64,000 nucleotides of DNA, taken from IMG/VR virus record IMGVR_UViG_3300025141_015556, one strand, 5' to 3'. Source of the stretch: a virus. Position numbers and translations under genes: made by a program. Shown in pieces: positions 1-64,000 of this stretch; position 1 is the stretch's first letter; every line of letters starts with the position of its first letter. Under the pieces are notes generated by a model, which had not been told where the DNA came from, searched no databases, and worked only from the letters and a program-made list of their open reading frames with translations.

Positions 1-291
1 TACTTGGCCGGGGCCCGTGGTGGTACCAGAGGCGGGGCACAAAAAATACCCTGTATTATTATGAAGCTCGGCTTCGAGCGAAGCAGAAGAAAATCCCACA
101 CGCAGTTCCGAAGCGCCTTCGTTCTGAATCATAACCCACTTGGTTACATTAGGAAATTGTATTTTAACAGGGCCGCCTACATTTCCACAGTTTACAGCAC
201 CCGTAACGAACGGTTTTCCTGAAACTTGATAAGACCCTACATTTTGTAATCCAGCTCTGTATTGATAAGTTGGGTTCGATGGGTGTGTCAT
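1..291 (-). CDS. Hypothetical, probably virion-associated protein; 3' end lies outside the window and it is absent from the ORF track
   Basis: Open frame from ATG at 291 (MTHPSNPTYQYRAGLQNVGSYQVSGKPFVTGAVNCG...) with no stop before base 1. GGAG SD and the CTATTTA motif lie upstream. Confidence 0.75.
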   Translation of the reverse strand, partial: MTHPSNPTYQYRAGLQNVGSYQVSGKPFVTGAVNCGNVGGPVKIQFPNVTKWVMIQNEGASELRVGFSSASLEAELHNNTGYFLCPASGTTTGPGQV

Positions 292-312
292 TAATATTTC
301 TCCAGCTATACT

Positions 313-319
313 TAAATAG
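313..319 (-). promoter_or_regulatory. Candidate late promoter CTATTTA
   Basis: Intergenic, 22 nt upstream of ATG 291. The same motif sits at similar spacing in four other gaps. Confidence 0.6.
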
Positions 320-333
320 TATTAAGTTTGTAA

Positions 334-549
334 CTAATTCCTTTTATTGCTTTTTCTTTCAAGGCGTTCGCGCTCTCGGATAGCCTTTCTTCGTTTTATT
401 TTTCTTTTAACAGATGGCTTTATATAGTGTGAGCATCTTTCACGATAACTTTCTAAGACTCGCTCCTTTTTAACTTTTTTTATAAAGCGTCTGATCAGCC
501 TATCTGAATTTTCACGTGGGCGCGCGCAAACACTAACATTAATAGCCAC
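334..549 (-). CDS. rpsU: Phage-encoded 30S ribosomal protein bS21
   Basis: 71 aa, very basic. Pattern V..R..E..DRLIRRFIKKVKKE.VL..YRER..YIKPSVKRK.KRRKA matches bS21. GTG start. Confidence 0.88.
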   Translation of the reverse strand: MAINVSVCARPRENSDRLIRRFIKKVKKERVLESYRERCSHYIKPSVKRKIKRRKAIRERERLERKSNKRN

Positions 550-558
550 TGAATATTC

Positions 559-1005
559 CTATTTCCCAGATTCTACATGCGCTTTCCAGTGCTTGCCAAC
601 TGCACCGAATAAGCCGTCTATATTAACGCCCTGATCTGTAGCCTCAACATGTGCTAGGGGGCCTTCGTAAGGTATTGGCGCGCCAGGAGCAGGACCCCCA
701 GATGACAAGGGACTTGTACCTTCAAAAAGGTTAATGCCGTTGTAAGAATCTTTTCCTATTGCATCCAAAAGTTTCTTTTTGTGTGCGTTGAATTTCTCTT
801 TTTGCTCTCTGATTGACCGTTGACGAGCCTCGTCGGACTGAATATTTGATTTACTTTGTGGCTGAGATTCAACAATTTGAGCGGCGCGCAGACCGGTAGT
901 CACCTCCGATATAATTCCTGATAATACGCCGTCTTCAAACATCACCTCCTTTATACATTCTTTTATTAAGGGCTTAAGAATTTCTTTTAATTGTTTTTTA
1001 TTCAT
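559..1005 (-). CDS. Hypothetical head-module protein (possible prohead core or internal protein)
   Basis: Directly downstream of the prohead protease. The N-terminus has repeated L/I-K-E sites (LKEILKPLIKECIKE). Confidence 0.5.
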   Translation of the reverse strand: MNKKQLKEILKPLIKECIKEVMFEDGVLSGIISEVTTGLRAAQIVESQPQSKSNIQSDEARQRSIREQKEKFNAHKKKLLDAIGKDSYNGINLFEGTSPLSSGGPAPGAPIPYEGPLAHVEATDQGVNIDGLFGAVGKHWKAHVESGK

Positions 1006-1608
1006 CTAGTCCTCTAAAATTTCATTTAATACGCGGTTAATTCTGTCTGCCTTTGTAAAGACCTCGTTGATTCTGTTTTTGTTTTCTCGCATCATAAACG
1101 CGCCAGGGGTGGAGGGCTCTGATACCATATCAAAACAGATTAATTGAAAATCGTCTTCGACCATGGTTTTTCCTGCACTTTCAGTAACAGAGCCCAAACC
1201 ACGAGAAGAGATTCCAATAGATACTCCCGAATCCACCAAAGAACGGAGGATGCCGCCAGATGGGGTATCCAAAACCTTCATTTTACCCATAACTTTGTTG
1301 GTATCCATCCAGATATCTGTTATTTGATGAGAGACGTTTCTAAGATTGATAACCGAATCTTCCGGGTGATCAAGTTCACCCAGTGCTCGGTTATCTTTTA
1401 CTAGTTTTTTATAGTTTTTAACCTCTCTTTCCAATATTGCTTGAGGATAAATGCGCCCGTTGCCATTTTGTGTTTCTGCCATTTGCATCATACCAGACAA
1501 CATCATGCCACCTTCGGCAACAAATTTCTTTTCAGCTTCTGTAAGGAGATCCTGACAGGAGCCCCCATCGCAAAGCTCATAATATTCTCGGAGAAGTTGT
1601 TGGGTCAT
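1006..1608 (-). CDS. Prohead core protein protease (T4 gp21-like)
   Basis: Motifs NGNGRIYP, ALGELDHP, VSH, GISSRGLGS and FDMVSEPSTPGA. Start placed at MTQQLLRE (1608), which gives an ATGA overlap with the upstream gene. Confidence 0.93.
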   Translation of the reverse strand: MTQQLLREYYELCDGGSCQDLLTEAEKKFVAEGGMMLSGMMQMAETQNGNGRIYPQAILEREVKNYKKLVKDNRALGELDHPEDSVINLRNVSHQITDIWMDTNKVMGKMKVLDTPSGGILRSLVDSGVSIGISSRGLGSVTESAGKTMVEDDFQLICFDMVSEPSTPGAFMMRENKNRINEVFTKADRINRVLNEILED

Positions 1609-2273
1609 TCCGACGCCCATGGCGATATATTTTCAGGCTCGGGGAGCGCGCCGAGCGTCTGCGCTTGTCGATGCGCGGCTTGCTGGATGCGACCGGTGCC
1701 CCTACCGACACGGCGAGACCGCGGAGAACCGACATGCATAAGGAAAGCCCGTCGGGCGTTCCTTAGCTCCACTTTCATTCTGGTATTATTTTCTTTCTGC
1801 TCTCTTCTTACCAATAGTTTTTCAATGGCCTGCCCGGCCGGTGAACCTACGAGGCCCTCGGGATCTTCTTCATATGTTGGAGAGGTGTAGGCCGGCGGAA
1901 ACGCGGCCTTTGGCTCGCCCGCGGCGGGATTGCTCCAGGGTCTGGTCCGTTTTTCAAGTTCTTTACGAGTCATGCCGGGCTTCTCCTTGCCCGGTAAACC
2001 GGAGCCAACGGGGACCGGTCCTCTATATGGTCTTGAAGGTACGTGTACTTCGCCCGACTGTCCAGTCTTCGGTGAGGCCTCTATTATCTGATATACAAAT
2101 TCAACCAATTCTTGATTGGTAAAGCCATGCCTTAAAAGTGGAACTTCTAATCGTTTTGCTAATTCCTCAATAGCTGGATCTACCGCCTCTAGTAAAATTT
2201 CTCTATCGCGATCAGCCGTCTCATGCAAGAAATATCTTGGATCAATTCTTTTCTTATTTTTTTTATACCTCAT
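1605..2273 (-). CDS. Hypothetical protein with conserved N-terminal leader; candidate internal head protein
   Basis: Begins MRYKKNKKRIDPRYFLHE, shared with 2277..2801. The body is Pro/Gly/Arg-rich. GAGG SD. Confidence 0.6.
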   Translation of the reverse strand: MRYKKNKKRIDPRYFLHETADRDREILLEAVDPAIEELAKRLEVPLLRHGFTNQELVEFVYQIIEASPKTGQSGEVHVPSRPYRGPVPVGSGLPGKEKPGMTRKELEKRTRPWSNPAAGEPKAAFPPAYTSPTYEEDPEGLVGSPAGQAIEKLLVRREQKENNTRMKVELRNARRAFLMHVGSPRSRRVGRGTGRIQQAAHRQAQTLGALPEPENISPWASE

Positions 2274-2276
2274 GAT

Positions 2277-2801
2277 CTATTCCTCTGAAATCTCTCCTTC
2301 GCTGGCTGCAGCGAGGAACTGCCCTAAAAGTTTGGAAATTGCTCTTTGGTCCGCGGCTAACGCTTCTCGATGTCCTCTAAGAATGCCTAAGATATCTGCG
2401 ACAGCTTTAGAATCTGTCAAGCCGAGCTTTTTAGCATCATTTTCTAAATCTTTCAAAGCCTTCCCCATGGGCTTATCAAACTTCAAAAGAAGATTTTCAA
2501 TCTTTTTCTTGTGAAGGTCAATGATCTTTATTTTCTTTCCATAGCCATAAGCCCCCGTGGTGGCTCCTGCTATCGGAGTTTCCTCGGGAACTTTTCCGCC
2601 GCCGACCGCGGTGCGGATTGCGGAGGCTCTTTTGCCAACTGCTTTGCCGGCAGCCCCTACGGCACCCTTGGCTCCTGCGAAGCGACTCCGGAGTCGGTCG
2701 AAGACCCCCTCTTCAATTGCTTCGAGTTCCTTCTGGGTGAGGCCCTGCTCTTCCAAGAAATACCTAGGATCAATTCTTTTTGTATTTTTTCTGCGTGCCA
2801 T
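2277..2801 (-). CDS. Hypothetical protein with conserved N-terminal leader; candidate internal head protein
   Basis: Begins MARRKNTKRIDPRYFLEE, followed by a Gly/Ala-rich then helical body. GAGG SD. Confidence 0.6.
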   Translation of the reverse strand: MARRKNTKRIDPRYFLEEQGLTQKELEAIEEGVFDRLRSRFAGAKGAVGAAGKAVGKRASAIRTAVGGGKVPEETPIAGATTGAYGYGKKIKIIDLHKKKIENLLLKFDKPMGKALKDLENDAKKLGLTDSKAVADILGILRGHREALAADQRAISKLLGQFLAAASEGEISEE

Positions 2802-2821
2802 TGTATTATCCTCTTAAGCAG

Positions 2822-2872
2822 TCAACTACCCTTGCAACACCGTCGTACTGGTTGTAACATCCATTTAGTCAT
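2822..2872 (-). CDS. Putative 16-aa micropeptide MTKWMLQPVRRCCKGS (not in the ORF track)
   Basis: AAGGAG SD 6 nt before the ATG. It overlaps the stop of 2865..3191 and fills an otherwise empty gap. Confidence 0.5.
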   Translation of the reverse strand: MTKWMLQPVRRCCKGS

Positions 2873-3191
2873 GTCGTTCTCCTTTTCCTATTTGTATCCC
2901 GTCGTCGCAGATAATCACATTTAAAGCATATGATGTACCAGAACTCAGGCATCCAAGCAAAAATCCAGTTAAAAGATTATTGCCATCAAAAATAAATAGT
3001 TCCGTATAGTTATTAACGCCCCATAGAAATACGCCAACCCAAAATCCTATGCACATGGGGCAAGAAAAAAAATAATGTTTAGGTCTAATGCGATCTAAAA
3101 GCTTTGAAAAACAAAGCATCTGTGTAAGTCCATAAGCACAAAGAATGAAAAAAACCAAACTTTCAAGAATGGGCCACATTATGACTTGCAT
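2865..3191 (-). CDS. Small multi-TM membrane protein with CxxC motif (DUF1360-like)
   Basis: About three hydrophobic segments. FFSCPMCIGFWVG lies at the start of a TM helix. Confidence 0.6.
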   Translation of the reverse strand: MQVIMWPILESLVFFILCAYGLTQMLCFSKLLDRIRPKHYFFSCPMCIGFWVGVFLWGVNNYTELFIFDGNNLLTGFLLGCLSSGTSYALNVIICDDGIQIGKGERHD

Positions 3192-3192
3192 T

Positions 3193-3699
3193 TTAATATC
3201 TGTATCTTAATGGAATATAATAGTAACCCGGTCGCATGGCGCCCTTTTCGGCCTCTTGTGGAACTTCCCCGAGTTCTGTGCTGTCTCGATCGGTTGGATT
3301 TATGTAATAATCCTCCAGCTCTTTTTCATACGAATCAACAACAAGCTTAAGCTCTTCTTCTTCTTTTAAAAATTCAGAAATAACATACACAGCGGACTGC
3401 AAAGAATTCGCTTGTTTTGCTTCTGGAATTGCAGCCTCCAAAGAATTAAATATATTGCCCCCTTGAACCGATTCCCTTTCAACAACCCCCTTGTCTGCCA
3501 AATACTCAAAAAATCTAGACTGAATTGAGTAAGTATCTTCCATCGCAATGTCTTTTGGGAAGGCAATAACCTTATTCCCTTCTGGCAAAACGACAATATC
3601 AATTTTATCGTGATCCATAATCAAAAGATTGCCATCAAGCGTTTTTCTGGCGTTTAGCTCAACTGATGCTTGCGGCCCGCCGATGTCAATTTTAATCAT
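3193..3699 (-). CDS. Hypothetical head-module protein
   Basis: Likely start MIKIDIGG (3699), overlapping the stop of the upstream gene. Acidic C-terminal part. Confidence 0.6.
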   Translation of the reverse strand: MIKIDIGGPQASVELNARKTLDGNLLIMDHDKIDIVVLPEGNKVIAFPKDIAMEDTYSIQSRFFEYLADKGVVERESVQGGNIFNSLEAAIPEAKQANSLQSAVYVISEFLKEEEELKLVVDSYEKELEDYYINPTDRDSTELGEVPQEAEKGAMRPGYYYIPLRYRY

Positions 3700-4513
3700 T
3701 TGATCCGATTTCCTTAACAAGGTTCTGAATTTTAAGTACCGATAGAATCAATTCTTTGCCTAAAACGCTTGTTCTAAATTCTTCTAGTTTGTTTATCACT
3801 CTTTTTGCTTTTAAAAGCATGTCTTCATCAGTGTATATTTCTTCCATTTTTAAGGCGCCTTTAATTTCTTTTTTAAGGCGACCAATCTCTTCATTTAAAT
3901 AAGCTTTGAGCTCAATTCCGTTATCAGCAAAAGAAGAAATGTACTTACCCAAAAGAACTTTCTGTTCTTCCAAAAGAGAATTATATTCTTGATTATATTT
4001 TTCAACAAAAGATCGGTAAACCAAACTATCAACATGTTTCATTTCTTCAGCGCTTGTTTGAGTTCCTGACATTGTTTTTAATATTGCATCTTCGTACAAC
4101 ACACGCTGTTTTATAGGCGTTAGAGAATTAAAAATTGAGGAGACAGTCGCAAGAGATTTAAAATTTGGCACAAAATTGTTCCAAATGGCGCCGCCGAGTT
4201 CTTTATTAATTTTTTTAATTAGGCGTGTCTGTGTGTAAAACAACTTCTTCTTGTCTAGGGTTCGATGTGATTCTTTGACTTCGTTTAATAACTTTTCCGC
4301 GATAGTGGGCGCCACTTCGGTGGTCTCTAAAAGGGCTTTGTATAAATCGAACTCTTCGAACAGAATACTATTTTTATTAAAGTGCCCCCTTATGATTGAT
4401 ATAACAAGATCTCTTTTTTGAATATCTTTATGAATCAAAGATTTTGTTAATTCTCGTACGAGTACCTCATACAAAAATGCGGTATTACGCTTTTTATTGT
4501 GCTTTTTCCTCAC
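3692..4513 (-). CDS. Hypothetical helical protein downstream of the portal (possible prohead core component)
   Basis: 273 aa, overlapping the portal stop. The N-terminus MRKKHNKKRNTAFLYE resembles the leaders of 1605..2273 and 2277..2801. Confidence 0.6.
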   Translation of the reverse strand: MRKKHNKKRNTAFLYEVLVRELTKSLIHKDIQKRDLVISIIRGHFNKNSILFEEFDLYKALLETTEVAPTIAEKLLNEVKESHRTLDKKKLFYTQTRLIKKINKELGGAIWNNFVPNFKSLATVSSIFNSLTPIKQRVLYEDAILKTMSGTQTSAEEMKHVDSLVYRSFVEKYNQEYNSLLEEQKVLLGKYISSFADNGIELKAYLNEEIGRLKKEIKGALKMEEIYTDEDMLLKAKRVINKLEEFRTSVLGKELILSVLKIQNLVKEIGSND

Positions 4514-6488
4514 CTGTATTGCTCTCCATTATTGTATTTTTTGCCTCTAACTCGTCAATCAACTTTCTGACAGCAGCAGAATTTTCTAAAAACTGTTGCT
4601 CGCCTTCGTCCCTATAACTAGGTTGCAAGTTTTCATAAAGAGAGTTTATGTTTAAAAGGTCACTCCCTTTAAATATGTCTCTACGCGCACTTGCTTTAAC
4701 TGGACGTAGGTGGCTTTGTGATGTTCTCTTCGTAGGCCCAGACTTGTTTGTTTTTCTTTTATCTTTTATTTTCTTTACCGGATGGTACTCGCTCTTTGAG
4801 TATTTGTGGGGCGTGTCTTCTCTCCTTGCCGGCGCCGCCAGAAGGGAGCTCTCTTCTCCCTCGCCTTCTGGTTCTGTGCCCGGCGCTTCGGCGCCTAGAG
4901 CACCCGCTTCAGTGCCTGGAATTTCGGCGCCGAGTTCGTCGAGTTCCGGCTCCAAACCTAAATCTCCTCCAGGGGCCCCGAGACCCCCCATACCCATGCC
5001 GGCCTCTTCGGCTGCCATTTCTGCGACGGCCTCAAGAGAAGCTTGATATTTACGATCATAATAAGCCTCACGCTGATTGCGTAAAAATTCTTCATCCGAT
5101 TGCGCAAAAACGTTCTTAGAAATCCATCTCTTACTAAACATTCCTTCTGTTACGCTGTTAGCAATTTCAAACTTTGTACGCATGTGCTCTAATTGTTGCA
5201 TTTCAGCTAATTTGGAGGGGTTATTTAAAACGAGTTTAAATGAAATTAAATCTTGCCCTCGATAGCCAAGCGTAAAAAGATGGACAACGGCAATTTTTTC
5301 TAATTCCGAGACTAGCGTACGTTGCAGTCGTTGTATTGTTCTGGAGAACCGGATATCTTTTTGTGCTAATGTTGTCTTATCTTCTTCAGCGCCTTCCCCC
5401 GAAGACAAATATGATTGAGGAATCTTAATTGCTGAAAAGAGTTTATCTCTAACATATTTAACGTCTTCAATATCGTTGAGACTTGCGGCGCCCGGAAGCG
5501 TTGTTATATCTGATCCTACACCGCCCCTCATAGGAATAAAATAATCTTCTTCAACTGAAAGGGGGTTATATCGTAAATCCACTTTCCCAGTCGTTGCGTT
5601 TACAAGAGCATTTCTTTTTAAGGAAGTCTTTACCTTTTCCATATATTGCTCAACATCGTGAGGTGGTATATTGCCAACATCGATCTTAAAGACACGTCGT
5701 TCTGGCGCGCGAACAACCCTGTAGGCCAACATTGCATCTTCAATTAAAACTAATTGTCTCCAGATTCTACGGGCCGGCTCCAAAATTGAAGTACCGTACG
5801 GTGCATTCTTATCATTGCCAAGAATTCTAAAATGCCCAACTTGCCAATTTTCGAATGTCATCTGTGCACTATTCCACTGATACTGAACATAATTTGGATT
5901 TGTTGAATCTTGTCCTTCTAGCCTCTCTACTTCGTTTGGTGGCAAGCCAATAACATTTTTGACGCCGATTGCTTCATCGATGTCTAAATACAAAAAGAAA
6001 TCGCCATATTTGCACATCGTGCGGGCCCAGCCAAATGCATTAAATTCAATATTTAAAGCATCATAAAAAAGACTATGTAAAATTGTTTTAATTTCATCAT
6101 TTCGGCACTCTATTTCCATAAGCTGATTATATTCATTAGAGGTTGTCATTTCATCGGCGTAGATATCCAACGCAGAGGCAATCTCGGGCATATATTCCAT
6201 CTGATCAAAATCAATATACCTTTCATTGCGGTTTTGATTCCGCATTGCCATAGAGGTTAATAGGTTGTAGTTTCTAGATAAATTATCCTGAGCTGCCTTA
6301 AATTGTTGGCCACTAAGGCTCTTAAATCGGTGTTTATATTTATCAAGTGCAACACGGCGGTCTTGTCGCGTAAATTGAGCGCGATAGTTTATTAACGGAC
6401 CAGAAAATAGTCGGGTTAATCTTTTAAAAAGAGGAGAGCCCGGGTTTCTTGGATTGTTGGTGTGTTTAATGTTGTTGTCGGATGCCAT
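4494..6488 (-). CDS. Portal protein (T4 gp20-like) with long C-terminal extension
   Basis: Motifs PEIASALDIYADE, QLVLIEDAMLAYRVVRAPERRVFKIDVGNIP, EEDYFIP, ITTLPG and DIRFSRTIQRLQ. Confidence 0.95.
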   Translation of the reverse strand: MASDNNIKHTNNPRNPGSPLFKRLTRLFSGPLINYRAQFTRQDRRVALDKYKHRFKSLSGQQFKAAQDNLSRNYNLLTSMAMRNQNRNERYIDFDQMEYMPEIASALDIYADEMTTSNEYNQLMEIECRNDEIKTILHSLFYDALNIEFNAFGWARTMCKYGDFFLYLDIDEAIGVKNVIGLPPNEVERLEGQDSTNPNYVQYQWNSAQMTFENWQVGHFRILGNDKNAPYGTSILEPARRIWRQLVLIEDAMLAYRVVRAPERRVFKIDVGNIPPHDVEQYMEKVKTSLKRNALVNATTGKVDLRYNPLSVEEDYFIPMRGGVGSDITTLPGAASLNDIEDVKYVRDKLFSAIKIPQSYLSSGEGAEEDKTTLAQKDIRFSRTIQRLQRTLVSELEKIAVVHLFTLGYRGQDLISFKLVLNNPSKLAEMQQLEHMRTKFEIANSVTEGMFSKRWISKNVFAQSDEEFLRNQREAYYDRKYQASLEAVAEMAAEEAGMGMGGLGAPGGDLGLEPELDELGAEIPGTEAGALGAEAPGTEPEGEGEESSLLAAPARREDTPHKYSKSEYHPVKKIKDKRKTNKSGPTKRTSQSHLRPVKASARRDIFKGSDLLNINSLYENLQPSYRDEGEQQFLENSAAVRKLIDELEAKNTIMESNTGEEKAQ

Positions 6489-6491
6489 TTA

Positions 6492-8078
6492 TTAACCCTT
6501 TATAATAGTCATATATTGATCATTGAATTCCTGCGCATTTGCTGATTGTTCAACAAGTTTGGTTGCTTTGTGTCCGAGTTGGCCCGGAATAGTAGTAGAG
6601 AACTTAGTCTCTTTGGAAGAGATAGAAGAGATAAATTGTTTACTATATTCAACTCCTCGCTGGTTTTCCACCAAAACTGTATCCCTCACCCAACAACCAA
6701 TTGCTAAAGACATTATCAAATCATCATTATAACCCCTCATAGCCTGCGGTCGCCCATTATGCCAAATAAATGTTTTCATTTCTGAAATCAAGCGGTTAGA
6801 GTACAACTTAATTAGTTTGTTTCTCATAAACTCTTCCATTTTGGCAATAATGAGGGGTCTTGTTTTTGTCGAGGTGGTAAATCCCGGTATCGCATTCGTT
6901 TGCCATTGTGCTGTGATGGGATCAACGTAATCATGGGAACCTTTTGCAGAGTGATAAATATTATTATAGCCTTTATCTAATAGTTTTTTAAGAACAGCAA
7001 AGCCTATGTTATTGTTTTCAGCGACAATCATACAGTCGCCATATTCCTTGCCAACATTATAGAGCATATCAGCATAATCATCAGGAGTGGGTTTCCCTAT
7101 ATATTCTGCCGCAATAGACAAATCGGTTAAATCAAAAACGTGAAATGCAGAATTATCAGCCCCATCGCCACGAGCTATGTCAGCTGCGATCATATATGAT
7201 TTTTCAGGATTATATTCTTCCCAAATCCAATAGTTCCTATCAAAACCGGTGCGGTATTTTGGTTCACAAGCTTTTTCTATATACCACATCAAATCATCCG
7301 AATGAACAACTGTTTCGCCTGAAACATTAAAATTGCATTCAAGCTCTTGTGCAATTTGTCGTCGCGACATATTTTTGGTTTCTTTTTCAAACCATAGGCG
7401 GTCTCGATCTGGATGTACGTCCCACATCAAAGTGGTCATAAAAAAGTTGTTGGTACCACTTTCTGCCTCTACGCATGTTTTATGAAACCAATTGCCTACC
7501 CCATTGGGAGTAGACAGAGCGATACAACGACCTCCAGTTGATAAAGTGGGGTATAATGCTGTCCACAGCTCCTCTAATTTCTCAACATGGGCAGCCTCAT
7601 CGATAACCAACAAAGACAGAGCCTCTGAGCGGCCGACATCCCCCGATGTTGAGGCGGCTTTAATTTGTGATCCGTTATATAATTCAAAAGAGGTTCTATT
7701 ATCAATTGAAATCTCGGAGATGCGCATCCACTTTGGGAGGCTTTTCATAATTTTTTTAACTTTTCGTACAAGATTGGTGGATGTTTGTAATTTAGTGGCC
7801 ACGACAAGAATATTTTTATCGCGATGAAACAACATCAACCATACAACATATGCCGCCGTAATGGTCGATATTCCAAGCTGTCTTGCTTTCAATACAACAT
7901 TAAAACGATAATCATTAAAATCTTTTAAAAGATCTTTTTGGTATTCATAGGCATTAAAAGGAATAATGCCCCTTTGGGGGTGAGAAATCTTACAGTAATT
8001 TGTAGTAAAATAAGCCGGATCTTTACCGGCTTTAACGACTTCTTTAACTATTTCCTGTTTAGAGAGACTGTACCCCAT
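6492..8078 (-). CDS. terL: Terminase large subunit (T4 gp17-like)
   Basis: Walker A VLKARQLGIST, Walker B LLVIDEAAH, motif III LSTPNG, and RNase H-like nuclease motifs AADIARGDGADNS and NDDLIMS. Confidence 0.95.
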   Translation of the reverse strand: MGYSLSKQEIVKEVVKAGKDPAYFTTNYCKISHPQRGIIPFNAYEYQKDLLKDFNDYRFNVVLKARQLGISTITAAYVVWLMLFHRDKNILVVATKLQTSTNLVRKVKKIMKSLPKWMRISEISIDNRTSFELYNGSQIKAASTSGDVGRSEALSLLVIDEAAHVEKLEELWTALYPTLSTGGRCIALSTPNGVGNWFHKTCVEAESGTNNFFMTTLMWDVHPDRDRLWFEKETKNMSRRQIAQELECNFNVSGETVVHSDDLMWYIEKACEPKYRTGFDRNYWIWEEYNPEKSYMIAADIARGDGADNSAFHVFDLTDLSIAAEYIGKPTPDDYADMLYNVGKEYGDCMIVAENNNIGFAVLKKLLDKGYNNIYHSAKGSHDYVDPITAQWQTNAIPGFTTSTKTRPLIIAKMEEFMRNKLIKLYSNRLISEMKTFIWHNGRPQAMRGYNDDLIMSLAIGCWVRDTVLVENQRGVEYSKQFISSISSKETKFSTTIPGQLGHKATKLVEQSANAQEFNDQYMTIIKG

Positions 8079-8086
8079 GCCACAAG

Positions 8087-8629
8087 TTATTTACCTCGTG
8101 TATCGTTTGAAGGGCGCTTTTTGCCCGGGCCGAGAGCTAAAAACTTTTTGTAAGTGTCTTGCAGTTTATCTTCAGAAGGGCCCTTAACTTCATCAACATC
8201 TCCAATGCCGCCAATTTTATAATCACACGTGGCACACACGTCTGTTCTATAGTTTGAAAGCTTTTGTACAATAATTGATGGAGATCCTACCTTGGTCAAT
8301 GTTAAGCCGTTCCCAGTAACTGCTTTATATTCTTTTTTAAGGAAGGAGGCAACTTTACCTATCATTCCGGTGATTTCATTTTCAAAACCATTCTGTGCCA
8401 CCTCTTTAAGGCGAACCTCTGATTGGTAGAGGATCGTTAAATGAGGACCGCGGAAACGAACCTTAAATCCGTCGGATATGCGCTTATCATTAATAAGGTG
8501 TCCCTCTTCACGTTTTAGGCCCACTTTACGAGCCCTTCCGTCCGCATTCAAAGACTTTTCATGAGAGCCATCGTAAGCATTTGCAGCTGCTTGTGATATC
8601 CCCTGAATTATTTCTAATGTTGTGGCCAT
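8087..8629 (-). CDS. Hypothetical protein
   Basis: 180-aa ORF packed between its neighbours. No family recognised. Confidence 0.6.
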   Translation of the reverse strand: MATTLEIIQGISQAAANAYDGSHEKSLNADGRARKVGLKREEGHLINDKRISDGFKVRFRGPHLTILYQSEVRLKEVAQNGFENEITGMIGKVASFLKKEYKAVTGNGLTLTKVGSPSIIVQKLSNYRTDVCATCDYKIGGIGDVDEVKGPSEDKLQDTYKKFLALGPGKKRPSNDTRGK

Positions 8630-9022
8630 CTATATATCCTCTTTCTCGGGGCGCCAACTGCTGCTCCATCTTTCTTCTCTTCCTTCAATCCATTTTATAT
8701 AACATGAAAAACATGTTTCAAATTTGTTTATATACAAATCGTCTTGGAAGCTAAAAGAATATTTCTTGCAAACAGAACACGTCCTTTTTATATTTTCTCT
8801 ACTAAGTAGTTTTTTGTTTATTAAAAATCCGCCATGATCAACTTTCTCGGTTTGATTAACTATCTTTTCAAGCTTTTGATTTAATTCATGTGACTCTTGG
8901 ATGTATTTTTTTTCTTTTTCCTCGTCCCAAAGCTGCCTGGGGTTGTCTACCGCTTCTTTGCCATATTTTTGGGCGATAGCTTTTTCTAACTTGGGGATAT
9001 AGTTGGGGTCTTTGTCGGTCAT
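8630..9022 (-). CDS. Hypothetical protein with a possible zinc finger
   Basis: Two CxxC pairs (CSVC and CFSC). Confidence 0.55.
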   Translation of the reverse strand: MTDKDPNYIPKLEKAIAQKYGKEAVDNPRQLWDEEKEKKYIQESHELNQKLEKIVNQTEKVDHGGFLINKKLLSRENIKRTCSVCKKYSFSFQDDLYINKFETCFSCYIKWIEGREERWSSSWRPEKEDI

Positions 9023-9025
9023 GTT

Positions 9026-9571
9026 TTAAGGATAGGCGCCGATAGTAGCCGGGAGGGCGGTGGCCTTCATTATAAGATCACTGGTGACCCCTCCCCAATA
9101 CACGTTAACCGTTTGGCCAGCACCGCCGGCCGCAAAACCTAAATAAAAAGTGTACTCCTCGTCGGGCGTGAGACCCGTGAGCGTCCAGTATATGGTTAGA
9201 AGGGAGTAGTCGTTGAGTGTAGTGGTAAATAAAACAACAATCTGAGTATCCGATAAGGCTCCAATAGGCGTATAAGTGGCCCAAGTAGAGCCGTCATCTG
9301 ACAATGCGAACTGGGCCGAGTCGTTCGAGCCGGGGAGGCAGGTGAGGGTTGCAGCTATCTCCACGTTTCCCGAGGGAGATGCTCTAAAAGTTACCGAGTG
9401 TTTGTTTGACTTTCCGTCTTCAACATAGGCTACCGTCGCCGTTGTGGTGGTGTCGGTGATAAGGGTAGCAGCGCCATAGCGACTATATCCTACAATTGCG
9501 CCGGCGCCGTTGAAATATTTTCGAAGAAAACTCAGTAAGCGATTTCTAGATTTTAGCTCGGGGAAACTCAC
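9026..9571 (-). CDS. Hypothetical beta-rich protein (possible virion decoration or Ig/FN3-like)
   Basis: Thr-rich, with an FN3-like strand LTGLTPDEEYTFYL. Locally more GC-rich. Confidence 0.45.
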   Translation of the reverse strand: MSFPELKSRNRLLSFLRKYFNGAGAIVGYSRYGAATLITDTTTTATVAYVEDGKSNKHSVTFRASPSGNVEIAATLTCLPGSNDSAQFALSDDGSTWATYTPIGALSDTQIVVLFTTTLNDYSLLTIYWTLTGLTPDEEYTFYLGFAAGGAGQTVNVYWGGVTSDLIMKATALPATIGAYP

Positions 9572-10032
9572 TTCACTATTTCCGTCGATAGGGCAAAAAT
9601 TCCCAAAGACGTCAAGGTCCCAATTCCAAATCCCAGAGCAACCATAAAAGGCTCCGAGCCGGGCTTTTGCTTAAGTACAAGTTCTTGCAACCTTTCGTTT
9701 TCAGCAACTTTAAGAATCATCATGGATTCATACTTGTCTTTCCAAGAATGAATTTCAACATCTTTGAAGTCCAACTGTAATTGAAATCGTTCTTGTTGTA
9801 AATTAAGTTCATAGTCAATGCGCAAATCACATTCCGCATCCTCAAATTTCTTCTCCACTGCGATCTTAGCTGCGGCGTCTAAAGATAACAATACACCATC
9901 AAATGGCGCAGGCTCTCCCGCCTTTAATGAAGCTATGTCATACTCTGCTTTTTCTTCTTCGTCGTCGGCTACGGCAACCGTTGGAAAAATTAAAAACGAA
10001 ACCAAACAAAGCGATAATATCTTTTTAACCAT
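9568..10032 (-). CDS. Exported coiled-coil protein with a C-terminal membrane segment (spanin-like candidate)
   Basis: Signal peptide ending AVA|D, then a coiled coil, then hydrophobic FMVALGFGIGTLTSLGIFAL. Overlaps 10025..10444. Confidence 0.45.
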   Translation of the reverse strand: MVKKILSLCLVSFLIFPTVAVADDEEEKAEYDIASLKAGEPAPFDGVLLSLDAAAKIAVEKKFEDAECDLRIDYELNLQQERFQLQLDFKDVEIHSWKDKYESMMILKVAENERLQELVLKQKPGSEPFMVALGFGIGTLTSLGIFALSTEIVK

Positions 10033-10444
10033 ACCTCAATCCAAACGCTTCCGCTATTTCTCTCGACAGCTTCTCAGGATCATTATAATCCTCGTCCACT
10101 AGTTTTTTAAGCTCAGCTCTTTTCTTTTTGTCCAGCGTCTCATTTCTAGTTTTGAATTCCTTTTCTAGCTCCAGCATTCTTTTTTGATGTTCGGCCAATC
10201 TTTTATTCTTTTCTTCAACCTCTGTGCTATGAATGCGATCCAACGTTTCCATTTCATCATTGTGGGACGCGTCTTTAGACTCCATCAAGTCTAAAAGGGC
10301 AGCCAAATATGCTCCGTTGCGAGTAAGTGCTCCGATGAGAGCTACCGTTAAGAATCCCAATCCTAAAACAATTGCCCACCAGTACTTCTTAGCTTTAAGC
10401 CAAGCCTTTTTTAAAAAAGTTTTAACAGCCAGCCACTTCATCAC
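10025..10444 (-). CDS. i-spanin-like protein (N-terminal TM plus coiled coil)
   Basis: Basic N-terminus, a single TM (WWAIVLGLGFLTVALIGAL) and a long charged coiled coil. Follows the holin-like gene. Confidence 0.5.
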   Translation of the reverse strand: MMKWLAVKTFLKKAWLKAKKYWWAIVLGLGFLTVALIGALTRNGAYLAALLDLMESKDASHNDEMETLDRIHSTEVEEKNKRLAEHQKRMLELEKEFKTRNETLDKKKRAELKKLVDEDYNDPEKLSREIAEAFGLRYG

Positions 10445-10626
10445 TCAACCCCTTTTAATCTTGCTACCATGTCAACAACGCCCTGAGTTCCGATATAAAC
10501 CACAGTGATCATAGTCCAGTCCGCTGATGCCAGATCGGCAAACCCCAATAGGAAACAGGCGGTTATCCAAGCCAGGAGCTTGCGAGATACAAATTTCTCA
10601 AAACCCTTGTCTAATAAATGTTTCAT
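10441..10626 (-). CDS. Holin-like small 2-TM protein
   Basis: 61 aa, SRKLL followed by two TM helices. Strong GAGGAG SD and a late-promoter motif upstream. Confidence 0.55.
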   Translation of the reverse strand: MKHLLDKGFEKFVSRKLLAWITACFLLGFADLASADWTMITVVYIGTQGVVDMVARLKGVE

Positions 10627-10647
10627 AATCTTAGACTCCTCTCGTTA

Positions 10648-10654
10648 TAATTAG
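10648..10654 (-). promoter_or_regulatory. Candidate late promoter CTAATTA
   Basis: 22 nt upstream of ATG 10626, in an intergenic gap. Confidence 0.55.
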
Positions 10655-10671
10655 TCTAAAGAATTAATTTA

Positions 10672-13600
10672 TTACACCTGGACGTTTGCATAGTTCCCTC
10701 GTTTCTCGATTATAATTTGGGTATCAACACAATCTTTCAAACTCTCAAGATGAGAAATTAAAACAACTGTCTTGAAATACGATTTAATTATTTCAAGTAT
10801 CCGGATAAATCCTTCCATATTTTCTGCATCGAGAGCCGTCCCGGGCTCATCAAGAATAAATATGTCTCCCTTTGGCAAGCTAGAAACCGACAATAGCGCT
10901 AGACGAATAGCCATTGCGGCGATTGTTTTTTCTGCGCCAGATCCCAACTCTAGGGGCCGAGGTTCATGTTTGGGGTGCTTAATGAATATATTCAATCGCT
11001 TTCCATCGTCCTCAAAAAACACCTCAAATGAAACAATATTTGCCAATACCTTTGCCACCTCTTCATTAATAACAGGAAGCTGTTTCTTAATAATGTCATA
11101 GGCAATCCCATTAGAGTGCATACAACGAAGATACAAATCATAAGCTGCATATTCTTGCTGAATATTTTGATGGTCTCGTTTTTGAGTTTTAATATTTTCT
11201 AGTTTTTGTTCCATCGATCCGTTAGCTTTGTAAAGCTCTAAGATTTCATTATTACACCGTTCCCACTGTTTTTGCATTGAGTCTGTTTCTTTTTGAGCAG
11301 CTGTCTTTCGTTTTACTAAGTGCTCAAAATTTTCGATGGATTCTTCGTTTTCTTCATATATGACAATATCGCTTTCCAGAGTATATAATTCATTTTGCAA
11401 TGATAATATGGACGTCTTAGACCTTTCATGTTGCAGTTGCGTATCTTTTAACAGAGACACCATATTAGAGTATTCATTCATCGCGTCGTTGTACTTTGCT
11501 ATATGGAGCGTAGTTCTTTTTGGATCAAGTGTTATAATATATTCTTTTGTGCTCTTCGCAATTTCTAATTTGGATAATACTTTTGTTCGAAGAGGGGTTA
11601 CTTCGTCTTTAACTGCATGTGCATCTTTGATAAACTTACATTTGGGAAACTTATCCCCACACGGAACCTCATCCAAGAGCCGTAGTTTTTTACTTTTACT
11701 ATTATAATCTTTTTGCAGAAGTTTCGCCGCAGTGGTCAAATCAGAAAGCTCTCTGCTTTTTATATCGATTTCGTTCTGTTTTTCGTTAAGCTCATCAATA
11801 TCAAATTTTTCAATTACAGAAGAAAGGCGCTTCACGTTTTTATTAATTTCTTTTATTTTCTTAGCGTGCGCTACATTATTGTTCTTTTCAGTCTCGATCT
11901 TTTCTAATAATTGTTCTTTCTTTTGACGTATGCCCAAAATATCAATAATTTCACTTGGAATCGATTCTATCGACTCATTAATCTCGACCAATTGGGCCTC
12001 TTTGGCGGCCAGTTCTTCTTTTATCTCTTCGCACAATATCTTCTGGTCTCCTAAAGAAGCTCGATTAAGGCCGATATCTCTCTTTGCGTCGACTATTTCT
12101 TCATCAAAATTTCGATCTCCGACGCGTCGTATAAGGGCCTTAAGATCTGAGCTATCTTCCTTTGCATACTTAAATTTCCTTTCGAACACCTCTAGATCTA
12201 AAAACTTAGCCAGAATCTCTTTACGACGAGTAGAGCCTTCTTTAATAAACTGCAGCGAATCTAGCTGCGAAGCCATCGATGTTAGCAAAAAGTCCTCAAC
12301 GGTGCCAAACTTTTTTCTAATGTTGGCGTCGGTTTGTAATCTGCTCGTGCCATTAAAACTTGTAGTTTCATCTATAACAGGGTCATATACACTAAATTCT
12401 AAATCTGTTTTCGCCTCTAGGGTTTCTTCTCCCTTAAGGCGCTTTGTGTACTTCTGAGATGTCCTTTCAATAGAATAAACTTTAGAACCAATACGCAATT
12501 CAGCGGCGCCTCTGCATTCTTCTTTGTTCTGATTTATTATATTAAGATTTTTTCGTTCGTTCTTGGATGTGGTATTAAATATTGTATACAGCAGCCCATC
12601 AATAATGCTAGACTTTCCAGAATAGTTTTTACCAAAAATGCCAACAATGCCATTAACATTTTCAAAATTAATTTTATTATTAGAGCCGTAATTAAACAAA
12701 TTATCCCACTCAAATGATTTAAGCTTCCAATTAATATTCCTAGCTACGTCTTCGCTATCTTCGGCCGCTTTATTATACTTTTGATTTAAATCAAAAACCC
12801 TCTGTAGCATATCTTCAGAGGCCTCAAAACCTTCCAAATATTCTTTTATAAGTCTTTCTTGTACTGAAATGTCACGCAAATTTTCTTTCAGAAATTTGTT
12901 GCCATTTAAATCAACACTGCCGCGCTCGCCTGCAGCGCGATTCAAAAATGTAATTGATTCAGGGTGAAATCTATGGCGCGCGATATCGACGGCGCGCTTC
13001 ATAACATTTAAAGGAAGATTATTATTACTTACTAGTCGTAAACGCGCGTTTTTGGGCACTGCGGCGCCCTTGGGCATTCGCCCCTTTGTGGTCAATTCAA
13101 TGGTAATAAAGGGCTTCGGATTAGAAAGTAAAACATGTCGAACATTAAAAACGTCCTTGTTCTCAATTTCCCAAATTAAAAAACCTTTATCATTGGTCTC
13201 GCCGTGATTCTGCTGCACGATTGAGCCGCTATAGCGAACGCGGCCGGCCGGGTCCAAAATTTGATTAGTCTTGTGAATATCCCCCAACATAGCATAATCA
13301 AAACCTTCAAAAATAGAGACATCGTGATCTCCATGATCCATTACCCAGCCAACATCCGTTTGCACTCCCACGACCGATCCATGATAAAACGCAATATTTA
13401 TTTTATCTAAATCGGTTGGCTTTACCCAATTATCTTCATCGAAGACGCTCAATACATTAAAGCAGAGATCGGCATTAACGTGAACCTCTCCGGCATCCTT
13501 TAATAGGTGCAAATTATTGTGATTTAATGCTTCAACAATAGGAGTAATGGCATCTTGCCTCGATGAATTACGTAAATTTCCATCATGGTTGCCCAAAATA

Positions 13601-13827
13601 ACATAGGTTGGAGCTATCTCCGCCAAACTATTAAGGAAATTAGAACACATATCTACAAATTCTGGCGATATTTGTGTCTTTGTATGGGCGATATCTCCGC
13701 CAATATAGATGTAATCGACTTTTTCAGAACGCAAAGCCTCATACATCTGTTCGAAGACCTTCTTATATTCCCAGTGATATTTTAAATTTTTAATGTGCAC
13801 ATCGGCACAATGCGCGATTTTATACAT
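10672..13827 (-). CDS. Fused Mre11/SbcD nuclease and Rad50/SbcC ATPase (gp47-gp46-like fusion)
   Basis: Metallophosphoesterase motifs ADVH, GGDIAH, GNHD and GDIH, then Walker A GKNYSGKSS, a coiled coil, signature GSGAEK, Walker B ILDEPG and ISH. Confidence 0.93.
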   Translation of the reverse strand: MYKIAHCADVHIKNLKYHWEYKKVFEQMYEALRSEKVDYIYIGGDIAHTKTQISPEFVDMCSNFLNSLAEIAPTYVILGNHDGNLRNSSRQDAITPIVEALNHNNLHLLKDAGEVHVNADLCFNVLSVFDEDNWVKPTDLDKINIAFYHGSVVGVQTDVGWVMDHGDHDVSIFEGFDYAMLGDIHKTNQILDPAGRVRYSGSIVQQNHGETNDKGFLIWEIENKDVFNVRHVLLSNPKPFITIELTTKGRMPKGAAVPKNARLRLVSNNNLPLNVMKRAVDIARHRFHPESITFLNRAAGERGSVDLNGNKFLKENLRDISVQERLIKEYLEGFEASEDMLQRVFDLNQKYNKAAEDSEDVARNINWKLKSFEWDNLFNYGSNNKINFENVNGIVGIFGKNYSGKSSIIDGLLYTIFNTTSKNERKNLNIINQNKEECRGAAELRIGSKVYSIERTSQKYTKRLKGEETLEAKTDLEFSVYDPVIDETTSFNGTSRLQTDANIRKKFGTVEDFLLTSMASQLDSLQFIKEGSTRRKEILAKFLDLEVFERKFKYAKEDSSDLKALIRRVGDRNFDEEIVDAKRDIGLNRASLGDQKILCEEIKEELAAKEAQLVEINESIESIPSEIIDILGIRQKKEQLLEKIETEKNNNVAHAKKIKEINKNVKRLSSVIEKFDIDELNEKQNEIDIKSRELSDLTTAAKLLQKDYNSKSKKLRLLDEVPCGDKFPKCKFIKDAHAVKDEVTPLRTKVLSKLEIAKSTKEYIITLDPKRTTLHIAKYNDAMNEYSNMVSLLKDTQLQHERSKTSILSLQNELYTLESDIVIYEENEESIENFEHLVKRKTAAQKETDSMQKQWERCNNEILELYKANGSMEQKLENIKTQKRDHQNIQQEYAAYDLYLRCMHSNGIAYDIIKKQLPVINEEVAKVLANIVSFEVFFEDDGKRLNIFIKHPKHEPRPLELGSGAEKTIAAMAIRLALLSVSSLPKGDIFILDEPGTALDAENMEGFIRILEIIKSYFKTVVLISHLESLKDCVDTQIIIEKRGNYANVQV

Positions 13828-13830
13828 ATT

Positions 13831-14763
13831 TTATCGAATTGTGTTGGTTTTGGATATCATATATTCATCGAAATCCATTCTTTTTGCTTTCTTTTTTCGA
13901 TCGATGAACCGTTCCGCTGTCATTTCACCCACGTCTGCATAGGGGCTTACTTCTATCATATAGAGTTCAACGTCGTATGTCAAGAGTTTTTTAATTATTT
14001 CTAATGATTTATTTTCTGCATCCGGATCGAGGGCGATATATACAGGCGTGTCATTCTTTACTATTTTCTGAAAAAGCTTTGACTCTTCTCTTAGGGTAGA
14101 GCCCAGCATCGGTACTGCATTGCGGCCGGCTTTTATTGCATCAAAAACGCCTTCAACCAAAATTACATCTGATGTCCAATCAATAAATAAATCATTAAAC
14201 ACAATGTCCCGGCCAACAGGGGGGTTTTTATATTTTGAATAATCTCCCGTATATGATCGAGCAATAAAATAATCAACATCGCCATCCTCATTAAATGAAG
14301 GTACAATAACCCTATTCTCATATTCTCCAGAAGAGCAGTACCCCATCTTCCACCAAATTATATCCTTTTTGGCTAGGCCTCTTTCTTTTAAATATTTTCG
14401 AGCTTGAAAGCCTGTTGGTGGGATTTCCTTATTTGCTAATGAAATAAACTCTTTTGGCAGTTCTGCCACCTGTTTGTCTTCTTTTGGGAAATCAAAAAGA
14501 GTTTCTAAAATAGAATAATCGACGCGGGCTTCTAATTGTTCCCATTGCTGTCGATGTTTATAGGTTCCAAATTTACGAACTATTCTTTGTATATTGATAC
14601 CACGCGAATCGCATATCCAGCATTTATAGGCATTTTTTTCAATATTAATTGAAAATTTCCTTTTGTGGTGGTCGCAATAGGGACAATAAAACAAATATTC
14701 GCTTCTTGATTTGCTATACGCACCAAGAATGTCTTTTAAGATTTTAAGCTTTTTTTCTTCCAT
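13831..14763 (-). CDS. DNA primase (DnaG/gp61-like)
   Basis: Zinc-binding domain CPYCDHH...CWIC and TOPRIM motifs LVEGVFDA and ALDPDA. Confidence 0.9.
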   Translation of the reverse strand: MEEKKLKILKDILGAYSKSRSEYLFYCPYCDHHKRKFSINIEKNAYKCWICDSRGINIQRIVRKFGTYKHRQQWEQLEARVDYSILETLFDFPKEDKQVAELPKEFISLANKEIPPTGFQARKYLKERGLAKKDIIWWKMGYCSSGEYENRVIVPSFNEDGDVDYFIARSYTGDYSKYKNPPVGRDIVFNDLFIDWTSDVILVEGVFDAIKAGRNAVPMLGSTLREESKLFQKIVKNDTPVYIALDPDAENKSLEIIKKLLTYDVELYMIEVSPYADVGEMTAERFIDRKKKAKRMDFDEYMISKTNTIR

Positions 14764-15269
14764 AATTCACATGCGGCGCGCGCCACTATAAGGCTGTCCG
14801 CACGATCATAATAGCCGGGTCGAGGATTCCCACTTCTTGTATATTCTACCTTAAAATTGGGTTCCGTGTCAAGTAAAAACTGAAATACTTTCTGTTTTGC
14901 TTTTTCGCCGCGGCGTACGCTTATGCCGCATGTTTTTCTTGCAGATGGCGCAGCAATGTAGTTTGGCTCCATCCCATAAAAACTATACATCAACCATGAG
15001 ACTACGCCATTAAAGCGCGCCAATGTGGAGAGAGTATGAGCAGAAGAAAATCCAGAACGAAACGATTGTAACGATTGTTCAATCCAAATTTCCTGCACCA
15101 CGGTCTGCGTAAATCTTCTATCTTCGAAGTATTTTTTTACAACTTCTATCTTTTTGAAAAAACTTTTATGTTTACGCGTATCTATATGATCGCATACTAA
15201 AATTTCACCATGTTTATTAACTATACTTACACCAGTAATACTTGTACTTACATCTAATCCTAAAAACAT
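14736..15269 (-). CDS. RuvC-like Holliday junction resolvase
   Basis: RNase H-fold catalytic pattern LGLDVSTSITG, WIEQ and DRADS. Confidence 0.8.
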   Translation of the reverse strand: MFLGLDVSTSITGVSIVNKHGEILVCDHIDTRKHKSFFKKIEVVKKYFEDRRFTQTVVQEIWIEQSLQSFRSGFSSAHTLSTLARFNGVVSWLMYSFYGMEPNYIAAPSARKTCGISVRRGEKAKQKVFQFLLDTEPNFKVEYTRSGNPRPGYYDRADSLIVARAACELWKKKSLKS

Positions 15270-16786
15270 TAAATATCCAATTTAAGTTTAAAGACAAAAT
15301 CCCTATTCTCCGTTTTCTTAATTGGTGTAGCGGTTTTTGCTATAGCAATTAAGTTTTTATTTGAATCATATATACCCACTTTAGAAACATATGTTGTCTT
15401 TTGAAAACTTGCTGTAGGATCATTATACGACGAACTGACAATATTTTTAACCGATGCGTTAACATTTTCTCTATAACTATACAGGCCGGTTGTCGGTGAC
15501 ATTGGGGGCGTTAACAAATTGTTTGAATCAAAACTGTGTGATACAAATGTAGGATTATTTGAATAGTTTAGTTCTCCTTTGTTGGCTTTAGCAAACATAG
15601 TAATGGTTTGTAGTCTCGTTGTGCCAGAAAATTCCAACGAAAAAGATGAGCTTACACACGCCTGGGCCAAAGTTACAGGAGAACCGGATATTGGCTGCGC
15701 AAAATATGGCCATCTTGGACTGTCCACAGAACCCTCAACATATTCCTCTGCGTGAGACGCATTTATAGTATCACCAAGAGCATAAGACGAAGTTAATATA
15801 ATAAACCCTTCGTTATATAGAACAATTCCGGCGACACTCCCTGTTCCGATGCCGCCCGGTGGGTTGACCTGTACTAATTCACCATTTCGATTGATATCCT
15901 GCAGTTCTCCAGCAACGGCACCAGAAATATAAAATTTAAGATTTACACTTCCTCTTTTAATCGCGTCGCCATAAAATATAGAAGGAATAGAAAGAAGCCC
16001 AACATTAATAGCGCCAACGCCGCCCAGGAGCGGCAAACCGGTTCGATCATCGTATACGTATGATGGGGTGCTTTGCGCCATTCCGCCCGGGCCACTTTGT
16101 GCGTCCTCGGGGTTGCTAGTAACGGTTGAAGAAGACGCCAACAAATCGCGATCATACAACTCTTTAGAAGATGATACTTCATAATGCCGACTCAAATAGG
16201 TATAGCTATTGAGAACACTTTTAAGCGCGAATAGGTTTGTTACGGTACCGGGTACGATATCAGTTGGGGGTGCCGTTTGGGTGCGCGTCGTTGGCACCTG
16301 CCGAGCCAACGTAGAGGGATAATATTCTTTTGTAATAGAAGCAGAATATGGATAACTAGCAGATATTATAGCCCCATAATCCATTGTATTATATGCCAAA
16401 TTGCTGACAGTATTAAAAGCAATTCTGCTACCATCCTTAACCATAAACGGATAAATAAGACCAGAGTTAACTACATTCTGTTCCGGATTAGGTGAATTGC
16501 CTCCGAATGGTTGCATGTGAATCGCATCCGTTGGAAGGCCCTTGGGCCCTTGCTGGCCGGCGTCTCCTTGCTCGATTGGAGCGCTGCCGGAACGATCAAT
16601 ATTATACTCATAAAGACTTACCGAGCCGGGAGGCACCATTTTTGCTTCTTTGTTATATGCAGAAGCGCTGATGGTGGTTTCGTTGTTATACCAAACACTT
16701 CCACTGTAAATAAAAAATTTTACAGATGGGTAGGTTTTTAAAGTATTGACAAGCTTATCAGTCGGTGCAAACTTATAATAAGGCAT
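15269..16786 (-). CDS. Virion structural protein (baseplate/tail-fibre attachment-like); paralog of 16795..17958
   Basis: Shares IKRGS, GIVLYNEG, ELNYSNNPTF and C-terminal VGIYDSNKNLIAIAK...KLKLDI with its neighbour. Confidence 0.6.
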   Translation of the reverse strand: MPYYKFAPTDKLVNTLKTYPSVKFFIYSGSVWYNNETTISASAYNKEAKMVPPGSVSLYEYNIDRSGSAPIEQGDAGQQGPKGLPTDAIHMQPFGGNSPNPEQNVVNSGLIYPFMVKDGSRIAFNTVSNLAYNTMDYGAIISASYPYSASITKEYYPSTLARQVPTTRTQTAPPTDIVPGTVTNLFALKSVLNSYTYLSRHYEVSSSKELYDRDLLASSSTVTSNPEDAQSGPGGMAQSTPSYVYDDRTGLPLLGGVGAINVGLLSIPSIFYGDAIKRGSVNLKFYISGAVAGELQDINRNGELVQVNPPGGIGTGSVAGIVLYNEGFIILTSSYALGDTINASHAEEYVEGSVDSPRWPYFAQPISGSPVTLAQACVSSSFSLEFSGTTRLQTITMFAKANKGELNYSNNPTFVSHSFDSNNLLTPPMSPTTGLYSYRENVNASVKNIVSSSYNDPTASFQKTTYVSKVGIYDSNKNLIAIAKTATPIKKTENRDFVFKLKLDI

Positions 16787-16794
16787 CTCATTCC

Positions 16795-17958
16795 TTAATA
16801 ATCCAACCTAACCCTCAAAGTAAATTCAGTGCTCGGGGTCTTCTTGAGGACCTCTCCGTTCTTGAATTCAACAACCATCTGATTATATTCATTAAAAAGG
16901 CCTCCGCCACAAATATAAGAAATCGGCTCATCTTCTGGGTTTTGTTTAACTCTAATGTGACTTCCACCGCCGGCCGATGTGCTCACATATGTTGGATTAG
17001 AAGAATAATTAAATTCTCCATTGTGAACTCGTAAGAAATAAATTGTGGAATTTAATTCCGTTGTATTGTTAAATTGAACATTAGCAATTCTATTTCTCAA
17101 TGAGTCTGCATTCCCTGATATAGAGGCGCTAATAAAAGATGCGCTCACTGATGAAGTCGTATATGTGGTTGTGCTATTCGGTCCAATATAGTTGTCGAGA
17201 TCGACCTCATATCTGCCGGTGGGCCCGGCGCCAGAAGGAAAAGGAAGGTGGAATATGGATGCGCTAATAACGGCAATTCCTGCTTGATAATATAAAAGCC
17301 CATATGGGATCCCGGTACCAGCAGAACTACTATGTAAAAGGGTATACTCCCCGGCTGGCGAGTTCGTCAAATAAGTAGTTGAGCTGCCATCATAAAGAGT
17401 CAAGAAACCATTTCTGCCGCCGCCGGATTCGCCGAGGCCGGATGAAAGTTGTAGACAGGTGCCACCAGTAATAAAAGTAATTTGGAAGGTGCCTTTCTTA
17501 ATCTCATCCTTTGTTAGCAGGCGCGCAAAATTGATGAAATAAACCTCATTTAATTTCCTCCCGCCGGATGCGAGATCCCCATCTTCATCAAAGCGTCGTA
17601 TGGCGCCATTTTCATCATGACCAACCAATATCTGTGCCATCTCGTTATATGTATTAATTTTCTTGGCCTGAACGTTTCTGTATATTCCCGAGGCGCCGAC
17701 GGTGCCAGAAAGGCCAGATCCGGTCGAATACCCCATTGTGATATCAAGAATATGATTCGCCGAAGAACTTAAATAAGGATAGTCGTAAACAGATTGAAAA
17801 ATACCGTGTGAAAAATTCTTAATATTAAAGGAGGTGCCATCTTGGCGATCATACGTTCCAGATAAAATTGTACCGGTAAGTGGAATCGCTTCATGTAACA
17901 TAGACCTTGTGCTTACTATGTCGTCGGGATTAACTGTTTTAAATGTTGAAATTGGCAT
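16795..17958 (-). CDS. Virion structural protein; paralog of 15269..16786
   Basis: Motifs IKKGT, GLLYYQAG, EFNYSSNPTY and C-terminal GLFNEYNQ...RVRLDY. Confidence 0.6.
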   Translation of the reverse strand: MPISTFKTVNPDDIVSTRSMLHEAIPLTGTILSGTYDRQDGTSFNIKNFSHGIFQSVYDYPYLSSSANHILDITMGYSTGSGLSGTVGASGIYRNVQAKKINTYNEMAQILVGHDENGAIRRFDEDGDLASGGRKLNEVYFINFARLLTKDEIKKGTFQITFITGGTCLQLSSGLGESGGGRNGFLTLYDGSSTTYLTNSPAGEYTLLHSSSAGTGIPYGLLYYQAGIAVISASIFHLPFPSGAGPTGRYEVDLDNYIGPNSTTTYTTSSVSASFISASISGNADSLRNRIANVQFNNTTELNSTIYFLRVHNGEFNYSSNPTYVSTSAGGGSHIRVKQNPEDEPISYICGGGLFNEYNQMVVEFKNGEVLKKTPSTEFTLRVRLDY

Positions 17959-17973
17959 TATTTTTTTCTCTTT

Positions 17974-18891
17974 CTATATTGATCTAACTAGCCTAACTGG
18001 AATATCTAAACGATATCCGGTATATACCCCAGTTACGCGTACGACAGTGTCGATATATTTATACTTACTAGCCTCAAGTTCGGCGCCATCCGAATTCGCA
18101 AGAGCTGCGGTGCCGGTATTACCGATTTGATTGAATAAAGTCACAGAAGTGTTTATTTCACTAGAGGCAAGAATCTTAAAAGCACCTCTAATGCCGCGCG
18201 CGCCTTCAATACTTGAGGCGACTTGAATTCCGGGCGCTATAGATCTTAGCCATGGAATTCCTGATAAGGTATAGGTTGCAATATTATCATCATCTCTAAA
18301 AGACCAATTCGCCTGATTACCCTTTTCATCAGTTATTTTTATCAATCTATCATCCACCTCAATCATAATAGCACTTTCGCGTAGATCTTGATGAAGCCTA
18401 TTCGCCGCAGTCTCATTAATGGTATCTTGGCCTTGATCAAATGCAATTGCATTATCGGTGGCCGAAGGCTGATCACCATTTAGTATTCCGCTCTGTAAGG
18501 AGCCTGCGCCATCCTTATTAAGAGTAAGAACCGTTGTACTATTAACCGGCACTACATATGTATTAAGCGCTTCATAATTCTGATATATTCCTTCTTTAAA
18601 TAATTTCAGTATGGGCAAATATAATAGATCATCGCGATTCATGGTAACCAATCTAGATTTATTGGCAGCACTTTGAGTAAAGGGCTCTAATATGGGAGTC
18701 TGCAAAATTTGTAAATCATAATAGGGAGATCCATTTATATTTAGTCCATCATAGAGTTCATAATTTACTTCACCATCAAACAAAGCGAATTTTTTAACAC
18801 CAAGGCCCTGGCCGGAAGCTAACAGCTCTTTCCCTGTCCTCGTTAACGTCGCATACATAATTATGTCGCCTGAATTGTCTATATAAGCCAT
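17974..18891 (-). CDS. Virion structural protein (baseplate-like); N-terminal paralog of 26509..27510
   Basis: ATLTRTGKELLASG...KFALFDGEVNY matches LQLTEYGKYLLSMG...YYAFFDDEILY. Confidence 0.6.
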   Translation of the reverse strand: MAYIDNSGDIIMYATLTRTGKELLASGQGLGVKKFALFDGEVNYELYDGLNINGSPYYDLQILQTPILEPFTQSAANKSRLVTMNRDDLLYLPILKLFKEGIYQNYEALNTYVVPVNSTTVLTLNKDGAGSLQSGILNGDQPSATDNAIAFDQGQDTINETAANRLHQDLRESAIMIEVDDRLIKITDEKGNQANWSFRDDDNIATYTLSGIPWLRSIAPGIQVASSIEGARGIRGAFKILASSEINTSVTLFNQIGNTGTAALANSDGAELEASKYKYIDTVVRVTGVYTGYRLDIPVRLVRSI

Positions 18892-18909
18892 ATTTTTTTC
18901 CTCTATATA

Positions 18910-18916
18910 TAAATAG
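18910..18916 (-). promoter_or_regulatory. Candidate late promoter CTATTTA
   Basis: 19 nt upstream of ATG 18891, in the context TTACTATTTATA. Confidence 0.6.
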
Positions 18917-18936
18917 TAATTAATTCAATAACTTCC

Positions 18937-20478
18937 TTAAGGATTGTCTAATCCTCTATTTTTGAATATAATGTTTAAATCCAATTTTTTACCAGTTTTT
19001 TTGCTAGTTACCCTTAATTTAAATATCTTTTCCCAAATTTGATCTACTCCATGAGCGCCTAAAATATTATCACCGGGTGAAACCCCAGTTGCTAATTGCG
19101 TAGGCAATGCAGTGTTTGCCGTGGGCCCCTCGCTAACCATATTTAAATAGGTCTGTTTATAAGATGGTTCTATAAAAATAAATCGTCTTCCGCTTTTAGA
19201 TAACAGTATAGCATCTTCTACAACAAAATTATATGTCTCTATAACAGGATATATTTGTCCATTGTTGTCTACCATCTCGATTTGATAAACTGTGGTTGGG
19301 TTAGAAACATTACCATGAGCATCAATGGCCCTAAAACAATAATAATATTTTCTGTTTGGCGTGATGGCATCTAGATAAGCAGCCAATACGGCCGGGTGTT
19401 CAGGATCACCGGAAATAAATTCTATCGGTTCCGCTATCAAAGAGCCCTCAAAATCCGCATAAGAGTTTGGAGGCCTCGTTGTTCTAAATACTTGATAAAT
19501 ATAGGTTGGGTCATCATTTTTAAATCTAATAGGGTTCATAGTTACAAGTTCATCTATTTCTTCCATCGTTACGTTGGGGGGCGCGCCTGGCATTCCTTGT
19601 GAAATATATATCTCTCTAAACTTTTCTATATCTGATGGTTCTATTTGAATTGGTATTGCGTCAATATTTCCTATTTCTCCGCTAATCAAAAACAATATTT
19701 TATTATTAATATTGCGAAGTGGATAAATGTCGACATTTGGAGGAATAGGGGGATGGTCGGTTACGGTTATTGTATTCCCAATAGAAAATGGCATATCGCC
19801 AATCTGAATGCTCGACATATTCTTAATAACAGCTGTAGTATATAAATCTGGTGTCGGCTCATCGACATTCAAGGCTTGTGCAAGTTGTTGAAAATCAAAT
19901 GCGTTGGTTCCATGGGGCCCTGTAATAAAATTTATCTTGAAGGCATAAGGGTGTGGATCCGCGGGGCCTCCACTGGGTGGGGCAGGGGGGTAGGCGCCCG
20001 AGTGATTATTAAGGCTAATTTCTCTAATTCCCCAAATTACAACCAACTCAGTATCGGTATTTCCGTTGGGGTTCGGTTGTTTAGTCGCTGAAATTTCATA
20101 GCGGCTATTGGTAATGCTAGGATCGGCATCAAAAAAAGCGCCGATATCTGAATTGATCATAGATTCAAGGGTCCGAATATCTAATATCATATCTTTTCTT
20201 AAGCTTGATAAGGGAATAGAGTACTGTGTACCATTGCCCTCTTCAATATCTAGATACCAATTAATTGGCTCATCGCCCAGATCCAGAGGGTTCTCGCCCA
20301 ACGTTGGGGGCTCGAGCATTGGATCGCAGGGGTCATCAATCGGCACACCGCCAGTCCCGCCGCCGCCGGGGGGAACCTCGCCCGGCCCGGGGCCAGGTTC
20401 ACCCTCACCTCCGGGCGTGCCGGTTTCGCCAGGATCTTCTGCTTCTTGTACTTGTTCTGGGACGTCTACTTGTGTCAT
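18937..20478 (-). CDS. Putative virion protein with Pro/Gly-rich N-terminus and FN3-like C-terminal part
   Basis: FN3-like strands YQVFR...ITPNRKYYYCFRAIDAHGNVSNPT. Confidence 0.55.
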   Translation of the reverse strand: MTQVDVPEQVQEAEDPGETGTPGGEGEPGPGPGEVPPGGGGTGGVPIDDPCDPMLEPPTLGENPLDLGDEPINWYLDIEEGNGTQYSIPLSSLRKDMILDIRTLESMINSDIGAFFDADPSITNSRYEISATKQPNPNGNTDTELVVIWGIREISLNNHSGAYPPAPPSGGPADPHPYAFKINFITGPHGTNAFDFQQLAQALNVDEPTPDLYTTAVIKNMSSIQIGDMPFSIGNTITVTDHPPIPPNVDIYPLRNINNKILFLISGEIGNIDAIPIQIEPSDIEKFREIYISQGMPGAPPNVTMEEIDELVTMNPIRFKNDDPTYIYQVFRTTRPPNSYADFEGSLIAEPIEFISGDPEHPAVLAAYLDAITPNRKYYYCFRAIDAHGNVSNPTTVYQIEMVDNNGQIYPVIETYNFVVEDAILLSKSGRRFIFIEPSYKQTYLNMVSEGPTANTALPTQLATGVSPGDNILGAHGVDQIWEKIFKLRVTSKKTGKKLDLNIIFKNRGLDNP

Positions 20479-20511
20479 ATTTTACTCTATTTTTCCAAAA
20501 ATCGTGAGTCC

Positions 20512-23280
20512 TTATACCAAAATTTCGAACATCGTGTGGGGAGCCTCCGACATATCAATCCCCAAATTATCCAAGAAGTTTATTAAGTTTTCTCTATATA
20601 CGTCTCCTACAAGCGGCGGCGGGGAAGGCCTATTATCAAAGATGTATATAGCCTCCTCTATTGAGGTGATACGATTTACCCTTTGGGAATATGCTAGTCC
20701 AGTGTACTGCGCTGAGCCCGTCCAGAAGGTGAACGCGTTCTCGGTAGCCGTATTAAAAATCTCGCTGATCCGGTCCCGGACAGCCCATTGTCGTTCGAGG
20801 AGAGCATACAACTCAGCCTGGGTCCCCTCCGGGCCATATGGCTCATCCTTGACGTCTCCGCCCGGCAAAGTTACCAACGTTGGCAGAGGAACATTCCATG
20901 AATCTGGCATAGCGCCGCCATTAATATTGTTGTTTACACCAACGCCGTCCTGAAGCCTTACGAAGACTTGATCGAGACCGACGGACGCGACGCGGCCGAC
21001 CGAGTGGCTCGTGTCGCCCTTGAAAACAAATTTTCCACTTTGGTCCGGATAACCCCATCCAGTATCTTCGGCCTCATTTATATAAATATTGGCATTCAGA
21101 TCTGGTAGAACAAGATCTTGCTCTGTTTCCTTATAGAAGCCTAAAGCGTTTCCAACTGCTTTCCCCTTTCCAAGTTCTTCTGGTGCACGCGGATCCTCAT
21201 AAGAAATCCTATTTCCAACTATCAATTTAATCGTTTTAATATCATATTGATATTTGACGCCATATAATATTTGTGAATCGATATATTCTATAAGATTGGC
21301 ATTGTCATCATTTGGTATATAAAACGTTTGAACCGGAGTGTGTCGATGTATGTCGCTTAACGGAATAGACAGAAGGTCGGTCGGGACTCTGCGCTTTTCA
21401 ATTTTAAACATAAGTGTTTCTGAATAGCAGTCGTCGCCGTTCCAATATTCCTCTATGGTCCTCATCATCTCTTTCCGCAATTGGTTTCCCAAGGTGATCT
21501 CAGACCAGTCCAGATCCGATAAATTAGTATGAATATCCGAGGGGTCCGACTCGTCGATAGCTTGAAATTCGAATATGCCATCGTTGTTGGTGTCTTGGTA
21601 ATATGAAGAATCAACCAAGTATGTGCCACGGGCTCCTTCGTCGTTGAGGCTGTACGATGGCGCCACAAACTCTACACGTTCGGTATTGTACTGGTTATTA
21701 AAGGTACCAAAATTACTGCCACTGGTAAGGTCTAGCCACTTCTTTACCCAATTGTGATAGAAGTCCATCGTCCATAAACTAATTGGCGCTGATCCAAGAG
21801 TTTCCTTTAAAAAGCCTGTACCATCAAGTGAACGAGTTTTGTTAACGGTGCCATCCGGCATATTATTATCAATAGACGCCTCACATGCGATTTGTTGCTC
21901 GGGCGACTCAATCTGATCATTGATGCCCATAAGCCCATCGATATCGACTCGAATTAAATTTGTTATAAAGTGATCCCACAAATTATAATCTTTTAATTTT
22001 TCTCGAAAAATATTATCCCTAGGGGGCGCGCTGTTCGCGAGGCGCTGGGGCATATAGTTAGAAGGAGTATCTGTGCCGCCTAGGCCTATTTGAATTTTTA
22101 TATACATGGGCAAACGATTATAATAAGGCCTTCCGCTATTATCCAAATAGCTCTGGGGTCCTAAAATCGATAAACTACGGGGCCGAATACAAATATTACT
22201 ATATCTTGCGTCAAATATCGCCTGGACGTGGTCAATGGTGGACCCGGGAGCGCCAACGCCCGCCGCCGGAGATGGCGAAGTCGCGGGCGATTCCGAGAGA
22301 GTATTCAAATATACACTAAGTTCATTATAATAGCTCATGCCGGTACCAGAGCCGCCGAGGACATTTCCAGACCAATTAACGCCCCCGTTTAAAGTAATTT
22401 GATCACGATATGCTTCAGGCAGGTCGATATTACCATTGGTGGCCGCTGTTGGATAATACATCATATAATAGTTTGGTAACGCAGTCTCATTTAAACCGCC
22501 GGTGGCGCCGAAGGTCGCGAAGGAAACTTCTTCAAAGTCTTCTTCAAGTGCTGCAATATGATGATTATAAACCATAGAAATATTTTTTATATAATTGAAC
22601 GCCGCATCTTCTGTAAGAGACGGAACAGCAAAGCGCGTAGAAAAATCTTCAAATGTGGCGGTTTGATTAAACAAGGGTGGTATCTCTTCACCTGAATTAA
22701 AGGGTCCCAATATTTGATCATCAGATGTAAACCCAGATACAAAATATTTTTTAATATACGGCCAGCCGCTGCCATCAAGCTGTTTAAGAAGCTCCTCGGC
22801 GGCCAGATTGCTTCCAAAAAGTGGACTATTGATAAGCAACTCTTTCCAGGCATCTTCACGTATGTCAAATTTATATCTTATCTTTTCACTTGCCGATGAT
22901 GACAAAGACAAATCTTCTATGAATGAGATATCTATAATGGGTCCCGTTAATATCGACTGATTAGCGCCCCCACCGACTATATCGATAAAATCGAGATTTT
23001 CAAACATTTTTTCGTATGTTTCGGTTTCGGTATTCCAATAAAAATACCTACCCATCAGGGCTAAAAACTTATCTCTTGTGATGAGGCCGATTCCCGTTCG
23101 CGGTATGCCGATTATACCCTCGGCAAGGCGCGCGGGAGTAGTGCCGGTAGTATCTTCAACAACTCTGCCATCGGGGTACCATAATTTTTTTACACTGGGG
23201 TGGGCGATGCCCGTATTGGTAAGAAAATTTAAATTTCCTCCGACGCGGTGTCTATCCATAAAAAAGATTGTATCGTACAT
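20512..23280 (-). CDS. Large putative virion protein
   Basis: Start moved to MYDTIFF (23280), directly after the upstream stop. Contains an FN3-like segment YIDSQILYGVKYQY. Confidence 0.55.
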   Translation of the reverse strand: MYDTIFFMDRHRVGGNLNFLTNTGIAHPSVKKLWYPDGRVVEDTTGTTPARLAEGIIGIPRTGIGLITRDKFLALMGRYFYWNTETETYEKMFENLDFIDIVGGGANQSILTGPIIDISFIEDLSLSSSASEKIRYKFDIREDAWKELLINSPLFGSNLAAEELLKQLDGSGWPYIKKYFVSGFTSDDQILGPFNSGEEIPPLFNQTATFEDFSTRFAVPSLTEDAAFNYIKNISMVYNHHIAALEEDFEEVSFATFGATGGLNETALPNYYMMYYPTAATNGNIDLPEAYRDQITLNGGVNWSGNVLGGSGTGMSYYNELSVYLNTLSESPATSPSPAAGVGAPGSTIDHVQAIFDARYSNICIRPRSLSILGPQSYLDNSGRPYYNRLPMYIKIQIGLGGTDTPSNYMPQRLANSAPPRDNIFREKLKDYNLWDHFITNLIRVDIDGLMGINDQIESPEQQIACEASIDNNMPDGTVNKTRSLDGTGFLKETLGSAPISLWTMDFYHNWVKKWLDLTSGSNFGTFNNQYNTERVEFVAPSYSLNDEGARGTYLVDSSYYQDTNNDGIFEFQAIDESDPSDIHTNLSDLDWSEITLGNQLRKEMMRTIEEYWNGDDCYSETLMFKIEKRRVPTDLLSIPLSDIHRHTPVQTFYIPNDDNANLIEYIDSQILYGVKYQYDIKTIKLIVGNRISYEDPRAPEELGKGKAVGNALGFYKETEQDLVLPDLNANIYINEAEDTGWGYPDQSGKFVFKGDTSHSVGRVASVGLDQVFVRLQDGVGVNNNINGGAMPDSWNVPLPTLVTLPGGDVKDEPYGPEGTQAELYALLERQWAVRDRISEIFNTATENAFTFWTGSAQYTGLAYSQRVNRITSIEEAIYIFDNRPSPPPLVGDVYRENLINFLDNLGIDMSEAPHTMFEILV

Positions 23281-23281
23281 A

Positions 23282-26200
23282 TTAGTAGCCCCCCATGCCT
23301 CCACCGCCACCAGTGCCGCCACCACCAGTGCCACCGCCACCAGTGCGACCTCCACCAGCGGCGCCGGCTCTTCTTGTGGTTATTCTACTCGATGGTCTTG
23401 CGCCCGCGCCGCGGCGGCCCCCGTTGGCAAATGAGCCGCCCGTGCCGGCGCCGGAGTCGGTGCCGAAGCGAGAAGTCCCCGTACGCCTCGGGCGTCTAAA
23501 TGTGCTCATTTTCCGATTCAAAAGTGTTTCGTCCGAGGATAAATATTCAATTGGCACGCCAATGTTTGCTTTATTGACAGTATTCTTTTTCATATTCTTT
23601 TGCAGCGCATTCAAGATATTTTTCAAACTATTGCCCGGCTCAGCCTGCAAGGAAGGATAATATTTAGGCTTTCCGATTACGAATAGCCTATTAAAAGAAG
23701 GAAGTTCATAAACATTTTTACCTTTTATAACTTTATTAGTATCGCGCAATCGACAAATTAAAGCCTGTCTACCCTGACGGGCTCTGTTTAAGTCTCCTTC
23801 ATCTAGCTGTTTCCACATTGGCGCGTTAACAACTGGGCCGTCCATGCCCGTCTCATACCCAATAAGATATTCTACTATCATACAAGAATTATATTTTGAA
23901 TCAAAGTCGAAACTTCCTTTTTCTACTAAGTCGTTCAGATTTAAGTTTAGAGCTGCCGCGGCTGGGGAGGCGCCTATGCTGGATGGATCAACCACAAGAT
24001 TATTATTAAAATCATTTGGTATGCTGTTTATTATCGAATCAACCATGTCTGTATTTAATATTTTATCATCATCGGTCGAAGCGCCTTCAATTTTCACCTC
24101 GTCGTCGCCGGGAATTGAATCTCCCGATGGACCCGAACATGCGGCGGTGCTTGTTTTATCTTCTAAAACAAAATTAGAATCAGCGCCAAAAACGTCTTTA
24201 CTATCAATATACGAAAGACACCCTTGATCTGATTCCAAAACATCTTTTATGTCTACACGAAGAGGTCGTATCGAAATACCATTAAGAGTTAATATATCAC
24301 TTTTAATAGATAAGTCCGATGCATCGTTGAATATATTTTCGCCAACTGGATCAAGTTTATTTTTCAGCAACGGCAACCCATTTTCAAAAGTCATTTCTTG
24401 CCGAGAAATTGTTTTTTGCGGAGTTACAATTGATTCAAGAGAAAGATACCCATTCACATTAATAGACGCCTCGTTAAAGCTTACCCCAGCATAATATTTT
24501 TTTTCCCGAGATATCCTTGCTCTCCATTTTGTATATCCAATAGAAGAAAGGACGCCCGGGCGTTGCTCGAGATCGTTTATATAATTTCGTCCCAAATTTA
24601 ACTGATTTGCATCGTATGCAGAAGAGAATTTATGACTCAGCACAACCGGCACCGGCGTGAAATTTCTTTGCGCACCGTGTATCTTCGAAGAAAAATTTAG
24701 AGTTTCTCCATTGGTCAATGAACAGGTGATTGGCGAAGTGCTTGATATTTGCCTTGTCAGCGTGCTTAATAGTTCCTGCACAATTTTTTCCATTATAAGC
24801 AAACTACTTGGCGTAGCGGATCTAGGATCTGTTAAAATAAGTAAATTTCTTTGCCACTCGTCGATCGATGTTCCTTGGAGTGCTTCACTTCCAAACAAAT
24901 CCAGCGTAACCCCTAAATATGAATTTACAACATCGCTCCAGCTTGTTGTTGTAGTATACAAATAATCTATAATTTTTTTATCAAAAGAATTAGTAGAAGT
25001 ATTAAATCCGGGAGAATATGTAGCCAAACGAACGTAAGAAGTATACTGAGCAAAATCAGAAGAAAGTCTATCGACGGCATCAGTTAGCTTTTTCGAAGAT
25101 TCGTCCGTGTATGTAACATATGCACGATATTGATATAGACCTGTTTTAAACCGGCCGGCCGACAAATCGGACCCAACAAATTGAAAGATTCCGGCCGGAG
25201 TGTTTGTAGATTGTAATTGTTTTAGAGAGCCATCTGTTAATTTGCAAACTAACTCCTCTTTTTGATTCCTATCATAATTGCTTGTTGCCCTTGGAGCGCC
25301 AGCAAGTTCGCTAATTCCCGGCTGCCATCGAACTCTTTTGCGGTATACGTCTATCTCGTGTATTTGTATGGCTTCAGCTAAAGTGGAATTATTATTATAC
25401 AGATAGCTGAATCTTGCGCCATCCCTAGCCACACTTGCCGCGTTAAAAGCAAAGAAGAATTTAACAGCTCCGCCAGCAATTGGACGAGCTCCTTCCTGAT
25501 CGCCGAAGAGGCGAGGCTCTGTACTAAATAAAATAGGAGAAAAATAACTCCTCTGTTTTGTGATGCCGTTTTTAAAAATATTAGATTTTGTTTGGAATCG
25601 ATTTTGTAGTCTCTCATTAATAGATTTATATTTTTTAAATTGAGTAGCCCCATTTTTTTTAAATCTAAGATCTAATATTTTTTTATTTGCAACTTGTTTC
25701 ATATTTAACTTAGAATGGGGACGAGTATGATCATGAGAGGCGCCCGCCATAAAAGAACCGGGGGGCCTCACCCTGGTGCCGGGCAGCAAAGGCGGAGGGC
25801 GATAATAGTGTACCGGGCCGGCCCAAACTTGTCCCGGTGTGCCAGAAATTGAATCTTCCAAAGTAAACAATAACGACGTGCTCGGGGGTTTGCCGCCTCT
25901 AAGTAGGCTTTCGATGCGGGTCTCTCCCATTACAAATCCTAATTTACCCTTTTCATTTGAAAGGCCGGTTGTAAACGATCCATCGTAACAGAAAGAATGT
26001 TTTTGTTGTGGCGCCAAATAGGGAGTTATTAAACATGCCAAATAGCCCTCTTTTGCAATTGATTTTGTCGGAACGCTGGTTTTTACAGACATTTTAACAC
26101 TCTCAATTGCTTCGCCGAGGTCCATGTTTATAATTTCAACATTATTATCTGTTGAGGATTTATCTATCGCATCAAAATCTAGATATATTTTTTTTACATT

Positions 26201-26509
26201 TAGGGAGGGCCCCGACTTGCGCATGACCGATCTCATATAAGACGTGTTGTTTAATAATCTTTCAAGTGTACGCCGAGTTGATACCAAACAAATACACACC
26301 ATTAGCCTATTCCTAATAGCTTTGCTATCATGCCATTTTTTTCTTTTTCTACTGTTTTTGAGAGATTTTAATAATATCTCCATGCTTAAGCCAACAGTGT
26401 TATTGTCAATGGTATTTAAAACGGCCGATTGCAAAAAAGGAACCGGCAATATATTATTAAAGGAATTGCTGCTTATATTCGGCATTACAATCGCTGTATT
26501 GGCTGCCAT
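23282..26509 (-). CDS. Large putative virion protein with Gly-rich C-terminal tail ending GGY
   Basis: 1075 aa in the baseplate block. Contains a His-rich motif WAGPVH...MAGASHDHTRPH. Confidence 0.6.
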   Translation of the reverse strand: MAANTAIVMPNISSNSFNNILPVPFLQSAVLNTIDNNTVGLSMEILLKSLKNSRKRKKWHDSKAIRNRLMVCICLVSTRRTLERLLNNTSYMRSVMRKSGPSLNVKKIYLDFDAIDKSSTDNNVEIINMDLGEAIESVKMSVKTSVPTKSIAKEGYLACLITPYLAPQQKHSFCYDGSFTTGLSNEKGKLGFVMGETRIESLLRGGKPPSTSLLFTLEDSISGTPGQVWAGPVHYYRPPPLLPGTRVRPPGSFMAGASHDHTRPHSKLNMKQVANKKILDLRFKKNGATQFKKYKSINERLQNRFQTKSNIFKNGITKQRSYFSPILFSTEPRLFGDQEGARPIAGGAVKFFFAFNAASVARDGARFSYLYNNNSTLAEAIQIHEIDVYRKRVRWQPGISELAGAPRATSNYDRNQKEELVCKLTDGSLKQLQSTNTPAGIFQFVGSDLSAGRFKTGLYQYRAYVTYTDESSKKLTDAVDRLSSDFAQYTSYVRLATYSPGFNTSTNSFDKKIIDYLYTTTTSWSDVVNSYLGVTLDLFGSEALQGTSIDEWQRNLLILTDPRSATPSSLLIMEKIVQELLSTLTRQISSTSPITCSLTNGETLNFSSKIHGAQRNFTPVPVVLSHKFSSAYDANQLNLGRNYINDLEQRPGVLSSIGYTKWRARISREKKYYAGVSFNEASINVNGYLSLESIVTPQKTISRQEMTFENGLPLLKNKLDPVGENIFNDASDLSIKSDILTLNGISIRPLRVDIKDVLESDQGCLSYIDSKDVFGADSNFVLEDKTSTAACSGPSGDSIPGDDEVKIEGASTDDDKILNTDMVDSIINSIPNDFNNNLVVDPSSIGASPAAAALNLNLNDLVEKGSFDFDSKYNSCMIVEYLIGYETGMDGPVVNAPMWKQLDEGDLNRARQGRQALICRLRDTNKVIKGKNVYELPSFNRLFVIGKPKYYPSLQAEPGNSLKNILNALQKNMKKNTVNKANIGVPIEYLSSDETLLNRKMSTFRRPRRTGTSRFGTDSGAGTGGSFANGGRRGAGARPSSRITTRRAGAAGGGRTGGGGTGGGGTGGGGGMGGY
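23301..23360. repeat. 15-bp tandem repeat (ccaccgccaccagtg, about 4 copies) encoding TGGGG repeats
   Basis: Units at 23301, 23316 and 23331, plus a degenerate unit at 23346. Confidence 0.85.
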
Positions 26510-27510
26510 TAGCAGGGATCCTCCTCTTCTGTTTGATAAAGGTCTCTTTGAAGTGGTAGTCGCTCAGAAGTTCTTGTTACAAAATGTTCATCGGCGCCAG
26601 ATTCCAAAATATAGTTCTGTGGTATTTCATTATCAACCAACACGGTCATATAATAGTCTACGGTTGGTGTCAAATTATCACTATTCCCAATTGAGACTGG
26701 CACTTCTACGGAACCTGGCTCAGTCAAATTAATAAACGACATGCTTTTTAGCGGCTCTCGGGGGCTATTAGGATCTGCAGATCCAGAATAAAACACCTCT
26801 ATATCAAAGTTTTCTTTCATATAATCAGTATTCTCTTCTAAAACTTCAAGGAATAGATAATTTCTCTTAATAGCGAGATAAAGATCAGAATTGATATAAG
26901 AGCCAACCCCTACTGAAGAATTAAACTCACCAGATTTTGCGTATAGCTGATAATCCACCTCAATATTTATTTGTGGTATCTGCTCCACGGGGCCTCCGAC
27001 TTCTGTGGCGCTGAGGCCAGAAATAGATTCATTTCTACTTGTGTATGTATCCGAAGGGGGCGACGCAGCAGACAATTCATTGTGCAAAGCAAATATCGAC
27101 CACGCTGGCACTTTGTCTGTTGATAAGCTGCTATTGCCCAATGGGGCGCCCAAAAGATCAACCTTTTCTTCAAAAGTTTGCTGATTAAAATATTGGGCTA
27201 TATCTGAACTAAGCGGATCTACATTGTTGTTTGTGTACGCGCTCATAAGATTGTCTGTAAATTGATTAACTCTTGTTTCCGCGCTTGTGATTGTTGGAAC
27301 TATTTTAAGTGACGGAGTTTCGTTTTTAATTCTTTGTTCGGCTTCATTTTGATGTTCAAAAAATCCACCATATCTTGAATCATATAATATTTCATCGTCA
27401 AAAAAAGCATAATACTCGGGGCTGAACCGACCCATAGAGAGCAAATATTTACCATATTCAGTAAGTTGAAGATCTATTACCTCTTCTTTTTTATTAAAAA
27501 ATGTTACCAT
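26509..27510 (-). CDS. Virion structural protein (baseplate-like)
   Basis: N-terminal LT..G..LL..G...AF.D.E..Y motif shared with 17974..18891. Ends in EEEDPC. Confidence 0.6.
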   Translation of the reverse strand: MVTFFNKKEEVIDLQLTEYGKYLLSMGRFSPEYYAFFDDEILYDSRYGGFFEHQNEAEQRIKNETPSLKIVPTITSAETRVNQFTDNLMSAYTNNNVDPLSSDIAQYFNQQTFEEKVDLLGAPLGNSSLSTDKVPAWSIFALHNELSAASPPSDTYTSRNESISGLSATEVGGPVEQIPQINIEVDYQLYAKSGEFNSSVGVGSYINSDLYLAIKRNYLFLEVLEENTDYMKENFDIEVFYSGSADPNSPREPLKSMSFINLTEPGSVEVPVSIGNSDNLTPTVDYYMTVLVDNEIPQNYILESGADEHFVTRTSERLPLQRDLYQTEEEDPC

Positions 27511-27522
27511 CTTGGTTTATCC

Positions 27523-30500
27523 CTAGTAGTCCCTCTTTTTAGAGATTTTTTTTATACGAGCACTTTCTCCTGTTATAAAAGGTTGGCTAATGCTGACCAC
27601 CGGCAAGGAAGAATCCCCACTGGTCTGAGAAGGCTTACTAATGGCGGGCCCCGCCGGATCATGCATGCTCTGGGCCGGGGGGGGCGCCGGATCATGCATG
27701 CTCTGGGCGGGGATGGCCATCTCTGGTAGTGTCTGTGTTTCTAACATTTCTCTCTCTCCCGCCGCAACATTCTTATACTGCGCAGTTGCATCTATCTTAA
27801 TTAGCTCTACTAAAGAGAAATAATCGTATGGCCAATTATAACTATATTTAGAATCATTGTTTGAAGGAACCGCGAATAGATTAGATGTAAGGTCTTTCTT
27901 GATAAGTCTAGTATAATCTTTTGCGCAACGTTTTTTAGCTTTAAATACTAACCACTCAAGGGTGTCGGAACAATTATATATATCATGTATAAGTTCGTCA
28001 TCCTCAATCGTACATCCTGATATTTGTTGTGCGGGGTCGATTGCACACTCCATATCATGATTATTGACCCTACTGGGCAAGAAGTTTTGCCACAATTGTG
28101 CCACTTCTTCTTTGGTAAAGTCCATAGTAAATTCAAAATCATAAAACAATATTGGATCAACATCATTTAACAAATAATCAAATTTTGGTGGCAAAATATA
28201 TTTGTTTAGTATATAAGAAGCTCTTCTTTCTTCCGGTGTGCTCGTCTTTAGTCTATAGAATTGTCGGCGCCCCTTCACCACTGTGAATGGTACTACTATT
28301 ACTGCCTCGCTAAGAGTCAATTTATCTTTTATTTTACCAATCGCCTTTGGCTTGCCCTCTTCAAACCCGACTAATTTTGCCAAAGACTTGGGATTTCTGA
28401 CGCTCAGTGCGAGAACGTTTGCTGGGGTGGAAATTTCAGCAAAAATTCCTGCCTTAGAGTCGGTTATTAATGCGCCCTCTTGATGCCACATGCCTTTAGA
28501 AATAATTCCACTATCACTAGTTAAATTAGTTGGGTCTGCGGGGGCTACCGTGGCAGCATTCGCAAAATTAAGTACCGGTGTTTCAAATTTGCTTTGAATA
28601 AGCCATGCGGGTTGCTCTTCGCCAGTTTCCGAATTAAATACGGGTACCCTCTGCTTAAGATTAAAACTCTCGGATACTTGCTGTGCAAAATAATACCCAA
28701 TAGCGTCGGTGTAGTAGCCCGCTTCCATGCTTCTATCATACACTTGTTCTAGATTTGTAAATATATCTTCTAGATCTGCCTTCCCTGTAAACGATGGAGT
28801 ATAAACAAAATTTACTGTACCAGTGCCATTAAAATATGCCGGCGTGTGGGGAGCAAAGCTACACGAATGTCCGGTTTCCGAGTCACCGATCGGGATCTCG
28901 GCGAGCTGGTCGCCGCGATCTAGAACAAAGGGCGGCCCAAAGGCGCTTCCCCGCTCATACATTTCGAAACTGCTTCTATCGACATAATCATAGCTGGTCG
29001 CGTGCACATCGCTCTGCGTACCTACTGGATCTAAGGTTCTATACAAAGTGAGAGTCATCGCATATTTATCGCCTTGAGTAACCCCCTCACCACTGGGATC
29101 AAAATCATTTTCTCCTACCGATTGAAAAGTGGTTAAATTTTGATTTTGCATGAAGAACTCAGTGACGCCGCATAACCAATTATCAATAGCAAGTTCATAA
29201 ATCTTGCTTCCAAGGCCGTTCCATATGGTTCCATTGTGAAGATAAGATCCGGCCGCGGCACGAACATTAATACTGTTGCCAGATAAACTAGCCGATCTTA
29301 ATCCACAATCATAAATTTTTCCTAATTCGGAACCACTAATTGCCTCGGCTTTTAGATGTTCTCTAGGTCTGTATAATGCTTCAAATGAAATTCTTTGAAA
29401 ATCGTATGCGTTTTGCGACGCATTTTTATTGCTGTTGCCGCTTAAAACTGAATTGTTGCCATATTGAAATTTGCCCTCTGGTAAATCTAATCCAACGGCC
29501 GAATCGACCGCCTGGCCGCAGTTCGCTATATCCGGCTGTGTACTGGGCTCAGAGGCGGTGCAATACGTTACAAAACTGCCAACTGCAATGCCAGATTTAA
29601 TGGTATTGTATAAGATTCCTGGTCCAAAAAGAGGATTCAACATTGCTCTAAATGCGGCCGGGTAATTGCCTGAAACATTATCGCCGTATGATTTTGAAAA
29701 CAGAGTCGCTAATTCTAAAGTTCTTTCAACTGGGTAAAATCCCTTATATGGCAAAAATTGCTTGATCGCAGATGCTTCCAAGCGCAATTTGTGTCGTTTA
29801 ATTGCAGTATTTTCTGTTGAATTTTTTTCAGCGCCGGGGCCCCGCCATTGCCGTCCATTTACATCTCCATCAATAACACTAAAATATTTAAAGAACTCGG
29901 CAGTCCCATAATGTTTATAAAAATTCTTCTCCGAACTGCTCGACAGAGCCGAGCCAGTCAAGTCAAATACATCATCATAATCGGTAAGCCAGTTTTCTTG
30001 GGCTGTGTCAACATAGTCCTCAATGTGTTCACTAATTCTAAATTCAGGAACTATTGTGTGGTCCTTACCAATAAGGCGCAAATATTGACAATAATCTTCA
30101 TATGTTCTATAAGGCGCTCTACCACTTGAAGTAAGATTCCAAGCAGAATCTCCCCCTACAACAGTATTTTCGCCGCGGCTGCCGTTATAACCAACTGGTA
30201 TTCGACTAGCATATACCGCACTAGCGGTTATATCAAGATTGCCAGATAACCCGTACCAAGCGCTATTAGATTGTAATTCGCCGGCCCCATCTTTTATTCC
30301 TAATGAAGGAGGGGTGGTTCTAAAATTGGCATGGCCATCTAGAGGCCAAATACTAGCGCTATCAAGCGAATCCTTAATCGTTGGATGACCCATGGCGGTA
30401 GTTAGAGTGGTGGTAGTTCTGTTTATTCTAAGATCATCCCAAATATTGTCGATAAGATATTGTGTTCTCGCTCGTGTTGTATTTTGATATACATTAACCT

Positions 30501-33500
30501 CGCGAGGATAAATTCTTTCTTTATATTCTATTGCCGAATTGTTTGAAATCAAAGTTTTGTTTTTAAACCACTGATATGCAGGACTCAGTTTAATGTCTTT
30601 ATGTAGATTTAGCCTATTGTTCAAACTTTCATTAGAAAAATAATCTAAGTTGTTCGCCCATGAGACACGCACATCGACGCCATTATATAAAAATAACACA
30701 GGATGATATCTTGACATGATTGGCTGCTCGGTGTATCGATAGGCCGCATTGCCCTGTAGAGAGCGTACTGGAACCACTGTTGTTCCATGTTGATGGCTAA
30801 ATATTCTAGGGTTGGATCTCACCGATAAAATGTTTCTTTCTCTTTGATATCGCGCGATAGGATGCTCCCCTGTTCTAATTCGTTTCCACATGGGATATTG
30901 ATATGGTCCATTGCGATGAAGCATTAGTGCATTAAAATTACTTGCAATGTTGTCAAATCTCACGAAAGCGGTTGCACCAGCATGGGTTGTCGGCCTCAGC
31001 GCGACCATGACATTGTTATTGGCAACCTCGGCCGCGTTATATCCCAACATATTGCCAGATGGATCTGCAGAACAGCTTATGGGCTCGTATACAATCAGGT
31101 TTAAGCCGACAAAATCGCGCGCGATACCCGGCATCGACTCGTCGGAGATCTCATGCGGCGCAATACCAGACGCACTCATAAGTGGCATGCTCGTAGGAAG
31201 ACCAGCGCTTAATTCGGTGTATCCGAATAAAACAGCGCTAGCGGTCAAAGAAGAGGTAACCCAATGATATTGCCTTGCCGATTGTGGTATCGGATGTTGA
31301 ATCCAACCGTTATCTTGAACTGAGGCGGTTATAACATCGTTTGTGAGTGCGTCATAATATGTTAGTGGATCATTAGTAAACTCTAATCGAAGTTTTGTGT
31401 TACGTTGAATCTTGTGGTATGAAGGATTAGATGATACATCCGGATGGGGATGGGCTTTAGTGCCGCGGCCATATAAATCATCCGGAGTGGGCGTAAATAC
31501 CGGATCGCCGCCAAAGCGCGTTGAATGAAGACTAAGTAGCGTTCTAAGCCCTCTCCAGTGGTTCCCTTGATCTTGTGCCTCCATGGCGGTCCATGTTTCC
31601 TCTGAACCGCTAGTCATACTAAATCCAATTAATCCTCTAACAGATAGATTTCTATAATTCAAGTTGTTATAGACGCTAAATTCTTCATGAGGCGGATCCA
31701 AATATCCCCTTGATTGTACTTCAGGCGCCGCGGGCGATATAAATCTATTAACTATGATCGTTTTATTAGAATCGCTTCCCGTTCTTTCCGGTAGTTCATA
31801 ATTTAAAGCACCACTGACATTCGATGCAGCAACCCTGCCGCTGGTGCCCGCTTCAATAAGATTATTTCCTGTAAGAGGGAATCTGCCCCTTGTGGCCGTT
31901 GTTTCAGGGTTGATGGCAAAATCAAATGATTGATCCTGCCAAAATGGATCGTTTGAAGTTCTTCCGCAAGATTGTATAATTTCATAATTATGTGTATAGT
32001 TGCCTAAAACACTAGAACCGGTAGTGGATTGAATATTTTTAATATTAACCGGCCTCTTTGCCATCACTTCTCGATATCTATTTCCTTTCGGGCGGTCATA
32101 CCTATATGGCGGCCTGTTTGGCTGAAGATCGCCACGTCGGGTGGTTGTGTCAATATCATCGACTTCAGGATATCGAGGGCCCACAATGCCCAAAGCGCCA
32201 GTCGTCGTCCAATCCGGTCTGGGACGCAGATCGAAATCAATGCCACAGAGAATTTTAAACCCTTCTGGCCTATCATCAGGAGAATCTAAATTATTGGGCC
32301 CACTTTTATCTGAATCATATTTGTTTAATTCAACGTGCCTGTATTCCCTACCGCCTACCCAATGAGAAGTGAAGGGACTTTGTATCGGGGCTTCATAAAA
32401 TTCTCCATATGTATCGCTATGTAAATTGGTGACCATAACGCCTGAAGCAAAATTGTGAGCAATCTCGTGGTTATAACCGGTTTCCACAGACGAGCTATAT
32501 AAACTAAATGGAGCAATATTATTACCATCTGCGGTCAAATAATCATCATCTCCGGGTCGATTAATTTTTGCGTTCAGCTTAAACCCTAGACGCTGTTTCC
32601 TGTCCGGGTATACTACGTCAAGGGTCGGACGGAGTTGCTCGACTTCATCACCAAACGCCAACGCTATATTAGCAGGAATGTTGAAGCTCGGGTCAAGATC
32701 CATCAACGGGCCATCCGGGTGAGTTACAGAAAAAATAATATCTTTTCTTTTGCTCGTGTGATAATTCACTCCATGAATAACTGGCATTTCAGAAATAGAA
32801 AGCCTAAAAATGCTAGTTTGTTCTCGCCTGAAGCCGCCGGAAACTGCCGGGTACACGCCTTCGTCTGTACTGTTTCGCAGGATCTCTCGATATTTGTTAA
32901 TTGTTGTTACGCCACCAAAACATGTATCAGTCCTTATTGCACTGTCTTTCCACCAATCGTAGTTTGCTTTTTGCAAATCGGTGCAATCAACACTACTTAC
33001 AGATTTGCCTAATTCGTCAGCTATTTCTTCCGCGACAGGCGCATGTTTAAAAAGCCACCCGCCCATGCGATCCTGGTCTGTCGGTATTATTCTGCCGGTT
33101 GGGGCCGCGGCATCGGCCATCGCGGCACCCCCAGCGGCGGGCGCTAGCGTCAATGGCAACCATGCCTGAGCCATGCCTGCCGCAAGAGGATCTGGATCTT
33201 TAAAATCAGACATGGGGGCTTTGAATTGATATTTGTTTCTTTCTAAAACATGGCTTTCAATCATTGTATGAACTGATTCCGCCACATCTGCAGACGCCGG
33301 AACTAGTTGCTGCAGCATAATTGATAAAGAACTATCGAACCATTTATAAAACTCATAGAACTTATCAAAATCGATTGTGTCGTTCTGGACACGTTCAAAA
33401 AACTTTTGGCGTGCGTGCGCCATCAATTTATAATCTTGTCGACGTTTATTGACCGGCTGACCAATTAAATTATGAATATCATGAATTGTGGCAAAATAAT

Positions 33501-36500
33501 TCATTATTTCTTCTGAGATACTTTGATACAAGCTTTTTTCAAACGCGAAAGAATAATTTACTGGTCGAGTGCCCCTTATAAAAATATCTCTTTCGGTCCC
33601 GTCATAAACCGTAATCATATCTTCTGATTGTAGGCTCTCCGGTAAATTTTGTCTAGAAATGCTAATGAATTCTTTATCTATGGCTTTTGTATCATCGGCA
33701 GCAAAACCATATCCTAGGCCCGGGTGCTTCCTGTTCAATATTGGGCCAAGCCAACCAAATTTGCTTGAACCAGGGCTCAGATCTGTACCCAGATTTGGGG
33801 CTCCATACATGTCGGTGGCCAGTGAGGGCTCGCCACCAACATAAGAACCAGAAGAAGCATCAACTACGGTAAATTCGCCATCGGCGTTGGAGCCGGTATT
33901 TTGATTAAAATCCCAATTTAATATTAAAGTATCTTGGGATAGAACCTCGCCAAAAGATGCAGACGGCAAGAATGGAAAAGCATTTTCATTTGTTCTATAG
34001 GTTCCGAAATCAAGAATATTTTTAGCATGCGCTCTTTGGGCCTTTTCATTTATATCATCGAGCCATACTCTTAGCGATCCCACCTTTACATCAGAATTGT
34101 GTATCAGACTGCCAGTAAAATTATTTCTATGAGCTCCAACAAAAAATCTTCGGGAGCCGGTTAAAAAGAGGGCGCCCGATAGGGGTGCTTGGGGTATCAC
34201 CGCCGCGAGGCGGCTTGCGGCGGCCATATCATAAGCGTTCCCGCTAACAGAAAACTCATTTACAATGACGCCGCCTTCCATATTAATGCCGCGGAATTCT
34301 ACAATGTAGTCATTTCCTTTGGTTCCGTTGGTAAAGCCGAGGGCGCCAGTTACAAGACCAACATAAGGATATTTTTCAGGCCGAACTCTTACAACGAAAT
34401 TCCAATTACTATTATCGTATACATCTGTAAACAATGAACTTGTTAATTCATTAACTTCCGTGGTCTCGTTTAGAGGAAGAAATGAAAGGCCATCGGCGGC
34501 GGTTCCAGATCTGATTAATTTAAATTTGGCGTCAGCGCTCCCTAACTCGTCTCGACATGCCACTACTTGGAAATTTCCCGCATCCTGTATAGCGAATGTT
34601 GAATCCCAATGTTGATGTGAGGAACTGTGCACCCCAAAGATAGAAGCTGTTAAAAATTCTTTGTTTATAAAATGTTTTGAAATCCTATCTAACTTTGGTG
34701 GAAAAACAACATTAGCCTCAACAGTAAAGGCAAACCCGCTGGTTAAATTTGTGCTCCCGCTTATATAACTTGAAGATTGAAATACAGTCGCCTCAACAGA
34801 GCTTGATCTATTAAAATCAACAAACCTTTTTGGTATAACTCGACTTGTCGCATTGTTTTGGAGTTCATATTCAATATTGTTAGCATACATATTAAACTTG
34901 ATGAGCTCCTCATCAACACCAAAACAACGAATTAGATTTCTAAAAGACTTTTCAGTGCCTTTAGATTTATAAATAAATGATAAATTATTATAGATGTTTT
35001 GATAAATTGTATTTTTAACATCAACCAACGATTTTTCGTATAGTCTCTCCTCCGAGCGATCCGCCAATTTTTCTATTATATCCGCATCAAGAAATATTTC
35101 CGGCGAGATTAAACCCGCAGATTCTAAAAGCCTATTTGCAAAAGTTAAAGGTTTATTGGTGCCGCTGGGGTATTGCACATCTTTTAGTTTATTTAGGGCC
35201 TCAATTTGAAGATGCAGGGAATCTAAATAGCTGCCCATTATCTGCGTTAATTTATGCAAATTTTTGGAACCCTCTTGGTCCTCTTCGGTAACCCAAGTCG
35301 GCATCGTATTATAAAGAGCCGCATTGTTGTTGACATCGTGATATGACCCAGAACCTTGTAGTTCGTTAGCCAGAGTTATAACGTCTGGATGAAACGAATA
35401 GATGATTGGATCTAAAAACTCTTTTATAGCAGCAGAGGCTGAAACTATTGCCGACCCTGTGTTTCTAGAGTTGGAAGTGTATCCGGTCCAGGAGCCGTTT
35501 GTTACTCTTCCAGAAAAGTCTAGCACCGTATTATCAACAGAGCTTGTCCCAGTAATTCCTTCGTTGAATTTATAATAGACACCCAGCGTAGTATTGGCCA
35601 AGTTTAATGAAGAGCTATTTCCAGGAATGGGGTCTGAATTTGTGCCCCCTCCGACTTGATCGATCCAATGGCGCCCAATGTCTTTAGAACTTCTTTGGGT
35701 TTTCCAGTACCTGAATTCATCCAAAGAAGCAGACAGTTTGCCAGAGCCGGCTTCGCCCCAAGAAGCCAAACGAGCCCCTCCAGAGGGAGCCGTCACCAGG
35801 GCCCCAATTCTTGCTTGCATGGAACCAGTAATATTTTCAACTGGCGCTGAAGAACTAAATACCGCTTCGTTGTTTAATACACCATCAACATAAAATCTGC
35901 TTATCGTGCCCTGGACGAGAGCGGTCGTAGAGGCTGATAGAAAAGAGAATGCATAGTGGTGCCAATTACCATCGGCTATGGAGGCGCTCGTGAACGCTTG
36001 TCTTGCGCCGCCGCTCACCGGTACAGTACCAGTAAGCGGATTGGCCCATTGAAATCCACTAGTGCCCGATACAAGAGTTACTGTAAACCCTCCGTCAGTA
36101 TTCCCCAACACATCTGGTGCATGCGATGCGGTTAATTCAATTCTAAACCTTCCATAGCCTGTGCTGCCGGAGTGTTCGCCGTTCCAAAGATCAAAAATTA
36201 CTTCTTTTTTAGTTACTTGCGCGTCACCTAGAGTATTAAAATCTAGAAATCGATCTTTTTTCAACCAAAATTCTACCGTTACGCCTTTGTCTGCAATGTC
36301 CAAAGCAAGATTGTCAGTACGATTGCTTGCGGTATGATAGTAATTTGAGCCCGTAAACTGTATGGAATAATCTCCCATCCCATTTGGATTGGTGTGGGGT
36401 CCTCCATAAAAAGAAATATATTCTTCGGTAGTTGGTAGGCCATATCCTTCAGAGGTCATCGAGCCGTTTAAGACGCCCCACCCATCCGCAGAAAGAGTTG

Positions 36501-36834
36501 CATATCCGTTCGTGCGAGGATATCTATTTTCATATAAGTAAAGATCAACATAAGAGGAACTATTTTCCCACTCTAAACGTTCTTTTAACGAGCCGTCATA
36601 TGGATAAGTTTTATATATTCTTTTTATTGCTTGATCATAGTATTCTTCTGCAGATCCATATTTTGCAAAATTAGCAGGGTCTGAAAAGTCTATGGTGGGA
36701 ATAAATCGATTGTCTTTGATGACGTCTTGTTCGTGATAACCAACAGATTCTACTTCTTCGGCTATTTGGTCGGCGCTAACATCGGCTAGCACCTTTGCTT
36801 TTTGCATTTGGTCAAAAAGTTCACGTAATGACAT
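27523..36834 (-). CDS. Giant baseplate wedge-like (gp7-like) protein with LamG/concanavalin A-like domains
   Basis: LamG motifs TVEFWLKK, DGNWHHYAFSF, FYVDG, LDEFRYW and YYKFNEG. The segment IYKSKGTEKSFRNLIRCFG resembles gp7/tail-I wedge proteins. Located two genes from gp6. Confidence 0.7.
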   Translation of the reverse strand: MSLRELFDQMQKAKVLADVSADQIAEEVESVGYHEQDVIKDNRFIPTIDFSDPANFAKYGSAEEYYDQAIKRIYKTYPYDGSLKERLEWENSSSYVDLYLYENRYPRTNGYATLSADGWGVLNGSMTSEGYGLPTTEEYISFYGGPHTNPNGMGDYSIQFTGSNYYHTASNRTDNLALDIADKGVTVEFWLKKDRFLDFNTLGDAQVTKKEVIFDLWNGEHSGSTGYGRFRIELTASHAPDVLGNTDGGFTVTLVSGTSGFQWANPLTGTVPVSGGARQAFTSASIADGNWHHYAFSFLSASTTALVQGTISRFYVDGVLNNEAVFSSSAPVENITGSMQARIGALVTAPSGGARLASWGEAGSGKLSASLDEFRYWKTQRSSKDIGRHWIDQVGGGTNSDPIPGNSSSLNLANTTLGVYYKFNEGITGTSSVDNTVLDFSGRVTNGSWTGYTSNSRNTGSAIVSASAAIKEFLDPIIYSFHPDVITLANELQGSGSYHDVNNNAALYNTMPTWVTEEDQEGSKNLHKLTQIMGSYLDSLHLQIEALNKLKDVQYPSGTNKPLTFANRLLESAGLISPEIFLDADIIEKLADRSEERLYEKSLVDVKNTIYQNIYNNLSFIYKSKGTEKSFRNLIRCFGVDEELIKFNMYANNIEYELQNNATSRVIPKRFVDFNRSSSVEATVFQSSSYISGSTNLTSGFAFTVEANVVFPPKLDRISKHFINKEFLTASIFGVHSSSHQHWDSTFAIQDAGNFQVVACRDELGSADAKFKLIRSGTAADGLSFLPLNETTEVNELTSSLFTDVYDNSNWNFVVRVRPEKYPYVGLVTGALGFTNGTKGNDYIVEFRGINMEGGVIVNEFSVSGNAYDMAAASRLAAVIPQAPLSGALFLTGSRRFFVGAHRNNFTGSLIHNSDVKVGSLRVWLDDINEKAQRAHAKNILDFGTYRTNENAFPFLPSASFGEVLSQDTLILNWDFNQNTGSNADGEFTVVDASSGSYVGGEPSLATDMYGAPNLGTDLSPGSSKFGWLGPILNRKHPGLGYGFAADDTKAIDKEFISISRQNLPESLQSEDMITVYDGTERDIFIRGTRPVNYSFAFEKSLYQSISEEIMNYFATIHDIHNLIGQPVNKRRQDYKLMAHARQKFFERVQNDTIDFDKFYEFYKWFDSSLSIMLQQLVPASADVAESVHTMIESHVLERNKYQFKAPMSDFKDPDPLAAGMAQAWLPLTLAPAAGGAAMADAAAPTGRIIPTDQDRMGGWLFKHAPVAEEIADELGKSVSSVDCTDLQKANYDWWKDSAIRTDTCFGGVTTINKYREILRNSTDEGVYPAVSGGFRREQTSIFRLSISEMPVIHGVNYHTSKRKDIIFSVTHPDGPLMDLDPSFNIPANIALAFGDEVEQLRPTLDVVYPDRKQRLGFKLNAKINRPGDDDYLTADGNNIAPFSLYSSSVETGYNHEIAHNFASGVMVTNLHSDTYGEFYEAPIQSPFTSHWVGGREYRHVELNKYDSDKSGPNNLDSPDDRPEGFKILCGIDFDLRPRPDWTTTGALGIVGPRYPEVDDIDTTTRRGDLQPNRPPYRYDRPKGNRYREVMAKRPVNIKNIQSTTGSSVLGNYTHNYEIIQSCGRTSNDPFWQDQSFDFAINPETTATRGRFPLTGNNLIEAGTSGRVAASNVSGALNYELPERTGSDSNKTIIVNRFISPAAPEVQSRGYLDPPHEEFSVYNNLNYRNLSVRGLIGFSMTSGSEETWTAMEAQDQGNHWRGLRTLLSLHSTRFGGDPVFTPTPDDLYGRGTKAHPHPDVSSNPSYHKIQRNTKLRLEFTNDPLTYYDALTNDVITASVQDNGWIQHPIPQSARQYHWVTSSLTASAVLFGYTELSAGLPTSMPLMSASGIAPHEISDESMPGIARDFVGLNLIVYEPISCSADPSGNMLGYNAAEVANNNVMVALRPTTHAGATAFVRFDNIASNFNALMLHRNGPYQYPMWKRIRTGEHPIARYQRERNILSVRSNPRIFSHQHGTTVVPVRSLQGNAAYRYTEQPIMSRYHPVLFLYNGVDVRVSWANNLDYFSNESLNNRLNLHKDIKLSPAYQWFKNKTLISNNSAIEYKERIYPREVNVYQNTTRARTQYLIDNIWDDLRINRTTTTLTTAMGHPTIKDSLDSASIWPLDGHANFRTTPPSLGIKDGAGELQSNSAWYGLSGNLDITASAVYASRIPVGYNGSRGENTVVGGDSAWNLTSSGRAPYRTYEDYCQYLRLIGKDHTIVPEFRISEHIEDYVDTAQENWLTDYDDVFDLTGSALSSSSEKNFYKHYGTAEFFKYFSVIDGDVNGRQWRGPGAEKNSTENTAIKRHKLRLEASAIKQFLPYKGFYPVERTLELATLFSKSYGDNVSGNYPAAFRAMLNPLFGPGILYNTIKSGIAVGSFVTYCTASEPSTQPDIANCGQAVDSAVGLDLPEGKFQYGNNSVLSGNSNKNASQNAYDFQRISFEALYRPREHLKAEAISGSELGKIYDCGLRSASLSGNSINVRAAAGSYLHNGTIWNGLGSKIYELAIDNWLCGVTEFFMQNQNLTTFQSVGENDFDPSGEGVTQGDKYAMTLTLYRTLDPVGTQSDVHATSYDYVDRSSFEMYERGSAFGPPFVLDRGDQLAEIPIGDSETGHSCSFAPHTPAYFNGTGTVNFVYTPSFTGKADLEDIFTNLEQVYDRSMEAGYYTDAIGYYFAQQVSESFNLKQRVPVFNSETGEEQPAWLIQSKFETPVLNFANAATVAPADPTNLTSDSGIISKGMWHQEGALITDSKAGIFAEISTPANVLALSVRNPKSLAKLVGFEEGKPKAIGKIKDKLTLSEAVIVVPFTVVKGRRQFYRLKTSTPEERRASYILNKYILPPKFDYLLNDVDPILFYDFEFTMDFTKEEVAQLWQNFLPSRVNNHDMECAIDPAQQISGCTIEDDELIHDIYNCSDTLEWLVFKAKKRCAKDYTRLIKKDLTSNLFAVPSNNDSKYSYNWPYDYFSLVELIKIDATAQYKNVAAGEREMLETQTLPEMAIPAQSMHDPAPPPAQSMHDPAGPAISKPSQTSGDSSLPVVSISQPFITGESARIKKISKKRDY
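27652..27708. repeat. Direct repeat, 24 bp identical with 33-bp period (PAQSMHDPA x2)
   Basis: cgccggatcatgcatgctctgggc at 27652-27675 and 27685-27708, separated by a G8 run. Confidence 0.9.
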
Positions 36835-36837
36835 TTT

Positions 36838-38904
36838 TTATTCTACTACTCTAAATTTAAACTCTTCTGGTTGTTCAACCCAAGAACCGATTGACGGATT
36901 GTAATAGCTAACCCTTATGCCATAGCTATAATCAGATTCTAGAAGATTAATATCTAGATCGAAATAATTGCCAGAAAGATCATGTGATAAATAAGTAGAA
37001 TATTTACTACCGGTTCCATATGGCACCACAAACAAGTCATCAGTGGTCCTCATTATTTTATAAGACGCACTTATTATTGTTTTACTAGGCGTCGTAGCAG
37101 TTGCAACATTATAAATGGTAGGATTCCAATTTTTCTCTCTAACAAAAAATCGAAACCGAGCTGTATCTTTTCTAGAATACTCAGCCCTAAGATTGGTAAT
37201 ATTGGTTACGTATTCAAATGTAGGGGCGATGGTGTGCGCAATTCTCTCTTTTGGTTCAAACGAGCTTGTGAGATAGCGTATGGCCTGTGAAGTGCCAGTA
37301 TGCCATACATCAAAAACAGTTGTTAATGTTTCGCCGACCGTTAATGAATGCCCCCCCGTCAGAGCAAAACTGGCTGAATATACACCTGTCGACATGCGAT
37401 TGCCTGTAATATTAGTGTCGCCGGCAGCGACGACGCCGCCGCCTATGGGCAAATTCAAAGCATCACCGGCGGGAGTAGAAGAGCCAGAATACAAGCTTAC
37501 AAATATTTTATTTGTGGATCCGAGCGTTGGAATATCCACTAAGCGGCCATTTACATAATTATACAAATATATTGAATTTAAATTATCAACGGCGGGTACT
37601 AATGCACTACTAAGAAATGTATTGCCGCGATCATCTTCTGTTCTGCTATCCCACCTAGCTTCAATTACCGGCCTTTTAAAGAAAAATTCCGTCGACCTGG
37701 AGAAGAACTTTTTGGTATAATATGAAACGCTTCCTGATTCCAGCGACTCTATAAGCTTTATTCCTAAACCATAATTAGCATATCCCTCGCCCGGCGCCCC
37801 GCCCCACGCTCCAGAAAACCAATGTTCCATAAGCCCGGTTATATCAATCTCTAAATCTTCATATCCTTTTGAAAAGCTAGCAGTGTAACTAAAATCAGTG
37901 GAAGATGTGTGGTATGAGCCGCCCGCTTGCCATGTGCCCCTATCGCCCGAAGACGAAAGTCCCGCGACAGTAAGATACTGTATTTGATTATAAGGCTGGC
38001 CTTCCGAGTCGGCCGAAATGCCATGGCCGCCTGACTTTTGAATAAGATTGTTTGGGTCTTCACTAACCCAGCCAGAAAATACAGAAGAAGTGATCGCAAC
38101 CCTGGGGCCATCAAGTGATTGACTAGTAACAGTAAAATGGCCATCGGCGTGAGTATCACTAAACGCTTGAGGATAAGTACTAGCAGCATAATCTACCATA
38201 CTCGCGGAAAACATTGCTCCGGAGAGAGCGTGGAAAAATTGGTCCGCAGTCCCCCCGGCAGCACCTGAAACAAAAATCGCATCCGTATCGCATCGTCCAT
38301 CGTTTGAGGCGGTACCGATTTGAAATTTGAAAACATGGCCATCGGCGCCGGTAACAAATATTTTTGATAATTCGCCAAAATTATTGGTAGCGTGCCCCTG
38401 TAAGGAACCAGAGGAAGTATTACCCTTTTGGGGATCTGCCACGAACGATGCTTTGCGGCCTCTTCTCATCCAGTTGGAACCCGATTCGTTGTAAGTTAAA
38501 TCGGTATAGTTATCCATATCAAGTCCGGGGCCCTCTTGCCAGGAGGCAGAAACCGGCAAAAAAACTAATTGAAAATCTTGAGGTAGCGTAAATGGATGTT
38601 CGGCATTAAACATTTTAAGATGGAAAGTAACGCTACCACTTGGAGGGATGCTTCCGGACGTACGACTAGCAGATATTTCTGTTGTCGGAAATTTAATAAG
38701 AATCCGGGACAATTCTCGACTATTTCCAGCGCCGAGGCCTAGGCTATCATTAGTCGAAGAAGCAGACGCCTGTGCGTAAAGCATAAACACTTCTAAAGAA
38801 TCGGCGGCGCCCATATTCGAGCCAGTGCCTCTGGTAACCAAATTTGGCTCAAACGCGTTGGTTACAGTATTATCGGCATCAGCAACCCATCTTTTAATAC
38901 CCAT
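36838..38904 (-). CDS. Virion protein with DNRLRE-like beta-sandwich domain
   Basis: Pattern ADADNTV...SRILIKF...W.EG...NYGLGIKL...FFSR...RPVIEARWD. Located between gp6 and the gp7-like gene. Confidence 0.55.
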   Translation of the reverse strand: MGIKRWVADADNTVTNAFEPNLVTRGTGSNMGAADSLEVFMLYAQASASSTNDSLGLGAGNSRELSRILIKFPTTEISASRTSGSIPPSGSVTFHLKMFNAEHPFTLPQDFQLVFLPVSASWQEGPGLDMDNYTDLTYNESGSNWMRRGRKASFVADPQKGNTSSGSLQGHATNNFGELSKIFVTGADGHVFKFQIGTASNDGRCDTDAIFVSGAAGGTADQFFHALSGAMFSASMVDYAASTYPQAFSDTHADGHFTVTSQSLDGPRVAITSSVFSGWVSEDPNNLIQKSGGHGISADSEGQPYNQIQYLTVAGLSSSGDRGTWQAGGSYHTSSTDFSYTASFSKGYEDLEIDITGLMEHWFSGAWGGAPGEGYANYGLGIKLIESLESGSVSYYTKKFFSRSTEFFFKRPVIEARWDSRTEDDRGNTFLSSALVPAVDNLNSIYLYNYVNGRLVDIPTLGSTNKIFVSLYSGSSTPAGDALNLPIGGGVVAAGDTNITGNRMSTGVYSASFALTGGHSLTVGETLTTVFDVWHTGTSQAIRYLTSSFEPKERIAHTIAPTFEYVTNITNLRAEYSRKDTARFRFFVREKNWNPTIYNVATATTPSKTIISASYKIMRTTDDLFVVPYGTGSKYSTYLSHDLSGNYFDLDINLLESDYSYGIRVSYYNPSIGSWVEQPEEFKFRVVE

Positions 38905-40703
38905 TATTGCACCGATCCTTTAATGTCTGTATCTGCATATTTAAGTTCAAAAATTACATCGCGCTCTGCTTCAATAAATCGGCCGTCCGGCGATAAGGCC
39001 GCCAGCATATCATAGCTCGTCTCAGAATAATTACCACCAGATTTTTCAACTATATTAACACTCAAGACATCAATAATCCCGGGAACATCTTGTAGTGCCT
39101 TATAAATATCGGTTATATATATTGGTTCGCCTATATCTCCCGTCTTGGAAAAGTGATCGCGGAGTGCGGCGTTGGCATTGTTTAATGTTGTATATCTGTT
39201 AACTTCGCGATCTGACATTATCATATACTCTATTCCAAAATTCACTATTTTTGCATCTAGGATATCGATTGTATCGTTGACCATCTTGTATTGTGAAAGC
39301 CATGTTTTTAAATTTATCTTTAAAGTACCGTTAGAGGTAATAAGCTTCCCAGTAGATACATCTTCAGAAACAATATACAAATTCAAATTTCTCTTAAATT
39401 CACTAAAATCTCTTGCCGGCTGACATCGTTTAATTGAACCAAAACTTGCAGGCATCGAATATGTAAGCACTTTATAATCTTCGATTGTTACTGCTCGATT
39501 TTGTGCCGCAAAGTGAGATATAACCCTTTGTCTAACTTCTTCTGAAGATGGCAGACTTATATCACCAATCATCGGAGTCTCGTTTGTCAATTCTAAAGAG
39601 TTTTCTACGGTTGATCTATTTGCGTTGCTAAGTGCGCCAGCATTAGTAAATTTAAAATTCGCATTTGAAACTTCAGTAACGGCATTAACGGCAGCATTAA
39701 CGTCTTGAACCGTATTAATTCTATATACAATCGTTAATGTAGTATTGGCCGGAGCTATACCAAATTTATCTGAGTTGATTAATTTAGTTGGATCGAACTC
39801 TTTGTCCGTAATATAATCGCGACCATGTAGCTGCAATATCACCTCGGACGGATCTGCAATCGATTTAGACAACAGCTCAGAATCAGACCCATACCCAAAC
39901 TGTAAAAAGGTTCTGTCGCCTTCATATTCAACCGTATATCTTCGAGCAACTGGAACAGCCTTTAATATAGAAGGACTATTTCCTCTATCATTGTTATTGT
40001 TCTGTATGGCCTTATATACTATATTTTGAGAAAGATTGTTTACTTCAAAATATTCATGGCCCTCGGAATCCTCTACAGAAATAATCTCCGCTACTTTATC
40101 GGTAGGAAGTTGAAGTTTAAAAAATCTCTGGAAGTCGGCAACATCAACCTCTGTGGTGCTTAGTCGTCCAGATACAACGGTGCCTTGAGCTCTAATAACC
40201 CATGTTTTAGGCTGATTCGTACTGCTGTTAATGGCGCCGGCGACGACTAAATTATTAATATTAGAAAAATTAACATCCTCTAAAAGCGTGTAGGTGCCGC
40301 CGCCAATAGAAGAAAAAGTAGATCCCGCTTTTAAAGTCGGAGCATAATTTAAATCTGGTGTGCCTCCTACGGCCAATGTGGTGGGCACTTCAATATAAAA
40401 AGTTAAGATTCCATACGAAGATGGGCTTGGACTAATTTTAAATCCAAATTGCTTTGCCAATCTTATAACATTATTATATTCAATCGCACTGTCTAAAAAG
40501 CTTTCATTTGCTTGATAGTCTAAATAAAAAGATAGAACGTCTCCAACATAAGAAACCGCATCCAGCATTAACGAGCCAAAACTGGCCTCATTAAAGTCTT
40601 TGTAAGTGTTCGGATAATATCTTTTTGCATAATTTTCTAGATCGCGACGAATTGAATCAAATTCGCGACTTGTGTAATTTATTGGTTGTAGTTTTTTTGG
40701 CAT
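38904..40703 (-). CDS. Baseplate wedge subunit (T4 gp6-like)
   Basis: Motifs INYTSREFDSIR, DFNEASFG...SYVGDVLSFYLD..ANESFL, QFGYG and AQNRAVTIEDY. Confidence 0.9.
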   Translation of the reverse strand: MPKKLQPINYTSREFDSIRRDLENYAKRYYPNTYKDFNEASFGSLMLDAVSYVGDVLSFYLDYQANESFLDSAIEYNNVIRLAKQFGFKISPSPSSYGILTFYIEVPTTLAVGGTPDLNYAPTLKAGSTFSSIGGGTYTLLEDVNFSNINNLVVAGAINSSTNQPKTWVIRAQGTVVSGRLSTTEVDVADFQRFFKLQLPTDKVAEIISVEDSEGHEYFEVNNLSQNIVYKAIQNNNNDRGNSPSILKAVPVARRYTVEYEGDRTFLQFGYGSDSELLSKSIADPSEVILQLHGRDYITDKEFDPTKLINSDKFGIAPANTTLTIVYRINTVQDVNAAVNAVTEVSNANFKFTNAGALSNANRSTVENSLELTNETPMIGDISLPSSEEVRQRVISHFAAQNRAVTIEDYKVLTYSMPASFGSIKRCQPARDFSEFKRNLNLYIVSEDVSTGKLITSNGTLKINLKTWLSQYKMVNDTIDILDAKIVNFGIEYMIMSDREVNRYTTLNNANAALRDHFSKTGDIGEPIYITDIYKALQDVPGIIDVLSVNIVEKSGGNYSETSYDMLAALSPDGRFIEAERDVIFELKYADTDIKGSVQ

Positions 40704-40728
40704 TTGAATAAACTCTAAATATTCTGAT

Positions 40729-40735
40729 TAATTAG
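40729..40735 (-). promoter_or_regulatory. Candidate late promoter CTAATTA
   Basis: 26 nt upstream of ATG 40703. Confidence 0.45.
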
Positions 40736-41136
40736 GTTCCCGATTCACTTATTTGTAAAAATGTTGCTATCTGTAAAGGCAAAATAGTAAAGAATATTGT
40801 CATAGATATAAATGATGGATCAAAGCCTTCGCCGACAGAGGCAGGGTTAAATTCTATATCATCTACGGCTATATAGGGTAAGTATTCTCCCACTTGACTG
40901 TGTATTCTCTCTGTTATATCGGAGTATGTCATGACGGTATTTGGCTGAAATAAATACCCTCTTAGGCCCACCCCAAAGCGCGGCCTCATAATGCGTTCCC
41001 CGGGATTAGTCAGCAGAAGCATCTTAAGATTTTGTTTTGCTAAATCTTCAAAGGTTGTGTTTAAATTATAAGCTCCAAAGGTAGGATCAACCGTTAATGG
41101 CAGCGCTACTGATAATCCTTCATTATTTGTTGGCAT
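40732..41136 (-). CDS. Baseplate gp25-like (GPW/gp25) protein
   Basis: KQNLKMLLLTNPGERIMRPRFGVGL..YLF. Confidence 0.9.
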   Translation of the reverse strand: MPTNNEGLSVALPLTVDPTFGAYNLNTTFEDLAKQNLKMLLLTNPGERIMRPRFGVGLRGYLFQPNTVMTYSDITERIHSQVGEYLPYIAVDDIEFNPASVGEGFDPSFISMTIFFTILPLQIATFLQISESGT

Positions 41137-41157
41137 GTGTCTTTTCCTTGTTTAAAA

Positions 41158-41164
41158 TAAATAG
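41158..41164 (-). promoter_or_regulatory. Candidate late promoter CTATTTA
   Basis: 22 nt upstream of ATG 41136. Confidence 0.6.
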
Positions 41165-41189
41165 GTATTAAAATACGTTTTATTCGGTA

Positions 41190-44100
41190 CTAATTTCCCG
41201 TACCTAATCCCCCACCGCTCAGGTACACTGGCTCTTCCTCTTCGGCGGCAGGTTCGTCTTCTGTGTGCGTTGGCCCCTCGTCTATACAACTGGCATCTTC
41301 TTCGGTCGGCTCATTATCGACTATACCGCCTTCCATATTGTACTCTGGTATCAAATTCAGCAATAAATAAATAATACCGAAGGGCCCTGGTGGCGGGAAG
41401 AACAGGGCGGGTAATGTGCCGGTAAAATCAATCCCATTAATCCCAAAGTGGGGAAACAATCCAGGCGGCGCGGGGGGCTTCAAGCCACCCGGCTCAGCAC
41501 AATTTTCCAGTCTATCCTCTGGAGATTCTCCATTCCACGGCGCCTTATCGAGGTCGACACCAATGCCGCGCAGCTTTCTATTTAATTGACAGAATAGTAG
41601 AAGAATAAGAGATCTAGCATCTATGGTTACTGCGGAGAGGGGTGGAGGAAGCGTCGCCATCGCAGTATCAATAGCATCTATGAGTTGCATCAAAACTTGA
41701 CCTGTGATATCTCTGACTATTTTCCAAATAGCCACATGAGGATCCAGGATCTCTGCCAAGCCCTTAACGATACGAATTGGTGTCATACGTAGCGCATTGA
41801 GTATAAAGCCCTGTGCGTTAAACCCACGGGCCTTCGATCCAGCCATGGCACCCTGTAAGTAATCAATGGTTATTGGCCCTTCGCTTGGTCGCAATCCGGC
41901 GTCTGGTGAACAAACTGCAGTAGCAAATATATTGGCAGCCGTATCCATTGGATCACTAAAGGCTCTAGAGATCTGATTAGAAAATTTCTGTTCTGTTAAC
42001 AAAAAGGAATTCATCAACACTGATGTAAGTACTTGTTGTCTATCGAACACTTTAGTAAAAAACGTTTGAAATATTGGGGAATCTTTAACATTTTGTACAT
42101 GGTTTACCCCTTGCAATTGCATTATATACCCCACGTTTCCTTGGATAGCGGTGTAGCCCGGGGGGGGCCCACTACCGCCCGGGCCGCCGGGAATAGACAT
42201 AGGGTCGCCGCAAGGATCAAGCATCGTGCCGCCGCTGGAGGAGCCCTTAGATAAGAGATCGGCCATCGCCTGATCCAGAATCTCGAGATCGCCCAACATC
42301 GCGTCTCCTAAGCATTGGGTACCACACTCAAATAAAGGAATCCCAACTGTTTTAAAATTATCCAGGGGGGCGACATCCTGTTCATTGCCTCGGCCGGTGG
42401 TATCGCTCAGTGCTAAATATGCCTCTTCAAAATTCAAAATAGAATTAAGTCTATTTACATTTATGTCATCGAACTCTGTCATCGACTCCATTCGTTGCAA
42501 ATGAAACACAGTATCATATAGTGGCCATAACAGGTTATTTTTCGGATCCCCCCAGCCCCCTATTCCAAAGCCTTCGTGCGATGTGGAATCCTCAAAAGGC
42601 GGATAATAAACAAGTTTATAAGTTAGTCGTAAATTTATTAATTGAATTGTGGAGTTCCACACACCGAGGAAGTTGGAATCCCCATCTAGCCATCTAATCA
42701 TTTTTTCTAAAGACATACTTGTCTGATATTTTGGACCAGAATTGGTTTGATAGGCTGCATCCGGATGAGGATTATTTGTAGCGGTTAGTCGCACTTCGCT
42801 TTGAATGTTCTGATAATCGTCGCTGCCGGCATGTGATGAGCCAGGGTAGGGCGAGTCGACCGCAGCGATCGCGATTTGGTCGACCCAATGATATAAATAT
42901 GGAACCGGATCCTCTTCTCCGGTGGTCTTATCGATAAATCTAACTTGATCCCATCTCATAATCTTTTCAAGCTTAAACCCGCCATACCCCATTAAATCAA
43001 TATTTTTTTCTAGCTCTGGATGTATTGCAAGGTGAAGATCCTGGGGCAATCTGGATATATTGTCAACGCCAGCAATAAAAGGTTCAGAAAAGCCTATAAC
43101 ATCCTCAATGAAAACCTCTTCTACTGACTTAGTGGCATTTTTGGAAATTATATTTTGCATAGCCATGGCAGAATCTAATATTCTCTGTATCAAAATATAT
43201 CTAACGGAATTACCCTCCTCCAAGAGTTCGGCTTCATGGCCCGGACCTATTCCCAAAACCTCTAATATGCGGGGATCAAAATTCCGATCCGGGCGATTAT
43301 ATTTTCTTGCTATATAGTTATTGGCAACGTTTGTAAAAACAGTTTCAAATGGGCTGTATTCTGGTCCGAATTGTCCTTCAAGCGCTCTGGGTATATTAAT
43401 ACGAAGTGAAGGATCCTGTATATATGTTTTAAAATTTCTATATATGGAGTTCAACACCTGATCTACAACCGCCGGATTTTGCCACAAATCCTCAAGTTTA
43501 AACGCAGACAATATAAAAACATTTTTAAGAAAGAACTGAGCAATAAATAATTGCATAAGGATCAGAACGGAAGCATACTGAACACAATTTAATACAACTT
43601 TACGCTGCGGAGTACTGTCAGAACAGCTCCCCTCATCATATTCTTGTTGTACTCTCTTTATTATTCCATTAAGGTCCATAAGATCGCCAATTTTTTGAGG
43701 ATCATTTTGGCACTCTGAATTATCTTTTACAAAAACAGCCTTCAACAATTTTGCAGCGGTAAATGTTCCATTTTCTAAACAATAGTTAGTCAATTGTTTT
43801 ACTAGGCCGGCCTGGGCTGAATAGTAATATTGATTTTGAAGAGCATTATAGTATTTATTCGAAGCCGCATTCGCATCTACGGTATCGACTGCGAGGCCGG
43901 CCGTTGAGTCCTGGGATCCGCCCGTCTGGCTCCAGCCAGCAGTCTCAAGTACAGAATAGTCTTTCAAAAACGAATTGAGAGAATTATAGGCCAAACTAGC
44001 AAACGCCCCGGCGCCCGGGTTCGCATTAATATTCTCCCAGCTGCGTCCGAGCCCCGTATCAAAGGCGGCGGGGCCAAAAACGTCAAGAAACTCTGTTTTG

Positions 44101-47100
44101 CTGTATAGTTGTCCATTGCTGGTTACAGCCGGATCGAAATGTCTACCGCCGGTAAAAGAAGTGGTGGTAATGTATTTCTCAGCCGGAAGAGCATTATTAA
44201 TTGTATCATTAGAAAGGTGCTGAATAGTTTGATAGGCGGTGCTCGCGGGAGTGCTGGGCGCTCCTAAAGTATATTGCGTAATGCTGCTTGTTGGCGCGCC
44301 GGCCGGGGTGACCGCGGACCCGGCGCCCATGGATGTGCCTGGTGGCGCTGAAGAACCTTGAAGAGGTACCTCGTCGGCAAGAGTCATTACCGTGCTCATG
44401 TTTTTGGACGACGGAAGCGCGGGCGGCGGCGGATTATCGATCAAGTCGAATTTAGTAGAGTATACATCCCACGATTCGGGACCAGTGGCTTGCGAGAAAG
44501 CGACGGTTTTAGAGAATGTCGGAAACCATTGGAAAGTTTTCTTCGAGTCGAGTTCGAAGAACGGTCTGAGAGTAGCCATGGACGGCATGAATTCATCCAC
44601 TCCCGTGCGGACAGACCGCGGAAACCTATAAGAAACGCTTGGAAGAGGTTTTGTATGATCAAGGTTGGTGAGATCTTCTCCCAGTTGTGTTAATGCCGAA
44701 GCATCAAAATTTTCAAATACCGCGGCCAGTGCATCAAGAACTGCTCGCAAGTTTTCAACACCTCCAAAAACATCCTGAATGTCGGGACATGGGAATTGGG
44801 CTTGGGCCGACTCGGGGTTTTGAAAAAACTCGTTTATATTGTCTTCTAAATTCCCTGCCTGGTCGCTGACCGAGTTGATGCCATTCATCATATCTTCGAA
44901 GGCCTCACTAATATCGTCCATAAGAGGCCCAGGATCCGGTGGGTCGGCCTCCTCGAACTGCCCCTGGCCCTCCAGGCCGGCGGCGCACATGGCTATGTTC
45001 TTATTTTGACCCATCACCGGCTCTAATAAAATTGATTTTGTTGCTTCGGCTGCAAAATAAAGCGGGCCGGCTACAGCCTCCACCAAAGTACTAATAAGTT
45101 GTGGAATTGAATGATCTACTAGTGGGTTGGGAATATAATTCGGCTTTATGGGGCAAGTCAAATTAATATCGGGTATCGGTATTTCAAGCCCATTTTCTAA
45201 CATATCCAGAAGATTATCAATATTTTCTCTGTCAACGCTGTTTAGTACCTGTTCCTCTGTCAAACAAAGATCATCTAACCTTGGAGCTATACCATCTAAA
45301 ACCTCTTCACACATGGAGGACGTATCTATAAGATTGCCCAAGCAACTGAAGAAAGTGCCAACTAGTGAAGTGGAATTTAAGCTGTACCTGATTTGGTTCT
45401 CTGCATACAAGGCACTAAAATTTGTCACCTCGTTTAATACTAGGGAAGTGGCGGTACCCTTTAGAAGCTGACACAACTCAGAGGGCCTTAATATTCCTGA
45501 AACATCAGAAAGATATTTCATGCCCACATCTTGCGAAATTAAAAAGTCTGAAAAACAAGCAGCCGACCCTACGGGTTGTCCCAGTAGACTTGGTTCATTG
45601 AGTCTAGGATCTTTCGCTTTAAACATATTGGCTAAATTTAATTGCCCATAGTCGCCCGAGCCGGCCAGATCTTTTTCGGCGCATGCTTCTCTTATAAGTT
45701 CAACTATGCCCATCACCAAGCCTTTAACTATGCCCAATAACACGTCAATTAGCATTTTTCGTATCATTTCATGTATGTTTCCGTCAATAGAAAAAAAGCT
45801 TAAATCAATTTCTAATGTGGGCATTTTAGGCACTTTTGGTTTTCTTGGTTTTTCAAAAAAGTTTTCTGCATTTGATATAAAATCTTTTATATCCGATCTT
45901 ATATCATTAAATTGAAAAGTAGAATTAAATATTAAACATCGAAGAGCCTCTTTTATGAGCATGTCGAGACCCGTCTTATTGAGCACCTCTTTAAAAATTT
46001 GCATACCCTCGGAATTTTGAAATTCCCTCATCTTATTCATTACTTTTTTAACAGCATCTTCAACATCTTTTTCCGTACGTTCCAACTCGGTACTTAAAAT
46101 AAATTCTTGATTTGTGGGGTCATGGAGAACGGCCGTCCGGGCTCGCAGTTGGGGGAAAGTTAGATGTAAGGTTTTAGTTCCCGCGGGGATTTTTGCAATA
46201 GTGCCGTCACCTAAAACGGCGCTCATGCCCTCCTCTGGGATATCAACCGCCTGGGCAAGTCCGTAGCTGGCCAAAGTTTCTAACACCTCTCCGGCTGGGG
46301 CGGTATGCGATGGGCCACAATATAATATGTGATATGTTCGCATTACAGAGTTGGCAATTCTGTTTATAAAAAATTGAAATTTTCTAGAGGGAGACTCCGA
46401 GTTTAAACCTCTTGATATAGACAACATGTCTCCCCACCTGTTTAAATAAACCATAGTCTGGAAATTTGTAAACGGTTCCGAATCCAGCGCTGATAAATAA
46501 CCAACTACTACTTGCCTGTGGATACCGGTTCTAGACATAAGCATGCTTATAATTTGATACCGATCATTAAATATTATCTGGATGTCGTCTTCGGGTGTTG
46601 GGTTTTCAAGCCCATTCAAAGACAATAGATTTCCTAACGACGAAATCGTTTCAGAAAGTCTCAGCGACTCCTGTTCAAGATTCATTCCGGGTGTTATTTG
46701 ACCATCAAATTCTTTAATTTGAGTGTCGTACATGCCCATAAGTTGGTTTATTGTTTGCAACTCTGAATCAACAGCCGACCAGTTTAAAATCAGTGCGGAG
46801 GGGGTGTTGCCGGGGGCGCTCAAGACAATTTGGCGAGATTCATTCCAATAATCCAGCGCATACGAAAAATTAGGAAAGTAGGGGAAAGAAGTAAATTCAA
46901 GAGTAGTCACCTTTTCGCCCAAATGTCTTTCCCGCAGAGTCAAAGTATCGTCGGGGCAAATTTTTGTAAGAGGAAGAGACTCTAAGAAGTTGGGGTCTAA
47001 AAATTGTGCAAGCTCGTCTCTTCTTATCCAAGACGGATTCTGGAAAATGGGATTATCAATAGATCGATTGGCGAGAGCCATTGTTTCGCTCATTCCAACA

Positions 47101-47459
47101 TATACTTTATAGGTACTTCCGGGGCGCCCCCCTTTTCTATATTCTTTAACATGGAGCGCGCTTCTAATAATACTGAATATTGTGGCGGCATTACTGATAG
47201 ATGCAGAAATCAACTCAGAAGGTAGCCCGGATGCTGCTTGAGAAAAGGCGCTAGGATCGATATATGGAAACCACAACTCAGGAAAATAAAATTTAAGGAA
47301 TTCAACGGTAGCCAGATCAGTTAAAACATCAGTACGGCCGGTAACTTCAATTTCTTCTGCATAATCAGTTAATAGAACAATATTGTTTATACCATTGTTT
47401 ACTAACGGCAAATTTATCTCTTTATAAAACCAATCTGTTGTAATGTTTGTGTTTGGCAT
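41190..47459 (-). CDS. Large (2089 aa) baseplate/tail-associated protein of unknown function
   Basis: Lies between the spike and gp25 genes. Largely helical with scattered Cys and a C-terminal PPGPFGIIYLLL segment. Confidence 0.55.
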   Translation of the reverse strand: MPNTNITTDWFYKEINLPLVNNGINNIVLLTDYAEEIEVTGRTDVLTDLATVEFLKFYFPELWFPYIDPSAFSQAASGLPSELISASISNAATIFSIIRSALHVKEYRKGGRPGSTYKVYVGMSETMALANRSIDNPIFQNPSWIRRDELAQFLDPNFLESLPLTKICPDDTLTLRERHLGEKVTTLEFTSFPYFPNFSYALDYWNESRQIVLSAPGNTPSALILNWSAVDSELQTINQLMGMYDTQIKEFDGQITPGMNLEQESLRLSETISSLGNLLSLNGLENPTPEDDIQIIFNDRYQIISMLMSRTGIHRQVVVGYLSALDSEPFTNFQTMVYLNRWGDMLSISRGLNSESPSRKFQFFINRIANSVMRTYHILYCGPSHTAPAGEVLETLASYGLAQAVDIPEEGMSAVLGDGTIAKIPAGTKTLHLTFPQLRARTAVLHDPTNQEFILSTELERTEKDVEDAVKKVMNKMREFQNSEGMQIFKEVLNKTGLDMLIKEALRCLIFNSTFQFNDIRSDIKDFISNAENFFEKPRKPKVPKMPTLEIDLSFFSIDGNIHEMIRKMLIDVLLGIVKGLVMGIVELIREACAEKDLAGSGDYGQLNLANMFKAKDPRLNEPSLLGQPVGSAACFSDFLISQDVGMKYLSDVSGILRPSELCQLLKGTATSLVLNEVTNFSALYAENQIRYSLNSTSLVGTFFSCLGNLIDTSSMCEEVLDGIAPRLDDLCLTEEQVLNSVDRENIDNLLDMLENGLEIPIPDINLTCPIKPNYIPNPLVDHSIPQLISTLVEAVAGPLYFAAEATKSILLEPVMGQNKNIAMCAAGLEGQGQFEEADPPDPGPLMDDISEAFEDMMNGINSVSDQAGNLEDNINEFFQNPESAQAQFPCPDIQDVFGGVENLRAVLDALAAVFENFDASALTQLGEDLTNLDHTKPLPSVSYRFPRSVRTGVDEFMPSMATLRPFFELDSKKTFQWFPTFSKTVAFSQATGPESWDVYSTKFDLIDNPPPPALPSSKNMSTVMTLADEVPLQGSSAPPGTSMGAGSAVTPAGAPTSSITQYTLGAPSTPASTAYQTIQHLSNDTINNALPAEKYITTTSFTGGRHFDPAVTSNGQLYSKTEFLDVFGPAAFDTGLGRSWENINANPGAGAFASLAYNSLNSFLKDYSVLETAGWSQTGGSQDSTAGLAVDTVDANAASNKYYNALQNQYYYSAQAGLVKQLTNYCLENGTFTAAKLLKAVFVKDNSECQNDPQKIGDLMDLNGIIKRVQQEYDEGSCSDSTPQRKVVLNCVQYASVLILMQLFIAQFFLKNVFILSAFKLEDLWQNPAVVDQVLNSIYRNFKTYIQDPSLRINIPRALEGQFGPEYSPFETVFTNVANNYIARKYNRPDRNFDPRILEVLGIGPGHEAELLEEGNSVRYILIQRILDSAMAMQNIISKNATKSVEEVFIEDVIGFSEPFIAGVDNISRLPQDLHLAIHPELEKNIDLMGYGGFKLEKIMRWDQVRFIDKTTGEEDPVPYLYHWVDQIAIAAVDSPYPGSSHAGSDDYQNIQSEVRLTATNNPHPDAAYQTNSGPKYQTSMSLEKMIRWLDGDSNFLGVWNSTIQLINLRLTYKLVYYPPFEDSTSHEGFGIGGWGDPKNNLLWPLYDTVFHLQRMESMTEFDDINVNRLNSILNFEEAYLALSDTTGRGNEQDVAPLDNFKTVGIPLFECGTQCLGDAMLGDLEILDQAMADLLSKGSSSGGTMLDPCGDPMSIPGGPGGSGPPPGYTAIQGNVGYIMQLQGVNHVQNVKDSPIFQTFFTKVFDRQQVLTSVLMNSFLLTEQKFSNQISRAFSDPMDTAANIFATAVCSPDAGLRPSEGPITIDYLQGAMAGSKARGFNAQGFILNALRMTPIRIVKGLAEILDPHVAIWKIVRDITGQVLMQLIDAIDTAMATLPPPLSAVTIDARSLILLLFCQLNRKLRGIGVDLDKAPWNGESPEDRLENCAEPGGLKPPAPPGLFPHFGINGIDFTGTLPALFFPPPGPFGIIYLLLNLIPEYNMEGGIVDNEPTEEDASCIDEGPTHTEDEPAAEEEEPVYLSGGGLGTGN

Positions 47460-47465
47460 GATATA

Positions 47466-48473
47466 TTAATTGGTGTTATTCCACTTGCTGTTTATATATT
47501 TTGGTCCCGAGGGCTCCAGCCGATCTGCTCGCGTCATTTCAAGAGTAACTTTGTTTTGAGTAACTCCAACTGTTACATTGGTTAAAACATCAATCATATT
47601 TTTAACTCCCATAGCTGTTAAAGGAGGAGAAGGGCTTGAAATCAATCCCGGCCAATTGCTGTGGTGTTGGTGGTTCATTACAACTGAATTAAAATTTTGT
47701 TGATATGTGGAAAAAGTGTCGATAAACTTTCTCAAATTGATAAGTTCCTCAAAAATACGCTTTAAAGTGTCTACCAGATTATCTCCCTTTACAAGCGGCT
47801 GTAGGGAGTTTGTATTATCAAATTTAGGTTCTGAGCAAATGTTGCCGGCAATTAAATCAATTCCGGCATAATGACCCTCTATCTTGCCCCCTTGAGAGTT
47901 GTGCGTGTCCCCGCCGCTAATCAATTTAATGCCCTGGCGACCTATAACACGAATGGCGTCGGCTTTTATCGCCACACAGGACTGCGCCTCGTCGAATTTA
48001 GTATTGCCCACTTTACCGGCCGCGAGGCCAAAATATGTGTCGACATCAGATTTTTGTGAGATATAGATTCGGGCGGCGTCTCTTTTAAAGTCTGGATCAA
48101 TATAAATATTTTCTGTCGTTTCGTCATCAGGTTTGCCGGGGGCGGCCCAATTTGCCGTTACTGACTTTGCGGCATTAATGCCCATACGCCCAGCAACAAT
48201 ATCTATAGATCCACAATGAGTGTGGCCTTTGCCCCCATAACCGTGAAGAGGAGTACCATTTCTATCGACACCTAAAATAACAAACGCATTTCCCTTTTGC
48301 AAAGAGCCCTTAGTTATGGGCCCTTCCGCTTCGGTCAAAATAAACCCCGGTACATCGTCATCAAGGCGCTGCTGTCCGGCAATCCCATACCATCGAGAGC
48401 GCTCGCCTTCAGGAAGATTCGCTAGCCAATCTCTCATTCCCGGGGAATATTTAACTGCTTTTTTGGTGCCCAT
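47466..48473 (-). CDS. Baseplate spike, gp5 C-terminal/gpV-like
   Basis: Beta-helix-like strands ARIYISQKSDVD and IKADAIRVIGRQGIKLIS, with an HxH apex-like motif HQHH followed by SSPSP. Confidence 0.5.
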   Translation of the reverse strand: MGTKKAVKYSPGMRDWLANLPEGERSRWYGIAGQQRLDDDVPGFILTEAEGPITKGSLQKGNAFVILGVDRNGTPLHGYGGKGHTHCGSIDIVAGRMGINAAKSVTANWAAPGKPDDETTENIYIDPDFKRDAARIYISQKSDVDTYFGLAAGKVGNTKFDEAQSCVAIKADAIRVIGRQGIKLISGGDTHNSQGGKIEGHYAGIDLIAGNICSEPKFDNTNSLQPLVKGDNLVDTLKRIFEELINLRKFIDTFSTYQQNFNSVVMNHQHHSNWPGLISSPSPPLTAMGVKNMIDVLTNVTVGVTQNKVTLEMTRADRLEPSGPKYINSKWNNTN

Positions 48474-48482
48474 GCTTGTGTT

Positions 48483-49775
48483 TTATTGTGATTTTCCTAA
48501 TTCTTCACACCCGGCGACGGATTTGGAGTCACCAGCTGCCGACGGCACCACATCGGCCTTGTTGTCCTTTAACCACTTAAGTGGTTCCACGCGTACACTG
48601 CCGTAGCCCTCGCCCGAGTACTTAATGTTCTCCTTGTTCACTGCTTTGCCATTCCCGACGAGGGCTTCGACATCATAGACTTCAAAATGTAGGTGCGGGC
48701 CGGTGCTTCCGCCACTAGTGCCCATAAATCCTATGGGGGTCGCCGCCTTCACGATGGCGTTTTGCTGGGGGAACGCCTTCCTCCACTGGTCTATATTGCT
48801 TCCGCGGACGGAGTATCGGCCGGGGCCGAGGAGATGAGAATAGCGCGTAACTGATTTGCTTTCCTCGTGGTATATGAGAACCGTGTACCCATAACCCCTT
48901 TCCCATCCTTTAAAAATCACAAGGCCGTCCGAAGCGGCAAGAGCTTCTATGGCGTTACAGGTGCCGGCCTCGGTCTGTTCGCTCAGGAAGCGATTGTCGG
49001 ACGTCCAGCATTTGGCCTTGCCCATCGCATCCTTAGTTGGCGCAATATCAATTCCATGGTGTGGTTTTATCTTTCCAGAGCCTTTTGGATCCAGACGCCT
49101 TGGGTTCTTGCAGCTCGTAATTACCCATCTACTATTGGGAAGATTTAAAGGAAATACCCAGTCCTCAGTGGATACTTTCTGCACCACGTCAATTCGTTGG
49201 ACATGGTTTCTAGTCCAGTAGTCGCCTAACTTTTCCGACCCAGCAATTAATAATTTGCGTTTTGTGGTGCGGATCACTACCGGTCTTTTTGTAATATCAT
49301 TTTGTGCAAATCGTACTTTTACAATAGTTCCGGGGGCCAAATTTCCAAAATTTTCGCCAATAATAGTGGCAGCGTCTGGATATGTATTAATAATTGCTTG
49401 ATGAATTCCGGTTACGGTAATCGATGTAAGTTTATTAGGGGCTGGTAAATATCCATGAAGCTCGGGTATCATTATTTTATAAGCCCAATAGTCGGTATCC
49501 TGCTGCTGGCTCTGGTCGGCGGTGGCGCGAACTGTTCTTTGTATTTCGTCTGCAACAATAGGATAAGGGCTCTGCGATGATCTTAAAATAATACCATTCC
49601 ACACTGTTTTACCTCTTGTAATATTTGGTATATAATAATGTGAAAAAGCTTTTGCTTGAGAAGTTAAGGCAGTCGAGTACTTATTTTGGCCCAAACGCGG
49701 CTGGTCGGCCTGCAATTCGATCGTGTTGGTCGATCCAAATGTGAGCTGTTCCCACTTTGTTATGGTCGAGGTCAT
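48483..49775 (-). CDS. gp5 N-terminal OB-fold-like domain fused to an M23 peptidase (virion-associated peptidoglycan hydrolase)
   Basis: M23 motifs HHGIDI, YSHL and GTSGGSTGPHLHFEV. The N-terminal YKIMIPELH...PGTIVKVRF is OB-fold-like. Confidence 0.75.
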   Translation of the reverse strand: MTSTITKWEQLTFGSTNTIELQADQPRLGQNKYSTALTSQAKAFSHYYIPNITRGKTVWNGIILRSSQSPYPIVADEIQRTVRATADQSQQQDTDYWAYKIMIPELHGYLPAPNKLTSITVTGIHQAIINTYPDAATIIGENFGNLAPGTIVKVRFAQNDITKRPVVIRTTKRKLLIAGSEKLGDYWTRNHVQRIDVVQKVSTEDWVFPLNLPNSRWVITSCKNPRRLDPKGSGKIKPHHGIDIAPTKDAMGKAKCWTSDNRFLSEQTEAGTCNAIEALAASDGLVIFKGWERGYGYTVLIYHEESKSVTRYSHLLGPGRYSVRGSNIDQWRKAFPQQNAIVKAATPIGFMGTSGGSTGPHLHFEVYDVEALVGNGKAVNKENIKYSGEGYGSVRVEPLKWLKDNKADVVPSAAGDSKSVAGCEELGKSQ

Positions 49776-50071
49776 TATTCCTCTTCCTTGTTTAACATAT
49801 CATAGAGCTCTTCTTTGTCAGAATCGCTCAAGGAGGTACTGCCGATTTGCTGTTTTTGAAGCAAGGAAGTTATTTTAACCATTTGTTCATTTGATCTTTG
49901 CAGATTTTCTATGTACTTGGCCGCAACAGAACCCAACTCCCTGCGCGCAGAGTCAGTTTGTTTCATGTCGTTCATAGCGTCCATAAGAAGTGTTTTTGCA
50001 AGAGCCCGATCTTCTCTTATGTTACGGGTTGCCTCTTCTATATAGCTGTCTAAATTTCGCCCTTTTCCCAT
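49775..50071 (-). CDS. Small helical protein; possible terminase small subunit
   Basis: Helical-hairpin pattern loosely like gp16-type TerS. The assignment is weak. Confidence 0.3.
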   Translation of the reverse strand: MGKGRNLDSYIEEATRNIREDRALAKTLLMDAMNDMKQTDSARRELGSVAAKYIENLQRSNEQMVKITSLLQKQQIGSTSLSDSDKEELYDMLNKEEE

Positions 50072-50748
50072 CTTTCTTTAAAAGCCTTATATTTTTTACG
50101 AAGTTTGTTCAAATTATTAACTACCTGTTTAGTGTTAAGCCCGGTGAGTTCTCGTAAGTATAAATAAATAGCTTTCTTGTTAAAAATTTCTATATCCTCG
50201 GAACTTTCGAACAATATTTTAACTGCTTCTAAAACTTTTCGTTCGTTCTCTTTTATCATATCGTCGGACCAAGTTTTTACTTCTTCATAAAAATTATCCC
50301 AAAATTCTTTTTCTTCGCGGAGACGGTCATATTGTTTTTCTTGGGAGATTAGCCTCTCCTCCAAAGGATTGAGCATGTCCTCAAAATATATTTCTTTTTG
50401 GTTTCGCCGGGCATTTCTTTTAACTTTATGAATAAACCAATTTTTTGTTACAACAGAAAAATATGAAAATGCCTTAGACCCCTTGCTTGGATCATATTTA
50501 TTTAAAATAGTGGTTAGCCATATCTTGCAATCATCACGCAAAGAATCTATATTTGGCAAAGAGGTAAATCGATAAGTGAAAATTATCTTATTCACCATTT
50601 CATCAAGAGCCGGCTGAATGAGATCTTTATACAGTACGCCGCGGCGGTCTCGGTCTGCTGTGTTGGAATATTCTATGATCGCTTCTTCATGAACCTTCGT
50701 AAAATAATAATTCTTATTCCGCTTCTTCTTTTTGGTACTCCGTGGCAT
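50050..50748 (-). CDS. Late-transcription sigma factor (T4 gp55-like)
   Basis: Sigma region-2-like segment DDCKIWL...KYDPSKGSKAFSYFSVVTKNWFIHKVKR. Confidence 0.7.
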   Translation of the reverse strand: MPRSTKKKKRNKNYYFTKVHEEAIIEYSNTADRDRRGVLYKDLIQPALDEMVNKIIFTYRFTSLPNIDSLRDDCKIWLTTILNKYDPSKGSKAFSYFSVVTKNWFIHKVKRNARRNQKEIYFEDMLNPLEERLISQEKQYDRLREEKEFWDNFYEEVKTWSDDMIKENERKVLEAVKILFESSEDIEIFNKKAIYLYLRELTGLNTKQVVNNLNKLRKKYKAFKERWEKGEI

Positions 50749-51049
50749 CTTCCTCCTCTGCTAGCATTACTTCGGTTGTGAGACTATATATTTCTTCAAA
50801 TTTTTCCAACTCTTCTCTCACGATTTTTGTTCTTTCAATGAGTCCTTCAATTACCGGCTCACCATGATACATTTCCATTTGAAACAAATTATCAACATAC
50901 TCTTCAAAGGAGCTAAAAATGATATATAAATCGCCTAAATTATCGGATGTATAAAGCAGCTTTGATAAAATCTTTAAGATATACCATACAAAAACTATAT
51001 TGAGTGCCACCGAGATTGCTAAAATTATTGGGATGTATAAGCCGCTCAT
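50714..51049 (-). CDS. Hypothetical membrane-anchored protein
   Basis: N-terminal TM followed by an acidic helical region. Confidence 0.55.
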   Translation of the reverse strand: MSGLYIPIILAISVALNIVFVWYILKILSKLLYTSDNLGDLYIIFSSFEEYVDNLFQMEMYHGEPVIEGLIERTKIVREELEKFEEIYSLTTEVMLAEEEDATEYQKEEAE

Positions 51050-51300
51050 TGTCTTTTTTTCTCAAGCACTTCTTTTTGTTTTTGAAGATCTTTTCGAGCC
51101 TCTTTTATAAATTCTTCAGTCGCTTGGCCTATCTTCCCGTATTTTTTTTCTTTTTTTAGATTCAAATTGATTTTAGGTATTAACTTAATTAATGATTTTT
51201 TAGCACCACACTCCGTGCAATCTTCCCACGTTTCAATATGCGGGTGCACGACTGTGCACTCATTTTTACATGAGTCACATCTATAAGAATACCTAGGCAT
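51046..51300 (-). CDS. FmdB-family zinc-ribbon protein
   Basis: MPRYSYRCDSC...CTECG. Confidence 0.75.
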   Translation of the reverse strand: MPRYSYRCDSCKNECTVVHPHIETWEDCTECGAKKSLIKLIPKINLNLKKEKKYGKIGQATEEFIKEARKDLQKQKEVLEKKRQ

Positions 51301-51302
51301 TA

Positions 51303-51539
51303 TTAGTTCATGTCTTTATCCGACAAGGTCGCGGTGGCGAACTCTTCAACATTCTTCACCTCAACGCCCTCTAAACTAACCACCGGAGGATTGGTTACCA
51401 CCAGCGTACTGTGGCTAGAATCTGCCGGATCGAATTGGAAATTCATTTCCCCCAAAAGGGGCACAATGTCTGTTTCTTCCATTAAACACTTTTGTAACGC
51501 CATCATTAAGGCTCCCATGGCTTGATTTCCTAATTTCAT
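51303..51539 (-). CDS. Hypothetical protein
   Basis: 78 aa with an AAGGAG SD. Confidence 0.6.
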   Translation of the reverse strand: MKLGNQAMGALMMALQKCLMEETDIVPLLGEMNFQFDPADSSHSTLVVTNPPVVSLEGVEVKNVEEFATATLSDKDMN

Positions 51540-51701
51540 TTACTTACTTCTCCTTTCGAGTTCTCGTAGCCGCCGATCAATGTCTTTTAAGTGCTTTTCC
51601 AATTCGCGAGCTTGAGTACGAATGGCCGTCTCGACCATGGTCTCTGCGAGATCTTTTACGCGCTGTTCCGACAGCGTTACTGCCTTTTTAGCTGTTTTCA
51701 T
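51540..51701 (-). CDS. 53-aa coiled-coil protein (not in the ORF track)
   Basis: [57 protein letters not shown] overlap upstream, and its TAA directly abuts the next ATG. Confidence 0.7.
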   Translation of the reverse strand: MKTAKKAVTLSEQRVKDLAETMVETAIRTQARELEKHLKDIDRRLRELERRSK

Positions 51702-52015
51702 TTGATATTTTCCTTCCTTTCTTTAAAATATTCTATAGAATTTATTGATTTATCATCAATATATAGATCATAGTGAGGTTTCCCAAGTTTTAAATCGTGA
51801 TGTTTGGCTCCCCACTCTTCTAGCTGATTTTTTGTTAATTCTGTCCAATCAATTTTAGTTTTACTTCCGCGCGCCGTCCAATATACAATTGTATTGCCCT
51901 CATCATAAAGTTTATTTACTTTTACTATATTTTCTTGAATAGGAACGGCCTTTGGATATTCGCGTTCGTTTTCATAAAAACATATTGTTTCGTCTATATC
52001 AACATAAATTATCAC
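51698..52015 (-). CDS. HAD-superfamily phosphatase (capsule-biosynthesis phosphatase-like)
   Basis: Motifs [13 protein letters not shown] and [11 protein letters not shown]. Confidence 0.8.
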
Positions 52016-52404
52016 TTATAATTCTCCAAAATATTAGTAGTTGAGTAATTTTTCATTCTATCAAAAAATAATATTTTTTTTGCATATTCCGCGCCAACTA
52101 TTTTTTTTTCTTCCCAATCTGATCCGACTACCATTATATCAGGATTAATTTCTTTTATACAGTCCTCTAATTCCACCGGTGAGTCGAATATTCTTACCTC
52201 ATCAATATGTTGTAGACACTCTAATAAAAATTTTCGATCCTCTTGGGTGTTAACTGGTCGCTTGGAGCCCTTATCTTTTTTAACTTTTTTATCAGAATCG
52301 ATCCCCACTATTAATTTATCACCCATAGACCTTGCAAATTTAAACAATTCGGCGTGACCTCGATGAAGCACATCAAAACATCCGTTAGTCCAGACTACTT
52401 TCAT
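52012..52404 (-). CDS. Cytidylyltransferase-family sugar-1-phosphate nucleotidyltransferase (HldE C-terminal/RfaE2-like)
   Basis: Motifs [27 protein letters not shown] and YSTT. Confidence 0.85.
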
Positions 52405-53144
52405 TTTAAAATGCTAACGCCCCTTCTTTGGACTACCAACGTGGCCGATTCATTGGCGAATTTGATTGATTCCTGCATGGAGCCGGTTTCAATATATTTA
52501 ACCACCAAAGAGGCAACAAACGTATCGCCGGCGCCAGATAAATCTTTTATTTGAACTTCGGGGACCGCGTAAATAACATTATTGTGGCGAGCGCCGCGAG
52601 GGCCCAGCGTAACGATTAATTTTTCCTCAAGGACGTCGGTTAAGCGATCTTCAGAACGCCTATATTCTGCTTGATTGATTTTAATATAAGAGGTTTTCTC
52701 AGCCCAGGCGCCCAAAGTTTTTTTTGTGTCCAGAAAAACCACATTATGGTTGGAAGAAATATATTCTATGTGTTCTTCCAATAAAAATCCTTTATTGTAG
52801 TCTGATATAACCACGCCATCGTAATTTGTAAATCTAATTTTTTTAAGTTTTTCAAATGCGATGGGCTCATACAAATCATCATTCTTATCCAGACGCATTA
52901 ACATATGATTGGTTTTATAATCTATAAATCTAGTTTTTGTTATGTCTTTCCAATTTTTGTTTGTACAAAGATCCGCTTCTGCCCCAAAACTTGCAATGTT
53001 TTTTTGAACATTCAGCGCCATGCCGCCATTTTCAACCGTCTTAAAGGGATTAAAAATTGGGGCCGGCGCAGTTGGTTCTAGACGATCACAATTACCATAG
53101 ACAAAAATGTCTCTGCAACTGTCGCCTATCACCAAGATTTTCAT
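52401..53144 (-). CDS. PfkB-family sugar-phosphate kinase (HldE N-terminal/RfaE1-like)
   Basis: Motifs LVIGD...D.FVYG.C.RL.P.APAP, ISDYNKG and DLSGAGDTF. Confidence 0.85.
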
Positions 53145-53145
53145 G

Positions 53146-54381
53146 TCAGCCTCTCACAACGTCACAGATGAAGCTTATCTCATGTGGGAGTAGTTCGGGG
53201 TAGTTTGGCAAAAAGAACCCCGTAGAATGGATCCTGTCGCTCATAGGGGCCTCAAATTCACCATATAGGTCAGCCCAGAACGGATGGCGGCCGAGATTCC
53301 CAGCGCTAAAGATTCTCGTCTCAATCCCATTCTCAATCAATCTTTTAACAATTTCTTTTCTGTGTTCTGTGCTTTTAGCTAGCGCGCCAAACGAAATGGA
53401 AACTGGATTATTGTCGCCCCAATCCTGAAATTCTACACACCCCTCTAGTTCCGCTGCATATTGTAGATGATTTCGATTCCTTTTTTTGGCAACCCATTCG
53501 GCACGTTCAATTTGCTTTATGCCCAAAAACGCTTGTAAATCGGTTGATCTTAAATTAAATCCGGGCACAAAAAAGGTAAAGGGCTTATGAAAATCGTCTA
53601 CTTGATATTCCTCGATCATTGCTTCATAAACGCCAGAATCAAGGTCTTTACCCCATCCATGGCTCCGCAACATTAATAAAATCTGTTGAAGTTCCATATC
53701 ATTTGTATTAACCATTCCCCCTTCAATCGTAGATAATTGATGTCCAAAATAAAAAGAAAACGAAGACATGTCGCCAACTGTTCCAACTTTGGCTCCGTCA
53801 GCATAAGATGCGCCCAATGCTGCGCAAGCATCTTCCATTAAAAAGAAGCCATATTTTTCTTTAAGCTGTAGAATCCTCTCTCTATGGTGCGGAACACCAA
53901 GAACCTGAACAAAAATAACTGCGTCGGGATTCTCCTTTTTACAAATCTTCTCCAGCTCGTCTAGGTCAATTCCATAGGTTTTTTTGTCTGCTTCAACCAT
54001 TATCGGTTCTAAACCAAATTGAATAGCGGGAGCAATGGTGGTCACCCAGCCCACAGATGGAACGACTATTTTTTTGTTTTCTATTTTACCGGCCATCATC
54101 GCGGCATAGATCATCAACAGATTGGCGGAAGAACCAGAATTATTAAAAACAGCAAATCTAGTTCCAATAAACTCGGCCCACTTTTTTTCTATCCCTGGCG
54201 TTAAATTGCCCTTTGTAAGCCTAGGATACGACTTAAGCCAATTACAAAGATCATCAATATCCTTTTCGTTGATGGTTTCTTTGGCTAATGGATATTTAAT
54301 TTCAGGCGCCTTGTTTGGATCGGCCGCAGGATCATACTCTTTAACACCATGTTTGCCCAATTCAATATATTTAACACTCAT
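53146..54381 (-). CDS. PLP-dependent DegT/DnrJ family enzyme, His-type NDP-4-keto-6-deoxy-sugar 3-dehydratase (ColD/RfbH-like)
   Basis: Motifs NSGSSANLL, EDACAALG and SFSFYFGHQLSTIEGG, with His in place of the Schiff-base Lys. Start placed at MSVKY. Confidence 0.8.
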   Translation of the reverse strand: MSVKYIELGKHGVKEYDPAADPNKAPEIKYPLAKETINEKDIDDLCNWLKSYPRLTKGNLTPGIEKKWAEFIGTRFAVFNNSGSSANLLMIYAAMMAGKIENKKIVVPSVGWVTTIAPAIQFGLEPIMVEADKKTYGIDLDELEKICKKENPDAVIFVQVLGVPHHRERILQLKEKYGFFLMEDACAALGASYADGAKVGTVGDMSSFSFYFGHQLSTIEGGMVNTNDMELQQILLMLRSHGWGKDLDSGVYEAMIEEYQVDDFHKPFTFFVPGFNLRSTDLQAFLGIKQIERAEWVAKKRNRNHLQYAAELEGCVEFQDWGDNNPVSISFGALAKSTEHRKEIVKRLIENGIETRIFSAGNLGRHPFWADLYGEFEAPMSDRIHSTGFFLPNYPELLPHEISFICDVVRG

Positions 54382-55382
54382 TCTTTTCTCCCAAATTGGC
54401 ATTGACACCATGGTGCACGGGCCGCACCATCTATTGCGCCCGCAATCGCGTCGACCTGTTCGAAGGCAAATGTTTCATTTCCATATAGATCTCCCCAGTC
54501 TCCGACATATTCATCTGCATCCTCTATTATTTCTTCATAATTTAGATCATCCACCCAATCGCCTACCTGTAATTTGTAGGAACCGCCGCGAACGCGCTTG
54601 TTGGGGAAGTATTCAACCCACTTCATAATAGTGTCTATAAATTCGGGAGGAGCTTTGAATTGCAATTCATATAATTCTTGCTTTACCACGTGAACATCAG
54701 AAAAAGAATACTTCTTACTAAAAAATGATATCATTTTTTTACCGACCAGATCTTTTAAAAATTTTTCGGGGTCGGCGGAGATCTTTTCTTTTATCATATC
54801 GTTGTGGTAGACGCGCTGTTCTAAAAACTCTTTTAAAATTTCTGGTTTCTTTTCAACATACTTTATGATAAATTCAAGAACGGCGCTATAAACACCGGGC
54901 CAATGACCCCCGTGTAAATTAAATTCATCTCCGGTGATATATCCTCCCTTTTTCACTTTCGGAAGCCAATGCGCCAAATCGGCTTTTGCATCTTTATATT
55001 CGTATGAAGCGTCGAAATGGATCCAATCAAAATAATGATTTTCAAACTTTTTTGACGCTTCTACGGAATAATCTTGAATCAACGTAACGCCACCCTTATC
55101 AGAAAAATAATCAAACGTCACTTCTTTATGTTTCTTGGTGTCCCATCTTTTGTTACTCCATTCACACATATCCCATGGGTCAATCAAATAAAGTTCTTTA
55201 GGAGCGCATAACTCATAGATAGCGGCTGCATTATCACCTCTATCTACTCCTATTTCTGCTACTATAGCATTTGAAGGCAAAGTTTCATATAGAGCCTCCC
55301 TTGAAGAGGATGCCTCTTTATATGGAACTCCTCCATCTGTCAACATTTTTATATATTCTGCTTTGGTTGGGCCTATACTCAT
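54378..55382 (-). CDS. Class I SAM-dependent methyltransferase (Methyltransf_24-like)
   Basis: Motifs AEIGVDRG, YLIDPW, FDWIHFDA and KVKKGGYITGD. Confidence 0.8.
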   Translation of the reverse strand: MSIGPTKAEYIKMLTDGGVPYKEASSSREALYETLPSNAIVAEIGVDRGDNAAAIYELCAPKELYLIDPWDMCEWSNKRWDTKKHKEVTFDYFSDKGGVTLIQDYSVEASKKFENHYFDWIHFDASYEYKDAKADLAHWLPKVKKGGYITGDEFNLHGGHWPGVYSAVLEFIIKYVEKKPEILKEFLEQRVYHNDMIKEKISADPEKFLKDLVGKKMISFFSKKYSFSDVHVVKQELYELQFKAPPEFIDTIMKWVEYFPNKRVRGGSYKLQVGDWVDDLNYEEIIEDADEYVGDWGDLYGNETFAFEQVDAIAGAIDGAARAPWCQCQFGRKE

Positions 55383-55395
55383 AATTTATTTTCTC

Positions 55396-55926
55396 CTATA
55401 GACAAATCCCCGAAAAAAACACGCCATTCTTGTCTCTTTCAGAAAGAATTGGGTTTGTAATTGCCCAATCAATATTCAATGTTGGATCGTCCCAAGCTAT
55501 TGTAACCTGTTCTTCTGGCCCCTTATAGTGTTCAGACCATTTATAATAAAAAACACATTTATCAGATAAACACAAATGTGCATTAACACAACCGGCTGGC
55601 ACTATTACCACCATCGGTTCATTATCAGAAATTAAATATGTTTCTACATTCCCATAGGTTCTTGAATCCTTACGGGTATCAACTATTGCCAATTGAAATT
55701 GGCCACTTAGGCACGTTATAAGCTTTGCTGTATGGGGGTCGCCATGAAAACCCCTAAGTACTCCAAATCTAGAAATAGTTATTTTATCGGCGACAAAATT
55801 TAAATCTGTATAATCGTCGGTATACACAGTCCAAATTTCTCCTCGATAATCTTTAAATGTATCGAGAGTAATGCTCTTCAGGCCATCAATTTTTGTTGAT
55901 TCAGTTACTGTCTTTATTATCTTCAT
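55396..55926 (-). CDS. rmlC: dTDP-4-dehydrorhamnose 3,5-epimerase family protein
   Basis: Motifs FKDYRG, GVLRGFHG, AIVD.R.DS.TYG, WDDP.LNIDW and PILSERD. Confidence 0.8.
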   Translation of the reverse strand: MKIIKTVTESTKIDGLKSITLDTFKDYRGEIWTVYTDDYTDLNFVADKITISRFGVLRGFHGDPHTAKLITCLSGQFQLAIVDTRKDSRTYGNVETYLISDNEPMVVIVPAGCVNAHLCLSDKCVFYYKWSEHYKGPEEQVTIAWDDPTLNIDWAITNPILSERDKNGVFFSGICL

Positions 55927-56863
55927 ATAACACTTGTATCTTGTCGTATATGTCTTCGACGCTCAGCCCGTTGGTGTCAAGCAGGTGATCACGAGTGCCG
56001 TTTTCAAAAATATATCTTTCCGGCAGGCCAATTCTCAATACGCGTTTTTGTGAATTTAGGTCTGCCATAGTTTCACAAATCGCTGAGCCAAACCCACCAA
56101 ACAAATTCTGTTCCTCGATGGTTACAACAGTGTCTTTATCACTCAACGCCGCTTCAAGTGCTTCGGTGTTAATGGGCTTAATCTTAAACAGATCGACCAC
56201 AGAAACATGTTTCCCTTCTGCAGTTAGTCGATTCGCAACATCTAGAGCGCGCCCCAGCATGTAGCCACTAGAAAGAATGCAAATTTTTGGGCCAGTGCCG
56301 GATCCATGTTTTATGGTCGTTAGGCCGCGGCTAAGAATATCTTCATTTACATCGAGCATGTGAAGCATTTGCGGATATGATCTTTCTAGCCTGATATATC
56401 TAAACCTTATAGGGTGTCGGCATGTTATTTCCACCAGCGCCTCCGCGGTAGCAGAGTTACACGGAGAATATATCTCAATATCACAGAGCGATCTCATGTA
56501 GGCTATATCTTCTGTGGGGCAGTGTGCTGGGCCGGCCGGAGTGTACCCCAGCGCTATGCCGTTTCCGAGTACCGTAATGGGATTGTTTGCCATCGCGCAG
56601 GAGTATCGAAGCTGCTCGAAACACCGAGCGGACCACGCCGCCATGTAATAAATGTAAACTTTTTTCCCAGTTGCTGACAAACCGGCGGCAAAATTTATCG
56701 CGTTCTGCTCTGATATGCCAGCTGCAAAGAACTGCTGTGGAAGTTCTTGGCGCCATCGATCCAATGAAGGGGCGCCCATATCAACAGATATTAAAATTAT
56801 ACTTTTATCTTTTTTCGCCTTTTCAAACAGAGCAGAAATAAAGGCGTCTCTCTGAGCTTTCAA
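55901..56863 (-). CDS. Transketolase C-terminal (pyrimidine-binding) subunit
   Basis: Motifs RDAF, GISEQNA, G.AH..TEDIA and TIEEQ...GGFGS. TTG start at 56863 with a GGAGG SD. Confidence 0.85.
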   Translation of the reverse strand: MKAQRDAFISALFEKAKKDKSIILISVDMGAPSLDRWRQELPQQFFAAGISEQNAINFAAGLSATGKKVYIYYMAAWSARCFEQLRYSCAMANNPITVLGNGIALGYTPAGPAHCPTEDIAYMRSLCDIEIYSPCNSATAEALVEITCRHPIRFRYIRLERSYPQMLHMLDVNEDILSRGLTTIKHGSGTGPKICILSSGYMLGRALDVANRLTAEGKHVSVVDLFKIKPINTEALEAALSDKDTVVTIEEQNLFGGFGSAICETMADLNSQKRVLRIGLPERYIFENGTRDHLLDTNGLSVEDIYDKIQVLYEDNKDSN

Positions 56864-57621
56864 CTTAATTCCTCCAGACCTATTCTTATTAACTCTTCTT
56901 CTTTGGGAATAATTGTATGATATTGCCAAACGTCTTCCATATAACTAACCCCTTTGCCTTTGATAGTGTTGGCTATAACCACCTGGGGGGTTGTGGCCTC
57001 TTTTGAAAAAACACTTCTTAGGTCGTCAAAGTTATGGCCATCGATTGTTACCGCGTCGAATCCAAAACTCTTAAACTTCTCTTCCAGCGGCTCTAATTTT
57101 AATAACTCTTCCGTCTTTCCTAAAATTCCCATCTTATTTCGATCAACAATTACGCGCAAATTGTTTATATTGTGATGAGCGATAAACATCAGGCTCTCCC
57201 AGATCGATCCTTCGTATAGTTCAGCATCTCCAACAACCACATAAACGTTTTTGCCGCTGCCATATGCCACGCCGGTTCCATAACCAAGACCATTCCCTAG
57301 CGAGCCGCCAACAAAATGACACCCTGGAATGGTGGAATCGGAATGCAAACGCAGTATTCCTTCGGGTGTGCAATATTTTTCTAGTTCTTCGGCACTATAA
57401 TACCCCAAGTCGGCTAAAATAGGGTATAAAGTGGGAGACCCGTGTCCCTTGCTGAACAACAAAATGTCCTTTTTGTGGTCAAACAAGGTATTTTCATCAA
57501 AATATAACGAAATTAATATGTCCACACTGGACAAACAGCTCGCCAAATGGCCCGCTTTTGCCCTTGTTTTGAACTCAAAAATCCTTTTTCTAACCGATTT
57601 TGCGGCTTTTTCCAAATCCAT
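56860..57621 (-). CDS. Transketolase N-terminal (TPP-binding) subunit
   Basis: Motifs GHLASCLS, SKGH, GSLGNG, GDAELYEGSIWE and TIKGKG. Confidence 0.9.
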   Translation of the reverse strand: MDLEKAAKSVRKRIFEFKTRAKAGHLASCLSSVDILISLYFDENTLFDHKKDILLFSKGHGSPTLYPILADLGYYSAEELEKYCTPEGILRLHSDSTIPGCHFVGGSLGNGLGYGTGVAYGSGKNVYVVVGDAELYEGSIWESLMFIAHHNINNLRVIVDRNKMGILGKTEELLKLEPLEEKFKSFGFDAVTIDGHNFDDLRSVFSKEATTPQVVIANTIKGKGVSYMEDVWQYHTIIPKEEELIRIGLEELS

Positions 57622-57627
57622 CGTTGT

Positions 57628-59178
57628 TTAATCCCCCAAAATTTGCCTTTTAAGGCGTATTTTTGTCATTTCTTCAATATTGCTACGAGCAACAGTACCA
57701 TACTTATTTTCAATTTTTTCCAAAAAGGGTGGATAAGAATGATACGTTATAAATGCCTCATCTCTAAACTTTAAAATTTCTTCTGGAGAAAGACTAAATG
57801 TTGGAAGCGGCTTTGTGTTGTAAGAATGAAAAGAGTAACCGGCATAATCATCTGGTAGCTCCACTCCGGACGTCCTGGCATCTTTGTATAATTGACTTCC
57901 CGGAAGTGCCATGGCGGCATACATATTCCATGCCAACGTGTTCAATTCCAGGCTTAAGTCTAGTGTCTTCTGCATTGTTTCGGGGGTGTCGCCCGGTAGG
58001 CCAACCAAATAATTAGCAATAATTTCAATATCGGAATCGTGAACCTTTTTAACCACATCTTGGATGTCTACATCTTGGAATTTGCCCTTGGTGACCTCTA
58101 GACGAACTTTGCGGTCTGCGGATTCAATACCCAAACAAAGCCACTTAATTCCCGCTTCTCTAACTAGCTTTAGGTTCTCGGGATCACGGATGGTGTCAAT
58201 TCGAGAATACGCCCACATGCTTAATTTCTCACCATAGCCGCGCTCCTTCAAAAGTTTACAGAGCGGAATATAATATCTCTTATTTAACAGGAACATTTCA
58301 TCGCTAATTCTTAATGTTTCAACCCCCATATCGACAAGCTTATCAAATTCTTTGATTATAAACTCCGGAGACCAAAATCTCATTTTAGAATAATTTGACG
58401 CAACCCCAATAGGATCATTATCGCTTCTATTAATAATGTTAATCATACAAAAACTACAATTGAACTGACAGCCCAGAGAGGTATAAATGGCAGCAAATGG
58501 AGTTCTTCTTTCGTGTTGATACTCCGCATGCCAAAAATGAGCACGATACAAATCCAAGGGCTCTTTATCATACGGTAAAAGATCCCAAGCATAGCCGGGA
58601 AGGTCTTCGTCCATCCTGTCTTGTGGAACAATCACTTCTGGGTCTGTCAAAAACGCTTTCCCGTTTTTTCTAAAGCCAATACCCTTAATGTGCGCAAGCT
58701 GGTCAAGGTTGCTTAAATCAAAATTTTGCGATAACAGGTTTCGAAGCGCATAAACACCCTCATTTGTAAAAGCAATGTCTATGGAATCCTCTGTATCGAG
58801 CACCTCATAGGGGAGTGCTTGAACGTGCGAACCTAGCAGCCCAATAGGAACGTCAACACCCGACTCTTTAAGAGCCGTCGCAGCTTTAATTGTACCACTC
58901 ATATTAACAGTCCCAGAATTAGGATTCTGCCCATAAACCACAAAACAAACCAATCGAGGGTTAAGTTCTCTTATCCGATTGACAACTTGTTGGCTTGTTA
59001 TCCTTTCTGCCAGCATGTCTAATATAGCCACGCTATATCCAACCGACCGGCACGATTCTGCCAACAGCAGCGACCACGTTGGCGTTTCAACCGCCGAATA
59101 ATCATCTGCCAACCCCTGGTATATTTCTTTAGAATTACCAGGATTGACAAACACAACATCTAATTTCTTCATTTTCAC
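57628..59178 (-). CDS. Cobalamin-dependent (class B) radical SAM protein
   Basis: N-terminal B12-binding domain (GSHVQALP), CxxxCxxC motif GCQFNCSFC, GIES and GLPGDT. Confidence 0.88.
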   Translation of the reverse strand: MKMKKLDVVFVNPGNSKEIYQGLADDYSAVETPTWSLLLAESCRSVGYSVAILDMLAERITSQQVVNRIRELNPRLVCFVVYGQNPNSGTVNMSGTIKAATALKESGVDVPIGLLGSHVQALPYEVLDTEDSIDIAFTNEGVYALRNLLSQNFDLSNLDQLAHIKGIGFRKNGKAFLTDPEVIVPQDRMDEDLPGYAWDLLPYDKEPLDLYRAHFWHAEYQHERRTPFAAIYTSLGCQFNCSFCMINIINRSDNDPIGVASNYSKMRFWSPEFIIKEFDKLVDMGVETLRISDEMFLLNKRYYIPLCKLLKERGYGEKLSMWAYSRIDTIRDPENLKLVREAGIKWLCLGIESADRKVRLEVTKGKFQDVDIQDVVKKVHDSDIEIIANYLVGLPGDTPETMQKTLDLSLELNTLAWNMYAAMALPGSQLYKDARTSGVELPDDYAGYSFHSYNTKPLPTFSLSPEEILKFRDEAFITYHSYPPFLEKIENKYGTVARSNIEEMTKIRLKRQILGD

Positions 59179-59181
59179 CTC

Positions 59182-60111
59182 TCAATAATTAGCATACCAC
59201 GGAGCTTTAATTATATCATATGCCTTAACCAATTGTTGAATTCCCAAATCTAAATCGTTTTCACACTTAAACCCCATAGAATAGAATTTTTCACTACTCA
59301 CAATGTAATCGCGTTTATCTAAGTCCTCTGTGAACTCTGCCCTTATAATCTCCAAAGGAATATGTTTTTGGATTGTCTCCGCTAGCTGCAGCTTGTTCAT
59401 ATTCAATGAATCGTTACCTACATTATAAGTTTCATTCTTACACTTCTCCCAGTTGTCAATCACAAATCTGAACGATCGACATATATCATGTAGGTGTACA
59501 TAGTTTCTCATAAATTCACATTCGTAAAGCACCAGCACCTTTTCATCAAGTGCCTTCAAAACAAAGTTGTTCACCAACAAATCGGTTCTCATCCTAGAAG
59601 AGGGCCCAAACACCGTGGCCAACCTAAACGTAATATGGTTTTCAACATTTCTATACTCTTGCTCTCCCGCAACTTTAGTTTTACCATAAAGAGAGATAGG
59701 ATTTAAGGGGGACTCTTCCGTGCAAAAACTGCCCCTTTCCCCGACACCGTAGCCGGAATTTGTACAGGGGTAGATAACCATTTGATCTTTTGATTTATTT
59801 TTCGCTATCCGTGCATTAACTTCATGATTGATCTCTTTTGCCTCTTCCGGATTATCACGGCAAAGCGGAAAGCCGACCAGCGCCGCTAGCGGTATTATAA
59901 TATCAGCATCGGCGAGACAAGAATTTAATAGTTTGCGATTCCTTACGTCCCCTTTTATAAATTTAAATTTTGGGTGCGAAATGTATCTCAACAAAGACGT
60001 CGTATCATACATTAATGTATCTAAACAACTGACCTCATGACCATCCCTAAGTAGATAATCCGTTAATTCGCTCCCAATGTAGCCGGCGCCACCTGTAATC
60101 AAAACCCTCAT
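59182..60111 (-). CDS. NAD-dependent nucleotide-sugar epimerase/dehydratase
   Basis: Motifs TGGAGYIG, YGKTK and RLATVFG. Confidence 0.9.
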   Translation of the reverse strand: MRVLITGGAGYIGSELTDYLLRDGHEVSCLDTLMYDTTSLLRYISHPKFKFIKGDVRNRKLLNSCLADADIIIPLAALVGFPLCRDNPEEAKEINHEVNARIAKNKSKDQMVIYPCTNSGYGVGERGSFCTEESPLNPISLYGKTKVAGEQEYRNVENHITFRLATVFGPSSRMRTDLLVNNFVLKALDEKVLVLYECEFMRNYVHLHDICRSFRFVIDNWEKCKNETYNVGNDSLNMNKLQLAETIQKHIPLEIIRAEFTEDLDKRDYIVSSEKFYSMGFKCENDLDLGIQQLVKAYDIIKAPWYANY

Positions 60112-60112
60112 T

Positions 60113-60412
60113 TTACCACTCTATCTTCCCCGTTAATATGTCTTTTAACATAACCCAGTCACAAACCTTGGCCCACAACGGCTTTGACCAAGCCGCGGGC
60201 GTACTCTTCTCAAAAAACAAGTGGCCAGCCCAAGCAAAAGGATAAACCACAAACGGTGCCGCTAAAAGCAGAAGCCATTTTTGTGCTACAATTGCATATA
60301 CTAGTGTGAGCACAGTTGCCAGTTGCCCCAACACGTGTAATCTACGATTATTCCTATTCGTATGCAAAAGAAGATAATATTCGTAATATCTCCAAAATTC
60401 TAATTTATCCAT
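60113..60412 (-). CDS. DUF962 (Mpo1-like) membrane protein
   Basis: YL..H....NRRLHVLG...YPFAWAGHLFFEK..PA. Confidence 0.75.
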   Translation of the reverse strand: MDKLEFWRYYEYYLLLHTNRNNRRLHVLGQLATVLTLVYAIVAQKWLLLLAAPFVVYPFAWAGHLFFEKSTPAAWSKPLWAKVCDWVMLKDILTGKIEW

Positions 60413-60809
60413 CCCAGCTTATCTCCCAGTCTTTAAACTCCGCTGCCAAACAATCAATTTTATAATCTTTTCTACCGCCGGCAACTTCTTGAATTTTGTT
60501 TTTTGCTGTGTTTCTAATTCCATTAAGGCCGTGAGTAAGTTCAAGATTATTACCATCCTTAATGCCTTTTCGATAGTTTGATTCGTTATGCCAAATATGC
60601 AAATTCATTTGTGACAATACAACAACCGATCTAATCAATTTGGCATCAACCGAACCACAGTCCGGGAGCAATAAGTCTATATCATGACAAATATCATTTA
60701 TTTCCTGCGCATACTGCTCCTTGTTCTCGGACAAAAACACTTCCTTAAGCTGCACAATAGACAATCTATCTATCAACTCAGACAACGTGGGCAAATATTT
60801 CCTACTCAT
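60405..60809 (-). CDS. DUF4254-like helical protein
   Basis: LSELIDRLSIVQLKE...N..IWH.E...N..RN..K..I. Confidence 0.55.
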   Translation of the reverse strand: MSRKYLPTLSELIDRLSIVQLKEVFLSENKEQYAQEINDICHDIDLLLPDCGSVDAKLIRSVVVLSQMNLHIWHNESNYRKGIKDGNNLELTHGLNGIRNTAKNKIQEVAGGRKDYKIDCLAAEFKDWEISWDG

Positions 60810-61719
60810 TCTTTTCCACCGCTATCGCCTGCACAATACCATCAGCCAAACGATCATCAACATTGGTATACTTTTTGGCAATTTCATAATTCTCTTCCAC
60901 ATATTCTAACATCTCACGATATTTTTTTTCAGTTAAGCTGTCGAGAATCTCAAACAGCTCGGGGCCGGTCTTAAAACTTAAAATTCCACGAGCATTAAAG
61001 TAATCTCCTATATTTTCACATCCCCAAAATATAGGAATTGTCCCGCATCGAAACGTATCAACAAGCGTCTCAGTAAAATAATTATCATGCTTTGCGTTCA
61101 TAACGGTAATACTAAAACAATAATCACTTAATGGAGTTCTCTTATCATCAAACGGCTTGTAGGCCGAACCCCATAAATCTACTTCAATCTTGCCCTGAAT
61201 CGACTCAGCAATAATATGCCTGAGCTTGTGGCCGCGGCACCAACTTTTATCTGATATAATGTGAGACACTAGCTTCGTTTTGTCGTATACTTTTGCGTTC
61301 TCGTCTTCAATCCAGGTGGTGCCGACTCCTTCAATCTTTATATACTTATCGCCGCGGTTCAACAATTCCTTGTCGTGGGTAAATATAAAGTCAAACTTGT
61401 TTTCAACCTGTCCGATCCACTCATATGCAAACGGGTGAACAGTTCGGCATTCGTTCACAAAAGCAATTTTATATTTGCTTTTTACACTATCAACGTATGG
61501 AGAAAAAAAGTCCTTGTCTGTAAAGACCGTTGCCAAGGTTTCCTCCTCTGGGGGTTGCGCGGGTGAGACCGCACAATCTTGAATGCCCCCTAAATACTGC
61601 CACTGAACCTTTTTCGGCGTACAGGCGGCGCCAGTTAGGCTCCAAAGATCGTTCTTATAGCATTTGGTGGTCATCAAGCTATCGTATAAATTAATTTTCA
61701 TTTTATCTTCTTGCGTCAT
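60802..61719 (-). CDS. Glycosyltransferase, GT10 (fucosyltransferase)-like
   Basis: K...L.DY.FSI..MN....NYFTE...D.F..GTIPIFWG. Confidence 0.65.
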   Translation of the reverse strand: MTQEDKMKINLYDSLMTTKCYKNDLWSLTGAACTPKKVQWQYLGGIQDCAVSPAQPPEEETLATVFTDKDFFSPYVDSVKSKYKIAFVNECRTVHPFAYEWIGQVENKFDFIFTHDKELLNRGDKYIKIEGVGTTWIEDENAKVYDKTKLVSHIISDKSWCRGHKLRHIIAESIQGKIEVDLWGSAYKPFDDKRTPLSDYCFSITVMNAKHDNYFTETLVDTFRCGTIPIFWGCENIGDYFNARGILSFKTGPELFEILDSLTEKKYREMLEYVEENYEIAKKYTNVDDRLADGIVQAIAVEKNE

Positions 61720-62699
61720 TATCCGCTCGTCTCCTCATAATCGAGTAAGTATTTGTTGAAAAGATCAGAATTTTTATTTTTCAACACGCCGTCCACTTGC
61801 ATTAAAAACTCTTTAGTGCACTCTTCTGAGTGTTTAACCTTGCGGCCATAGCTGCATGCTATGTGGCCCTGTGCTTTATACCTGTTTATAGACGCGTCCT
61901 TGTGATATTCTATATCATCAACAATTTTATCCAAATTATCTCTAAAGCGGCTTGTTTGTACAGAAGATGCCAACGCGTTCTCCCCCATAAAATTAATCAC
62001 CCTATTTAATTCAGGAAAAGGATCCCGAATAAAATCTTCATATTTGATCAATAGGGCCTTGTTTGAATTTGTTTTAGAAACTTTATCGTGATATTCCAAA
62101 AGTTCATAATATCGTTTCAATTGATAACTAAAATGAAAATGATGAAGAAAAGTGCCAGAAAGAATCGCTTCTAGGCCGGGCCCTTTTTTCTCTGTGGGGT
62201 TCTCTTCTATGGTTGGATAGCCAGTTAATAAAAAATCTTTTAAGCGCTGTTCTGCTTTCAGTTCAGTATACAATTTCTGAAATTGGGGATTCGATACCCA
62301 AGCCGGCCCTTTCGTCAATGACGCCGAATTACTGAGCCGTTCGCCAGATTCTGTCACCAACGCGGGCCTCTCGTCAGCGGGGAAAAATTTTTCCAGATAT
62401 TCCCAAAGGCGCCAAACTATCGCCGATGGCTCTTTTATATAAGTATTCTTTAGCTCGCTAAAGATAGCTTCTTTATAATTTCTTAACAATAAAATACTCT
62501 TCACATCAAAATTGTTTTCAAGGGTCCAAAGGTCGTTATCATAATTGTGAGAGTGGTACAAAGGATATTCCGCTTCTATGTCTGTTTCAGCAATAAACGC
62601 AAAACAATAACGAAACCAGTTAGACCCAGAACGAGGATAAGATAAACAATACATCACATCTTGACTCGGGTGGTCAATTACTTTTACTTTTTTATTCAT
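61719..62699 (-). CDS. Sulfotransferase-family protein
   Basis: 5'-PSB loop SYPRSGSNWFR, 3'-PB motif LLLRNYKEAIFS, and IKYEDF..DP. Confidence 0.7.
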   Translation of the reverse strand: MNKKVKVIDHPSQDVMYCLSYPRSGSNWFRYCFAFIAETDIEAEYPLYHSHNYDNDLWTLENNFDVKSILLLRNYKEAIFSELKNTYIKEPSAIVWRLWEYLEKFFPADERPALVTESGERLSNSASLTKGPAWVSNPQFQKLYTELKAEQRLKDFLLTGYPTIEENPTEKKGPGLEAILSGTFLHHFHFSYQLKRYYELLEYHDKVSKTNSNKALLIKYEDFIRDPFPELNRVINFMGENALASSVQTSRFRDNLDKIVDDIEYHKDASINRYKAQGHIACSYGRKVKHSEECTKEFLMQVDGVLKNKNSDLFNKYLLDYEETSG

Positions 62700-63043
62700 T
62701 AGTCGCCCTTTTTAATACGATAGCTGTCTTCATCAAAATGCTGTGTTGAAAATTCAAATAACTCTGTGTCCTGTAGGGCATACATCTGATGTCTAAGACC
62801 TCGATAAACATGGAAAGTGTCACCAGGATCTAATATTTTTTCCTTGGCGCCATTAAGATCGTCTCGATCCGAATATTTGACTAATAATTTGCCAGATTGT
62901 ACATAAAACACCTCGTCCTTGAGCTTATGATAGTGCCACGAACATCGTTTACCTTTCACAAAATATAGCAATTTACCACAATATTCTTCGCAGTTAACAA
63001 TCCATTTTTCAAATCCCCACCCCTTGGAGACAAAATTTACCAT
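62699..63043 (-). CDS. Cupin (mannose-6-phosphate isomerase/lyxose isomerase-like)
   Basis: Motifs KGWG.E.W, CSWHYH..KDE.F and H....H. Confidence 0.8.
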   Translation of the reverse strand: MVNFVSKGWGFEKWIVNCEEYCGKLLYFVKGKRCSWHYHKLKDEVFYVQSGKLLVKYSDRDDLNGAKEKILDPGDTFHVYRGLRHQMYALQDTELFEFSTQHFDEDSYRIKKGD

Positions 63044-63852
63044 ACTGACTTTCCTCCGTCGATAACGAGGTTTTCTCCAGTCATGTACGTGCTGGCATCA
63101 GAGCATAAAAATACAATCGCTCCCTTATATTCATCAATATCTGCCATTCTACCCATTGGGATTATGTTAGAAAGCTTTTTAACAAACTCTTCAGGATGAT
63201 TATTATATACTCCCGTGGGGCTTAGACTGTTTACTCGAATATTTTTCTGAGCGAAATATACAGCAAGATATTTTGTCATTCCAATAATTGCCCATTTGGC
63301 TGCGGAATATGTAATAGGCTTTACATTCTGTTCTTCCTCGGATAGTCCCTCTTTCCTGTAAAGTCTTTGATCGGGAGCAATAACCCCCAAATCTGATGAT
63401 ATGTTTAATATGACACCTCCTCCGTTTTCTAGCATTTTGTTAGAAACTGCTTGAGAGCAAAAAAATGTACCATTCATAGCAGCGTCGACACCCTGAAACC
63501 AGTACGCTGGGGTCATAGTCTCAAACCGACTGTCGGGAGTTAGGCCTGCTTCTTTCTTTACTTTTGGATCCTTTGCGGCATTGTTAATTAATATATCAAT
63601 TTTATCACAAAGTTCCACCACTGCTTTAACCGATCGAGGATCTGTTACGTCCATATGATAAGCAGCTGCTGATCCTTCGCCATATTTATCATTCAATTGT
63701 CGAGCCTTTTCTTCAGCCCGATCTAGATGATGATCTGTTAAGATTACGGTTCCCCCGTACTCGACAATTGCCTCTGCATGTTTAGGGCCGAGCAAACCGC
63801 CAGCACCAGTAATTAATGCCACTTTGCCGGTTAAATCAAATAGGTTTTTCAT
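63037..63852 (-). CDS. Short-chain dehydrogenase/reductase
   Basis: Motifs TGAGGLLG, NNAA and YSAAK. True start MKNLF (63852) follows a GGAGG SD. Confidence 0.9.
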   Translation of the reverse strand: MKNLFDLTGKVALITGAGGLLGPKHAEAIVEYGGTVILTDHHLDRAEEKARQLNDKYGEGSAAAYHMDVTDPRSVKAVVELCDKIDILINNAAKDPKVKKEAGLTPDSRFETMTPAYWFQGVDAAMNGTFFCSQAVSNKMLENGGGVILNISSDLGVIAPDQRLYRKEGLSEEEQNVKPITYSAAKWAIIGMTKYLAVYFAQKNIRVNSLSPTGVYNNHPEEFVKKLSNIIPMGRMADIDEYKGAIVFLCSDASTYMTGENLVIDGGKSVW

Positions 63853-64000
63853 TGTATAAAGCCTCCATAATTCGTTTATGTTCCTTAATTGTTGTTGTCT
63901 CATTACCGAACTCGCCCCTGGCAGTTTGTAATGTGTATAGCCCATTATACCTGTTTTTTTTCAAAAAGTGAAATATTTGTTTGAAGTTTGTGTCGCCCGT
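63836..64000 (-). CDS. C-terminal fragment of a sugar-phosphate isomerase/epimerase (xylose isomerase-like TIM barrel); 5' end lies outside the window
   Basis: Frame reads TGDTNFKQIFHFLKKNRYNGLYTLQTARG...EKPI*. Confidence 0.55.
   Translation of the reverse strand, partial: TGDTNFKQIFHFLKKNRYNGLYTLQTARGEFGNETTTIKEHKRIMEALYNEKPI

What the first reader, a model, noticed from the sequence alone, without database searches (positions are those of the whole stretch)
1605..4513. Shared N-terminal leader on unrelated proteins beside the prohead protease: candidate capsid-targeting and cleavage signal for injected cargo
Seen: two adjacent ORFs with unrelated bodies start MRYKKNKKRIDPRYFLHE (2220..2273) and MARRKNTKRIDPRYFLEE (2748..2801). 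Within KRIDPRYFL the DNA differs only at synonymous positions (CCA/CCT, AGA/AGG), which points to selection on the peptide. A third ORF (3692..4513) starts MRKKHNKKRNTAFLYE. Known: T4 internal proteins carry a short N-terminal capsid-targeting sequence (IPIII: MKTYQEFIAE) removed by gp21, which cleaves after (I/L)-x-E. The gp21 homologue here is the next gene downstream. Inference: this is a new, longer, basic packaging leader ending F-L-x-E that loads variable cargo proteins into the head for injection. It would be a modular protein-delivery system.
Basis: partly seen in the sequence, partly recalled or inferred. Interest (0 to 1): 0.85.

Follow-up and report, generated by a model that had tools for sequence, protein, structure and literature searches.

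The report
Shared capsid-loading leader on phage proteins
Two unrelated small proteins encoded beside the head-maturation protease of an uncultured marine T4-like phage start with the same 18-residue tag, which about a thousand other phage protein families also carry. The tag most likely loads them into the capsid and is then cut off, as T4 does with its internal proteins, but this has not been shown experimentally.

Summary
Two adjacent minus-strand genes (1605-2273, 2277-2801), just upstream of the gp21-type (Pfam S77) prohead protease, start with the same basic 18-residue peptide ending F-L-x-E. Their bodies are unrelated.

- **Not a local duplication.** A profile of the peptide finds 982 protein clusters, and 149 of the best 150 carry it at residue 1. 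It occurs on viral contigs that share one T4-type head module.
- **Cut-site pattern.** The Glu is invariant. A second [LI]-x-E follows within 5-19 residues in about 80% of proteins. The rest of each body carries few such motifs, unlike the neighbouring scaffold-like proteins.
- **Bodies.** They are hypervariable, fast-evolving, absent from two near-complete relatives, and exchanged with a second leader type.

Best reading (about 0.6): a capsid-targeting propeptide cut by the prohead protease, the analogue of the T4 internal-protein CTS. Packaging, cleavage and injection are all inferred. Most bodies are acidic and have no known domain.

The third ORF (3692-4513) is a conserved helical head-module protein, not cargo.

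The scan has reported analogous leaders with other sequences on other phages. It has noted this sequence only in this genome.

The parts
2220..2273 (-). Leader of the 222-aa ORF (residues 1-18; basic run, then K-R-I-D-P-R-Y-F-L-H-E). Predicted cut after E18.
   Evidence: Conservation across 133 unique proteins.
2163..2219 (-). Linker of the 222-aa ORF (residues 19-37) with back-up [LI]-x-E sites ending at E29 and E37.
   Evidence: One search lists the sites. Enrichment of a second site in the first 20 residues is shown.
1605..2273 (-). Cargo gene A, 222 aa. The body is an orphan, GC-rich and of low predicted order. Its stop overlaps the probable protease start (ATGA at 1605-1608).
   Evidence: dN/dS is about 1.3 against an 85%-identical homologue.
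2748..2801 (-). Leader of the 174-aa ORF (residues 1-18, ending F-L-E-E).
2709..2747 (-). Linker of the 174-aa ORF (residues 19-31) with a second site I-E-E ending at E31. It aligns with the N-terminus of a type-2 leader protein.
2277..2801 (-). Cargo gene B, 174 aa. Its body is homologous to a protein that carries a different (type-2) leader and sits just downstream of the protease in a related phage.
   Evidence: 37% identity over 130 aa, E 4e-18. dN/dS is about 0.7.
1006..1620 (-). gp21-type prohead serine protease. Its N-terminus carries L-L-R-E. The real start is probably the ATG at 1608, which gives 200 aa as in relatives.
   Evidence: Pfam S77 4.5e-31 and PHROG 207 4.4e-56. Relatives.
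3692..4513 (-). Conserved 273-aa all-helical head-module protein with an invariant N-terminal H-N-K-K-R-N-T-A followed by F-L-x-E. It is rich in [LI]-x-E. It is a core gene, not cargo.
   Evidence: Homologues in cultured phages.
559..1005 (-). Conserved 148-aa scaffold-like protein just downstream of the protease. It is very rich in [LI]-x-E (3.9 per 100 aa).
4494..6488 (-). T4-type portal protein (context for the head module).
   Evidence: Pfam Portal_T4 3.9e-82.

Best explanation
The first 18 residues (a basic run, then K-R-I-D-P-R-Y-F-L-x-E) form a modular propeptide. The proposed mechanism has four steps:

1. The propeptide docks otherwise unrelated accessory proteins onto the prohead core of a clade of uncultured marine T4-like phages.
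2. Once the shell has closed, the gp21-type protease (1006-1620) cuts after the Glu of L-x-E. A back-up [LI]-x-E site lies 5-19 residues further on.
3. The body, which carries few further sites, stays whole inside the head, as T4 IPI-III do.
4. The body may leave the head with the DNA at infection.

**Shown:** the leader's conservation, its position, the arrangement of motifs, its modularity, its dispensability and its link to this head module.

**Inferred:** docking, cutting, retention in the head and ejection.
For: 1. **Breadth and position.** A profile of the first 34 residues finds 982 representatives at E<=1e-3 (323 at E<=1e-10). In 149 of the best 150 the match starts at residue 1.
2. 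**Conservation outside the search key.** Among 133 unique proteins the Glu two residues after the Leu is present in 133/133, the following Thr in 118, the Arg three residues further in 110, and N, K and R before the key in 130, 124 and 120. Conservation collapses after that.
3. **Selection on the peptide.** Invariant residues use many synonymous codons. Arg uses six codons, Pro four and Leu four.
4. **Arrangement of cut motifs.** A second [LI]-x-E occurs in the first 20 residues after the leader at 3.0-3.2 times expectation (z +13 and +15 in two data sets). The remaining body has 0.77 sites per 100 aa. The conserved neighbours p273 and p148 have 3.4 and 3.9 per 100 aa.
5. **Same cut-site logic in expected substrates.** The gp23-type capsid protein of relatives has E-L-L-R-E followed by Ser at the expected propeptide end, and the protease N-terminus has L-L-R-E. 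T4 gp24 reads E-L-L-R-E-S and gp23 reads F-L-T-E-A in the record. T4 gp21 cuts after L/I-x-E (PMC9026906).
6. **Synteny.** Of 70 unique leader genes in loci where the protease is visible, 46 abut it, 13 are in tandem arrays just upstream, 11 lie 6-11 kb upstream on the same strand, and none is on the other strand. Five distant genomes with remote leader genes all have the S77 protease and the same head module.
7. **Accessory and fast-changing bodies.** The 127 bodies fall into 63 BLASTP clusters. G001 (94% complete) and G002 have no leader at all. dN/dS is 0.7-1.3 between near-identical phages.
8. **Modularity.** Five body families, including that of the window's 174-aa protein, also occur behind a different leader.
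Against: - There is no direct evidence for packaging or cleavage, and no cultured phage carries the leader.
- The depletion of [LI]-x-E in mature parts (ratio 0.70, z -3.1) did not replicate on independent representatives (ratio 0.99).
- Most bodies are net acidic (84% and 69% in the two data sets) and have no Pfam domain in 122 proteins. The window's two have low predicted order. This differs from the basic, compact T4 internal proteins.
- The leader bears no resemblance to the T4 CTS beyond F-[IL]-x-E.
- The 9-mer is far more conserved than a cut site needs, and its partner is unknown. The sets behind this observation were gathered with a key or profile that contains the 9-mer.
Confidence: 0.6

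Rival explanations
1. The leader-bearing proteins are accessory prohead-core or scaffold components, positional counterparts of T4 gp67/gp68. The leader takes them into the core, but they are degraded and expelled during maturation. Nothing is delivered to the host.
For: - In the window they occupy the slot between portal and protease that genes 67 and 68 occupy in T4.
- Bodies are mostly acidic, rich in A/G/E/D and poorly ordered, and none has an enzyme domain.
- The depletion of internal cut motifs was not replicated.
Against: - Bodies carry 4-5 times fewer [LI]-x-E motifs than the scaffold-like neighbours p148 and p273.
- The genes are absent from close, near-complete relatives.
- They are hypervariable, and in other genomes they lie far from the head genes.
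Confidence: 0.2
2. The leader is a recognition tag for some machinery other than the prohead. It could mark proteins for a modifying enzyme (as an earlier follow-up agent of this scan read the shared tag of phage RB43, linked to a radical-SAM enzyme), or target them to the membrane through the neighbouring CxxC membrane protein.
For: - In the window clade the leader genes directly follow a CxxC membrane protein and a conserved Cys-Cys micro-ORF.
- The precedent is earlier finding e1-127136.
- The extreme conservation of the 9-mer suggests one specific binding partner.
Against: - In G006-G010 the leader genes are 40-100 kb from that membrane protein, which stays in the head module.
- No enzyme recurs next to the leader genes.
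- The invariant Glu and the clustered second [LI]-x-E are what a Glu-specific protease site predicts.
Confidence: 0.1
3. The shared start is only a conserved DNA segment (a recent duplication, a recombination cassette boundary or a translation-initiation region) with no function as a peptide.
For: - The strong ribosome-binding site and part of the upstream region are also conserved.
- A conserved 5' segment would favour cassette exchange, which is observed.
Against: - There is abundant synonymous variation at invariant residues.
- The leader occurs on 982 protein clusters.
- It is conserved across phages whose protease is only 51-69% identical to the window's and whose portal is 51-57% identical.
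Confidence: 0.03

Closest known systems
Capsid targeting sequence (CTS, MKTYQEFIAE) of phage T4 internal proteins IPI-III and Alt, removed by gp21 (PMC9026906, PMC8442874)
   Same: - A short N-terminal tag shared by otherwise unrelated, dispensable, fast-evolving proteins.
- It ends in aromatic-[IL]-x-E.
- The phage encodes a gp21-family protease and T4-type portal and capsid proteins.
- Bodies carry few further cut motifs. T4 IPs are cut once.
   Different: - The leader is 18 rather than 10 residues long and strongly basic (median net charge +4), with no sequence similarity beyond F-[IL]-x-E.
- Bodies are mostly acidic, whereas T4 IPs are basic.
- A back-up cut site follows the leader.
- There are about a thousand body clusters, not three.
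- At least one other leader family is exchanged on the same bodies.
- Nothing has been shown experimentally.
T4 prohead core proteins gp67 and gp68
   Same: - Small genes between the portal and protease genes.
- They are processed by gp21.
- They are acidic.
   Different: - gp67 and gp68 are conserved and shape-determining, and are cut into fragments.
- The leader genes here are absent from close relatives and hypervariable, with few internal motifs.
- They can also lie far from the head genes.
Propeptides of inner-body and ejection proteins of phiKZ, 201phi2-1 and SPN3US, cut by a gp21-related protease (PMC9026906, PMC5694885)
   Same: - Many head proteins have N-terminal propeptides cut after Glu.
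- The propeptides hold redundant cut sites.
   Different: - Those propeptides are long and not one shared sequence.
- The cut motif is S/A/G-x-E.
- The phages are jumbo phages with a different head module.
RiPP-type or enzyme-recognition leaders (one conserved leader on many variable cores)
   Same: A conserved N-terminal leader on hypervariable downstream sequence, often in tandem gene arrays.
   Different: - No maturase is linked to the leader.
- Bodies are 40-400 aa proteins, not short cores.
- The leader ends in the head protease motif.
- The only constant partner is the head module.

Membership tests
T4-type capsid targeting propeptide (CTS) | Located at the extreme N-terminus of the carrier protein | tested here: met
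   The motif starts 7 residues after the Met in 108 of 133 unique proteins. In 149 of the 150 best profile hits the match starts at residue 1.
T4-type capsid targeting propeptide (CTS) | Ends in the prohead protease motif L/I-x-E | tested here: met
   L-x-E is invariant, and the Glu lies outside the search key (133/133).
T4-type capsid targeting propeptide (CTS) | The genome encodes a gp21-family prohead protease | tested here: met
   Pfam S77 in the window and in all five distant leader-bearing genomes.
T4-type capsid targeting propeptide (CTS) | Shared by unrelated, non-essential proteins | tested here: met
   63 body clusters among 127 bodies. The two window bodies are unrelated. The leader is absent from G001 and G002.
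T4-type capsid targeting propeptide (CTS) | Sequence similarity to the T4 CTS | tested here: not met
   Only F-[IL]-x-E is shared. The rest is a basic run and I-D-P-R-Y.
T4-type capsid targeting propeptide (CTS) | Carrier bodies are basic, DNA-associated proteins cut only at the tag | tested here: inconclusive
   Cut motifs are sparse in the bodies, but 69-84% of bodies are net acidic. The window's two are +6 and +4.
T4-type capsid targeting propeptide (CTS) | The tag is sufficient to package a foreign protein, and the protease removes it | not testable with these tools
   This needs a fusion-packaging experiment and a protease assay.
T4-type capsid targeting propeptide (CTS) | The mature protein is retained in the head and ejected with the DNA | not testable with these tools
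   This needs virion proteomics and infection assays.
T4 gp67/gp68-type prohead core protein | Conserved core gene between portal and protease, cut into several fragments | tested here: not met
   The slot is empty in L008 and L009. Bodies are hypervariable and have few internal [LI]-x-E.
Leader recognised by a dedicated modifying enzyme (RiPP-like) | A maturase gene co-occurs with the leader genes | tested here: inconclusive
   No recurrent enzyme lies next to the leader genes in the window clade or in five distant genomes. No genome-wide co-occurrence statistic was run.

The most novel reading that the evidence does not exclude
This marine phage clade uses a set of at least three N-terminal address tags: the basic KRIDPRYFLxE type, a QLKQIIKEE helix type and an ENWRxFLxE type. 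In this reading the tags are interchangeable (exchange was seen between the first two) and all end at the cut site of the head protease. Together they would load a very large and rapidly changing repertoire into the capsid for co-injection with the DNA. That repertoire is on the order of a thousand protein families for the first tag alone, and includes RNA-repair-like enzymes on the third tag.
Probability: 0.3. Interest if true: 0.8.

Novelty: new variant of a known kind. Interest (0 to 1): 0.6.

Why it matters
If the leader is a packaging and cleavage tag, proteins delivered in the capsid are not a T-even peculiarity. They would be a large, fast-evolving arsenal in abundant ocean phages.

- About a thousand unannotated protein families would gain a location (inside the virion) and a likely time of action (the first moments of infection).
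- The tag would be a simple sequence handle for finding such cargo in metagenomes.
- It would also be a candidate module for loading foreign proteins into capsids of this phage group.
- The contrast between proteins with many cut motifs and proteins with few offers a computable way to tell scaffold proteins from cargo.

Tried and rejected
- **Family and structure searches on the window's cargo.** Pfam and PHROGs gave nothing for the two cargo proteins, p273, p175 or p148. Pfam on 122 leader proteins gave no family. The Atlas search for both cargo proteins returned only low-confidence models and unnamed viral clusters.
- **p273 fold.** The AlphaFold2 model is all-helical with pLDDT 68.5. Foldseek against the PDB found no match at E<=0.001.
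- **Cultured phages.** tblastn of the 174-aa protein against 50,697 phage records gave no hit even at E<=10, so no virion proteome can be consulted.
- **Whole genome.** None is held for this window.
- **Literature.** No paper contains the leader string or the type-3 string.
- **Late promoters.** A T4 late-promoter motif upstream of the leader genes was not found; TATAAATA occurred once in 121 upstream regions.
- **Other leaders in the window.** Type-2 and type-3 leaders are not present in the window.
- **Depletion of cut motifs in mature bodies.** This looked strong in the first data set but failed to replicate. I use it only as a contrast with the scaffold-like proteins.
- **Host clue from prokaryote genomes.** Only two probably mis-binned phage contigs turned up.
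Full report
**Observation.** All genes in the first 9 kb of the window lie on the minus strand. In the nine codons for K-R-I-D-P-R-Y-F-L the two copies differ only at CCA/CCT and AGA/AGG, both synonymous (sequence). A six-frame scan finds the motif nowhere else in the 64 kb. After the leader the two proteins are unrelated, with a best BLASTP hit of E 0.16 over 8 residues. So they are not full-length paralogues.

**Context.** The gene order on the minus strand is:
- large terminase (6492-8078)
- T4-type portal (4494-6488; Pfam Portal_T4 3.9e-82)
- a 273-aa protein (3692-4513)
- a 175-aa protein (3193-3720)
- a 108-aa CxxC membrane protein (2865-3191)
- the two leader genes
- a gp21-type protease (1006-1620; Peptidase_S77 4.5e-31, PHROG 207 4.4e-56)
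- a 148-aa protein (559-1005)
- ribosomal protein S21 (334-549).

The protease probably starts at the ATG at 1608. That gives 200 aa as in relatives, and an ATGA overlap with the stop of the 222-aa ORF. Relatives carry a gp23-type capsid protein a few kb further downstream. The nearest cultured phages are a Microcystis phage and Flavobacterium phages, with at most 48% protease identity.

**How widespread the leader is.**
- Of 21 IMG/VR loci found through the protease, 12 have a gene just upstream of it that starts with the same leader, on bodies of 92-343 aa.
- A degenerate DNA pattern for the 9-mer found at least 120 viral stretches. These gave 151 ORFs and 133 unique proteins.
- The same pattern in 596 Gb of prokaryote genomes gave six stretches. 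Two are true N-terminal leaders on small MAG contigs that look like mis-binned phage. Three lie outside any real gene, and one gave no in-frame motif.
- A profile of the first 34 residues, searched against 1.84 billion representative proteins, found 982 hits at E<=1e-3 and 323 at E<=1e-10. In 149 of the best 150 the match starts at residue 1.

**Conservation and selection.** The 9-mer is invariant by construction of the pattern search, so the informative positions are those outside the key. These are the Glu two residues after the Leu (133/133), the next Thr (118), an Arg three residues on (110), and N, K and R before the key (130, 124, 120). Beyond about residue 22 conservation collapses. At invariant residues the codons vary freely: six Arg codons, four Pro, four Leu, and both Tyr, Phe, Asp and Glu codons. 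Selection therefore acts on the peptide, not on the DNA. The 9-mer is identical in phages whose protease is only 51-69% identical to the window's and whose portal is 51-57% identical. Those genomes were, however, found through that 9-mer.

**Cut-site logic.** T4 gp21 cuts after L/I-x-E (PMC9026906). The T4 internal proteins are cut once, next to a 10-residue CTS (PMC8442874).
- The leader here ends in F-L-x-E, usually followed by Thr.
- Capsid proteins of relatives have E-L-L-R-E followed by Ser at the expected end of the propeptide, and the protease itself starts with L-L-R-E.
- The T4 record reads E-L-L-R-E-S at the start of gp24, F-L-T-E-A in gp23 and L-L-I-E-T in gp21. That these are the actual T4 cut sites rests on established knowledge, not on a test here.
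- A second [LI]-x-E ends 5-19 residues after the leader Glu in 97 of 123 bodies. Its density is 4.3 per 100 aa there against 0.77 in the rest of the body. The excess in the first 20 residues is 3.0-fold (z +13) and 3.2-fold (z +15) on the independent representatives.
- Redundant sites in propeptides are known from phiKZ (PMC9026906).

**Cargo or scaffold?** In the first data set the mature parts were depleted in [LI]-x-E. With one representative per cluster, 53 were observed against 76 expected (ratio 0.70, z -3.1). The control tripeptides were enriched, and the window proteome had a ratio of 1.23. On the 150 independent representatives the ratio was 0.99, still the lowest of five tripeptides but not depleted. 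I therefore do not claim avoidance. The robust contrast is with the conserved helical neighbours: p273 has 3.4 and p148 has 3.9 [LI]-x-E per 100 aa, with observed/expected ratios of 1.9 and 3.5. That is the pattern of scaffold proteins that get chopped up. The leader proteins show the opposite pattern, with sites stacked at the N-terminus and few afterwards, as in T4 internal proteins.

**The bodies.**
- The 127 bodies fall into 63 BLASTP clusters, 45 of them singletons. None of 122 has a Pfam domain.
- 84% and 69% are net acidic. The window's two are +6 and +4.
- Both window proteins are near-orphans, with one homologue each at 95% and 85% identity, and have low predicted order.
- Against those homologues, at dS of about 0.05-0.07, dN/dS is 0.7 and 1.3. 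The leader and the following 20-50 residues are unchanged apart from one T/V difference at residue 7 of the 174-aa leader, a position that also varies across the family. The counts are small.
- The genes are dispensable. The slot is empty in two close relatives. Two large records, 94% and 85% complete, have no leader anywhere.

**Modularity.** Five body families also occur behind a different N-terminus, a helix of the type Q-L-K-Q-I-I-K-E-E. The window's 174-aa body is 37% identical over 130 aa (E 4e-18) to a 156-aa protein that sits just downstream of the protease in L097 and starts with that second leader. The fetched loci hold 62 unique proteins with this second leader. They also hold 40 with a third leader, E-N-W-R-x-F-L-x-E, which shares its last residues with the first. 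One relative carries a hybrid of the third and first. It is not in this window.

**Where the genes lie.** Of the 70 unique leader genes in loci that show the protease:
- 46 abut it
- 13 form tandem arrays just upstream
- 11 lie 6-11 kb upstream on the same strand
- none is on the other strand.

In five 110-190 kb genomes with the same head module, the leader genes lie 40-100 kb from the protease, in islands of genes with the other two leaders. T4's internal protein genes are also remote from its head genes (my own knowledge, not checked here). Adjacency to the protease is thus a feature of the window's subclade, not of the system.

**The third ORF.** ORF 3692-4513 is a core gene present in every relative, with H-N-K-K-R-N-T-A invariant in 14 of 14. 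It has homologues in cultured Flavobacterium and Microcystis phages. The model is all-helical with moderate confidence, and the F-L-Y-E lies inside a confidently predicted helix. No PDB fold matches it. It resembles the leader in design, a basic run followed by F-L-x-E, but homology is not shown. It is not variable cargo, and it may be a core or scaffold protein.

**Mechanism and rivals.** My reading (about 0.6) is an address tag that binds a conserved component of the prohead core and is removed by the protease after L-x-E, leaving an intact body in the head. Ejection into the host is a further inference (about 0.3). The rivals are:
- an accessory core component that is degraded rather than delivered (0.2)
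- a tag for another machinery, such as a modifying enzyme or the neighbouring CxxC membrane protein (0.1). This is weakened because no enzyme recurs beside the genes, and the membrane protein stays in the head module when the leader genes are remote
- a mere DNA repeat (0.03), contradicted by the codon data.

**Comparison and novelty.** Functionally this is closest to the T4 CTS. Membership by sequence fails, because only F-[IL]-x-E is shared, and the charge pattern is reversed, with a basic tag on mostly acidic bodies. No paper in the library contains the leader. The scan has reported analogous tags with other sequences in other phages and the second leader type in another genome. I class the finding as a new variant of a known kind: large in scale, with tag swapping as a new element, but untested at the bench.

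Noticed in passing
window 334-549 (-): A ribosomal protein S21 gene (Pfam 1.1e-09) sits inside the head module, conserved in position in nearly all relatives and in Microcystis phage Mel-JY01.
   Followed up: partly
window 2822-2872 (-) and 2865-3191 (-): A conserved 16-codon micro-ORF ending C-C-K-G-S, with its own ribosome-binding site, overlaps the stop of the 108-aa CxxC membrane protein. It directly precedes the leader gene, and its DNA is conserved in many relatives.
   Followed up: partly
L147-L151, and 62 + 40 ORFs across the fetched loci: Two further N-terminal leader families (a Q-L-K-Q-I-I-K-E-E helix type and an E-N-W-R-x-F-L-x-E type) head many unrelated proteins, often in arrays together with the first type. 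The third type heads a 2H-phosphoesterase-like protein (Pfam tRNA_lig_CPD, 3.6e-05) next to a P-loop protein in G006, which suggests RNA-repair enzymes.
   Followed up: partly
P0003, P0005, P0024 (profile hits): Some leader proteins contain a second, internal copy of the linker module (N-E-T-V-N-R ... L-E-E) without the basic part. It looks as if two tandem cargo genes had fused, which would give an internal cut site between two bodies.
   Followed up: no
L145:5079-6161 (+), Flavobacterium phage immuto gp071: The gene just upstream of the protease in this cultured relative has H-F-I-A-E-A near residue 20, close to the end of the T4 CTS (F-I-A-E). It is a possible CTS-like site in a cultured phage that could be tested.
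   Followed up: no
window 1600-2100, 2500-2800, 4700-5100: There are GC-rich stretches (55-63% against about 38% elsewhere). They coincide with A/G/P/E-rich, probably disordered, segments of the two cargo proteins and of the C-terminal extension of the portal.
   Followed up: partly
window 559-1005 (-) and 3692-4513 (-): p148 and p273 are strongly enriched in [LI]-x-E (observed/expected 3.5 and 1.9), with conserved sites. They are candidates for protease-degraded scaffold or core proteins in addition to the gp22-like protein next to the capsid gene.
   Followed up: partly
L024, L027, L131 and others, 30-60 nt upstream of leader genes: In a subset of relatives a GC-rich hairpin (G-T-G-G-G-G ... 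C-C-C-C-A-C) followed by T-T-A-A-A precedes the leader gene in place of the micro-ORF end. It may be a terminator or a mobile regulatory cassette at the insertion hot spot.
   Followed up: no

Follow-up and report, generated by a model that had tools for sequence, protein, structure and literature searches.

A closely packed run of sugar genes near the baseplate genes of an uncultured, marine, T4-like phage raises the question of which glycan the phage makes and what the glycan is attached to. The window analyzed here is the whole stretch of 64,000 nucleotides. A preliminary description had counted about 16 such genes, and all 16 ORFs were found on the minus strand from 51698 to 63945 (Table 1), each overlapping its neighbor or lying no more than 13 nt from it. 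Domain assignments were made with Pfam and NCBIfam profiles, which back the enzyme classes named earlier, including the B12 radical SAM enzyme, the sulfotransferase, and the GT10-like protein. The functions covered are activation, oxidation, deoxygenation, epimerization, C-C bond formation, methylation, sulfation, and transfer. These genes occupy the downstream 12 kb of a ~20-kb phage island for glycan biosynthesis, the rest of which runs past the window end. The best overall explanation, to which we give an even chance, is that the island builds a modified heptose glycan whose acceptor most likely lies among the proteins of the phage's distal tail or baseplate.

The island is common to >100 related contigs, viral and MAG, and in ~90 IMG/VR contigs it is flanked by a PD-(D/E)XK nuclease gene on one side and by gp55-like sigma and baseplate genes on the other. 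The glycan assembly line proposed from the first reading is real and occupies a fixed position in phage genomes. It runs in the same direction as the late sigma and baseplate genes, as had been stated, but is not directly upstream of them, as three small ORFs intervene; the sigma assignment is itself weak (PHROG 234, E = 6e-4), although this gene is retained in 32 loci, and the boundary region is syntenic in ~32 loci. The island is specific to one phage clade, the point on which a phylogeny had been proposed earlier as a check. Because no homolog of u134, an island protein of 134 aa, was found among 50,697 GenBank phages, the clade appears to have no cultured member; the nearest cultured portals are those of Microcystis phage Mel-JY01 (44%), Flavobacterium phage immuto (36%), and RM378 (34%).

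Table 1. Features of the island part inside the window and of its downstream boundary, by position
Feature	Coordinates	Strand	Basis
Downstream island boundary, conserved	50050..51539	-	3 small ORFs (one zinc ribbon) + gp55-like late sigma gene
Minimal HAD phosphatase, GmhB role	51698..52015	-	TIGR01689 capsule phosphatase 23.9 bits
HldC/RfaE-domain-II-like nucleotidyltransferase	52012..52404	-	TIGR02199 125.9 bits; CTP_transf_like 70.4 bits
HldA/RfaE-domain-I-like sugar-phosphate kinase (PfkB)	52401..53144	-	TIGR02198 109 bits
ColD-type PMP-dependent sugar C3-dehydratase	53146..54411	-	DegT fold 221.6 bits
SAM-dependent methyltransferase	54378..55382	-	Methyltransf_24 50 bits; 180-aa C-terminal part without assignment
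RmlC-like cupin epimerase, heptose 3- or 3,5-epimerase type	55396..55926	-	PDB matches
Transketolase-like ThDP enzyme, C-terminal (pyrimidine-binding) subunit	55901..56929	-	Transket_pyr 74.2 bits; Transketolase_C 78.9 bits
Transketolase-like ThDP enzyme, N-terminal (diphosphate-binding) subunit	56860..57621	-	Transketolase_N 58.7 bits; NF004559 193 bits
Cobalamin-dependent (B12-binding) radical SAM enzyme	57628..59178	-	Radical_SAM 72.9 bits; B12-binding 38.8 bits
Cj1427-like NDP-heptose C4-dehydrogenase (NDP-sugar SDR)	59182..60111	-	PDB 6vo6
Mpo1-like/DUF962 protein	60113..60412	-	Mpo1-like 97 bits, whole profile
u134, 134-aa four-helix protein	60405..60809	-	No family assignment
Soluble GT-B glycosyltransferase, marine-phage GT10-like family	60802..61719	-	Glyco_transf_10 40.5 bits, cut-off 23.9
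Sulfotransferase, accessory	61719..62699	-	Sulfotransfer_1 29.8 bits, cut-off 22
Small metal-binding cupin	62699..63043	-	Cupin_2 35.3 bits; HxH...E...H motif
Classical SDR (FabG/PtmA-like)	63037..63945	-	adh_short_C2 142.8 bits

Gene clusters were counted among 74 clustered related loci. A core of seven genes is clade-wide and comprises the HldA-like kinase (44/74 loci), the HldC-like nucleotidyltransferase, the mini-HAD phosphatase (after the nucleotidyltransferase gene in 38 loci), a cupin, the Cj1427-like C4-dehydrogenase (72/74, all viral), the Mpo1-like membrane protein (48/74), and u134 (68/74, ~80% identity, 61 invariant columns). The small cupin was found in 38/74 loci, mostly right after the nucleotidyltransferase and HAD genes. 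The Mpo1-like protein has two hydrophobic segments, read as membrane helices, and its gene almost always adjoins that of the C4-dehydrogenase. The structural model of u134 (pLDDT 77) returned no fold match. The genes outside the core differ from phage to phage, a hypervariability resembling that of an O-antigen locus. The B12 radical SAM gene, present in 37/74 loci, is followed by a two-subunit ThDP enzyme every time, and the GT10-like gene occurs in ~17 related loci. Enzymes for the methylated or sulfated glycan postulated earlier are present, but the sulfotransferase, which shows PRSGSNW and RN....S as PAPS-loop motifs, had no counterpart when compared with ~140 related loci, viral or MAG/SAG.

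The enzymes that would shape the sugar point to a heptose. The C4-dehydrogenase aligns to 6vo6 over its full length with a single one-residue gap (E = 1e-93, 317 bits) and retains the GGAGYIGS and YxxxK motifs. The top PDB match of the C3-dehydratase is ColD (2gms, 5e-47), and its Schiff-base Lys is replaced by a His aligned to ColD His188. The eight top PDB matches of the cupin epimerase form one group, the Campylobacter heptose epimerases (E = 8e-38 to 1e-35), whereas classical dTDP-4-dehydrorhamnose 3,5-epimerases (RmlC) reach only 1e-21. The top NCBIfam matches of the kinase and the nucleotidyltransferase are rfaE domains I and II, respectively; the kinase, which is ~55 residues shorter at the N-terminus, has the heptose 7-phosphate kinase HldA (4e84) as its sole PDB match, and the mini-HAD protein carries the DxDxT motif as DIDET. 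The nearest relatives with solved structures are heptose enzymes of the Campylobacter capsule, so the product is most likely a heptose, activated by a nucleotide and 3-deoxy, branched or methylated, and the chemistry, in a refined reading of the sequence, would be heptose modification of the Campylobacter type with a ThDP-dependent branching or extension step. In C. jejuni, a C4-dehydrogenase and a C3-dehydratase together yield a 3-deoxy-4-keto-heptose in vitro (PMC10680097), and ThDP-dependent branching of a 4-keto-3-deoxy sugar has a precedent in YerE, followed by reduction by YerF (PMC9306805).

Several of the remaining enzymes can be placed more loosely. The true start of the C-terminal transketolase subunit is probably downstream of the called TTG, because that call results in a 70-nt overlap. 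Some relatives carry a PDH-E1-like ThDP pair in place of the transketolase pair at the same position, and the transketolase pair could merely boost the supply of sedoheptulose 7-phosphate. The B12 radical SAM enzyme is probably a sugar C-methyltransferase or a rearranging enzyme; the SAM methyltransferase has no PDB sequence match. The classical SDR has a 73% identical counterpart in L079/L080, located where it is here, and may serve as a keto-reductase, either on the branch carbonyl or as part of the nonulosonate module upstream.

A pathway can be proposed on this basis. It would start from a sugar phosphate, most likely heptose 7-phosphate derived from sedoheptulose 7-phosphate, perhaps via the small cupin. 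The HldA-like kinase would phosphorylate C1, the mini-HAD phosphatase would take off the distal phosphate, and the HldC-like enzyme would form the nucleotide sugar. Oxidation at C4 by the Cj1427-like enzyme, removal of the 3-OH by the ColD-type dehydratase, and inversion at C3 and/or C5 by the cupin epimerase could follow. The ThDP enzyme would add two carbons to the keto sugar, or provide the C7 precursor instead. Methylation of the sugar could be the work of the B12 radical SAM enzyme together with the SAM methyltransferase, and an SDR may reduce a keto group. The GT10-like enzyme would then transfer the sugar, and the sulfotransferase would decorate the glycan. Together with GT4, GT4, GT2, nonulosonate, and Maf-like genes lying upstream in close relatives, the window genes may produce, in the cytoplasm, a short oligosaccharide specific to the strain. 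The final acceptor would be distal tail or baseplate proteins of the phage, which is the least certain step.

Virion proteins are favored as the acceptor, on circumstantial evidence, because [ST][GAS]S is in excess in four proteins, and in these only (z = 3.4 to 10.3), an excess that could also stem from repeated structural domains. In two close relatives that share the gene order, NeuB, NeuA, and a Maf-like gene are added upstream; the last of these, outside the window, is a modest, partial, MptE-like match (50 bits) with no PDB sequence match. The GT10-like protein is modeled with a GT-B fold (pLDDT 94.9), the best fold matches being H. pylori alpha1,3-FucT, FUT9, and FUT11, and it has 196 unnamed homologs in metagenomes and 31-37% identity to genes of cultured cyanomyophages. 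The usual acceptors of GT2, GT4, and GT10 enzymes are lipid-linked or LPS. It is possible, though we lean against it, that the phage remodels the host surface: its nucleotide sugars and soluble transferases would modify LPS core, or else O-antigen or capsule units bound to undecaprenyl, on the inner side of the membrane, a host flippase and ligase would export the product, and the altered surface would block superinfection or the sticking of progeny to debris. LPS and capsule synthesis typically involves these transferase families and heptose pathways, the core includes the conserved Mpo1-like membrane protein, and an rfaE-domain-I-like kinase is found in 3/5 putative host genomes (309-324 bits, slightly below the cut-off of 345). 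Sugar genes of pelagimyophages and cyanomyophages have also been read as modifying the host O-chain (PMC7029224). However, the 74 clustered loci contain no flippase, polymerase, ligase, transporter, or initiating phosphoglycosyl transferase; the clusters present in at least 4 of them, and the window ORFs, likewise include no polytopic membrane protein. The Maf-like gene of the close relatives is of a protein-glycosylation type, a phage that appears lytic and T4-like would have one latent period in which to build a new surface, and the hypervariability of the island would be left needing another explanation.

A hexose (mannose-type) substrate is conceivable because the kinase, nucleotidyltransferase, and HAD scores are all below the curated heptose-family cut-offs and GmhA is absent from the island. 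The activation module would then take fructose 6-phosphate through mannose 6-phosphate (by the small cupin), the 1,6-bisphosphate, and the 1-phosphate to NDP-mannose, a 3-deoxy or branched hexose would result, and the transketolase would be a pentose-phosphate auxiliary gene only. The small cupin has a motif like that of metal-dependent sugar isomerases and is a candidate sugar-phosphate aldose-ketose isomerase replacing GmhA; the substrate of ColD itself is a hexose. Nevertheless, we consider a hexose unlikely: the universal core enzyme is a C4-dehydrogenase of the Cj1427 type and not a 4,6-dehydratase, the epimerase clusters with heptose epimerases, and the PDH-E1-like pair that takes the transketolase position in relatives is unable to make sedoheptulose phosphate.

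Transfer of the sugars to hydroxymethylated phage bases for restriction evasion, as in T-even and arabinosyl-hmC phages, would suit the T4-like ancestry, the soluble GT-B transferases, and the absence of export genes, but is very improbable, as six related genomes, two of them rated 100% complete, have no thymidylate-synthase-family base hydroxymethylase (dCMP/dUMP), and at least five transferases, sulfation, and a Maf-like gene are unlike known DNA glycosylation. Mis-assembly of host DNA onto the contig, raised earlier as a possible refutation, has next to no probability: several relatives do fall in MAG bins and u134 has ~80% identical homologs on marine Flavobacteriales chromosomes, but those stand alone amid housekeeping genes with the island absent, GC is uniform without a break on a single coding strand, and both junctions are syntenic in L001, L005, L079/L080, and ~90 IMG/VR loci from independent assemblies of different samples, which rules it out. 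The stretch is phage DNA.

Among known systems, the capsular heptose pathways of C. jejuni, with the C4-dehydrogenase Cj1427, an HS:5 C3-dehydratase, C3/C5-epimerases, and C4-reductases (PMC10680097), are similar in that the phage holds a Cj1427-like C4-dehydrogenase, a ColD-type His dehydratase, and a heptose-type cupin epimerase in one operon. They differ in that phage activation is HldA/HldC-like (ADP-beta-heptose type) and not by HddA/HddC, with no GmhA; the window has neither an extended-SDR C4-reductase nor capsule export genes, and the island, which belongs to a phage, adds the ThDP enzyme, B12 radical SAM enzyme, methyltransferase, and sulfotransferase. Pathways to yersiniose and other acyl-branched sugars (YerE/YerF; PMC9306805) share the sequence of a 3-dehydratase giving a 4-keto-3-deoxy nucleotide sugar, a ThDP enzyme for the branch, and a reductase thereafter. 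Unlike single-chain YerE, the phage ThDP enzyme is two-subunit and transketolase/DXS-like (PDH-E1-like in relatives), and its substrate is likely a heptose and not a CDP-hexose.

Maf-dependent flagellin nonulosonate islands resemble the close relatives of the same gene order, in which Maf-like, NeuB, NeuA-like, aminotransferase, and methyltransferase genes lie directly upstream. Here, by contrast, the Maf part is outside the window, its match is partial, and there is no flagellin gene. Marine Flavobacteriales, the probable hosts, are not known to be flagellated. In mycobacteriophages, according to the account of Freeman et al. (2023) given in PMC12619734, phage glycosyltransferases glycosylate virions, with host nucleotide sugars, two transferases, and glycans identified by mass spectrometry. 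Relative to that account, soluble phage transferases likewise adjoin structural genes and a virion protein is the proposed acceptor, whereas the precursor pathway, too, would be encoded in full by the present phage. Similar in setting are the 'LPS' clusters in hypervariable regions of cyanomyophages and pelagimyophages, likewise marine T4-like myoviruses, with rfaE-like genes, epimerases, and glycosyltransferases near tail or baseplate genes (PMC7029224); the GT10-like family is common to this phage and cyanomyophages S-T4, S-SM2, and S-SSM7. The island differs from these clusters in its phage lineage, fixed position, defined conserved core, and much longer tailoring pathway. Sugar-gene clusters of marine T4-like phages are already known, and the present island is an elaborate form of them.

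The sugar genes form 16 ORFs on the minus strand that all overlap or are separated by gaps of at most 13 nt (see table). With families assigned from Pfam and NCBIfam, the packed set of about 16 sugar genes given in the preliminary description is thus confirmed. The weaker family calls are supported by motifs readable in the sequence, i.e., DIDET in the 105-residue HAD phosphatase, PRSGSNW together with the RN....S loop in the sulfotransferase, and HxH...E...H in the small cupin. Downstream of the island lie three small ORFs and then a gp55-like sigma gene (PHROG match weak, E 6e-4), as well as an M23 gp5-like gene, a spike-like gene and baseplate wedge genes, so that the claimed co-orientation of sugar and virion genes also holds. 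The transferases of the island adjoin structural genes in the same orientation, a feature of phage virion glycosylation systems. The window also has genes for portal, terminase and primase, which confirm that the phage is T4-like. The called TTG start of the transketolase C subunit produces a 70-nt overlap with the N subunit; translation probably starts at a later codon, since the Pfam match begins only at residue 26.

Island ORFs in order of transcription, and other features
Feature	Position	Strand	Remark
Sugar island	51698-63945	-	16 ORFs
ORF 1, classical SDR		-	
ORF 2, small cupin		-	Cupin_2
ORF 3, sulfotransferase		-	
ORF 4, GT10-like transferase		-	
ORF 5, u134	60405-60809	-	134 aa, family-less
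ORF 6, Mpo1-like protein	60113-60412	-	Mpo1/DUF962
ORF 7, NDP-sugar SDR	59182-60111	-	Cj1427-like C4-dehydrogenase
ORF 8, B12-binding radical SAM enzyme		-	
ORF 9, transketolase N subunit		-	
ORF 10, transketolase C subunit	55901-56929	-	as called from TTG
ORFs 9 and 10, split transketolase	55901-57621	-	
ORF 11, RmlC-like cupin		-	
ORF 12, Methyltransf_24 enzyme		-	
ORF 13, DegT-fold enzyme		-	
ORF 14, PfkB kinase	52401-53144	-	HldA-like
ORF 15, cytidylyltransferase-like nucleotidyltransferase		-	HldC-like
ORF 16, HAD		-	105 aa
PDH-E1-like pair in a related contig	L002:2036-3192		
PDH-E1-like pair in a related contig	L013:12450-13600		
[ST][GAS]S excess	27523-36834	-	43 observed vs 10.4 expected, z 10.3
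[ST][GAS]S excess	36838-38904	-	z 6.7
[ST][GAS]S excess	15269-16786	-	z 6.2
[ST][GAS]S excess	16795-17958	-	z 3.4
CTATTTAW	312-319, 18909-18916, 41157-41164, 50164-50171	-	resembles variant late promoter

The T4 late-promoter consensus TATAAATA was not enriched. The motif CTATTTAW precedes three structural operons, as well as the gene that follows sigma, at a short distance; its overall frequency shows no enrichment, and the sugar island does not contain it.

The island is phage DNA and a hallmark of its clade. Mis-joined host DNA, which had been named as the alternative, is contradicted by GC content, which has no break at 51.5 kb, and by the junction of the sugar genes with the sigma and spike genes, which is kept in three related contigs (L001, a contig 96% identical to the window, and L002 and L003, contigs at 70-76% identity). 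The NDP-sugar SDR as a query recovered 74 IMG/VR loci at 64-76% identity, and a GT10-like profile search added 31 further loci, about 17 of them belonging to the same clade. De novo clustering of the ORFs from the related loci defined a conserved core, which bears out clade specificity: among the 74 loci, the SDR is found in 72, u134 in 68, the Mpo1-like gene in 48, the kinase in 44, the nucleotidyltransferase in 42, and the HAD and the cupin in 38 each. In about 25 loci the core is a compact block running directly into the sigma gene. When the island and the structural region were compared by megablast with 50,697 GenBank phages, nothing matched, and neither u134 nor a close homologue of the C4-dehydrogenase occurs in any GenBank phage.

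Around this core the gene content is highly variable, with the B12 radical SAM gene in 37 loci, a ColD-like dehydratase in 19, an RmlC-like epimerase in 12 and the transketolase in 1-2. Relatives carry other modules, including aminotransferases, a 2OG oxygenase, a TylC3-type C-methyltransferase and further transferases, and no counterpart of the sulfotransferase was found in any related locus compared. Two relatives, L079 and L080, share the gene order of the window at 50-85% identity, and the part of the island beyond the window end was read in these two only. There it continues upstream with genes for a TIM-barrel protein, a VOC protein, a methyltransferase and a class-III aminotransferase, a NeuA-like gene, NeuB and a Maf-like gene, and still further upstream in a relative with GT2, GT4, GT4, a PD-(D/E)XK nuclease gene and PhoH, so that the whole island in that relative spans about 20 kb and about 26 genes with five transferases. 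A more distant version, containing u134, the kinase, the SDR, the RmlC-like gene and the B12 radical SAM gene, is present on L124, a one-strand, phage-like 130-kb contig from a Prochlorococcus single-cell genome, so phages of other hosts may have this type of island too.

Of all the island genes, u134 is the best conserved (61 invariant columns). Its product is a bundle of four helices and has invariant His, Trp, Asn and Glu residues; the model has no significant fold match, and an Atlas search returned viral clusters only, plus a weak DUF6165 lead. Homologues about 80% identical are found in the chromosomes of marine Flavobacteriales, in both MAGs and single-cell genomes (L129, L136-L139, L152), where the gene occurs singly, flanked by housekeeping genes (M61 peptidase, Adk, Obg and MetK, or ThrRS, IF3 and YqeY). 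Phage and Flavobacteriales sequences are intermixed in the u134 tree, which, being too short, does not tell whether the gene passed from phages to Bacteroidota or the other way; the intermixing suggests that the hosts are probably Flavobacteriales. Marine Flavobacteriales are not known to have flagella, so the Maf-like enzyme would need an acceptor other than flagellin.

Three enzymes of the island, the C4-dehydrogenase, the RmlC-like epimerase and the DegT-fold dehydratase, point by sequence similarity to the heptose chemistry of Campylobacter capsules. The NDP-sugar SDR aligns end to end with PDB 6vo6, with just one gap of one residue (317 bits, E 1e-93); by the depositor's molecule name, we take this entry to be Cj1427, the GDP-heptose C4-dehydrogenase. 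The eight best PDB matches of the RmlC-like protein form one group (E 8e-38 to 1e-35), five of them named GDP-D-glycero-4-keto-D-lyxo-heptose 3- or 3,5-epimerases, and classical RmlC enzymes follow only at 1e-21. ColD is the best match of the DegT-fold protein, in which a His at the position of ColD His188 replaces the Schiff-base Lys of aminotransferases; it is thus a C3-dehydratase that does not need an E3 reductase. In vitro, Cj1427 and the HS:5 C3-dehydratase yield a 3-deoxy-4-keto-heptose, and Cj1427 recycles its bound NADH with 2-oxoglutarate, producing L-2-hydroxyglutarate (review PMC10680097). The Mpo1-like protein, a member of a 2-hydroxy-acid dioxygenase family, contains two membrane helices, and its gene almost always adjoins that of the Cj1427-like dehydrogenase. 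Speculatively, it may clear the L-2-hydroxyglutarate by-product of a Cj1427-type dehydrogenase.

The activation genes resemble the ADP-heptose route: the rfaE domain I and II models are their top matches and HldA is the sole PDB match of the kinase. All of these scores lie below curated cut-offs. The kinase begins at about residue 55 of HldA, and this short form (244-248 aa) is kept in 44 related loci. A hexose substrate for the activation module is possible given the sub-cut-off scores, the kinase shortened by about 55 N-terminal residues and the absence of GmhA. The conserved cupin may stand in as the isomerase. Neither the small cupin nor the Methyltransf_24 enzyme has an informative PDB sequence match.

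In the window, the split transketolase comes after the B12 radical SAM gene; the same slot holds, in 22-28 relatives, a PDH-E1-like alpha/beta pair (E1_dh and Transket_pyr), a non-orthologous replacement, and the occupation of one position by unrelated families suggests a shared role of the two ThDP enzymes. By analogy with YerE, this role would most likely be carbon transfer onto a keto sugar; the transketolase version could possibly serve precursor supply (sedoheptulose phosphate). YerE acts on CDP-4-keto-3,6-dideoxyglucose, which is followed by YerF reduction (PMC9306805).

The assignment of the GT10-like protein is supported by Pfam Glyco_transf_10 (40.5 bits vs a gathering score of 23.9) and by a model with a GT-B fold (pLDDT 94.9), whose best Foldseek matches are 2nzx (H. 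pylori alpha1,3-FucT), FUT9 and FUT11. Aligned to the H. pylori enzyme, the donor-binding motif FEN...Y.TEK reads VMN...YFTET, in which other residues replace both the FEN Glu and the TEK Lys, and thus the enzyme may use a donor other than GDP-fucose. Metagenomes contain 196 unnamed members of the family, and GT10-like genes of cultured cyanomyophages are 31-37% identical. A 320-aa transferase at a similar position in other relatives was considered as kin of this protein and proved unrelated by profile comparison.

We favour the phage virion proteins as acceptor, on circumstantial evidence. A hydropathy scan of the window ORFs and of the clusters present in at least 4 of the 74 loci (L005-L078) found no polytopic membrane protein, the two-helix Mpo1-like protein being the only membrane-embedded one, and hence no flippase, polymerase, ligase or transporter. 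The [ST][GAS]S motif is enriched 3-4 times over, as scored by z against shuffles, in only four window proteins (table), and there is no excess in the 2089-aa or 1075-aa protein or in any enzyme. Taken together with the probably non-flagellated hosts and the lack of a hydroxymethylase, these observations argue for virion proteins. Remodelling of the host surface through the host's own export machinery is a serious rival, and is the published reading of similar genes in pelagimyophages (PMC7029224). Glycosylation of DNA is argued against by six related genomes (two rated complete), none of which has a thymidylate-synthase-family hydroxymethylase.

Beyond the choice of virion proteins as acceptor, a bolder and rather doubtful proposal is that the clade, probably infecting Flavobacteriales, carries its own "serotype locus," in which a conserved heptose-activating core and freely swapped tailoring modules would, in the cytoplasm, coat the tail proteins of the phage itself with a glycan specific to the strain. 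The modules would comprise ThDP branching enzymes of two unrelated families, the B12 radical SAM enzyme, C-methyltransferases, nonulosonate synthesis with the Maf-like gene, and sulfation. If the glycan is on virions, abundant ocean phages would have variable sugar coats made wholly by phage enzymes, with a bearing on how they recognise hosts, stick to marine particles, are grazed and decay, and many of the auxiliary metabolic genes counted in viromes as "LPS," "transketolase" or "radical SAM" would be glycan genes rather than genes of host metabolism. The island also offers many enzymes of rare-sugar chemistry (heptose C4-dehydrogenases, 3-dehydratases, ThDP carboligases of two kinds and B12 radical SAM enzymes), and it ties u134, a strongly conserved marine Flavobacteriales protein without annotated function, to phages.

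The island shares with the Campylobacter NDP-heptose pathway a Cj1427-type C4-dehydrogenase, a heptose-type cupin epimerase and a His-type C3-dehydratase, but differs in lacking the GmhA/HddA/GmhB/HddC set that supplies GDP-alpha-heptose; it has no SIS-domain isomerase or GHMP kinase, and instead an HldA-like PfkB kinase, an HldC-like nucleotidyltransferase and a mini-HAD. The dedicated extended-SDR C4-reductase of that pathway is also absent from window positions 51698-63945, where only a classical SDR is found; in relatives, another epimerase/reductase gene follows the cupin. As in the YerE pathway, the same operon includes a ColD-type 3-dehydratase able to supply a 4-keto-3-deoxy acceptor, whereas the ThDP enzyme consists of two subunits (Transketolase_N; Transket_pyr/Transketolase_C) rather than a single-chain YerE-type carboligase. 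The transferase shares the GT-B fold of GT10 fucosyltransferases but differs in their conserved donor-binding motif. Unlike Wzx/Wzy- or ABC-dependent O-antigen and capsule loci, the island has no initiating phosphoglycosyl transferase, flippase, polymerase or transporter, as judged by the hydropathy scan of the window ORFs and of the ORF clusters from the 74 loci. Maf flagellin islands combine an MptE-like/DUF115 transferase with NeuB and a CMP-sugar synthetase; candidates for these three (MptE-like, 50 bits; NeuB, 239 bits; CTP_transf_3, 69 bits) lie in L079/L080 beyond the window end, the Maf-like protein there having no PDB sequence match. We found no paper on the island of this clade, and the Far-T4 paper makes no mention of sugar genes. 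Marine T4-like phages with sugar-gene clusters and mycobacteriophages with glycosylated virions are already known, and we class the island as an unusually elaborate new version of a known type.
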